The notes below the pieces were generated by a model. It ran no database searches. It had not been told where the DNA came from and saw only the letters and a program-made list of their open reading frames with translations. Positions 1 through 36,365 of a stretch of DNA of 36,365 bases are shown here, piece by piece. Each line of letters opens with the position of its first letter. Positions within the stretch are counted from its first letter, which is position 1. This DNA comes from an uncultured Clostridia bacterium (GTDB taxonomy: Bacteria > Aerophobota > Aerophobia > Aerophobales > B3-G15). Where the stretch lies: NCBI GenBank assembly GCA_964482715.1, contig CAYZYX010000017.1, positions 1 to 36,365 on the forward strand, written 5' to 3'. Position numbers and translations under genes: made by a program.

Positions 1-208
1 TTAACTTTTGATAAAAGGTTCCGTCAGGATGGATAATAGCAACAGGACCAAGATCGCAGGTGCCAACACATCCTGTCCCAACTACAAGAATTTCACTTTC
101 AAGTCCCTGCTTTTTTATTTCAGAAATAAAAGCCTCCTTTACCTTATCAGCTCCGGAAGAAAGACATCCTCCTCCTTCACAAATAAGCACATATGTTCTG
201 TAAATCAT
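1..208 (-). CDS. NADH-binding subunit of an electron-bifurcating complex (HydB/HndC/NuoF-like), 5' part only, runs off window edge
   Basis: Not in the ORF track. Manual translation from ATG at 208 gives MIYRTYVLICEGGGCLSSGADKVKEAF...VVGTGCVGTCDLGPVAIIHPDGTFYQKL, the thioredoxin-like 2Fe-2S N-terminal domain typical of HydB. GAGGG RBS upstream; follows HydC/HydD-like genes. Confidence 0.8.
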   Translation of the reverse strand, partial: MIYRTYVLICEGGGCLSSGADKVKEAFISEIKKQGLESEILVVGTGCVGTCDLGPVAIIHPDGTFYQKL

Positions 209-234
209 CTTCTGTCCCTCTTTTTGTTTTTCAT

Positions 235-594
235 CTATCTGGTATATTCACTAACTATTTTTCCTTCAATGATATGTTCCTTAAATACCCTTTTCACCTT
301 CTCTGGAGTCATCCTGTAATATCTTACAGGAGCCTTTCCCTTTTGAATCACAGTAACAATAGGTTCCCTATCGCAAAGACCTATACAACTTGATTGCATT
401 ACTGTGATTTGAGGTGCATTTTCTTTCCCCAGCTCTTCCAGCACAGCAGCCATGACTTCTCTTGCTCCTGCTGCAATACCGCATGTTCCCATGTGCACTA
501 TGATCTTATCTTCTGCCCCCCCTTTTCTTGCCTCAAGAAGCTTTTTATAATCCTCCCTTATTTTCTCAAGTTCCTCAAGAGTAATTTTCCTCAT
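235..594 (-). CDS. Thioredoxin-like [2Fe-2S] ferredoxin subunit (HydD/HndB-like)
   Basis: VHMGTCGIAAGAR and SSCIGLCDREP motifs; lies between NuoE-like and NuoF-like genes. Confidence 0.88.
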   Translation of the reverse strand: MRKITLEELEKIREDYKKLLEARKGGAEDKIIVHMGTCGIAAGAREVMAAVLEELGKENAPQITVMQSSCIGLCDREPIVTVIQKGKAPVRYYRMTPEKVKRVFKEHIIEGKIVSEYTR

Positions 595-615
595 AAAATT
601 TCCTCCCTGTTTTTT

Positions 616-1113
616 CTACTCATACTTTGATAAAATTTGGGAAACTTTGGTTGGACTCACCCTTGCATATATGTCGTCGTTTACTCTCAAAACTGGTGCA
701 AGAGCACAGGCCCCCATGCATCGGTTCACTTCTATGGAAAAAGTCCTGTCCGGGGTAGTCTGGTTAAGCCCTATTCCGAGTTCTTTCTCAAGCTGCTGAA
801 GGATTTTCTTTCCTCCCTTCACATAACAGGCTGTCCCAAGACAAACTCTTACAATATTTTTCCCTTTAGGGAAAAGAGAGAAAAATGAGTAAAAAGTGGC
901 AACACCATATACCTCGCTCAGTTTTTTATCAAGCTCTCTTGCAATGTAGTCCTGGACCTCTATAGGAAGATAACCAAAAGTCTGCTGTGCTTTACTGAGA
1001 AGCGTTATTAGCCCACCTTGCATGTTTTTGCGCTTGGCCACATATTCTTTAAATTTCTCAAACTTTTCTTTTTCCTCACAGCTCAAACGGAAAATTCTCT
1101 TAACTTTTTGCAT
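616..1113 (-). CDS. NuoE-family [2Fe-2S] subunit (HydC/HndA-like)
   Basis: YGVATFYSFF, VCLGTACYVKG and RCMGACALAP motifs. Confidence 0.92.
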   Translation of the reverse strand: MQKVKRIFRLSCEEKEKFEKFKEYVAKRKNMQGGLITLLSKAQQTFGYLPIEVQDYIARELDKKLSEVYGVATFYSFFSLFPKGKNIVRVCLGTACYVKGGKKILQQLEKELGIGLNQTTPDRTFSIEVNRCMGACALAPVLRVNDDIYARVSPTKVSQILSKYE

Positions 1114-1128
1114 CCTCTCCTCCTGGTT

Positions 1129-1725
1129 TTAAGTTAATTCAACTCGAGGCGGATATCCAAATTTTTTAATAAAAATTCTCCTTCTTTCCTCAAAAATCTT
1201 GCAAAGTTTTCTTTTCATCTCATCCATTATCAGAGCAAAGATATTGTTTTCTCCGGTCTGTCTTCCCAGCATTTTCTCTATTTCTTTCCCTGTAAGCCTG
1301 TAAAAAATACTACCAACCTGGTGTCTGTAAATAATCTTAAGATGAGGATTTGCACAGATTATGCAGGCAACAGTTAAACCAATATCCCCAAGAGGAGGAC
1401 GGTCAATATTGCCATATTGAAAAATTATCTTCACATACGTTCCCCTCCCGGGTTTTGATTTTACAATAAAATCTCCATGACACCGGTTTGCCATTATTTT
1501 TAAGAAAGGAAGCCCAAGCCCAACTTTTCTGCATGTTCTTGTCGTGTAAAAAGGATCAGTGAGTCTTGATAGTTGTTCTTTATTCATCCCCTTTCCGTTG
1601 TCTGCAATGGTTATTATTAACCTGTCCTTCTCAATGTCCTCCCTGACGGAAATTACCACCTTTTTTGCTCCTGCATTAATTGAATTTTCCACTATATCAA
1701 GAACATGCAGAGAAAGATCCCGCAT
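1129..1725 (-). CDS. Histidine kinase-like ATPase (HATPase_c) of the type found in [FeFe]-hydrogenase operons
   Basis: MRDLSLHVLDIVENS, DNGKGM, DPFYTTR and GLGLP (N, G1, F and G2 boxes), plus IDRPPLGD. Confidence 0.88.
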   Translation of the reverse strand: MRDLSLHVLDIVENSINAGAKKVVISVREDIEKDRLIITIADNGKGMNKEQLSRLTDPFYTTRTCRKVGLGLPFLKIMANRCHGDFIVKSKPGRGTYVKIIFQYGNIDRPPLGDIGLTVACIICANPHLKIIYRHQVGSIFYRLTGKEIEKMLGRQTGENNIFALIMDEMKRKLCKIFEERRRIFIKKFGYPPRVELT

Positions 1726-1740
1726 TTTCCTTCCTCCACC

Positions 1741-2832
1741 TCAGTTGTGAAAAACAGGCTCCCTATTTCTGGAAAAATCCATCTGATAGAGCCTCCCTGC
1801 CACTTCAAAATAAGACATAGGTGTTGTTAAAACCACTATTTTTTCTTCTTTAGCTTTGTCCAGCATTTCAGGAAGAGGCTTCCTTCCATCAACAAGAAGA
1901 ATGGCAGGTATTCTTTTTAAAGAGGCAAGAGCAATAACTACTGGGTTATTTTGTCTGGTCAGCCATATATCGCCCTCAGAGGCATTAGCAAGAACCTCGC
2001 TCATAATGTCAGAAATGTGACACCCTTTTATCTTCACATCCTCACCCAATTCAGGGGTAAGATTCTTTAAACCTAATTTTTTTATTATGGTCCTTAAATA
2101 CATCTTTTCCCTCCTTAAAGAAAATTGTTCCATCTTCTCCAAAAAGTCCGTACCCTTTTCCTTCTCTTCCTCAATCTCTTGACAAAAAGGTCTTTCAAGA
2201 ATTCTCATAACCCTCGTGGGTTTCTTAGAAAGAAAGTATATCTTGGAGCTCATTCTAATCGCTCTTTCAAAATCAAATGTAACCATCAGAACACCCTGAA
2301 TTCTTTTCTCCATCATGCTAAGAATCACTTCCTCCAGTATCAATGCACTTTCCCTATCCATGGACTTAAAGGGTTCATCAAGTAAAAGAATATCTGGAAA
2401 TATGCAAAGAGCTCTTATCAAATTAACCTTTTGTCTCATTCCGCCACTTAACTGAGAGGGAAAGTAAGAGGTATATCTTTCCATTCCTGCAAGTCTCAAC
2501 AACTCCTCCCTTATCTTTCTTGCCTTCTTTTTATCAAAAGAGTAATTTTTCTGAACAAACCAAATATTCTTCTCCACATTTTTCCAGGGAATAAGCCTCG
2601 ACTCCTGAAAAACATAACCCATTCTCTTATTTTCATCTACCCAAATCTGACCTTCATCTGGGGAGATAATTCCAGCTATCATATTCAAAATCGTAGTCTT
2701 CCCACATCCAGAAGGTCCAATAATGGAAACAATCTCTCCTTTAAAAACCTGCAGAGAGATGTCCTCAAGAACTTTCAGAGAGCCATAACTTTTATAAACC
2801 TTGTTAATCTCTATTAACTTTTCACCAGCCAT
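1741..2832 (-). CDS. NitT/TauT-type ABC ATP-binding protein fused in frame to a DRTGG-domain protein (internal start at 2103)
   Basis: Walker A GPSGCGKT, LSGGM signature, LLLDEPF. The last 120 aa (MYLRTIIKKLGL...ISDIMSEVLANASEGDIWLTRQNN) are DRTGG-like and have their own AAGGAGG RBS. Confidence 0.8.
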   Translation of the reverse strand: MAGEKLIEINKVYKSYGSLKVLEDISLQVFKGEIVSIIGPSGCGKTTILNMIAGIISPDEGQIWVDENKRMGYVFQESRLIPWKNVEKNIWFVQKNYSFDKKKARKIREELLRLAGMERYTSYFPSQLSGGMRQKVNLIRALCIFPDILLLDEPFKSMDRESALILEEVILSMMEKRIQGVLMVTFDFERAIRMSSKIYFLSKKPTRVMRILERPFCQEIEEEKEKGTDFLEKMEQFSLRREKMYLRTIIKKLGLKNLTPELGEDVKIKGCHISDIMSEVLANASEGDIWLTRQNNPVVIALASLKRIPAILLVDGRKPLPEMLDKAKEEKIVVLTTPMSYFEVAGRLYQMDFSRNREPVFHN

Positions 2833-3587
2833 AAACTGGCTCTCCTTTTGAGAGAGTTTATAAGAAGTAAGTCAACCCCCAGCACAACCAGAATAAGAAC
2901 AATAGCCCAGACAAAGACACTTGCCGTGTCAAGCAAGCTGTTGGCGGTGCTTAACATGTAGCCTGCCCCACTTGAACTTGCAAGAAACTCTGCAAAAATG
3001 TCCGCTTTCCAGGCAAAAGCAAATCCAACTCTTGTGGAAGAGATAATATAGGGAGCAAGCCCTGGAAGTATAATATGGAGAAAGGTTCTGTTCTTACTGC
3101 TGTTAAAAACCCTGGCCATTTGGATAAGCCTTCTATCAAATGAATCAAGACCCTCAAGAAAATTCACCAGCATTATGGGAAAAACCACCACAGAGACTAT
3201 GAATACAGGAGTAAGTTCTCTTGCCATGCCAAACCACACCACAGCTAAAATAAGCCAGACAACAGGAGGTGTAACCTGAACAGTTACTACAAGAGGCTGG
3301 AAGATTTTTCTCAAGAGAAGACTTTTCTCCATTAAAAGAGCAAACATCATTCCCCCAGAAAATGCAAGAAGAAACCCCATCAGAGTTCTTTTAAAAGTAA
3401 TAAGAAGACTTATCAACAATTTCCCCTCCCGGGCAATAGTGTAAAATGCACCAGCAACCTCCCCTGGAGAGGGAAGAACAAGTGAACTTAAACCCCTTGA
3501 GAATAAACTCCACAGAATAAACAAGGCTATGAAGCCAAAGGAGCCACACACCTTATAAAGTGTGTTTTTAATAGTAAAATTCCTCAT
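2814..3587 (-). CDS. NitT/TauT-type ABC transporter permease
   Basis: LPSPGEV motif, several TM segments, EAA-like loop LIQMARVFNSS, AEFLASSSGAG. Confidence 0.9.
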   Translation of the reverse strand: MRNFTIKNTLYKVCGSFGFIALFILWSLFSRGLSSLVLPSPGEVAGAFYTIAREGKLLISLLITFKRTLMGFLLAFSGGMMFALLMEKSLLLRKIFQPLVVTVQVTPPVVWLILAVVWFGMARELTPVFIVSVVVFPIMLVNFLEGLDSFDRRLIQMARVFNSSKNRTFLHIILPGLAPYIISSTRVGFAFAWKADIFAEFLASSSGAGYMLSTANSLLDTASVFVWAIVLILVVLGVDLLLINSLKRRASLWLVKS

Positions 3588-4518
3588 CGGGAAGCTTTCC
3601 CCCTATAAGTTCAGGGTACATCTCAAGAATCTCCTCAAGATAGCTTTCTACTATTTCTCTCGCCGTATGAGAAAAGACACAATCAAAACTGGTGCGGGTG
3701 AGGGACTCTTTAAATATAGAAGCCGGAATATTAAGATACTTCTCTGCAAGCTGAGAGGCCTTTTTAGTATTTTCCTTGACCCATTTTGCCTTTTCAAAAT
3801 AAAGACGTGCAAACTTAGCAGTAATATCTGGATGGTTTTCCGTAAACTCTGAAGATACAAAAAGACCAACAAAAGGTATTCTTTTATCACCTCCATGAAA
3901 CTTTGCCCACTCTTCTTGAATATCTATAGATAAAATTGCCTGCGGGGTTTTCTTTAAGGTTACAGTAACAAGTGGTTCTGGAAGAACAATAGCATCAATT
4001 TTCCCTGCCTGAAAATATTTTGCACCTTGTGGAAGAGGAATATACACGATATTTATCCCCTCTATTCCTGTTTTTTCAAGGATGTATCTTACGACAAAAT
4101 CAAGCGGTCCTCCTTTTAAAGGAAGCGACAAGCTCTTTCCCTTAAGATCATCCCATTTTACTGCCCGAAATCCATAAGTGAGAAGATAATCAACCGCCCA
4201 AATATTAACGTTAAGAAGTTTTATCCCTATACCTCTATTAAAAGCGAGAGCTCCCACATTCACACCTGTAACTACTGCTTGAATTTCATTTTTACTTAAA
4301 AGAGAAAGTGCCCTCTGATGATCGGGAGAAATATGCACCTTAAAATCTATATCCTCGCCCAGAAGATTTTCTTCCTGAATCAGAAAAAGAGGTATTGCCG
4401 ATACAACACCAGGAGAACTGACATAAAAAGAAACCTTTGCTGTAGAGGTAAAAGCTGGTAAAGATACAAGAGCAATTACCAATCCAACAATAAGAATCTT
4501 TAATGATTTTAATTTCAT
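3568..4518 (-). CDS. NitT/TauT/SsuA-type ABC substrate-binding protein
   Basis: Signal peptide, WDDLKGK, IDAIVLPEP, C-terminal GGKLPDEEFYY; AAGGAGG RBS. Confidence 0.88.
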   Translation of the reverse strand: MKLKSLKILIVGLVIALVSLPAFTSTAKVSFYVSSPGVVSAIPLFLIQEENLLGEDIDFKVHISPDHQRALSLLSKNEIQAVVTGVNVGALAFNRGIGIKLLNVNIWAVDYLLTYGFRAVKWDDLKGKSLSLPLKGGPLDFVVRYILEKTGIEGINIVYIPLPQGAKYFQAGKIDAIVLPEPLVTVTLKKTPQAILSIDIQEEWAKFHGGDKRIPFVGLFVSSEFTENHPDITAKFARLYFEKAKWVKENTKKASQLAEKYLNIPASIFKESLTRTSFDCVFSHTAREIVESYLEEILEMYPELIGGKLPDEEFYY

Positions 4519-4531
4519 CTCTGCCTCCTTT

Positions 4532-4549
4532 TTGTTATATCATTCACAA
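4532..4549. promoter_or_regulatory. Rex-type operator next to the RBS of the first operon gene
   Basis: TTGTTATATCATTCACAA versus Rex consensus TTGTGAAnnnnTTCACAA. Confidence 0.7.
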
Positions 4550-4596
4550 TATTTAGTAAAATTCGCAAAATATGAGTGTATTCACTGCCGTTAATT

Positions 4597-4614
4597 TTGT
4601 GAATAAATTCACAA
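4597..4614. promoter_or_regulatory. Rex operator, perfect consensus
   Basis: TTGTGAATAAATTCACAA upstream of an operon encoding NADH-linked redox subunits. Confidence 0.85.
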
Positions 4615-4643
4615 TAAGCTTCAAAAATTTTTTTAAATTATAT

Positions 4644-4661
4644 ATGTTAAAATATTCACAA
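4644..4661. promoter_or_regulatory. Rex-type operator
   Basis: ATGTTAAAATATTCACAA. Confidence 0.65.
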
Positions 4662-4729
4662 ATTAATTTATTTTGTTTTTCAATTTTTTTCCTTTCTAAT
4701 AGCCAATTTGTGACCATCATTATATTGAT

Positions 4730-4747
4730 TTGTGAGTTTTTTCACTA
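4730..4747. promoter_or_regulatory. Rex-type operator overlapping the predicted transcription start
   Basis: TTGTGAGTTTTTTCACTA, directly downstream of the -10 box. Confidence 0.65.
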
Positions 4748-4748
4748 T

Positions 4749-4777
4749 ATTATATCTAAAAAATGACCCCCTGTCAA
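4749..4777 (-). promoter_or_regulatory. Sigma70-type promoter of the ABC/Hyd operon
   Basis: TTGACA-N17-TATAAT on the minus strand, exact consensus. Confidence 0.85.
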
Positions 4778-5243
4778 CCTTCAGTCCCCCAGTTTGAAAA
4801 AAATTTCTGTCCCCTTGACATCTAAAGGATACATGTGAGTTTGAGGTAAAAAATTAAAAAAAGAACCAAAAGACATATAGATAGATTGGGCTACTTTCTT
4901 AAAGAGGCAAAGTTTAATAGGGAAAAGCTTTCCCTATTGCAAGTAAAAGACTGTGTTGGGAGTATAAAAGTAAAGGAAGGGATTTGGATGCAATTTTTGA
5001 AAAATTGGGAGCTGCCAGCAGACCTGTAAGTAATGGATTTTTATCCAGAGAATTAGCTAACTGAAAATTAAATATTTCGGTTTTTGATATTTCTTAACCC
5101 ATTTTTAAGGAAAAGTTGGGGCAAGTTTTTAGCTATTTTAGGAATTTTTTCTGAATCTGGAGAGTGCGTTCAGTTAAAAGAAAAAATGGTGAGAAAAGTG
5201 AAGACGTATGAAAAAATAGGACAGGTATTTTAATAAATCGCAC

Positions 5244-5651
5244 TTAAAGAAAATTCCTCACCTCATTGCCCTTTATCTTTTGTAACTGTTTTATTCTCTC
5301 CTCTATTTCGTTCTTTCTTTCTTTTTCAAAATTGTGTTTCATAATAAAAGCAAGTGCCTCAAGATAGTAATCAATTGCCTTACGCGGATTATTTTCTCTT
5401 TCAGCTTTTTCTAAAAGATCATCAAGTTCCATAACTTTATGAAACCTCTCTATTTCACTTTCTAACCTTCTAAGTCTTGTTTTACTCCGGGTTCGCCTCA
5501 CCCGCCTCAGAAAATTCATAATTTGTTCTTTATAAAAATCACATCTTAAATCAAGCTCATCTCGCGGTCTCTTAATTTTCATATCACCTTTCCCCCTAAG
5601 ATAGAGGAAAAAGGCAATTAATACAATAGCTATTATAATTATTTGAATCAT
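5244..5651 (-). CDS. Hypothetical protein with N-terminal membrane anchor and charged helical domain
   Basis: GGAGG RBS; hydrophobic first ~19 aa; E/K/R-rich helices. Confidence 0.75.
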   Translation of the reverse strand: MIQIIIIAIVLIAFFLYLRGKGDMKIKRPRDELDLRCDFYKEQIMNFLRRVRRTRSKTRLRRLESEIERFHKVMELDDLLEKAERENNPRKAIDYYLEALAFIMKHNFEKERKNEIEERIKQLQKIKGNEVRNFL

Positions 5652-5682
5652 CTAAACCTCCATATTTTTTATTATCACTTTG

Positions 5683-6183
5683 CTATTTAGTCCGTTTGAC
5701 TTCCCTAAGGCGATTGGTAAGACTTACAAGGTGTTTCTTTTCCTCTGTTAAAATCTCTCCAAATGCCTTTTTTCCTGAAGGATTAACACTGTGGTTTAGT
5801 ACCTCACTATAAAATAAAATAGAATCTTTCTCTACACGAATCCCTATATTAAGAACTCTCACTTCATCCATTCTCCTCACCTCATCTATGGAAAATTCAC
5901 TCAATCCGGAGAATATGCCAGTGTCTATTAGACTGCGAAGGTAATTTGCAATTTCTTCATCCATCTGTGGTGGACGGCTCCCGGGACCTGTCATAAGTTT
6001 TTCATCAGCTTCTTTAAATATCTGAAAGTGTCTTTTTTCTTCTTCTGATAACCCGGCAAGCAATTTGCGTGTATCAGCACTGGTCACTATCTGAGATAAA
6101 TTTCTATAAAGTTCTATGCCTTGTTTTTCCGCATTCATAGCAATTTTTAGTGCTTCATCATCACTTAGAAACTCCACAACCAT
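5683..6183 (-). CDS. Ferritin/rubrerythrin-family diiron protein
   Basis: Two E...EExxH repeats (AMNAEK...EEEKRH and IRVEKDS...EEKKH). Confidence 0.88.
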   Translation of the reverse strand: MVVEFLSDDEALKIAMNAEKQGIELYRNLSQIVTSADTRKLLAGLSEEEKRHFQIFKEADEKLMTGPGSRPPQMDEEIANYLRSLIDTGIFSGLSEFSIDEVRRMDEVRVLNIGIRVEKDSILFYSEVLNHSVNPSGKKAFGEILTEEKKHLVSLTNRLREVKRTK

Positions 6184-6215
6184 AATTTCTCTCCTTTTTT
6201 ATTCTTACCACATTT

Positions 6216-6256
6216 AGTTTAATTCTCCTTGACTTTTTGTCAAATATATTTAAGCT
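6216..6256. promoter_or_regulatory. Overlapping divergent promoters
   Basis: Plus strand TTGACT(6229)-N16-TAAGCT; minus strand TTGACA(6243)-N16-TAAACT. The two -35 boxes form the palindrome TTGAC-N5-GTCAA. Confidence 0.5.
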
Positions 6257-6303
6257 ATATTGCTAATAAAAATATCGATTCTTTCTTTTTGAGGAGGAGA
6301 AAA

Positions 6304-7341
6304 ATGAATGTCTGGGCGAAATTTTCTGACGGTTTAGAATTCAGTGAAGAGATGTTTAAAACACTTGTAAGGTATGCTCCAGATGGAAATCTGGATGTTT
6401 TCGCTTCTGATCAGCACAGTTCTTATCTTAAACTGACTTCGGCTTATTTAAAACATATTGGAGAAAGCAGATCCGCCAATGATGAAGACGTAAGAGAAGT
6501 TGCCAGAAGGTTCGCTCGAGCCCTTTCAGGTATTCCTTCAGCTGCTCTTTTTAACCATCTTGCTTATCAAAGTCCTGGTTTCAGAGAACTCTTAGGTGAA
6601 AACACCATGCTTATTGGAAGACTTGAAGATACTAACACCATACCCGTTGATGGAGGAAGAGGACAGCTTGCCCATTTAGCTTTGGAACCGGAAAACTGTG
6701 TAGATCAAGTTGATGCTTTCAAAACTCTTGTCAAATTAGATCCTGACCACAAGGAGAGCTGGGAGCGTAACCTCGAGTGGCTGCAGGGAGTTTTTGAAAG
6801 GTGCCAAAGACTCGGCAAAATGCTATTTAATGAAACTCTGATGTTTCAAAGACCCGGTGAATCAAAGGTAGAATTTGCCAAAAGACTTCCCGACGGGCTT
6901 GTTAAAATTGCCGAAGCTTTTAGTCCCTACGGACACTTTTATAAAACTCAGGTTCCTGTTTTATGGGTTGAGGAAAATGGAAAAACGACGAAAATAAGTA
7001 GTGTAAAGACAGTAAGAGATACTGCAGAAGCAATGTTTAAGGCCAGCAACAGACCTATGCTTCTTTTGAGTGCAGCAGTTGACTTTGAGCAGTATGCAGC
7101 TCAGTATGCAATTGTGGCAGATCTTTTTGCAGGCCCCATGTGTGGTAGAGCCTATTTTAAAGAAGCCTTTACTGACCCCGAAACCAGGGATTGGGACAGC
7201 CTGGAAACATCTTTTAAAAGGATTGCTCTTCCTCGAATAATACACATCAAGAATCTGGCCAAGGTAATGAGTCAACCCTGGTGGCACAGATTTACCTGGA
7301 TATCCGATGAAGCTAAAACTCTATTAAAAGATAAATCCTGA
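6304..7341 (+). CDS. Divergent class I aldolase, LacD (tagatose-1,6-bisphosphate)/YihT-like
   Basis: FASDQHSS, FKTLVKLDPD, FYKTQVP (Schiff-base Lys position), LLLSAAV, GPMCGRAYF. Start moved to ATG 6304 behind GAGGAGG. Confidence 0.7.
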   Translation: MNVWAKFSDGLEFSEEMFKTLVRYAPDGNLDVFASDQHSSYLKLTSAYLKHIGESRSANDEDVREVARRFARALSGIPSAALFNHLAYQSPGFRELLGENTMLIGRLEDTNTIPVDGGRGQLAHLALEPENCVDQVDAFKTLVKLDPDHKESWERNLEWLQGVFERCQRLGKMLFNETLMFQRPGESKVEFAKRLPDGLVKIAEAFSPYGHFYKTQVPVLWVEENGKTTKISSVKTVRDTAEAMFKASNRPMLLLSAAVDFEQYAAQYAIVADLFAGPMCGRAYFKEAFTDPETRDWDSLETSFKRIALPRIIHIKNLAKVMSQPWWHRFTWISDEAKTLLKDKS

Positions 7342-7378
7342 GTAAGACTTACTTATTTTGGAAAAAAGGAAATAGCCC

Positions 7379-7792
7379 ATGCAAATGGAAATCGTTTTTC
7401 CTGGAGGAAAAAAGGTTGACGCTATCTATAATGGTTTTCGGGTAAAAACAGATCAACCTCAAAGCTATGGAGGAGAAAATTCTGCCCCCTGGCCCTTCAG
7501 TCTTTTTCTGGCCTCCATTGGAACCTGTGCAGGATTTATGGTTCTTAGTTTCTGTCAACAAAGGAGAATTTTGACGGATAATTTGAAATTGATCTTAAAA
7601 ACTGAGCGAGACAAAAAGGAAAAAAGATTAAGCAAGATAATTATAGAGATTCAACTTCCTTCAAACTTCCCTGAAAAATACAGGGAAGCGGTTATAAGAG
7701 CAGCCGATCTTTGCCCAGTAAAAAAATATATACTTAATCCACCGGCCTTTGAAATATACACGAAAATAATGCCACCAAACTCTCAAAGTTAA
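7379..7792 (+). CDS. OsmC-family protein
   Basis: TDQPQSYGGENSAPWPFSLFLASIGTC and DLCPVKK, the two conserved Cys. Confidence 0.9.
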   Translation: MQMEIVFPGGKKVDAIYNGFRVKTDQPQSYGGENSAPWPFSLFLASIGTCAGFMVLSFCQQRRILTDNLKLILKTERDKKEKRLSKIIIEIQLPSNFPEKYREAVIRAADLCPVKKYILNPPAFEIYTKIMPPNSQS

Positions 7793-7811
7793 AAAAACTG
7801 ATGTTTATAGT

Positions 7812-7989
7812 CTGACATCTGGAACATTTTTTATCTATAGCTTCTCCTGTAGGCCCCTGAGGTGCCTTGCGTAGAAACTTCTTTTCGACGGCAAAGCTAC
7901 GCCAGCGAGAATATTTTCCCCCTCAATTTACCCTGAGATACCCGGGAGCCTGAAGCGAAAGGTACAGGTAAAAACTGTCCTAATTTCAG
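7812..7989. mobile_element. MITE-like non-coding element, about 178 bp, with imperfect terminal inverted repeats
   Basis: Left end CTGACATCTGGAACATTTTT...AGGCCCCTGAGGTGCCTTGC. Right end reverse complement CTGAAATTAGGACAGTTTTT...AGGCTCCCGGGTATC. Both match the repeats at 20871 and 36192. No clear target duplication. Confidence 0.55.
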
Positions 7990-7999
7990 CCCAGTATAT

Positions 8000-8027
8000 T
8001 TGACAGGTTTTTTTAACCTGGTATGAT
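8000..8027 (+). promoter_or_regulatory. Promoter of the LacI operon
   Basis: TTGACA-N16-TATGAT with extended -10 TG. Confidence 0.75.
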
Positions 8028-8056
8028 TAAAACGATTTAAACTTAAATCGTTTTAA
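8027..8056. promoter_or_regulatory. Tandem LacI-type operators
   Basis: TTAAAACGATTTAA-AC-TTAAATCGTTTTAA: a perfect 14-bp inverted repeat, each arm a CG-centred pseudo-palindrome, between the -10 box and the LacI start codon. Confidence 0.75.
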
Positions 8057-8057
8057 A

Positions 8058-9068
8058 ATGAACAGTATAAAAATAAAGGATGTTGCCAGGTTAGCTGGTG
8101 TTTCTCCAGCCTGTGTGTCTCTGGTTCTAAATAACAAGCCATATGTTAGCCCGGAAACCAGAGAAAAGATTTACAAGGCTATTAAAAAGCTCAATTATCG
8201 CCCCAATATCATTGCCAGAAGTCTCAGAAAAAAAGAAACCACTACCATAGGTCTTGTGCTTCCCGATATAACTAATCCCTTCTTTCCTGAAGTAGCAAGA
8301 GGTGTAGAAACGAGAGCAAAGGAATACGGCTTTTCTGTAATTTTATGTAATAGTGATGCAGATCCGGTTCTGGAAAAGGAATCAATAGAGATACTGCTGG
8401 CTAAACAGGTAGACGGTCTTATCCTAACTTCAGCCCACAGAAAAAATGACTTAATTGAAAATCTCGAAAAAGATATTCCTGTAGTGCTCGTAAATAGAGA
8501 GCTCTTTCCGGGGAAATTTGATTTTGTAGGAATTGATAACCTGAATTCTGCCAAAACAATGGTCAGACATCTTCTAAAACTCGGACATAAAAGGATAGCT
8601 TTTATAAAAGGAGAACCGGCCTCGTCAGCAAGTGCAGATAGGTATAAAGGATACATATTGGCCTTGAAAGAAGCTGGTATAATCTACTCAAAGAATCTGG
8701 TTAAAACAGGTTACCTCAAATATGAAGGTGGTTACCAGGCTATCCAGTCTTTACTTGCCAGCTCCTCTCCCCCTACAGCTATTTTCTGTGCTAACGATAT
8801 GATGGCCTTGGGGGCTCTGGATGCCTGTAAAGACAAGGGGATAAAAGTTCCTCAAGATGTGGCCATCGTCGGATTTGACGATATCTGGCTTGCCTCTCTC
8901 AAAGGCATTGAACTTACCACCATCAGACAGCCAAGATATTTAATGGGGGTGAATGCGGTTGACCTTTTGATTGAAAGAATAACCGGTAAAAGAGATAAGA
9001 TTAAGAGACTGATACTTCCATCTGAACTTGTGGTAAGAAAAACATGTGGAACAGATTACAGGAAATAA
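8058..9068 (+). CDS. LacI-family transcriptional regulator
   Basis: IKDVARLAGVSPACVSLVLN HTH, YRPNIIARSL hinge helix, IFCANDMMALG, VGFDD. Confidence 0.96.
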   Translation: MNSIKIKDVARLAGVSPACVSLVLNNKPYVSPETREKIYKAIKKLNYRPNIIARSLRKKETTTIGLVLPDITNPFFPEVARGVETRAKEYGFSVILCNSDADPVLEKESIEILLAKQVDGLILTSAHRKNDLIENLEKDIPVVLVNRELFPGKFDFVGIDNLNSAKTMVRHLLKLGHKRIAFIKGEPASSASADRYKGYILALKEAGIIYSKNLVKTGYLKYEGGYQAIQSLLASSSPPTAIFCANDMMALGALDACKDKGIKVPQDVAIVGFDDIWLASLKGIELTTIRQPRYLMGVNAVDLLIERITGKRDKIKRLILPSELVVRKTCGTDYRK

Positions 9069-9069
9069 A

Positions 9070-10656
9070 ATGGTAGAATTTCTAACTTCAAAAGATGTTG
9101 TGAACTGGATAGAAGATAATTCAACCCTCGCTCTTGTGGGCTTTACTATGCTGGGAGTTGCTGAGGATATACTGCGAGAGATTGAAAGGAGGTTTCTCGA
9201 ATCCGGAACTCCCAGGAATTTGACTGTTATTCATGCTGCAGGACAAAGCGATACTCAAAACGGAATAGAACACTTGGCCCATGAGGGACTTTTAAAAAGA
9301 ATCATAGGCTCTCACTGGGGACTTGCCCCCCGCATGGCAAGACTTATTTATCAGAATAAAGTTGAGGCCTATGCACTTCCTCAGGGAAGAATTGCCAACC
9401 TTTACAAGGTAATGGCTGGAGGAGCCCCTGGTCTTTTATCCCCTATAGGTCTTGATACATACGTGGATCCTGATATTGGGGGCGGAAAAATAAACGATAA
9501 AACAAAAAAATGTGAAAATATAGTGGAAAAAATCAAAATAGATGGTAAAGATTATCTATTCTATAAAAAAATACCTATAGATTTTGTGTTGATCAGAGGA
9601 ACGGTCGCTGATGAAAAAGGGAATATATCAATGAAAGAAGAGGCAGTTAAACTGGAAGCTCTCTCAGCAGCTCTTGCCTGTCATCATTTTGGAGGGAAAG
9701 TCATTGCTCAAGTAAAATGGATTACTACAAAAGGGTCCCTCCATCCAAAGGAAATAACCCTTCCTGGTATATTTGTTGATGCGGTCGTCATGGCAAAAAA
9801 TCAGGAAGAAACTCACCGTCAGACTGCAACCAGTTTTTATGACCCCTCTCTCTGCGGTGAGATAAAAACTCCAGAAATGACTTTTCAACCCATCCCTCTG
9901 AGTATTCGCAAGATAATAGGACGAAGAGCCATTATGGAGATCGCTCCAGGTGCCATAGTCAATCTGGGAACAGGTATTCCAGGTGATACAATTGGACCCA
10001 TCGCTGCCGAAGAGGGAATACTTTCGGAGTTTATTCTAACTGTCGAATCCGGGACCATTGGTGGTATACCAGGAGGAGGAATCGATTTTGGTGTAAGTAG
10101 AAATCCCGAAGTTATAATAAATCACATGGATCAGTTTGATTTTTACACCGGGACAGGCGTAGATATAACTTTTATGGGAGCAGCCGAAATTGATCAGGAG
10201 GGAAACGTTAATGTAAGTAGGTTCGGGTCGCGAGTTGCAGGATGTGGAGGGTTTATTGATATCACTCAAATGGCAAAGAAAGTGGTTTTTTGTTTTACTT
10301 TTACTGTAGGAGAAATCTCCGCAGATTATTCCAGTGGAAAACTAAAGATTCTGCAAGACGGTAAACCTTTAAAATTCGTACCTCAGGTAAATCATATTAC
10401 TTTTAGTGGAAAACGGGCAAAAAATGTGGGTCAGAAGGTCGTCTATGTTACCGAAAGAGCTGTATTTGAATTAAGGCCGGAAGGCTTCACACTGATTGAA
10501 ATTGCACCCGGAGTAGATCTCAAAAAGGACATACTGGATAAAATGTCATTTGAACCAAAAATAGCGCCAGAACTAAGAGAAATGAACTCAAGAATTTTTC
10601 TGGAAGAACCAATGGGCATAGCCACAAATTTTTTAACTTATGAAAAGATAAGATAA
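9070..10656 (+). CDS. Family I acyl-CoA transferase, single chain (YdiF/propionate CoA-transferase-like)
   Basis: IIGSHWG, VNLGTGIP, catalytic TVESG, GNVNVSRFG, GCGGFIDITQ, YVTERAVF. ATG 9070 preferred to GTG 9046. Confidence 0.92.
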   Translation: MVEFLTSKDVVNWIEDNSTLALVGFTMLGVAEDILREIERRFLESGTPRNLTVIHAAGQSDTQNGIEHLAHEGLLKRIIGSHWGLAPRMARLIYQNKVEAYALPQGRIANLYKVMAGGAPGLLSPIGLDTYVDPDIGGGKINDKTKKCENIVEKIKIDGKDYLFYKKIPIDFVLIRGTVADEKGNISMKEEAVKLEALSAALACHHFGGKVIAQVKWITTKGSLHPKEITLPGIFVDAVVMAKNQEETHRQTATSFYDPSLCGEIKTPEMTFQPIPLSIRKIIGRRAIMEIAPGAIVNLGTGIPGDTIGPIAAEEGILSEFILTVESGTIGGIPGGGIDFGVSRNPEVIINHMDQFDFYTGTGVDITFMGAAEIDQEGNVNVSRFGSRVAGCGGFIDITQMAKKVVFCFTFTVGEISADYSSGKLKILQDGKPLKFVPQVNHITFSGKRAKNVGQKVVYVTERAVFELRPEGFTLIEIAPGVDLKKDILDKMSFEPKIAPELREMNSRIFLEEPMGIATNFLTYEKIR

Positions 10657-10671
10657 ACTGAGGAAGGGAAA

Positions 10672-11409
10672 ATGCGACTTAAAGACAAAAAAGCGGTGGT
10701 TACCGGTGCAGCTCGAGGAATAGGGAAAGCTATTTCCCTGAAATTAGCCCAGGAAGGTGCGGACGTGATAGTTGCTGACAAAAACAGGGAAGGTGTGGAA
10801 CAGGTTGCCAGTCAGATTGAAAAAATGGGAAGAAAAGGATATCCCTTAAAAGTTGATGTTTCTAAAAGACAGGAAGTGGAAAAAATGATTATTTCAGCTA
10901 AAGAAAAAATGGGAAGGATAGATATTTTGGTGAATAATGCTGGAATAAATCGAGACGCAATGTTACATAAAATGACCGACGAAAACTGGCACGAAGTTAT
11001 AGCCGTAAACCTCACAGGTGTGTTTTTCTGTATACGAGAAGCTGCAAAAGTTATGCGAGATCAAGGATATGGAAGAATAATCAACATTTCCTCGGCAAGC
11101 TGGATGGGAAATATCGGTCAGGCAAACTATTCTGCGGCAAAAGCAGGAGTGGTGGGACTTTCCAAAACAGCAGCCAGAGAACTTGCCAGAAAAGGTATCA
11201 CGGTAAATGTGGTATGTCCGGGATTTATAGATACTGAAATGACTCGAGCTGTTCCTGAAAAAATCCGTACCAAGATTATAGAGAAAATTCCTATGGGTGA
11301 GGTTGGAAAGCCGGAAGATGTGGCAAATATGGTTGCTTTCCTGGCATCAGATGAGGCAAGATACGTTACAGGAGCTATCATAGATGTTGGAGGTGGACTG
11401 GTACTTTAG
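10672..11409 (+). CDS. SDR oxidoreductase, FabG/3-hydroxyacyl-CoA dehydrogenase-like
   Basis: TGAARGIG, NNAG, YSAAK. Asp after beta-2 (IVAD) suggests NAD preference. Confidence 0.92.
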   Translation: MRLKDKKAVVTGAARGIGKAISLKLAQEGADVIVADKNREGVEQVASQIEKMGRKGYPLKVDVSKRQEVEKMIISAKEKMGRIDILVNNAGINRDAMLHKMTDENWHEVIAVNLTGVFFCIREAAKVMRDQGYGRIINISSASWMGNIGQANYSAAKAGVVGLSKTAARELARKGITVNVVCPGFIDTEMTRAVPEKIRTKIIEKIPMGEVGKPEDVANMVAFLASDEARYVTGAIIDVGGGLVL

Positions 11410-11418
11410 GAGGAAAAA

Positions 11419-12648
11419 ATGCAAGATAAAAAAGTTGCCATTTTATCTGCAGTTCGCACGCCAGTAGGTAAATTTGGTATGTCTCTTGCCGGGATCTCCC
11501 CCCTTGATCTCGGGGCTCTGGTAGTTAGAGAAGCCATCAGAAGAGCCGGAATTTTACCAGAAGAGGTTGATAGAGTAGTTGTTGGAGAAAATATACAAAC
11601 CACTCCCCGTGGCGATCCCGCAAGGCATATAGCTTTAAGAGCAGGACTTCCTGTTGAAGTTGACGATTATTCCATTAATATGAACTGCTCCTCAGGAATG
11701 AGAGCTGTTGTTTGTGCTGCCCAGGATATAATTCTTGGAGAGCGAAAGTTGATTGTGGCCTGCGGAACCGAATGTATGAGTCAGGCTCCTTTTCTGCTGG
11801 AAGGCATCAGATGGGGCATTAAGCTGGGGGGGAAAAAACTTGTAGACTTTCTGGCCGATTATCTATTGGTAGATGCCGGTCCGATGGCCGAAACTATTGC
11901 TGAGAGGTATAAAATAACTCGAAAAGAACAGGATGAATTTGCATATCTTAGCCATATGAAAGCGATTAAAGCTATTGATCAGGGAAAATTTGAAGAAGAA
12001 ATAGTTCCTGTCCCCGTGAAAATCTTGAAAGAAAAAGCCCTGAAAGATAGTGTCATGGAAGATAATCTTGTGCCACTACCAGATGAGGTTAAAGGAGAAG
12101 ACCTTTTTAGAGTGGACGAACATCCCCGCCGGGATACTTCGCCTGAGAAATTATCAAATCTAAAACCAGTTTTCAAAAAAGGAGGCACTGTGACAGCAGG
12201 CAATGCCTCAGGAATAAACGATGCAGCTGCAGCTCTGGTTCTTGCCAGCAATGATAAATGGAAAAAGTTGAAAAAAAAGCCTGTTGCCTATCTTGCTGCC
12301 TGGGAGGCCGCAGGAGTTGAGCCGGAAATCTTCGGGATAGGACCAGTTGCAACAGTAAAAAAACTTCTGGATAAAACAGGACTTGATTTAGAAAAAATAG
12401 ACCTTTTTGAAATTAATGAAGCATTCGCTGCATCAACAATTGCCTGTATAAAAGAACTTAAAATTGATCCTGGAAAAGTTAACGTCAATGGAGGGGCAAT
12501 TGCGCTGGGTCATCCTGTGGGGGCCACGGGAATTATAATGATGGTTAAACTCATTTTTGAATTAAGAAGAAGGAAGGCAAAATACGGAATTGCCACCATG
12601 TGTGTTGGTAGTGGTCAGGGAATGGCAGTTTTAATTGAAATACCTTAA
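11419..12648 (+). CDS. Thiolase (acetyl-CoA C-acyltransferase family)
   Basis: NMNCSSG, GTVTAGNASGINDAA, NEAF, GHPVGATG, CVGSGQG. Confidence 0.95.
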   Translation: MQDKKVAILSAVRTPVGKFGMSLAGISPLDLGALVVREAIRRAGILPEEVDRVVVGENIQTTPRGDPARHIALRAGLPVEVDDYSINMNCSSGMRAVVCAAQDIILGERKLIVACGTECMSQAPFLLEGIRWGIKLGGKKLVDFLADYLLVDAGPMAETIAERYKITRKEQDEFAYLSHMKAIKAIDQGKFEEEIVPVPVKILKEKALKDSVMEDNLVPLPDEVKGEDLFRVDEHPRRDTSPEKLSNLKPVFKKGGTVTAGNASGINDAAAALVLASNDKWKKLKKKPVAYLAAWEAAGVEPEIFGIGPVATVKKLLDKTGLDLEKIDLFEINEAFAASTIACIKELKIDPGKVNVNGGAIALGHPVGATGIIMMVKLIFELRRRKAKYGIATMCVGSGQGMAVLIEIP

Positions 12649-12684
12649 GTATTTTTTCCAGAAAGACCCGGGGGAATAAGAAAA

Positions 12685-14547
12685 ATGGGATTTGGATTTT
12701 TGGGAAGACTGGCTCGCATTGATCTAAACAAAAAAAGGGTAGAAATTGAGGACATTCCTGAAGACGATTGTAAAAAATACCTTGCTGGTAGTGGTTTAGC
12801 TGCAAGGATTCTCTACAGAGAGTTTGATAGTTCACTTTCCCCTCTGGATCCAGAAAGTCCTCTGGTCATTATAGCTGGCCTGCTTACCGGCACTTCTGTC
12901 CCCTGTGCCTGTAAAACCTCTGTATGTGCACGTTCTCCTGAAACAGAAATCTGGGGCGAGGCCACCGTGGGAGGATATTTTGGGGCAGAACTAAAGAAAA
13001 CCGGTTACGATGGATTAATAATTACTGGAAAATCTGAAATTCCGGTTTACCTGTGGATTAATAATGAGAAAATAACAATAAAACCGGCAAAGCACGTCTG
13101 GGGACTTGATACTTTCACCACAACAGAGAAACTCTTGAAGGAAACCCATCTTAAAGCCAGAGTGGCCTGTATAGGTCCTGCAGGAGAGAATCTCTGTGCA
13201 ATTTCCTCAATTATCATTGATGGATGGGAATCAAGGGCTGCGGCAAGAGGTGGCTTAGGAGCTGTTATGGGGACAAAAAATCTTAAAGCCATTGTGGTTA
13301 AAGGAGAAAAATATCCGGAGATTAAAGATAAAAAAATGCTTGCCAGATCCATAAGAGAGACTCTACCTTTTCTTCAGCAAAATACTAAGGGACTTAGCGA
13401 TTTCGGGACAGCTGTTGGAATGTATTCTGTGGTAGAACCCTCGGGAGACCTTCCTATTAAGAACTGGCTTCAGGGAAGCTGGACAGAAGGAGCAGAGAAA
13501 ACCACCGGCGAAACTATGGTGAAAAAATTTCTGGAAAGACATTATGGTTGTTTTGGTTGTCCCATCAAATGTGGAAAAATCATCAAAATAAATACCCGAA
13601 ACAGACAGCGACTGATGCATGGACCCGAATATGAATCAAATGCAGCTCTGGGCGCATTGTGTCTAAACGACGATTTGAAAAAAATATCCCTTGCCAATGA
13701 ACTTTGTAACATGTATGGTCTTGATACTATTTCCACGGGCTCGACCATTGCTTTCGCTATAGAAGCTTTTGAGAGGAAGATAATATCCACGCTTGATACG
13801 GATGGAATTGAGCTTAAGTGGGGGGATGGAGATGCAATAATACAAATCGTTGACAAAATAGCTAAAAGAGAAGGGATTGGTGATATTCTCGCCGATGGCA
13901 CAAAAAAGGCAGCGGAAAGATTGGGTAAGAATTCTATAGAGTTTTCTATTCAGGTTAAAGGATTGGAACTTCCTCTGCATGATCCTCGTGCTTATGTTAG
14001 CATGGCTCTGACTTATGCTACCGGAAATAGAGGTGCCTGTCATCTTGATTCCCTCTCCTATACCTTTGAGGGTGGCCCTGATGTTAAGGGAATTCCTTAT
14101 AACCACTCTTTGTCTCCCCACCAGTCTGATGGAAAAGTTGAGCTGGTAATAAGGCTACAGAATTATATGGCTTCGTTAAATGCCCTTGGTCTTTGTAAAT
14201 TCCTGTTTTGTGGAAAAATAGGACCCGCTAAAATCGCAACCTGGACCAGTTTGGTTACTGGTTGGAAGTTAAAGGGAGAAGAGCTTTTGGAAATAGGAGA
14301 TAGATTGTTTAATCTGAAACGCCTTTATAACTACAGGCTGGGTATTACTCGTAAAGATGACTTTCTTCCTCCTCGACTTTTGACCTGGGATAGAAAGGAA
14401 GGTGGATCAAAAGGTGTTTTGCCTCATCTTGGCAAAATGCTTGGCGATTACTACAGGCTTCGGGGATGGAGTGAAGATGGTATTCCCACAACTGAAAAGT
14501 TAAGACAGTTAAAACTTGAAAAAAATATAAAGAGAGGTAGGATATAG
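12685..14547 (+). CDS. aor: Aldehyde:ferredoxin oxidoreductase family (W/Mo-pterin)
   Basis: IGPAGEN, AARGGLGAVMGTKNLKA, CFGCPIKC, GPEYE, GLDTIS, DPR, RGACH, YYRLRGW. Confidence 0.93.
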   Translation: MGFGFLGRLARIDLNKKRVEIEDIPEDDCKKYLAGSGLAARILYREFDSSLSPLDPESPLVIIAGLLTGTSVPCACKTSVCARSPETEIWGEATVGGYFGAELKKTGYDGLIITGKSEIPVYLWINNEKITIKPAKHVWGLDTFTTTEKLLKETHLKARVACIGPAGENLCAISSIIIDGWESRAAARGGLGAVMGTKNLKAIVVKGEKYPEIKDKKMLARSIRETLPFLQQNTKGLSDFGTAVGMYSVVEPSGDLPIKNWLQGSWTEGAEKTTGETMVKKFLERHYGCFGCPIKCGKIIKINTRNRQRLMHGPEYESNAALGALCLNDDLKKISLANELCNMYGLDTISTGSTIAFAIEAFERKIISTLDTDGIELKWGDGDAIIQIVDKIAKREGIGDILADGTKKAAERLGKNSIEFSIQVKGLELPLHDPRAYVSMALTYATGNRGACHLDSLSYTFEGGPDVKGIPYNHSLSPHQSDGKVELVIRLQNYMASLNALGLCKFLFCGKIGPAKIATWTSLVTGWKLKGEELLEIGDRLFNLKRLYNYRLGITRKDDFLPPRLLTWDRKEGGSKGVLPHLGKMLGDYYRLRGWSEDGIPTTEKLRQLKLEKNIKRGRI

Positions 14548-14672
14548 ATAAAATTCAGTATTTAAGAATTTAAAAATAAAAATTTAAAAAGGGGGGAGAG
14601 TATCAAAATGCAAGGAGGTGAAAAATGGGGTAGCGGAAAAGGAGAAACCTTTACTAACAGGGAGGTAATAAG

Positions 14673-16106
14673 TTGAATAAAAAGGCTATTGCGTTTTTAG
14701 TTACACTTATTTTGGGGTTTTGTCTCGTAGGAGGAGCAATAGCTGGGGCTGAAGAAAAACTCATCCCTTTAACCGTGGTGGGAGATGCCGGACATAATCA
14801 AAAACCCTGGGAGTGGTATAAAGAAGACTTCAAGAAATTATATGGTGTGGATTTAAAAATTGTGGGAGTTCCTTTTGCTGAAGTTTACGAAAAACTAAAA
14901 ATTGAGTTTGTTACTCATACCGGTGCTTATGACATTGTTACCTTTTATCCAAAATACATAGGCGACTTTGCCGGAAATGGTTATCTTTATCCTTTAGACG
15001 AATTCATAGCCAAATTGGATCCCAATTTAGCTGATGTTACACCGGGGTACAGGGATTTTTACTGCAAATACAAAGGGAAAATATATGCTCTGCCTTACGA
15101 CGGAGATGTCTTGAATCTTTATTATCGCAAAGACCTTTTTGAAAATCCTGAAGAAAAAGCTGCTTTCAAGGCCAAATATGGATATGAACTCAGACCTCCT
15201 TTAACCTGGGATGAGTATCTGGATGTGGCCGAGTTTTTCACCAGGAAAAAGGGCCAGAAACTTGCCGGTAAGGTCCTTGACAGGGACTTTTATGGGACAG
15301 CTTTTTATGGTCAAAGAGACTGGTGCTGGGCCTGGTGGGGTAACCGTTTTGCTGCTTATGGAGGAGTTTATTTTGACGAAGAAACCATGAAGCCCATGAT
15401 TAACTCTCCAGCTGGAGTGAAAGCCCTCGAGGATATGTTAAAAACCATGAAATACTCTCCTCCTGATGTCTTAGCCTATGGATATGAAGAATTAAAAGAT
15501 GTGTTCTTAAACGGTGAAACGGCCATGGTTATTCAGTGGCCCTGTGTTGGTAAAAAAGGTGCTGATCCTGCCCAATCCAAAATAGTAGGAAAAATTGGTG
15601 TTACTACTGTCCCTGGTGTTCTGAAAGATGGCAAATTATATCGTCGGGCCATGATGCCCTGTGGACGTGTCCTGGGTATAGCTAAGGATTCTGAAAACCC
15701 CTGGAAAGCCTATCAGGTAATATGGCATGTTTCTGTAAAAACCAGCATAGACGATGTGTCTACCGCTAAAACCGGACTTGATCCGTACAGATACTCCCAT
15801 TTTCAACACCCGAAAGAGTACGAAATGTTTCCCACCATTAAGGATGCTGAAATATACCTTAAAGGTGTTCAATCCAACCTGGTAGTTGGCTATCCTGAAA
15901 TGGTAATTCCTGGAGCCGAACAATACGAGGACGTTCTGGGAAGAAAAATCACCGAAGCTTTAAGTGGTGCCAAAAGTCCAAAACAGGCTCTTGATGAGGT
16001 CGCCAAAGAATGGGATAAGATAACTGACAGGTTTGGTCGAGAAAAACAGAAGAAGCTCTATCAAGAACTTGTGGCAGGTTGGAGAGCAGCTGGTCTATGG
16101 GAGTAA
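14673..16106 (+). CDS. Carbohydrate (CUT1) ABC substrate-binding protein
   Basis: TTG start after GGAGG, signal peptide, IYALPYDGD, LYYRKDLF, PLTWDEY. Confidence 0.92.
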   Translation: MNKKAIAFLVTLILGFCLVGGAIAGAEEKLIPLTVVGDAGHNQKPWEWYKEDFKKLYGVDLKIVGVPFAEVYEKLKIEFVTHTGAYDIVTFYPKYIGDFAGNGYLYPLDEFIAKLDPNLADVTPGYRDFYCKYKGKIYALPYDGDVLNLYYRKDLFENPEEKAAFKAKYGYELRPPLTWDEYLDVAEFFTRKKGQKLAGKVLDRDFYGTAFYGQRDWCWAWWGNRFAAYGGVYFDEETMKPMINSPAGVKALEDMLKTMKYSPPDVLAYGYEELKDVFLNGETAMVIQWPCVGKKGADPAQSKIVGKIGVTTVPGVLKDGKLYRRAMMPCGRVLGIAKDSENPWKAYQVIWHVSVKTSIDDVSTAKTGLDPYRYSHFQHPKEYEMFPTIKDAEIYLKGVQSNLVVGYPEMVIPGAEQYEDVLGRKITEALSGAKSPKQALDEVAKEWDKITDRFGREKQKKLYQELVAGWRAAGLWE

Positions 16107-16115
16107 AAAATTTAA

Positions 16116-16149
16116 AGGGAGCAGGACTTTGAATCCTGCTCCCTCATTT
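16116..16149 (+). terminator. Intercistronic stem-loop after the SBP gene (partial terminator or mRNA stabiliser)
   Basis: AGGGAGCAGGA-N7-TCCTGCTCCCT, an 11-bp perfect stem followed by a short T run. Confidence 0.75.
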
Positions 16150-16161
16150 TGACCATTACCA

Positions 16162-17046
16162 ATGACAAAAAAATCTTGGTTAAGTACAGAAAAATGGATG
16201 TCTTTTCTTTTTATTCTCCCCTGTGTTGTAATTCTGCTTGTTATTTCTGTCTTTCCCCTTATTTACTCTCTCTGGCTTAGTTTTAATTCCTGGGAATTGG
16301 CTATGGGATTTCCTCCTGAATTTATTGGACTGGCAAATTATATAAGATTGTTTCAAGAAGCAAGATTCTGGAACGCCATGTTAAATATTGGTAAAGTTCT
16401 TCTATTTGGAGTGGGTTCTCAGTTTCTCATAGGTCTTGCTCTGGCCATCCTGCTGGACAGGGCTATCCGTGGAAAAACACTTTTGACAACTCTTTTTCTT
16501 CTTCCTATGGTTATAGCACCTGTAGTGGTGGGGTGTACCTGGAGGCAAATATATCACTATCAGTATGGTCCTTTGAATTACATTCTTCAAAAAATGAGTT
16601 TTGCACCAATTACCTGGCTTTCCAATCCCAGATTTTCTCTTCCTTCAATTATAATAAGCGATACCTGGGAATGGACCCCTTTTATGATGGTGGTTATTTT
16701 AGCCGGGCTACAATCGATACCTGATCAGCTACGGGAAGCAGCAGCAATAGATGGAGCATCAAGCTGGAAGATATTTACAAACATACTCTTTCCGCTATTA
16801 AAACCTGTCATGATTGTAGCTATTCTAATAAGGGTTATGGATGCCTTTAAATTATTTGATCTGGTTGTATTGCTCACTCAGGGTGGTCCAGGAGAGTCTT
16901 CGGAAACTATCACCTATTATAACTATCTTGTAGGATTTAAACACTTCAGTCTGGGATATGCTGCAGCCTTGTCCTATGTTCAACTTGTGGTTATCATTGT
17001 GATTGCTAACTTTTTCTTAAGGTTCCTAAAAGAAAAAGAGGTATAA
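16162..17046 (+). CDS. Carbohydrate ABC permease (MalF-like)
   Basis: FIGLANY, WEWTPF, EAAAIDGAS. Confidence 0.94.
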   Translation: MTKKSWLSTEKWMSFLFILPCVVILLVISVFPLIYSLWLSFNSWELAMGFPPEFIGLANYIRLFQEARFWNAMLNIGKVLLFGVGSQFLIGLALAILLDRAIRGKTLLTTLFLLPMVIAPVVVGCTWRQIYHYQYGPLNYILQKMSFAPITWLSNPRFSLPSIIISDTWEWTPFMMVVILAGLQSIPDQLREAAAIDGASSWKIFTNILFPLLKPVMIVAILIRVMDAFKLFDLVVLLTQGGPGESSETITYYNYLVGFKHFSLGYAAALSYVQLVVIIVIANFFLRFLKEKEV

Positions 17047-17048
17047 CT

Positions 17049-17885
17049 ATGGGCAAGTGGTTTCAAAGAAGAAGTGAGTATGTGGTGATAATACTTTTCT
17101 TTGCAATAGGATTTTTACTTTTGATTTTCCTCAGTCCTATGCTCTGGATGTTTTTGACTTCTTTTAAAGATAGAGGCGAATTCTTCACCTATCCACCAGT
17201 TTTTATTCCAAAAAGCCCGGATTTTTCTGCTTTTTTTCATGGCTTAGAACTGGGAGGAGCAAAAGGAATCATGGATACTCTCATAATTGCCGGGTCCTGC
17301 ACACTGATATCGTTAGGAGTTGGAGCACTTGCTGCTTATAGTTTAGCCCGGTTTAGAATTGGAGGTAAGAATTTAGCTTTCTGGATTTTATCCATCAGAA
17401 TGCTCCCTCCTATTGCTATTGTTTTACCATTGTTCATCCTTTATCAATCTCTGAGGTGGCTGGACACTTATCAGTCCCTTATCATTACTCACACAGTAAT
17501 GAATATTCCCTTTGCAGTGTGGATACTTAAAGGTTTTTTTGAAGAACTTCCTTCTGATCTTGAAGACTCCGCTCTTGTAGATGGATGTAATCGCTTTCAA
17601 GCTTTCTCCAGAATAGCACTTCCTCTGGTTGCACCAGGACTGGTAGCCACCGCTCTTTTTTGCTTTATCTTTTCCTGGAACGAGTTCTTATTTGCTCTTA
17701 TCCTCACTCGTTCGCATGTGAGACCCCTGACGGTTGTCATAACCAGTCTGATTGGCGGACATGAAATCCTCTGGGCAGAAATTTCGGCTGTTGGAACAAT
17801 GGCAAGTATCCCTGTGATTGTCCTGGCAATATTCCTGCAGCGTTACCTTGTAAGAGGCCTCACCCTGGGTGCAGTCAAAGGATAA
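17049..17885 (+). CDS. Carbohydrate ABC permease (MalG-like)
   Basis: AAYSLAR, EDSALVDGC, FSWNEFL, RGLTLGAVKG. Confidence 0.94.
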   Translation: MGKWFQRRSEYVVIILFFAIGFLLLIFLSPMLWMFLTSFKDRGEFFTYPPVFIPKSPDFSAFFHGLELGGAKGIMDTLIIAGSCTLISLGVGALAAYSLARFRIGGKNLAFWILSIRMLPPIAIVLPLFILYQSLRWLDTYQSLIITHTVMNIPFAVWILKGFFEELPSDLEDSALVDGCNRFQAFSRIALPLVAPGLVATALFCFIFSWNEFLFALILTRSHVRPLTVVITSLIGGHEILWAEISAVGTMASIPVIVLAIFLQRYLVRGLTLGAVKG

Positions 17886-17930
17886 ATCGCAGGATTGTGG
17901 AAAAGGGAGAAAATCGCATAAGTAGAAGAT

Positions 17931-19022
17931 TTAATATTTAGAGAAATAACCGTCACGTCCTATTAACCTCCTGGAGGGTATAAAAATTTCTCTTTTTCCG
18001 TCTTTTTTTGTGTAACCTATGCGGTGTATCTTCATGTTGTGTTTTTTTATTATTTTGTAAATAGCATCAAGTTCTTGTTCGGGAACCACCAGACAAAAAC
18101 CCACCCCCATATTAAATACACGGAACATCTCTTCATCAGGAACCTCGCCCATTCTTTGAATAAGGGAAAATATGGGTTGAGGCTCAGGGAGGTTATCCAA
18201 AACATAACTTACCGGAGCATTCACCCGGTTAAGATTAAAAAAACCACCGCCGGTTATATGAATCAGAGCTTTTAGATTTATCTTGCTTTTTATCATTTCA
18301 ATTACAGGAGAAACATAAATCAGGGTTGGTTCAAGCAGTTCTTCCCCTAAGGTCCTCCCCAGTTCAGGGATATAACTATCAACATCGAGTTTAGATTTTT
18401 CCAGAAGGACCTTTCGAACAAGAGTAAATCCATTACTGTGAATCCCGCTACTGGAAAATGCTAAAACCAATTCTCTGTCCTGGATATTCTGACCTGTAAT
18501 TATTTTGTTAAGATCAACCAGTCCTATTGCTGTTCCCACAAAATCAAACTGGCAACCTTTTCGATACCCTTTAATCATCTCTTTTAATTGAGCCAATTCT
18601 CCACCACAGATACTGATCTTTGCTAATTTCGCTCCTTCATAAAGTCCTCTTCCAATCTCTTCAAGAAGTCCGGGGTCAGGAACGTCAACTGCTATATAAT
18701 CTACCATGGAAATGGGTTCTGCTCCAACGCATAAAATATCATTTACATTCATGGCAACACAATCTATACCCACCGTGTCATATTTTCCCATAAGCTGAGC
18801 AACTAAAACTTTTGTCCCCACACCATCTGTAGAGATGGCAATACCTCTACCTGCAGCTATGTCAAGGACGTTGGCAAAATATCCCTCCTTAAGTTTTACC
18901 GAACCTTCTTTCTTTCTGAATTGAAATGTCTTTTCTATCCATTTTAAAAGACCTGAGAGAGCAATTTTCTCTTTATCGTTATCCACTCCTGCCTTCTTGT
19001 AAGTCATCTGCCTGTATTGCAT
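17931..19022 (-). CDS. purM: Phosphoribosylformylglycinamidine cyclo-ligase
   Basis: TYKKAGVD, TDGVGTK, DCVAMNVND, SSGIHSNG, HITGGG, FNMGVG. Confidence 0.96.
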   Translation of the reverse strand: MQYRQMTYKKAGVDNDKEKIALSGLLKWIEKTFQFRKKEGSVKLKEGYFANVLDIAAGRGIAISTDGVGTKVLVAQLMGKYDTVGIDCVAMNVNDILCVGAEPISMVDYIAVDVPDPGLLEEIGRGLYEGAKLAKISICGGELAQLKEMIKGYRKGCQFDFVGTAIGLVDLNKIITGQNIQDRELVLAFSSSGIHSNGFTLVRKVLLEKSKLDVDSYIPELGRTLGEELLEPTLIYVSPVIEMIKSKINLKALIHITGGGFFNLNRVNAPVSYVLDNLPEPQPIFSLIQRMGEVPDEEMFRVFNMGVGFCLVVPEQELDAIYKIIKKHNMKIHRIGYTKKDGKREIFIPSRRLIGRDGYFSKY

Positions 19023-19028
19023 TTTTCT

Positions 19029-20183
19029 CTAACCTTTAGTGGCAAAATCTGAGCTTTTTAAAACTTCTTGATATAGTTCTATATGCATACCAGCTACTTT
19101 TTCCCAGTTTATTTCTTGATCCACATATCTTTTTCCATTCTCCGAGAGCTGGTGTCTTAAATACTCATCTTTCATCAACCTAACAATTGCTCTTTTTAAA
19201 TCTTCATCATCTTGTGGTGAAACTGCAATACCTGCTCTACTTTTATCTATTTCCTCCTTCAAGCCCTCTATAGCGGAAGCCACCACTGGAACACCAAGAG
19301 AAAAGGCGTGAGCTAAATTTCCACTCTGAGAGATAAAAGTATAGGGTAGTACAAGAATATCGAAAGCTGAAAGAGTTAATTCGTATTCCTCCGGTGCCAA
19401 CACTTTTAATATTATTTTTATCCTGTCTCGGGAATTGCTTTTTGAGGCAAGCTGGATCACTTCATGTTTGTACCACTCATTTTCAGGCTTACGAATTTCC
19501 CCCACAAGAACCAAAAAAGTATCAGGAAGGAGCTTACTTATCTCGGTCCACAATTTTATTACTCGATGATAACCCTTGTTAGGAACAAACCACCCAATCA
19601 TTCCCACAATTTTTTTCCCTTCCAATCCCAGACTTTTCTTGGCTTCCTCTTTAGAATATGTACACCTTTTCTTTTTTGCACCATGAGGGATAACCCATAC
19701 ATTTTCAGGAATCCAATCCAGATTATGGGGAAGATTTTCCTTCTGGTACTCTTCATGGACAATACCAGCATGGATGATGCGCAATGTGACATCCATGAAA
19801 AGGACTCTATTTCTATCCATTTTTGTATATACAGAATGGTAGGTCATAACCAACGGAAATCTTTCCTCTATTCTCCAGCGAAAAAGGGGAGAAATTAATC
19901 CAGAACTATAATCATTGTTTTTTGAATATAGTCCGTATTCATGTTGAATATGAACAACATCCGGATTAATATCAACAACTTGCTGATATAATTTTTCTTC
20001 CCATCCTGAGGTATCCAGATTAATTACAGGATAAACACCTCTCTCTCCTTTCTTGCCTCCTCCCGGATGACAGACTATTAAAACCTGGTGTCCCTTTTTT
20101 CTGATTTCTTCTACTAATTCCTGGGAGTAAGAAGCAATGCCACAGAGTTGTGGTGGCCAGCTGGAAATCCAGGCTATTCTCAT
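19029..20183 (-). CDS. Glycosyltransferase family 4
   Basis: WPPQLCGIASY, VHIQHEYG, IPHG, LPY...SQSG, GVPVVAS. Confidence 0.92.
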   Translation of the reverse strand: MRIAWISSWPPQLCGIASYSQELVEEIRKKGHQVLIVCHPGGGKKGERGVYPVINLDTSGWEEKLYQQVVDINPDVVHIQHEYGLYSKNNDYSSGLISPLFRWRIEERFPLVMTYHSVYTKMDRNRVLFMDVTLRIIHAGIVHEEYQKENLPHNLDWIPENVWVIPHGAKKKRCTYSKEEAKKSLGLEGKKIVGMIGWFVPNKGYHRVIKLWTEISKLLPDTFLVLVGEIRKPENEWYKHEVIQLASKSNSRDRIKIILKVLAPEEYELTLSAFDILVLPYTFISQSGNLAHAFSLGVPVVASAIEGLKEEIDKSRAGIAVSPQDDEDLKRAIVRLMKDEYLRHQLSENGKRYVDQEINWEKVAGMHIELYQEVLKSSDFATKG

Positions 20184-20194
20184 CTTACGCTTCC

Positions 20195-20470
20195 TTATTC
20201 TGGTGTTTCAGTGGTTAATCGACCATCAATATAAATCGGGATACCTTTTTCTGCACGTTCTCCCTCCCACCATCGCAAAATTTTTTCTCCACCTACTTTG
20301 TCAATATTGAGGTTCACATCTATTACCCTGATACCATCTTTATCCGCATAGGCAGTTGTCATTGCTGGGGAGAAAAAAAGAGGCTTAAAGACCATCCAGA
20401 GAAGACTCAGAGCAATAATTGTAAGAATCACTCTTGTATACCAGTCCAATTTATGCACCATGACTTGCAT
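20195..20470 (-). CDS. Small hypothetical membrane-anchored protein
   Basis: AGGAGG RBS; one TM helix (YTRVILTIIALSLLWMVF). Confidence 0.7.
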   Translation of the reverse strand: MQVMVHKLDWYTRVILTIIALSLLWMVFKPLFFSPAMTTAYADKDGIRVIDVNLNIDKVGGEKILRWWEGERAEKGIPIYIDGRLTTETPE

Positions 20471-20522
20471 TTTTTCCTCCTGAATATATTTTGTCCTTTT
20501 GCCAAAATCTCTTCTTTCTTAA

Positions 20523-20785
20523 TTAAATTTTTCTTTTTACTGTCATTGCCCTTACTTTATCCGATGCATTCTCAAAAGAATCAGAGACGGAACCTCCGCT
20601 TTTTTCTTAATTTCATCGGCCTCTGTTTCTTTCTTATGAATAGCCTTTAATTCTCTTTCGCAGGTAGCTATATCATTACTAAGATAAGAATAAATGGCTA
20701 ATTTAAAATGGCTTACAGCTTCACTGACTTTCTCCAGATGCTCCTGCATCAAGTTTTCCACCTTTCCCCTGGATTTAAGTAACAT
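20523..20785 (-). pseudogene. DUF47/PhoU-like phosphate transport regulator with a large internal deletion and frameshift
   Basis: N-terminal part ends IHKKETEADEIKKKAE. A shifted frame then reads GSVSDSFENASDKVRAMTVKRKI*, resembling the family C-terminus. About 87 codons in total versus roughly 200+ aa expected. Confidence 0.75.
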
Positions 20786-20814
20786 GTTTCCCCTTCTATT
20801 TAGGTTCTTATCTA

Positions 20815-20842
20815 ATCTTAGAAAACTACCGGCTTATGTCAA
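20815..20842 (-). promoter_or_regulatory. Promoter for the DUF47 pseudogene-hypothetical-GT4-purM unit
   Basis: TTGACA-N16-TAAGAT on the minus strand. Confidence 0.65.
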
Positions 20843-20852
20843 ATTCAATATT

Positions 20853-20945
20853 CTGGAATTAGGGCAGATTCTGACATTGGGACAGTTTTTCTCATGAAGA
20901 TAAAGGCTCCCGGAGATACCTTGCAAGCAAGCTTTTTTTGGCGAG
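20853..20945 (+). repeat. MITE-like repeat copy: one arm preceded by an extra degenerate terminal motif
   Basis: 20871-20945 matches 36192-36265 with 3 substitutions and a 1-nt T-run indel. CTGGAATTAGGGCAG at 20853 resembles the terminal motif. Confidence 0.85.
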
Positions 20946-20983
20946 CAACCGGCCTTTACATGGTAGCCAATCGAAAAATATAT

Positions 20984-21011
20984 TTGACGTGTATCAATCC
21001 ATAGATAAAAT
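20984..21011 (+). promoter_or_regulatory. Promoter of the NagB-like gene
   Basis: TTGACG-N16-TAAAAT. Confidence 0.6.
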
Positions 21012-21040
21012 ATTAAAAAATAGATTCCAAGGAGGTAAAG

Positions 21041-21961
21041 ATGAGTCAGTTCAAATACGACCTCGCCAAATTTATACCCTTCCGGGACAGACAGGTGTGT
21101 GAGAGAGTAAGAGCCATAAAAAAAGAGGATATCTGTAAGCACCCTAATCCTGAGTTTAAAATTAGAATTATTGAAAATCCTGATGATTTTTATTTTCAGT
21201 TTGCTCTGGATATAGTAAACAGAATAAAAAATGCTCTGGAGGAAAACAGGAAGCTGGTTATGATAATTCCGGTTGGTCCAACTCCTCAGTATAAAATTGC
21301 TGCCCAGATGATTAATAACTTAAGAATACCCTGTAAGCACGTGTGCACCTTTAATATGGATGAGTATGCTGACCAGGATGGTAATACAGCTCCTCTTGAG
21401 TGGGAAGGTTCTTTCCAGCGTGCTATGTGGGAAAATTTTTTCAATCTAATAGATAAAGACCTCAGACCACCAAAAAACCAGATTCATTTTCCAACTTCCA
21501 AGAATATTTCTGATTATGGAAAAATGATTGAGGATGCAGGTGGAGCGGATATCTGCTATGGGGGAGTTGGTTGGGCAGGTCACATAGCTTTCTGGGAACC
21601 TCACCTGGGCTATGAATTTGGAGATGACCTTGATGCCTATATGAAGGCAGGTCCAAGAATTGTGGAACTTCACCCTATGACCATAATGCAAAATGCCCTT
21701 CATTCATTTAGTGGAGATTGGTCCTGGGTTCCTCCAAAAGCAGCAACTATTGGTCCAGCACAGATAACAGATGCAAAGGAGAGAAGTTTCTGGCTGGATG
21801 GGTACCTTGGAGGTGGAATATCCTGGCAGAGATTTATTGCCAGATTGGCAGCGCATGGACCGGTAAATACTCTTGTCCCTGCCTCTATTCTGCAGAAAGT
21901 TCCCACCACCTATACGCTTCTGGGGGGAGTTGCGGATAACTGTGAGATAAATATGAGATAG
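21041..21961 (+). CDS. Divergent glucosamine-6-phosphate deaminase/6-phosphogluconolactonase (NagB-fold) protein
   Basis: IPVGPTPQY, FNMDEY, GGADICYGGVGWAGHIAFWEP, VPASILQ. Confidence 0.8.
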   Translation: MSQFKYDLAKFIPFRDRQVCERVRAIKKEDICKHPNPEFKIRIIENPDDFYFQFALDIVNRIKNALEENRKLVMIIPVGPTPQYKIAAQMINNLRIPCKHVCTFNMDEYADQDGNTAPLEWEGSFQRAMWENFFNLIDKDLRPPKNQIHFPTSKNISDYGKMIEDAGGADICYGGVGWAGHIAFWEPHLGYEFGDDLDAYMKAGPRIVELHPMTIMQNALHSFSGDWSWVPPKAATIGPAQITDAKERSFWLDGYLGGGISWQRFIARLAAHGPVNTLVPASILQKVPTTYTLLGGVADNCEINMR

Positions 21962-21976
21962 ACAGAGGGAAACAAC

Positions 21977-22507
21977 ATGAAGAATAAAATAAAAATAGAA
22001 AACAGGAAAGAATTAATAGAAAAAGCCTATAAATTGGGATTTGAATATGAAAAATCAAGCCACTACTGTGCTCAATGTGTGGTAGCGACACTTCAGAATA
22101 TTCTGCAGATTAAAGATGAGTCTCTCTTTCGGGCATCTTACCCCCTCTCAGGAGGGCTGGGAAGTACTACTCAAGGAACCTGCGGTGCTCTTTCGGGGGG
22201 AGCCATGGTGCTGGGTTATCTTTACGGACGAGAGAGACACGAGTTTGAGAGAGGTATTTCCAATAAAAAAGCGGCTCTTCTTTCAAAAAGACTTTACGAA
22301 AGATTTGTTCAGGAATATGGAAGTTGTATCTGTAGGGATATTCAAACAAGGCTCTTCGGACGCAGTTTTGATTTTTGGAATGAAGACGATAAGAAACTCT
22401 TTGAAGAAGCGGGAGGTCACAAAGATAAATGTCCAGCCGTTGTTGGTAAAGCTTGTGTCTGGACCCTTGAAATTATCTTAAGTGAAGAAGGAGATGATTC
22501 CGTGTAA
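21977..22507 (+). CDS. C_GCAxxG_C_C family putative redox protein
   Basis: YCAQCV, TCGALSGG, GSCICRDI, DKCPAVV. Confidence 0.9.
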   Translation: MKNKIKIENRKELIEKAYKLGFEYEKSSHYCAQCVVATLQNILQIKDESLFRASYPLSGGLGSTTQGTCGALSGGAMVLGYLYGRERHEFERGISNKKAALLSKRLYERFVQEYGSCICRDIQTRLFGRSFDFWNEDDKKLFEEAGGHKDKCPAVVGKACVWTLEIILSEEGDDSV

Positions 22508-22545
22508 TTTTCAATTTAAGTCATCCACCTTCAGGTCCTTTAAAA

Positions 22546-22576
22546 TTGACTTAAGGGGGAATATCTGATATAAATT
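22546..22576 (+). promoter_or_regulatory. Candidate promoter directly before larB
   Basis: TTGACT-N17-TATAAA(TT) with TG extension; ATG follows within about 7 nt. Confidence 0.45.
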
Positions 22577-22581
22577 TATCA

Positions 22582-23346
22582 ATGAGAAAGGATTTTATCA
22601 GAGAGATTCTTGAAGAAGTCAAACAAAACAAGTTGTCTGTTGATGAAGCTCTGGAAAAATTAAAAACTCTTCCTTTTGAAGATTTGAAATTCGCCAAAAT
22701 TGACCACCACCGTTATCTGAGAAGAGGATTTCCAGAAGTTATTTTTTGTAGTGGAAAAACGATCTCCCAGATAACAGATATAGCAAAAAGCCTCTGGGAA
22801 AAAAGCAACTTTTTAATTGCCACCCGAGCATCCCACGAAATTTATGAGGCTATCAAGAAAGTTACTCCAGAAGCTGTATATTATCCAGAGGCCAGAATAG
22901 TTGTGGCTGGAAAATGTAAGAAGATAAATCATCCGGAAAAAATAATTCTGGTAGTAACAGCGGGAACAGGTGATATTCCCGTTGCTGAAGAAGCCAAAGT
23001 TACTGCTCAGATGATGGGAAACAGAGTTGAGACACTTTATGATGTTGGGATTGCTGGTATTCATCGTTTATTCCAAAACCTGGGACTTGTGAGAAGTGCA
23101 AATGTTTTAATTGTAGTTGCAGGAATGGAAGGAGCACTTCCTGGAATGGTAGCAGCTATGGTTGACAAACCGGTTATTGCCGTTCCTACCAGCATCGGGT
23201 ATGGAACAAACTTTGGTGGTCTGTCAGCCCTTTTAAGCATGTTAAACAGCTGCAGCCCGGGAATAGCAGTTGTAAATATAGATAATGGTTTTGGAGCAGG
23301 ATACCTGGCCTCTCTGATTAATCAGATGAATAGGGTGGAAAAATGA
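22582..23346 (+). CDS. larB: Nickel-pincer cofactor biosynthesis protein LarB
   Basis: AKIDHHRYLRRGFPEVIF, AGTGDIPVAEEA, DVGIAGIHRL, AGMEGALP, VPTSIGYG, VVNIDNGFGAG. Confidence 0.95.
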   Translation: MRKDFIREILEEVKQNKLSVDEALEKLKTLPFEDLKFAKIDHHRYLRRGFPEVIFCSGKTISQITDIAKSLWEKSNFLIATRASHEIYEAIKKVTPEAVYYPEARIVVAGKCKKINHPEKIILVVTAGTGDIPVAEEAKVTAQMMGNRVETLYDVGIAGIHRLFQNLGLVRSANVLIVVAGMEGALPGMVAAMVDKPVIAVPTSIGYGTNFGGLSALLSMLNSCSPGIAVVNIDNGFGAGYLASLINQMNRVEK

Positions 23347-24521
23347 AGATTGCCTATTTTGACTGTTTTTCTGGAATCAGTGGTGACATGATTCTGGGAG
23401 CTTTGATCGATGCTGGTCTTACTCCAGAAAATCTCACTCGAATAATCTCTGAGCTTAATTTAAGAGATTGCAGGATAGAGATTGAAAAAACGAAAAAAGG
23501 TTCCATAAGCGCCACCAGAGTAAATATTATTGTTCCACCAAAAGAAAGAAAATCACCTGCTACTTTCCTTAATCTCCTCGACAGTCTGGATTTACCTTTA
23601 CCACAAAAAGAAAAAAGTAAAAATATTTTTCTCTCTATAGCCAGAGCCGAAGCCCAGATTCATCGTGAGAATATTGAGGATCTTCACTTACATGAACTTG
23701 GTTCTCTGGATACTTTAATTGATATAGTTGGAGCAGTTATAGGTATACATCAAATGGGTATTAAAAAAATATATGCCTCGCCGGTAAACCTGGGCAGAGG
23801 TATAGTTGATACTGCCCATGGATTACTTCCCGTTCCCGCTCCAGCTACTCTTGAGATACTTAAAGGAGCCCCAGTTTACTCTGGCGAAGTAGAGGCTGAA
23901 TTGACCACTCCCACAGGTGCTGCTATCTTGATGGGGTTTTCTCCTGTATTTGGACCAATTCCCTGCATGAAAATTGAAAAAATAGGATACGGTGCGGGAC
24001 AAAAAGAGCTTCCCTTCCCCAATCTGCTTCGTATCATTATAGGAAAGGAAAAAAGTCAATTTAATGAGGACTGGGTTATTTTGCTGGAAACGAATATAGA
24101 CGATATGAATCCCGAATTTTATGAATATATAATAGATTCTCTTTTTAAATGTGGTGCTTTAGATGTTTTTTTAACACCGGTTCAAATGAAAAAAAATAGG
24201 CCCGGGATAATGCTTTCTGTTATTTGCCAGGAGGAAAAACAGGACAAGCTCCTTGAAACAATATTTAAGGAAACCACCACACTTGGGGTTAGAGTATCCC
24301 GAATAAAGCGTCGTGTAATAGAGCGAAAAATTCAGAAGTTTACCACCTCCCTGGGTGAAATTAAAGTAAAGGTCAGTATGTTAAATGATAAAATTGTTAA
24401 TCTCTCTCCCGAATACGAAGATTGCAAGCAAATTGCTCTGGAAAAGAAGTTACCATTAAAAGAAGTTTATGAAAGGATAAAAAAGGAGGTGAGCTCAAAG
24501 TTACACGAACCCTTTCAGTAG
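23343..24521 (+). CDS. larC: Nickel-pincer cofactor nickel insertase LarC
   Basis: YFDCFSGISGDM, HLHELGSLD, PVPAPAT, ELTTPTGAA, ETNIDD, MKKNRPG, ETTTLGVR, PEYEDC. Confidence 0.95.
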   Translation: MKIAYFDCFSGISGDMILGALIDAGLTPENLTRIISELNLRDCRIEIEKTKKGSISATRVNIIVPPKERKSPATFLNLLDSLDLPLPQKEKSKNIFLSIARAEAQIHRENIEDLHLHELGSLDTLIDIVGAVIGIHQMGIKKIYASPVNLGRGIVDTAHGLLPVPAPATLEILKGAPVYSGEVEAELTTPTGAAILMGFSPVFGPIPCMKIEKIGYGAGQKELPFPNLLRIIIGKEKSQFNEDWVILLETNIDDMNPEFYEYIIDSLFKCGALDVFLTPVQMKKNRPGIMLSVICQEEKQDKLLETIFKETTTLGVRVSRIKRRVIERKIQKFTTSLGEIKVKVSMLNDKIVNLSPEYEDCKQIALEKKLPLKEVYERIKKEVSSKLHEPFQ

Positions 24522-24563
24522 TGGGTCAGTATTTATTTAAAACTTATTGGGAGGAGTAAAATC

Positions 24564-25487
24564 ATGAAGCCAGAAAAACCTCCAAAGATCTCTATCGGAA
24601 GCTGGGCCTATGCTATTGGTCCCTACCAGGATAAGCCTGTTCCCCTTCCCGAAGTTGCTCAAAAATTGAAAGAGCTGGGGTTTAATGGACTTGAACTTGG
24701 AGGGTTTAAACCTCACGCTCACCCAGATCTTTATCCGGAAAAAAGGGATAGAGAAAAACTGGTGGAAATGTTAAAGGAAAACGGACTTGAGGTTCCAGCT
24801 TATGCTGCTGATCTCTGGTCATTTCCTTTTGCTGAAGGGGATCCTGAAGTGGTGAAAAAATACAGAGAAATGTTTAAAAAAAGTGTAGAATTTTGTGCTG
24901 ACTGTAACATTCCTGCTATTCGAGTTGACACAGTTACTCACACTCCCTTCCCTGAGCACCTTGATTATAAGACCACCTGGGAAAGGATAAGAGAAATGTT
25001 CAGCTGGTGCTCAGATGTTGCAGGCGAAAAGGATCTTCTTGTGGTCTGGGAATTTGAGCCAGGATTTATTATTAATAAGCCCCATGAAGTGAAGAAAATG
25101 GTCGAGGAGGTTAATCGTCCCAATTTTAAGATTCTCTTTGATACCTGCCATGCTCACATGTGTTCAGTACAGGCTGCCAAGCAAACTCCTCCTCTTGACA
25201 AACTAAAAGGTGGAGCAGTAGAATTTGCCAGACTACTTGAAGGCCAAATTGGACACGTCCACATAATCGATTCTGACAATACCCTCCATGACAATGATAC
25301 AAGTACTCATGCACCTCTTGGAACAGGTGTTCTGGACTTCAAAAATCTACTCCCTGCTATTCTCGAATCAGGGTACAAATCTGAATGGTGGTCCATTGAT
25401 CTTTGTTTCTGGCCTAATGCCTGGGAAGTAACGGAAGACTGCAAGAGATACCTTGATAGAATTTTTGAAGAGTTAGGCTGGAAATAA
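24564..25487 (+). CDS. TIM-barrel sugar (phosphate) isomerase/epimerase, AP-endonuclease-2 / ketose 3-epimerase-like
   Basis: GFNGLEL, WEFEPG, FDTCHAH, HVHIIDSD, HAPLGTGVLDF. Confidence 0.88.
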   Translation: MKPEKPPKISIGSWAYAIGPYQDKPVPLPEVAQKLKELGFNGLELGGFKPHAHPDLYPEKRDREKLVEMLKENGLEVPAYAADLWSFPFAEGDPEVVKKYREMFKKSVEFCADCNIPAIRVDTVTHTPFPEHLDYKTTWERIREMFSWCSDVAGEKDLLVVWEFEPGFIINKPHEVKKMVEEVNRPNFKILFDTCHAHMCSVQAAKQTPPLDKLKGGAVEFARLLEGQIGHVHIIDSDNTLHDNDTSTHAPLGTGVLDFKNLLPAILESGYKSEWWSIDLCFWPNAWEVTEDCKRYLDRIFEELGWK

Positions 25488-25505
25488 GTAAAGAAGGAGG
25501 CTTAA

Positions 25506-26585
25506 ATGCAGGGTAAAATGAAGGCACAGATCTTTTATGAGCCAGAAAATATGCAGATGAAAGAGGTAGATATTCCCTCTATTTCTATTGATGAAGTTTT
25601 AATTAAAGTTAAAGCCTGCGGAATATGTGGCTCTGATATTGCTTACTACTGGGGACTTTCTCCTCTTGAAACTCCCAGTGGGAAAGGACCACTTATCCTG
25701 GGACATGAGCTGAGCGGTGAGGTTGTAGAGGTGGGTGAAATCCCTAAGAGTCTCGGGCTTTTCACTGCCGGAGATCGTGTGGTTGCTGAACCAGTTCAAT
25801 ATTGCAATACCTGCGAGGTATGTAAAAGAGGAATGGTCAATCTTTGTGAAAATAAAACCGTACTCGGGGTATCTACGGATGGAGGCTTTGCAGAATACGT
25901 AAAGGCAAAATATACCGCAGTTCACCACCTTCCTTCCAATGTCTCTTTTGAAGAAGGAGCATTTGTTGAACCTCTATCTAATGCTCTCTATGCCATAGAT
26001 AATCTGAATCCTTCCACCGGATGTTTTTGTGTCGTCTTTGGTCCAGGCCCTATAGGCAACATGATGGTTCAGCTTCTAAAATCAAAGGGAGCCGGAAAAG
26101 TGGTTCTTGTTGGAACAAGGGACTACAGACTGGAGTTGGGGAAAGATGCCGGGGCTGATGTTCTAATAAACACTAAGGACAGAAATTCCAATTACTATGT
26201 GGAGAATTTAAAAGAGGAGATCAAAAAGTTGACCGAAGGAAAAATGGCTGATAGAGTCATATGTGCAACCGGTGCTGTTGAGCCCATGCAGATGGCTCTT
26301 GATATCTCAGGAAGAAGAGCAATAATTGTATATTTTGGACTTCCCGGACCTGAAGATGTGGTAAGACTTCCCGTTCTTGATTCACTTGTTATGGATAAAA
26401 CCATCCGTTTCTCCTGGCTTAACCCTTTCACTTATCCTGCAACTATTCAATCAATTGCTACAGGACTTGTGAAAGTGGACAAGCTCATAACCCACCGCTT
26501 CAATCTGGATCAGCTTGTTAACGGGCTTGAAACTATCAAAAACAGGCAGGATAATGCAATGAAGGGGATTGTGGTTTTTTCTTAA
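25506..26585 (+). CDS. Zn-dependent polyol/alcohol dehydrogenase (sorbitol dehydrogenase-like MDR)
   Basis: CGICGSD, GHELSG, CNTCEVC...C structural Zn site, GPGPIG. Confidence 0.92.
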   Translation: MQGKMKAQIFYEPENMQMKEVDIPSISIDEVLIKVKACGICGSDIAYYWGLSPLETPSGKGPLILGHELSGEVVEVGEIPKSLGLFTAGDRVVAEPVQYCNTCEVCKRGMVNLCENKTVLGVSTDGGFAEYVKAKYTAVHHLPSNVSFEEGAFVEPLSNALYAIDNLNPSTGCFCVVFGPGPIGNMMVQLLKSKGAGKVVLVGTRDYRLELGKDAGADVLINTKDRNSNYYVENLKEEIKKLTEGKMADRVICATGAVEPMQMALDISGRRAIIVYFGLPGPEDVVRLPVLDSLVMDKTIRFSWLNPFTYPATIQSIATGLVKVDKLITHRFNLDQLVNGLETIKNRQDNAMKGIVVFS

Positions 26586-26734
26586 ACAGGGCATTCACTC
26601 CGGTTTCGGAAAAATTCCTGTTAGACAGCCGGGTGCGTATACCTTGCTTTGGAGGAAAGATGATCCCCTTCCCGTTTAGTGTTTAAGTTTTATCTTTGTT
26701 ATAAGACTTTTTCCCAAATCTGGAATATTCAAAA

Positions 26735-26779
26735 TTGACATATAAAATTAGTATAGTAAAATAAAAAATGAACCATTTT
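26735..26779 (+). promoter_or_regulatory. Promoter of the monosaccharide ABC operon with a small palindrome at the start site
   Basis: TTGACA-N16-TAAAAT (26735-26762); AAAATG-AAC-CATTTT at 26765-26779. Confidence 0.65.
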
Positions 26780-26900
26780 ACTCTAAATTATCGGGGCCTG
26801 GGAAAGGAGGTGAGAGTTGAAAAATTTATTCTTGTAAAAAGGCTCCGTTTGAGTAAATGGAGTAAGTTTTAAGTGCATATTAGCTTAAAGGGAGGAGGAA

Positions 26901-27926
26901 ATGAAAATACAAAAAAGAACTTTATGTCTGTTGGGTATAAGCCTCCTCGTAGCAGTTATGATGTTATGGATTTTTACCTCATTTGCCAGTGCCGCTGGAA
27001 TACCAGATGTGGACCCCACCAAGACTGTTAAAGACATGTACTTTAGGTTGGTCACTCATGGTGGAGATGATCCTTTCTGGGCAGTAGTTCGTAAAGGAAT
27101 GGAAGATGCCTGTAAGGAATTAGGCTGTAGAGCCGATATTGATCTATGTGGAGGAGACCTTGCCCTGCAACAGAAAAGATTTAAAGAGGCAGTGGCCATG
27201 AGACCTGATGGGATTGCCCTGGTAATAAACGATGATACTGCTTGGGACAAACCGGTAGCTGATGCACTGGCAGCTGGTATAAATGTTATTGGTATGAATA
27301 ACGATGATACCAAAGGTGCTACAGGAAACCCAAGACTCTGTTATATAGGGCAAAATGAAAGACGTGCGGGTTATATTATAGGCCGAAGACTTTTTGAAGC
27401 AGGAAAAAAGAAAGGATGGGATTTAACTAAAGCACATGTGGTTATGCCGGTGGAAGTTCCAGGAGCCATGTACGGGGTGGTGCGAAGTCAGGGTATTCTT
27501 GATGCAATGAAGGAATACGGTATAACCTCCTATGAAATAATAGATGCCGGTGGACTGGAAATGACCACGGTTGAACAGAGAGAGACGTCCTATTTAATAG
27601 CTCATCCAGAAACCAAGTTTATAATCGGACTCGGGGGTATCTGTACCGATAGAATAACAGATTCCTTGAAAGCAGCCGGATATGCACCCGGTGAAATTAT
27701 CGGAGGAGGATTTGATACTACTCCGGGAACCCTCACTGGATTAAAAGAAGGTTATATGGAGGCCACCATCGATCAACAACAGTATCTCCAGGGATATTTT
27801 GCCATTTACGTCCTTTATCTTATGAAAAGATATGGGTTTGCACCCAATATAGATACTGGAGGCTATCTTGTAGACAAGGACACCATTGGAATCATTGAGA
27901 AACTCTCACCTCTTCATATCAGGTAA
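26901..27926 (+). CDS. Monosaccharide/polyol (CUT2) ABC substrate-binding protein
   Basis: Signal peptide, THGGDDPFWAVVRKGM, YIGQNE, GGFD, TIDQQQYLQGY. Confidence 0.92.
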   Translation: MKIQKRTLCLLGISLLVAVMMLWIFTSFASAAGIPDVDPTKTVKDMYFRLVTHGGDDPFWAVVRKGMEDACKELGCRADIDLCGGDLALQQKRFKEAVAMRPDGIALVINDDTAWDKPVADALAAGINVIGMNNDDTKGATGNPRLCYIGQNERRAGYIIGRRLFEAGKKKGWDLTKAHVVMPVEVPGAMYGVVRSQGILDAMKEYGITSYEIIDAGGLEMTTVEQRETSYLIAHPETKFIIGLGGICTDRITDSLKAAGYAPGEIIGGGFDTTPGTLTGLKEGYMEATIDQQQYLQGYFAIYVLYLMKRYGFAPNIDTGGYLVDKDTIGIIEKLSPLHIR

Positions 27927-27963
27927 ATCCCGGTCAAAATTGTGTGGTGAGTGAGTAAAATAA

Positions 27964-28020
27964 GAGGGACGCGCTGTGCTTAAAAAGTTTTAAACTTACA
28001 ATGAGTACAGCGCGTCCCTC
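27964..28020 (+). terminator. Long intercistronic hairpin after the SBP gene
   Basis: GAGGGACGCGCTGTGCT...AGTACAGCGCGTCCCTC, a 17-bp stem with one G-U pair and no U tract. Confidence 0.7.
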
Positions 28021-28052
28021 AAAGTGGGTAAAGGAGCGTCTAAATACAGGCT

Positions 28053-29042
28053 GTGTGGAGAAGTTCTTATACTTTATGGATTAAGGTCCTTTCCGCTCGC
28101 ACTCTTAACACAGTTGTTGCGTTTGTGGGTTTATTGCTGCTTTTTATTTTTTTCACACCCCGACATATTTTTGTAAGTTCCAGAAACCTTGGTCTTATAT
28201 GCAAACTGGCTCCTGACCTTGGAATTGTAGCCCTGGGAGTAGGATTACTTATGATATGTGGAGAGTTTGATCTTTCTGTAAGTTCTATCCTCCCCTTTTG
28301 TTCCTATATTTTTGTATTACTTTTAAAAGCTGGATTAAATTTAGCTGTTATCCCTTTTATCACTCTGGCAGCAGGGGCAATTCTGGGACTTTTAAATGGT
28401 CTGCTCACAGTTAAAGGAGGCATCCCTTCATTTATAGCTACTCTTGGAACTATGATGTTCTGGAGAGGGATTCTATACGTTTTTTCCAAAATGTCTCCAA
28501 TTGCAATAAGACCTTACCTCAAGTCCGGATCATTTTTTGAAAAAATATTTATCGGACATATAGGAAAAGCTTTCCCTGTCCAGATCCTCTGGTTCATCGG
28601 GGTGGGGATATTTCTGGGAGTTTTACTTCACTTCCACAAATTTGGTAACTGGGTGTATGCTACAGGAGATAATAAAGAGGCAGCCAGGGCAATGGGGATA
28701 AATACGGATAGAGTGAAAATAACCTGCTTTGTTATTGTAGGGATTTTGTGTGGTTTTGTTGCCATGATGCAGGCACTGAGATTGGGATCATTTGCTGCTA
28801 CTCAGGGAATAGGCTTTGAATTAAAAGCAATTGCTGCCTCCGTGGTTGGAGGAACAATGCTAACAGGAGGTGTGGGGAGTATCCTTGGAGTGTTCCTGGG
28901 AGCACTTACCATTCAGATTCTGGAAAATGGACTTATTTTGATGAGAGTTCCTGTATTTGGAATTACCGCATTTATAGGTGTGGCAATAATTCTATTTGTT
29001 ATACTTAATATATATGTTGGCAGCAAGTTGATAAGAGTCTGA
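28053..29042 (+). CDS. CUT2 ABC permease (RbsC-like); start uncertain
   Basis: GEFDLSV, IPSFIATLG, GDNKEAARAMGI, VVGGTMLTGG. Confidence 0.92.
   Translation: MWRSSYTLWIKVLSARTLNTVVAFVGLLLLFIFFTPRHIFVSSRNLGLICKLAPDLGIVALGVGLLMICGEFDLSVSSILPFCSYIFVLLLKAGLNLAVIPFITLAAGAILGLLNGLLTVKGGIPSFIATLGTMMFWRGILYVFSKMSPIAIRPYLKSGSFFEKIFIGHIGKAFPVQILWFIGVGIFLGVLLHFHKFGNWVYATGDNKEAARAMGINTDRVKITCFVIVGILCGFVAMMQALRLGSFAATQGIGFELKAIAASVVGGTMLTGGVGSILGVFLGALTIQILENGLILMRVPVFGITAFIGVAIILFVILNIYVGSKLIRV
28581..28730 (+). repeat. 150-bp tract shared with the second permease (copy 1)
   Basis: 147/150 identical to 30399-30548; 121 contiguous identical bases at 28602-28722. Confidence 0.95.
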
Positions 29043-29072
29043 TTGTTATAATTTCGTGATAAGGAGTTTGTA

Positions 29073-29852
29073 ATGAATCTACCAAAGAAAGAAAAGACCC
29101 GGGTTGACGATAAAACACCACTGGTAAAAATGGTGGGAATACACAAATGGTTTGGAAAGGTGCATGCTTTAAAAGGTGTAGATTTTGAAGTCGGGCATTC
29201 TGAAGTAGTTGGATTAGTAGGGGACAATGGAGCCGGGAAGTCAACTCTGATTAAGGTTCTTTCGGGAGTACATGTAGCCGAGAAAGGCGAGATTTATTTT
29301 GAAGGGGAAAAAGTGCGTATCACATCTCCTGCTGACGCCAGAAAACTCGGAATTGAAACGGTCTACCAAGAGCAAGCCCTTGCTCCAAATATGAGCATCT
29401 CGAGGAATATTTTTATGGGGAGAGAACCAACCTTATCACTCGGATTTATGGATAAAAAAAGAATGAATGAAGAAAGCATGAAATGCTTAAGTGGTCTGGG
29501 TCTTCAGCTAAGGTCACCTGATCTACCCATTGCCATTCTTTCCGGAGGACAAAGACAGGGAGTGGCAATAGCAAGAGCTTTACATTTTAAGGCTAAGCTT
29601 GTCATCCTGGATGAACCAACTATAGCACTATCGGTGAAAGAAACACAGGAGGTATTAGCATTTATAAATAAACTCAGACAGGAGGGAATCTCGGTCATTT
29701 TTATAACCCATAATCTCCATCATGTATTTCCCGTAGCTGAAAGATTTGTAGTTTTAACTCTGGGAGAGAAAACCGCTGATGTTAAAAAAGGAGATATGTC
29801 AGTAGAAGAATTAACGGAACTGATAGTTACCGGCAGGCGTCTGCATAATTAA
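29073..29852 (+). CDS. CUT2 ABC ATP-binding protein, single nucleotide-binding domain
   Basis: GDNGAGKST, LSGGQRQ, ILDEPT, ITHN. Confidence 0.95.
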   Translation: MNLPKKEKTRVDDKTPLVKMVGIHKWFGKVHALKGVDFEVGHSEVVGLVGDNGAGKSTLIKVLSGVHVAEKGEIYFEGEKVRITSPADARKLGIETVYQEQALAPNMSISRNIFMGREPTLSLGFMDKKRMNEESMKCLSGLGLQLRSPDLPIAILSGGQRQGVAIARALHFKAKLVILDEPTIALSVKETQEVLAFINKLRQEGISVIFITHNLHHVFPVAERFVVLTLGEKTADVKKGDMSVEELTELIVTGRRLHN

Positions 29853-29897
29853 AATTTGCCAAAATTTAAATAATTTTAACCTGTAAAATCAAAGCAA

Positions 29898-30959
29898 ATG
29901 ATAGGGCGATTCTTTCTTTATAGATCAGTAAATGTTTTACTTGTTTTAGCAGGTTTAATTGTAGTTTTTTCTCTTCTTTCTCCAAACTTTGCCTTCACAA
30001 GTCCCGACAACCTTAGAGTTTTTTTTGCTTTAGCTCCTGAATTTGGAATAATCGCTCTTGGCGTTGGAATGTTAATGATATGTGGTGAATTTGATCTTTC
30101 CATTGGTTCAATCCTGGTGTTTTGTTCCTTTGTATTTGTGAGGCTGTCTGAAATAAAAATGAGTCTACCCCTGGCTGGATTAATTACTTTTTTTACAGGA
30201 GCTATTTTCGGTCTTATAAACGGTGTCATTACAGTTAGAGGGAGGATCCCCTCCTTCATAACCACGCTGGGGACAATGATGCTCTGGAGAGGTACAACAC
30301 TTCTTCTTTCTCTTGGCATCCAAAAACCTTTTACCGCTGAAGCCTCACCGGTTTTCTGCAGCATCTTTACTGGTGAAATTAATGGAATTCTCCCCGCACA
30401 GATCCTCTGGTTCATTGGAGTGGGGATATTTCTGGGAGTTTTACTTCACTTCCACAAATTTGGTAACTGGGTGTATGCTACAGGAGATAATAAAGAGGCA
30501 GCCAGGGCAATGGGGATAAATACGGATAGAGTGAAAATAATCTGCTTTATTATCGTGGGAATACTCTGTGCTCTTGTTGCCATAATGCAAATTATTAGAG
30601 TCAGTTCGTTTTCATCTCGAGCAGGTCAGGGATGGGAACTCAAAGCAGTTGCTGCCTCCGTGGTTGGTGGAACCTCTCTCATGGGAGGAATAGGAAGTAT
30701 GATGGGAATATTTTGTGGAACCCTTATAATCGTAGTAATAGAGAATGCTTTAACCATGTTGAGAATTCCCTATTCCTGGACTTACGTTGTTTTTGGCCTT
30801 GTTATAATTTCTTCTGTTCTTATAAATCTTTACATGGAGAGAAGAAAATTGAAATATGGATCTTTATTTTTCAGGGTCTTCGAGAAGGTAACACCTCCTT
30901 CTCCCGGTAATTCTTTAAATAACCCTCAAAAAAAATCACCAACCCAGCATAGAAATTAA
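29898..30959 (+). CDS. CUT2 ABC permease (RbsC-like), second paralog
   Basis: GEFDLSI, IPSFITTLG, GDNKEAARAMGI, VVGGTSLMGG. Confidence 0.92.
   Translation: MIGRFFLYRSVNVLLVLAGLIVVFSLLSPNFAFTSPDNLRVFFALAPEFGIIALGVGMLMICGEFDLSIGSILVFCSFVFVRLSEIKMSLPLAGLITFFTGAIFGLINGVITVRGRIPSFITTLGTMMLWRGTTLLLSLGIQKPFTAEASPVFCSIFTGEINGILPAQILWFIGVGIFLGVLLHFHKFGNWVYATGDNKEAARAMGINTDRVKIICFIIVGILCALVAIMQIIRVSSFSSRAGQGWELKAVAASVVGGTSLMGGIGSMMGIFCGTLIIVVIENALTMLRIPYSWTYVVFGLVIISSVLINLYMERRKLKYGSLFFRVFEKVTPPSPGNSLNNPQKKSPTQHRN
30399..30548 (+). repeat. 150-bp tract shared with the first permease (copy 2)
   Basis: Direct repeat of 28581-28730 at offset 1818. Confidence 0.95.
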
Positions 30960-31394
30960 AGCTCTAAGGAAGAGGTTGGTTAAAAAACCAACAGCGAGAT
31001 CATCAATCATAACACCCCATCCACTTTTAAGCTTCTGTAATTTTTCTATATGAAACGGTTTAACTATGTCAAACAGGCGAAAAAAGATAAATCCAAGAAG
31101 AACAAAGTAAACCGAATAACCAATCCCTGCAAGAGCTACCAGCATCCCTGCTATCTCATCAATGACTATTGCCGAATGGTCCTTTTTTTGCAGAAAAGAT
31201 TCGCATTTTCCGGAAACCCATACACCGAGAGTAAAAACTGCTAAAATTACAATCAACTGCCAGATAAGATTGCGGGTTATCAGTCCCAATACAACGTATA
31301 TACCAACTGCCCACAGAGATCCAATTGTTCCCGGAAAAAAAGGGCTGTAGCCTACTCCTAACCCGGTACCAATGGCAAGAATTAGTTTTTTCAC
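30936..31394 (-). CDS. pgpA: Phosphatidylglycerophosphatase A
   Basis: GVGYSPFFPGTIGS, KDHSAIVIDEIAG, FRLFDIVKP, GVMIDD. Confidence 0.95.
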   Translation of the reverse strand: MKKLILAIGTGLGVGYSPFFPGTIGSLWAVGIYVVLGLITRNLIWQLIVILAVFTLGVWVSGKCESFLQKKDHSAIVIDEIAGMLVALAGIGYSVYFVLLGFIFFRLFDIVKPFHIEKLQKLKSGWGVMIDDLAVGFLTNLFLRALISMLGW

Positions 31395-31936
31395 TTCAGG
31401 TATTGCTTTGCCTCTTGGGTATACTCAAATCCGGAAATTACGGCAAAAATAACAGCTGCTCCCATGGCAGACCAGATAAACCATAACATTCCCTGACGCA
31501 AAATACCCGGTGGTAGAAGGAAGAAAATAAAGACAAACAGAATAACTGTGTATTCCAGGACAGTTTTAACTTTTGCCGTATAGCAGGCTGCAAGAACATT
31601 CCCCCGGGCAGCAAGTTCTACTCTCAAAGCCATTACCAGAAAATCCCTGGCCAAAAGGATTAGAACCATCCAGAAGGGGATTATCTTAAGATAAATAAAA
31701 CAGATAAAACTACTATAAACAAGAATTTTATCAGCCACCGGGTCCATAATCTTACCTGTGGTGGTAACTTGCTTTTTTTTCCGGGCTATGTATCCATCAA
31801 GCCAATCAGTAAAGCAGGCCAGTAAAAAAACGATAAGCGATATGACTTTACCCTTCCATCCGAGAATAAATAAAAAAACTATAAAAAGTGGAATAAAAAA
31901 AATACGGGAGATCGTTATCCTATTGGCTGTGTTCAT
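31391..31936 (-). CDS. pgsA: CDP-diacylglycerol--glycerol-3-phosphate 3-phosphatidyltransferase
   Basis: NTANRITISR and TDWLDGYIAR...GKIMDPVADK, the CDP-alcohol phosphotransferase motif. Confidence 0.95.
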   Translation of the reverse strand: MNTANRITISRIFFIPLFIVFLFILGWKGKVISLIVFLLACFTDWLDGYIARKKKQVTTTGKIMDPVADKILVYSSFICFIYLKIIPFWMVLILLARDFLVMALRVELAARGNVLAACYTAKVKTVLEYTVILFVFIFFLLPPGILRQGMLWFIWSAMGAAVIFAVISGFEYTQEAKQYLK

Positions 31937-33965
31937 CTTTCTTAATTTTCCTATCCGTTTGAATGGAGCCTTTTTCTATCAAGACCTCTCTGGGCTTACT
32001 GCCTCTGGGTGGACCTACTATTCCATCTTTTTCAAGCTGTTCCATTATGCGAGCAGCTCGATTATAACCTATAGCCAGTTTTCTCTGAAGATAAGAAGTA
32101 GAGGCCTTACCACTAACCAGAACAAGCTCTTTTGCCTCTCGGTAGAGGTCGTCCTGGATCTGTCTTTCGTCATCATTTTCCTCCACCTGTTCCATCTCTT
32201 TTACTATATCCTTATAAACCGGTTTTTTCTGTTCTCTGATAAAATCTACTACCCTTTTCACTTCTGCCGGAGAAATATAACTTCCCTGCACCCTAAAAGG
32301 CTTTGAGGCATCTATGGGAGAATAAAGCATATCACCTTTACCTATTAATTTCTCAGCACCTGTGGTATCTAAAATGGTTCTGGAGTCAATATGAGAAGCA
32401 ACTGCAAATGATATGCGGGAGGGGAAATTGGCCTTTATCAAACCGGTTATCACATCTACAGAGGGTCTTTGAGTTGCTACTATAAGATGAATACCGGTAG
32501 CCCTACCAAGTTGAGCTATGCGACACAGAGTTTTTTCCAATCGCTGTCCAGCTAACATCATTAAATCGGCCAGTTCATCAATTACAACAATAAGATAGGG
32601 CATAATTTCATCTTCTTTGCGATTCTGATTAAACCCCGCAATGTTTCTAACACCCTCCCGATTGAACTTTTCATACCTTGACATCATTTCCTGAACCACC
32701 CATTCCAGCGCAGTGTTTGCTGTTTTAAAGTCTTTTATTGGAGGAAAAATCAAATGAGAAATATCTGCATAGTCAACCAATTCTACTGTTTTAGGATCAA
32801 TCAATAAAAATTTCACTTCTTCCGGCAGGACTTTGTAAAGAAGACTTACCAGGATAGAATTCAAACATACACTTTTTCCTGAACCTGTTGACCCTCCTAT
32901 AAGAAGATGAGGCAAATTCTCAAGGTCCACCCAGACTGTCTCCCCGGCAATATCCTTTCCCAGGGGGAAAAGGAGTTTTTCTTTTCTTTTTCTGAACTCT
33001 GGTTCTTCAAGAAGCTGCCTTAAATAAACAAAATTAACCTTCTTTTTAGGAACCTCAATTCCTACAAGAGGTTTGCCACTTACGGGAACCTCTATTCTCA
33101 CATTAGGAACAGCCAAAGATAAAGCAAGATCGCTGGAAAGATTAATCAATCTGCTCACCCTTATTCCAGGTGCAAGTCTTACCTCATAACGTGTCACTGC
33201 CGGACCTTCCTTAATCTCCTCTATTTGAACCTCTATACCAAAATCTTTCAGAGTTTGCTCGAGTTTCTTGCCAGCCTCCATAACTTCATTGGAGCTGGAC
33301 TTTCCCGAAGGAGGAAGTTCCAAAAGCTCCAGAGGTGGAAATTGATAGGAAGAAGAAACCCTTATAACTTCTCTTTTGTTTTTTTTAGGCTTACCTGAAG
33401 CTGGAACTCTGGAAAGCGGGACCTTTTGAGAAAGAAACTTCCGGCTGATTTCTCTTTTTCTCTTTGCCATGGAAAAGTCAATATTTAAAAGAAAACAGAT
33501 AAAGATCAATGCACCACAGAGAATAAAACTTCCCAATTTTCCAAGTAGATTAAGAAAAACCCTGGAAAAGAGAAATCCAACAAGTCCTCCTCCATACCAG
33601 GGTGCATCCAGGCCCAATCCCGCGAGATAAATTAAAGAAGGCAAAGCCACGAAAAAACATATCAGTCCTATACCCCAAACTAAAAAATTTTGTCGAAACC
33701 TACCCCTTACCTTATTTATACCGGTCCAGATGAGAACAAACGGTAATACAAATGCGACAATTCCCAAACCTAAGAAAAGATAGGTAGCTAAGATAATTCC
33801 TGCCTTTCCTACGTAATTTTTAGAGTAAGACTCGGGCGGAAAAGTTAAAATGGGAGAATGTGTAGGGTTATAAAAAAACAGACTTATAAAAATGAAAATC
33901 CCCACCACAATAAAAAAAGTAGCCCAGAGAAGTTCTTTTTGTCTTTCCCAGGTAGATCTATCCAT
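31920..33965 (-). CDS. ftsK: DNA translocase FtsK/SpoIIIE
   Basis: N-terminal TM domain, PHLLIGGSTGSGKS, IDELADLM, ATQRPS, gamma domain LQRKLAIGYNRAAR. Confidence 0.97.
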   Translation of the reverse strand: MDRSTWERQKELLWATFFIVVGIFIFISLFFYNPTHSPILTFPPESYSKNYVGKAGIILATYLFLGLGIVAFVLPFVLIWTGINKVRGRFRQNFLVWGIGLICFFVALPSLIYLAGLGLDAPWYGGGLVGFLFSRVFLNLLGKLGSFILCGALIFICFLLNIDFSMAKRKREISRKFLSQKVPLSRVPASGKPKKNKREVIRVSSSYQFPPLELLELPPSGKSSSNEVMEAGKKLEQTLKDFGIEVQIEEIKEGPAVTRYEVRLAPGIRVSRLINLSSDLALSLAVPNVRIEVPVSGKPLVGIEVPKKKVNFVYLRQLLEEPEFRKRKEKLLFPLGKDIAGETVWVDLENLPHLLIGGSTGSGKSVCLNSILVSLLYKVLPEEVKFLLIDPKTVELVDYADISHLIFPPIKDFKTANTALEWVVQEMMSRYEKFNREGVRNIAGFNQNRKEDEIMPYLIVVIDELADLMMLAGQRLEKTLCRIAQLGRATGIHLIVATQRPSVDVITGLIKANFPSRISFAVASHIDSRTILDTTGAEKLIGKGDMLYSPIDASKPFRVQGSYISPAEVKRVVDFIREQKKPVYKDIVKEMEQVEENDDERQIQDDLYREAKELVLVSGKASTSYLQRKLAIGYNRAARIMEQLEKDGIVGPPRGSKPREVLIEKGSIQTDRKIKKDEHSQ

Positions 33966-33976
33966 ATCCCCTTCTC

Positions 33977-34411
33977 CTATTTACCTGTATGACCAAAACC
34001 TCCCTCACCTCTTAAAGTTTCGTCAAGGTATTCCACACGTTTTATTTTAACCTGAACCACAGGAGATACCACAGCCTGAGCAATTCTATCACCCTTTTTT
34101 ATCTCAAAGGTAGTCTTACCCAAATTTATCAGGCAGACTTTCACCTCTCCCCGATAATCGCTATCAACTGTCCCGGGAGAATTAACTATTGCTACACCAT
34201 TGGTGGCCAAACCACTTCTCGGTCTTATCTGTAACTCGTAACCTACTGGCACGGCAACTTTTATTCCCGTGGAAATAAGCTTTATTTCACCAGGAGCAAG
34301 GGACACCGATTCAGCTGCAAAAAGATCCATCCCTGCTGCACCAGGGGTCATGTACCGGGGTAATGGAATTTCTTTGTCCATAACAACAACCTTTAACTCA
34401 ACCCTTTCCAT
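33977..34411 (-). CDS. dut: dUTP diphosphatase
   Basis: [37 protein letters not shown]. Confidence 0.97.
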
Positions 34412-34423
34412 ACTTTTCGTTCT

Positions 34424-34942
34424 TTACCTGACGTTTATTTTTAAAAAATTTTTCATCTGTCTGAGGGCAAACTGATGATCTTCAGAAGAGATGGAAGCCA
34501 CACAATTCGAGTAAACTATAACCTCATAGTTCCTCATTACTGCATCACAGGCTGTGTAAAGGACACAGACATTGGTGAGAATACCCGTAAGGTGAAGAGT
34601 CCTGATATTAAGTTCTCTTAAAAGAATATCAAGCTCCGTTCCTAAGAAAGCTGAATATCTTCTCTTTTTAATTATAAAATCTCCCTTTTCCGGAGAAATT
34701 TCTGCCACCACGCAGGCTCCTGGGGTCCCCTCAACAGCATGAGAGGGCCACCACTTAAACTCCAGATCTTGAGTCCGATGAGAGTCGCATATGTATATAA
34801 CCGACACCTCATTTTCTCGAGCCCACTGAATTTTTTGCTTGATTGAGGGAATAATTTTTCGGGCAGCCGGAACTTCAAGAGGCGCCCCCTCTTTTACAAA
34901 ATCATTTAACATATCTATCACCAGCAATGCCTCTCCTTTCAT
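34424..34942 (-). CDS. Isochorismatase-family cysteine hydrolase (nicotinamidase-like)
   Basis: LLVIDMLNDF, DSH, WPSHAVEGT, KRRYSAF, GILTNVCV. Start at ATG 34942, which overlaps the upstream stop (ATGA). Confidence 0.9.
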   Translation of the reverse strand: MKGEALLVIDMLNDFVKEGAPLEVPAARKIIPSIKQKIQWARENEVSVIYICDSHRTQDLEFKWWPSHAVEGTPGACVVAEISPEKGDFIIKKRRYSAFLGTELDILLRELNIRTLHLTGILTNVCVLYTACDAVMRNYEVIVYSNCVASISSEDHQFALRQMKNFLKINVR

Positions 34943-36126
34943 TTTGCAAATCCCTCTTTTAAAGTTAAAAGATGATAAATTGTACCAGCCCAAAGTTTAG
35001 CACACACTACGAGATCCTCTATTTCTACATACTCATTGGCCTGATGAGCCACCGAGCTACGGGAAGGTGAATGAACTACACTGGGAATATTTCTAAAATA
35101 AAGATTCTTAGCCAGTGTAACTCCACCCACTGTTCCCACCTTTAGATCAATACCCAGTTCTCTGGCTACTGTTTTGAAAGCCTTGACTATAGGAGACTTT
35201 TCATCCACCAGATGAGGTTCAACTGAAAAATCACTTTCTTTTACTTCCACATCAAATTTCGATGCTAATAGGGAAAGCTGATGCAAAATCTCATCTTTCT
35301 TCATTCCCAGAGGATACCTTATATCCAGAGTTGCCTCACATTTATCAGGAACCACATTCGGTGCTTCACCCCCACGAATTTCTCCAAGGTTAACAGTGGG
35401 CGGGGTAAAAAGCTCATGACAGTGACCTTCAAGTTTTGTATGTCTCAGAGTGTAAAGATAATTAACCATTTTGTAGATAGCATTTTCCCCTTTCTCCGGC
35501 TCTGAAGCATGGGCTGATTTTCCTTTTGTCAGTATCTTCACCTCCAGCCTTCCCTTTTCACCAATGATAATTTTGTCAAGCCTTCCACCATCAGGAATAA
35601 GGCAAAAGTTGGGTGAAAAACCTCTTTTCAGAAGATATTCTATTCCCTGGCGAGAACCTCTTTCTTCATCAGCAACTGCCCCCAGAATTATGGTTCCTTC
35701 AAAAGGGAGATCCGCCTCAAGAAGGGCTTTGATTCCCATCCAGCTGGCAGCATATGGTCCTTTGTTATCTATGGTGCCTCTCCCAAAAATTTTTCCTTCT
35801 TTAATCTGAGGAGAAAAGGGATCAAAATCCCATCCTTCCCCTGGAGGAACAACATCCATATGACAGATTACTGCTACTACCGGTAAACCCTTACCTACAT
35901 ATCCAAGAACGTTACATCTCCCTGGTGCTGGCTCATAAATCTCAATTTTAGCTCCCAGCTCCTTCAGATGTTCAATTAAAATTTCTTTAACCAAATATTC
36001 GTTTCCAGGCGGATTTACAGTGTTTTTCTCCACGAGTCTGCAGGTAAGATTCACTATTTTATCCACATCTATGTGTGAATCCAGAACCTCCTGCCAGGAT
36101 ATCGGTGATTGTGATTGAAAAGCCAT
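34939..36126 (-). CDS. M20 metallopeptidase, ArgE/DapE family
   Basis: HMDVVP, GRGTIDNKG, DEERG, GKSAHAS, GGEAPNVVP, AHQANE. ATG 36126 behind AAGGAGG preferred to GTG 36141. Confidence 0.92.
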   Translation of the reverse strand: MAFQSQSPISWQEVLDSHIDVDKIVNLTCRLVEKNTVNPPGNEYLVKEILIEHLKELGAKIEIYEPAPGRCNVLGYVGKGLPVVAVICHMDVVPPGEGWDFDPFSPQIKEGKIFGRGTIDNKGPYAASWMGIKALLEADLPFEGTIILGAVADEERGSRQGIEYLLKRGFSPNFCLIPDGGRLDKIIIGEKGRLEVKILTKGKSAHASEPEKGENAIYKMVNYLYTLRHTKLEGHCHELFTPPTVNLGEIRGGEAPNVVPDKCEATLDIRYPLGMKKDEILHQLSLLASKFDVEVKESDFSVEPHLVDEKSPIVKAFKTVARELGIDLKVGTVGGVTLAKNLYFRNIPSVVHSPSRSSVAHQANEYVEIEDLVVCAKLWAGTIYHLLTLKEGFAK

Positions 36127-36153
36127 ATCTCCCTCCTTCACGTTTCAAGAGAA

Positions 36154-36181
36154 ATTTTAGCAGAGAGAAAGGGGCTGTCAA
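36154..36181 (-). promoter_or_regulatory. Promoter of the M20...pgpA operon
   Basis: TTGACA-N16-TAAAAT with extended -10 TG. Confidence 0.75.
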
Positions 36182-36191
36182 ATATTCCTAA

Positions 36192-36365
36192 CTAACATTG
36201 GAACACTTTTTCTCATGAAGATAAAGGCTCCCGGAGATACCTTGCAAGCAAGCTTTTTTGGCGAGTAAAAAGCTTCACCATAGTAGAAACTTTTGCACAG
36301 CCAGAAAGCGGAGGCCGAGCTGCACCCAACTTTTAAGTGAGATAAAACCTTTGCCAGGGCATCTT
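36192..36365 (+). mobile_element. MITE-like repeat copy, probably cut by the window edge
   Basis: 36192-36265 is near-identical to 20871-20945. The final TTTGCCAGGGCATCT resembles the reverse complement of internal AGATACCTTGCAAG, which would be the start of the right arm. Confidence 0.6.

Follow-up and report, generated by a model that had tools for sequence, protein, structure and literature searches.

An eight-gene unit in the genome of an uncultured marine sediment bacterium (1.57 Mb; assembly 94.7% complete) is, with a probability that we put at about 55%, a LacI-repressed operon through which a strict anaerobe breaks down free 2-deoxy-D-ribose oxidatively and without a kinase. The unit lies in a window of 36,365 nucleotides, this being the whole stretch of DNA that was analyzed. 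The 2-deoxyribose route is supported because the transporter clade is linked to DeoK kinases, because the CoA genes are homologous to enterobacterial ones, and because of a variant operon in a related genome (G020). These same observations favor the kinase-free route for a 2-deoxy-aldose (oxidation to the acid, CoA ester formation, C3 oxidation and thiolysis) that had been proposed in a sequence-only reading of this DNA, with the opening step by an aldehyde:ferredoxin oxidoreductase (AOR) as its putative element.

An open reading frame check of positions 8058-17885 gave eight genes, all on the plus strand, and their families were assigned with Pfam and NCBIfam models (Table 1). The co-directional unit of importer, LacI regulator, beta-oxidation-like enzymes and AOR that had been recognized earlier was thus verified, as was the absence, among the eight genes, of any kinase, aldolase, glycosidase, acyl-CoA dehydrogenase or enoyl-CoA hydratase. 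The genes run in the order LacI, fused CoA-transferase (CoAT), SDR, thiolase, AOR, CUT1 solute-binding protein (SBP), permease 1 and permease 2, with intergenic spacings of -23, 15, 9, 36, 125, 55 and 2 nt, and only the 125-nt gap between AOR and SBP leaves room for an internal promoter. The hairpin that follows the SBP gene may serve as an mRNA stabiliser or attenuator, and purM lies downstream of permease 2 on the opposite strand. No ABC ATPase gene is present in the operon; MalK-like ATPase candidates are found on contigs C6, C31 and C41.

Table 1 Features of the operon and its control region (positions in the window).
Feature	Position	Strand	Basis
Strong sigma-70-type promoter: TTGACA, 16 nt, extended -10 TG-TATGAT	8000..8027	+	Top score of scan, 11/12
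24-bp perfect palindrome, likely LacI operator, directly 3' of -10 box	8030..8053	.	Palindrome scan
LacI-family repressor	8058..9068	+	Pfam LacI HTH + Peripla_BP_1/3
Fused family-I CoA-transferase, proposed deoxyribonate:acyl-CoA CoA-transferase	9046..10656	+	Pfam CoA_trans
FabG-like SDR, proposed (3-hydroxy)deoxyribonyl-CoA or deoxyribonate 3-dehydrogenase	10672..11409	+	adh_short
Thiolase, proposed 3-oxo-deoxyribonyl-CoA thiolase giving acetyl-CoA + glyceryl-CoA	11419..12648	+	Thiolase_N, Thiolase_C
Tungsten-type AOR, proposed deoxyribose:ferredoxin oxidoreductase	12685..14547	+	AFOR_N, AFOR_C
CUT1 SBP, proposed 2-deoxy-D-ribose binding	14673..16106	+	SBP_bac_1, SBP_bac_8
14-bp-stem hairpin between SBP and permease genes	16115..16145	.	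Palindromic stem, terminator scan
ABC permease 1	16162..17046	+	BPD_transp_1
ABC permease 2, last gene	17049..17885	+	BPD_transp_1

The palindrome, which is likely the operator of LacI, has one match in the window as compared to none in 100 shuffles, and it occurs a single time in the genome when up to two mismatches per half are allowed. In all three related loci that cover the region (L001, L002 and L011), LacI is likewise preceded by this promoter and operator; the promoter counterpart there reads TTGACA...TATTAT, and the operator copies carry 0-2 changes. LacI itself has orthologues of 68-70% identity in these three loci and in L043.

In the proposed pathway, deoxyribose would be imported via the CUT1 ABC system, and its aldehyde form would be oxidized to 2-deoxyribonate by the tungsten-type AOR, with ferredoxin being reduced. 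The YdiF-like CoAT would form the CoA ester, possibly taking CoA from glyceryl-CoA or acetyl-CoA, and the NAD-type SDR would oxidize C3, a step that may come before or after CoA transfer. The thiolase would then cleave the 3-oxo ester to acetyl-CoA and glyceryl-CoA, the CoAT would free glycerate as the next deoxyribonate is loaded, and the glycerate would enter glycolysis via a MOFRL-type glycerate kinase encoded outside the operon. In support of this pathway, the genome encodes such a MOFRL kinase, as well as MoaC and MoeA; its two DeoC homologues count against the deoxyribose oxidation route. A Hyd-type complex had previously been placed near the operon, but the contig start holds only two thioredoxin-like 2Fe-2S proteins and a HATPase protein, the 94.7%-complete assembly yielded no [FeFe]-hydrogenase domain, and NiFe hydrogenases are encoded on other contigs.

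The CoAT, the sole copy in its genome, matches E. coli YdiF (an acyl-CoA:acetate CoA-transferase; PDB 2ahu) over its full length (E 8e-133), shares the fused alpha-beta family-I architecture and retains the catalytic Glu of LTVE(T/S)G at chain position 333. Unlike YdiF, however, it clusters in the tree with CoATs of enterobacterial deoxyribonate clusters (48-51% identity, versus only 42-44% to YdiF), YdiF being placed in a separate clade. The SDR exceeds the FabG cut-offs of NCBIfam, carries the TGxxxGIG, NNAG, Ser and YxxxK motifs and shares 55-58% identity with its counterpart in the enterobacterial clusters, its closest paralogue in the same genome being at 49.6%; Asp36 after strand 2 suggests NAD as cofactor. 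The thiolase scores 438 against TIGR01930 (cut-off 241), holds the Cys, NEAF, GHP and CxGxG motifs and shares 45-46% identity with the thiolase of those clusters. CoATs at 48-51% identity were found in 13 of 251 enterobacterial genomes, and the CoAT-SDR-thiolase order was seen in all four loci fetched. In one (G276), the triad is surrounded by a CoA synthetase, two MFS genes, an SMP-30 lactonase and a CdaR regulator, in another (G240) by a CoA synthetase, one MFS gene and CdaR, and in G100 and G109 a glycerate kinase adjoins it. Compared by layout, these flanks match the gene list and numbering published for the deoxyribonate cluster of Klebsiella michiganensis, in agreement with the Klebsiella route to which the sequence-only reading had pointed.

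In K. michiganensis M5al, that cluster was required for growth on deoxyribonate (Price et al. 2019, PMC6365646). There, as here, the genes for CoA-transferase, 3-hydroxyacyl dehydrogenase and thiolase are adjacent and in the same order, and the route is proposed to yield acetyl-CoA and glyceryl-CoA, the latter giving rise to glycerate. Compared with the Klebsiella cluster as described, positions 8058-17885 lack a glycerate kinase, a lactonase and a CoA synthetase, which counts against the proposed route, as well as an MFS transporter; they have instead an AOR together with a LacI repressor and a CUT1 ABC importer, and the operon is predicted to begin with the sugar, in an anaerobe, whereas Klebsiella is reported to use deoxyribonate and to be unable to grow on deoxyribose (PMC6365646). 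The earlier description of the pathway as new is right as regards its AOR and ABC front end, though not as regards the CoA steps. In Pseudomonas simiae, a pterin-dependent (Mo) dehydrogenase was shown to convert deoxyribose to deoxyribonate in vitro (PMC6365646), and the pathways would have in common pterin-cofactor oxidation of deoxyribose, an SDR acting at C3 and cleavage to acetyl and glyceryl units. The P. simiae enzyme is, however, described as periplasmic, of the Mo-containing IorAB/Cox type and linked to cytochrome c (PMC6365646), while the enzyme considered here would be a cytoplasmic W-type AOR using ferredoxin, and cleavage would be by a thiolase acting on a CoA ester.

Gene order of the cluster is kept in related Aerophobetes MAGs, and contigs from two independent runs span the stretch from CoAT to AOR and that from AOR to permease 2, so that the synteny check called for earlier gave recurrence of the order. 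Permease 1 orthologues (69-84%) follow the SBP in L003, L011, L042 and L043, and those of permease 2 show 77-94% identity. The variant operon of G020 keeps LacI (68%), AOR (75%) and SBP (75%), with CoAT, SDR and thiolase swapped for a Zn-ADH of the polyol or threonine-dehydrogenase type, a split transketolase and an MMSDH/IolA-type (malonate-semialdehyde) dehydrogenase (TIGR01722 score of 511, cut-off 448.5). In this variant, deoxyribonate may be oxidized at C4 and then cleaved by transketolase to malonate semialdehyde; as the replacement enzymes would also need a 2-deoxy acid, the variant supports the 2-deoxyribose route.

Relatives of the SBP (44-85% identity) were found in 62 loci, in 38 of which a PfkB kinase lies beside the SBP gene. 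The N-terminal motif was found in 37 of these 38 kinases, 20 being Met-type and 17 Asn-type. In our trees, all of them quick trees or FastTree trees, 18 of the 20 Met-type kinases group in a single clade with six enterobacterial kinases (support 99), the other two (Bacillota) cluster with the Asn-type, and enterobacterial RbsK has a clade of its own. Among the six is the kinase of E. coli D8, whose gene neighbors (DeoR regulator, FucP-like permease, aldose-1-epimerase) show the deoQKPX layout. Six Aerophobetes SBPs fall in a 21-row clade (SH-aLRT 96), whose 11 kinase-linked rows are all Met-type (DeoK-type), with no Asn-type. In Atribacterota, loci of SBP relatives have a SorC-type regulator, with DeoC a few genes off (TIGR00126, 235 bits). 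The operon thus resembles the deoQKPX plus DeoC route of Salmonella and E. coli in its presumed substrate and in that its SBP has relatives in other phyla adjoining DeoK orthologues; unlike that route as described (PMC10926698), it has no kinase, and uptake would be by an ABC system rather than a FucP-like symporter. Within the phylum, 15 ribokinase-family matches were found in 12 of 31 genomes; 12 were fetched, and all ten with a readable motif are Asn-type. Since no DeoK-type kinase was found among the ribokinase-family matches of the 31 genomes, the AOR is the sole candidate in the operon for converting deoxyribose to deoxyribonate.

The closest solved relatives of this AOR are AORs, ahead of FOR, WOR5 and BamB; its similarity to the Pyrococcus furiosus enzyme (1aor, E 2e-134) is full-length, with the cluster and active-site residues kept (CxxCxxxC, fourth Cys, GPEYE and CH). 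The AORs known so far oxidize a broad range of aldehydes, and deoxyribose in solution is mostly cyclic; to our knowledge, no known AOR is tied to a sugar operon and no AOR-family enzyme has sugar as its physiological substrate. Unlike known AORs, the present one is fixed next to a sugar binding-protein gene, with a sugar-type repressor in control. We infer that it would oxidize deoxyribose. Alternatively, and in our view unlikely although to be taken seriously, the CoA genes could degrade 2-deoxyribonate or a similar 2-deoxy/3-hydroxy acid, with the transporter importing the acid or another precursor and the AOR detoxifying or oxidizing a side aldehyde (glyceraldehyde, glycolaldehyde or the acetaldehyde that DeoC releases), a role that its paralogues may have in other operons. 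Indeed, Aerophobetes genomes hold up to 13 AOR paralogues, which end many unrelated catabolic operons, and AOR adjacency alone is therefore weak evidence. One paralogue in the same genome adjoins a DeoC-family aldolase, our AOR was placed in the broad-substrate AOR clade, and CUT1 systems are able to carry sugar acids. Outside the phylum, none of the 78 nearest AOR relatives (38-51%) has an adjoining CoAT or SBP homologue, and one has a 38% thiolase match about 8 kb away. Nonetheless, the kinases linked to the SBP clade act on the free sugar and not on the acid, and AOR orthologues of at least 65%, present in 7 of the 31 genomes, were seen in these operons only, directly before the SBP and with both module variants. 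The AOR adjoins the SBP in all five relatives whose contig runs beyond it, and an operon deprived of the AOR would have no route from aldose to acid.

A second alternative, which we judge distinctly unlikely, is that the same enzymes act on D-ribose, another pentose or a 2-deoxy-hexose. DeoK is described as phosphorylating ribose too, so ribose is a possible substrate. Each of the six SBP-linked kinases that were tested passes the ribokinase model, the 17 Asn-type kinases resemble RbsK, and the closest NCBIfam models of LacI are RbsR, CytR and CcpA, every score being under its cut-off. Moreover, in L003 a fucose-isomerase-family gene takes the place of LacI, 39 nt upstream of CoAT, and this counts against deoxyribose, as aldose-ketose isomerases have no function in handling a 2-deoxy sugar. 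Asn-type kinases, however, accompany other SBP clades and not that of Aerophobetes, the CoA genes are homologous to those of deoxyribonate-type clusters, and, judging from enzyme chemistry, a 2-hydroxy acid would yield neither acetyl-CoA by thiolase nor malonate semialdehyde by transketolase.

It is very improbable that SDR, CoAT and thiolase form a ketone-body-type module that uses or makes 3-hydroxybutyrate or acetoacetate, with the sugar ABC genes and AOR as mere neighbors or serving a separate purpose. The SDR does match models for acetoacetyl-CoA reductase and 3-hydroxybutyrate dehydrogenase (under their cut-offs) and the thiolase those for acetyl-CoA acetyltransferase, and one Bacillota locus joins thiolase, SDR and CoAT with a MaoC hydratase, 3HCDH, AOR and Fe-ADH. 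Yet the operon has a single promoter and operator and tight spacing, and is conserved as a whole; the enterobacterial homologues sit with lactonase, glycerate kinase and a sugar-acid regulator rather than with ato or phb genes; and the genome has no second thiolase, nor a crotonase or butyryl-CoA dehydrogenase beside this one. Finally, AORs reduce acids in some anaerobes and the Bacillota locus L004 has an Fe-ADH after its AOR, but we give scarcely any credence to the AOR working in reverse as an electron sink, with glycerate, acetate or deoxyribonate as the product acid that it would reduce to the aldehyde by means of reduced ferredoxin, as the operon has no alcohol dehydrogenase, the Zn-ADH of the variant is of the type noted above, and the step from aldose to acid would be missing.

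If the 2-deoxyribose reading is true, the operon would represent a new anaerobic version of the recently proposed deoxyribose pathway, one that opens with a tungsten-type aldehyde oxidase.

The source MAG is 1.57 Mb in size and 94.7% complete, the window represents its contig C17, and among named genomes Candidatus Aerophobetes MAGs are closest to it. The operon considered here combines a LacI repressor, three CoA-related genes, an aldehyde:ferredoxin oxidoreductase (AOR) and a CUT1-type importer, as summarized in the table.

Features of the operon and of the region 5' of its first gene
Feature	Position in window	Strand	Description
Eight ORFs	8058-17885	+	ORF calls with Pfam and NCBIfam
LacI repressor	first gene of operon	+	N-terminal LacI HTH, periplasmic-binding-protein-like core
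CoA-transferase (CoAT)	second gene	+	536 aa, fused family-I
SDR	third gene	+	245 aa
Thiolase	fourth gene	+	409 aa
AOR	fifth gene	+	620 aa, AFOR_N + AFOR_C
CUT1 binding protein (SBP)	sixth gene	+	477 aa, SBP_bac_1
Two permeases	seventh and eighth genes	+	BPD_transp_1 each
Promoter	8000-8027	+	region's top-scoring match, 11/12, extended -10
Palindrome, 24 bp, perfect	8030-8053		immediately 3' of promoter

The intergenic gaps within the operon range from -23 to 55 nt, with the sole exception of 125 nt between AOR and SBP, and purM follows 3' on the opposite strand; judged from this spacing, the operon is probably transcribed as a single unit. The features expected of a LacI/GalR repressor are all present, namely the HTH, the core domain and a palindromic operator at the promoter. 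No other copy of the 24-bp palindrome, for which zero chance matches were obtained, is found in the genome, so that no further regulon members can be derived from it. The sequence-only reading, which described the operon as having no kinase, aldolase, glycosidase, acyl-CoA dehydrogenase or hydratase, is borne out across all eight genes. A 370-aa aldolase-like ORF and an accompanying OsmC-like gene were considered as operon members and rejected, as both lie 5' of the promoter. The ORF itself (6229-7341) has no Pfam match and resembles the model for tagatose-1,6-bisphosphate aldolase only weakly (72 bits, where the cut-off is 184).

The gene order, the conservation of which had been proposed as a check, is kept in related loci and in contigs from other sequencing runs. 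One relative (L011, the same locus as L044) presents the complete order at 67-80% identity, L003 has this order except for LacI, which it lacks, G022 has the operon divided between two contigs (L002 and L042), and in L001 the SDR is relocated 5' of LacI. The promoter and operator are retained in all three related loci that cover that region. Contigs from other runs span 9142-13430 and 13408-17528, where each differs from the window by 1-2 letters and none falls below 95% identity; as these independent contigs bridge it, the gene order is not an assembly artefact. Such contigs part from the window at about 7920-7984, just 5' of the promoter, which suggests that other populations carry the operon in different flanks. 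Differences and loose ends are also concentrated inside the SDR gene (10716-10948), possibly as the result of exchange with a paralogue. AOR orthologues with 65% identity or higher are found in seven of the phylum's 31 genomes, and CoAT and SBP orthologues in five each. In L003, the place of LacI is taken by a divergent fucose-isomerase-family gene (520 aa; 8399-9961 of that locus), 39 nt 5' of CoAT. A homologue in the genome under study (C5:10394-11797) follows a split transketolase, a Gfo/Idh/MocA oxidoreductase and a class-III aminotransferase.

The CoA genes were compared to a known pathway. According to the text of Price et al. (PMC6365646), the Klebsiella michiganensis cluster RS23695-RS23730 encodes a CoA synthetase, a CoA-transferase, a beta-hydroxyacyl-CoA dehydrogenase and a thiolase, followed by an MFS transporter, a lactonase, a second MFS transporter and a glycerate kinase, and this gene list agrees with the Klebsiella deoxyribonate route that the first reading had cited. 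When the window CoAT was compared to 251 enterobacterial genomes, the matches fell into three tiers, at 48-51% identity (13 genomes), 45-48% (a few) and 42-44% (the YdiF group). CoAT, SDR and thiolase are adjacent in that order in the window (9046-12648), as they are in all four top-tier enterobacterial loci fetched, where the SDR and thiolase are 55-58% and 45-46% identical, respectively, to those of the window. The neighbours of this triad are an AMP-binding synthetase, MFS, SMP-30 lactonase, a second MFS gene and a CdaR regulator in one enterobacterial genome (G276) and a synthetase, one MFS gene and CdaR in another (G240), while a glycerate kinase adjoins it in two more (G100 and G109). 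The layout of these top-tier loci matches the Klebsiella one described in the text of the paper.

In a transferase tree, the Aerophobetes CoATs cluster with the enterobacterial top-tier proteins, and a long branch separates YdiF. The tree comprises 29 ORFs, which were selected from 39 sources by a minimum length of 450 aa and the presence of GGF(I/V)D, a filter which removed the middle tier (45-48%) and several distant loci. The window SDR is also nearer to the enterobacterial cluster SDR (55-58%) than to its best paralogue in its own genome (49.6%). CoAT and thiolase are each single-copy in the genome and therefore stand outside any general beta-oxidation or butyrate system. An Ato/SCOT-type system would consist of a two-subunit AtoDA/ScoAB transferase and an acetoacetyl-CoA thiolase, with no sugar genes, whereas the window CoAT is fused and YdiF-like, reaches only 78-82 bits with AtoD/ScoA-type models and lies in a sugar regulon. 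Judged from their conserved residues, the enzymes of the operon seem to be functional: CoAT retains the glutamate at YdiF position 333, the thiolase carries both catalytic Cys motifs, NEAF and GHP, and the SDR carries the Ser-Tyr-Lys set and an Asp after strand 2, which, by SDR rules, points to the use of NAD and hence to an oxidative role. By homology and order, the three genes are thus assigned, at the level of sequence, to the acyl-CoA deoxyribonate route, which in the text of Price et al. (PMC6365646) rests on mutant fitness in one Klebsiella strain. K. michiganensis, however, has a CoA synthetase, a lactonase and two MFS transporters in its cluster, none of which is among the eight genes of the window. 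Glycerate kinase is likewise absent from the operon, and the genome has no match to PF02595 (GarK-type); a MOFRL-type candidate on contig C19 could take up the glycerate.

The identity of the sugar was approached through the importer, for which an SBP_bac_1 protein and both permeases are present. An ATPase subunit is not found in the operon, and MalK-like genes occur elsewhere in the genome; CUT1 systems commonly share ATPases. A scan with the single SBP yielded two close relatives only, and an alignment-based profile was used instead. The profile gave 79 loci, and neighbours were clustered for 78 of them together with the window. Apart from permeases, the most frequent neighbour is a PfkB kinase (38 of 62 SBP-bearing loci); MalK-like ATPases are found in 22 of the 62, and SorC, LacI or DeoR regulators, a small cupin and a mutarotase-like protein also recur. 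The cupin (ureidoglycolate-lyase-like, nine loci) or the mutarotase-like DUF4432 protein (six loci) lies 5' of the transporter genes among the SBP relatives of other phyla (L056-L128), and may be a pyranase or mutarotase for the sugar.

All six SBP-linked kinases tested pass the ribokinase model TIGR02152. This model was dropped as a means of telling deoxyribokinase (DeoK) from ribokinase (RbsK), as an E. coli kinase in deoQKPX context is also called 'ribokinase' by PGAP. That kinase is flanked by genes for a DeoR regulator, a FucP-like permease and an aldose-1-epimerase, an arrangement which corresponds to the deoQKPX layout in the text of PMC10926698. The N-terminal motif and a kinase tree were used in place of the model. 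In 9 of 61 enterobacterial genomes, there is a kinase that starts with MDIAVIGSNMVD and shares 44-47% identity with its Atribacterota counterpart, while the commoner RbsK group is 37-41% identical and has the motif GSINAD. One residue of the motif distinguishes the DeoK-like (Met) from the RbsK-like (Asn) type; a Met10-to-Asn change in Salmonella DeoK reportedly raises ribose use, in work attributed to Tourneux in 2000. The motif could be read in 37 SBP-linked kinases, of which 20 carry Met and 17 Asn, and 18 of the Met type form one clade with six DeoK-context enterobacterial kinases (support 99, FastTree). In the SBP tree (quick IQ-TREE), the six Aerophobetes proteins fall within a 21-row clade (SH-aLRT 96) with 11 rows linked to Met-type kinases and none to Asn-type kinases, the latter appearing in other clades. 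The Atribacterota SBP loci also contain a SorC-type regulator, SorC being the family to which the B. subtilis deoxyribonucleoside regulator belongs, and a true DeoC a few genes off. The simplest reading of these associations is that the SBP clade which includes the Aerophobetes proteins would bind 2-deoxy-D-ribose.

No DeoK-type kinase, with Met in GSNM(V/M)D and placement in the enterobacterial DeoK clade, was found in the genome; the closest match is 39-40% identical and Asn-type. Across the phylum, 12 of 31 genomes have ribokinase-family matches, 15 in all, and among the 12 of these that were fetched, the 10 with a readable motif include no Met-type kinase, all being Asn-type. The genome does encode two DeoC homologues, one adjoining a non-DeoK PfkB kinase and the other adjoining another AOR. 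Phosphorylated deoxyribose derived from nucleosides may be channelled through these homologues.

One genome of the phylum (G020) presents a variant of the operon (L043, the same locus as L054; C35, 772-5519), where LacI (68%), AOR (75%), SBP (75%) and the permeases are kept and CoAT, SDR and thiolase are replaced. The replacements are a CoA-acylating malonate/methylmalonate-semialdehyde dehydrogenase (MMSDH/IolA-type; TIGR01722 score 511 against a cut-off of 448.5), a rubrerythrin-like protein of 144 aa, a split transketolase and a Zn-dependent polyol-type dehydrogenase. The same genome has a second variant copy with a LacI fragment on another contig (L217; C38). A second SBP copy of this genome (L053) is preceded by an ORF-free stretch of about 650 nt and contributes nothing further. 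If AOR makes 2-deoxyribonate, the C4 hydroxyl of this acid would, in the variant, be oxidised to give the HOCH2-CO-CHOH motif needed by transketolase, which would remove a C2 unit to leave malonate semialdehyde, and the CoA-acylating, decarboxylating dehydrogenase would convert this to acetyl-CoA and CO2. By textbook rules, the stereochemistry would fit: the D-erythro C3 hydroxyl, when read from C5, should have the orientation required of a transketolase donor and, when read from C1, the D-(R) configuration that SDRs of the FabG/PhaB type prefer. Given this stereochemistry and the chemistry of the enzymes, both back ends would be sensible only if C2 of the acid is a CH2 group. We hypothesize that the transketolase/malonate-semialdehyde route is a second, undescribed path from deoxyribonate. 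The MMSDH and rubrerythrin-like pair is also present in other contexts, in 8 of the 31 genomes (L214-L221), with the rubrerythrin-like ORF (56-72% identity) 3' of MMSDH in 7 of 8 loci, these being all whose contig continues. These contexts include Fe-ADH, SDR, acetyl-CoA-synthetase-like and transketolase genes and a distant AOR.

The step which both back ends require, from aldose to acid, has no other candidate in the operon, and AOR is therefore proposed for it. The protein has AFOR_N and AFOR_C, can be aligned over its full length with P. furiosus AOR, and keeps the four Cys for 4Fe-4S (CxxCxxxC and a fourth Cys), the GPEYE Glu and the CH His, residues with roles known from 1aor. Its bit scores are highest for three solved AORs (452, 438 and 397), followed by FOR (280), WOR5 (240) and BamB (214), and the GAPOR model gives only 36 bits. 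The pterin-synthesis genes MoaC and MoeA are found in the genome. In the five relatives whose contig continues beyond AOR, the gene lies immediately 5' of SBP, in both operon variants. A pterin-dependent (Mo) dehydrogenase of P. simiae converts deoxyribose to deoxyribonate in vitro, as stated in the text of Price et al. (PMC6365646). This makes the oxidation of deoxyribose by a pterin enzyme credible.

Several observations speak against this role of AOR. Up to 13 AOR paralogues per genome are found in the phylum, and they end unrelated catabolic operons (L045-L051), including MttB/betaine-type genes, full beta-oxidation with ETF, an HpcH aldolase, transketolase with PrpD and a fumarase-like protein, and E1 alpha/beta with a second LacI. 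AORs are not known to use sugar substrates. Among the 78 nearest AORs outside the phylum (38-51% identity), there is no CoAT or SBP homologue nearby, one locus having a thiolase match of 38% about 8 kb off, and these contexts thus add no independent support for the AOR step. One locus with an AOR near an SBP (L104) was set aside, being only 36% identical. In a Bacillota locus, a related AOR (49%) is coupled to a related CoAT (59%), with the other genes differing. Given the rest of the reading, we put AOR as the deoxyribose oxidiser at about even odds. The fuller claim of a tungsten AOR paralogue recruited to serve as cytoplasmic deoxyribose:ferredoxin oxidoreductase, with two interchangeable deoxyribonate back ends in Aerophobetes, is tentative, and we hold it to be possible rather than probable. 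The genome under study has another sugar operon with an AOR paralogue, L130 (G000:C19:1-8700), where GntR(UTRA) and the AOR precede a 2-hydroxyacid dehydrogenase, a DeoC-family aldolase and two FGGY kinases with a cupin-type GPI between them.

A 'Hyd-type complex' nearby, proposed at first, was not confirmed, as the start of the contig has only two thioredoxin-like 2Fe-2S (NuoE/HydC-like) genes and an HATPase gene (235-1725), and no [FeFe]-hydrogenase domain was found in the assembly. NiFe hydrogenases are located on C2 and C6, and NuoF-like genes are also found on other contigs. Downstream (21977-30959), the window encodes a C_GCAxxG protein and LarB-like (AIRC) and LarC-like (Ni insertion) proteins, then a xylose-isomerase-like TIM-barrel protein, a Zn-ADH and a CUT2 ribose-type ABC system, which may form a nickel-pincer-cofactor-dependent sugar or hydroxy-acid module.

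Taken together, we assign the full mechanism of kinase-free oxidative deoxyribose catabolism a probability of roughly 0.55. Its rough balance would be about 2 ATP per deoxyribose with none spent at entry, as compared to 2-3 ATP for the kinase/aldolase route. The CoA steps are already known; what would be new is the front end (ABC importer, LacI control and AOR) and the alternative transketolase module, together with an anaerobic setting linked to ferredoxin and the absence of both CoA synthetase and lactonase. To our knowledge, the deoxyribose routes described are the kinase/aldolase one and the aerobic oxidative ones proposed in 2019. Our literature search, which covered one library of papers, returned none linking AOR or Aerophobetes with deoxyribose and nothing on Aerophobetes together with aldehyde ferredoxin oxidoreductase; for deoxyribose, AOR and tungsten, titles and abstracts indicated incidental mentions only.

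The pathway enzymes and SBP are ordinary soluble proteins that can be assayed, while AOR requires an anaerobic tungsten-competent host, and a second pathway could be tested with the enzymes of the variant operon. If the reading is true, AOR would be the first member of its family with a free sugar as physiological substrate, and one of the many AOR paralogues in uncultured anaerobes would gain a defined physiological role. A substrate would also be provided for a widespread unnamed CUT1 SBP family (Atribacterota, Spirochaetota, Chloroflexota, Thermotogota and others), and the acyl-CoA branch would gain a second, phylogenetically distant instance beyond one Klebsiella strain. Extracellular DNA steadily supplies sediments with deoxyribose as a source of carbon. 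The oxidative deoxyribose route would thereby be extended to strict anaerobes, with an ATP-free entry to DNA-sugar catabolism that yields low-potential electrons.
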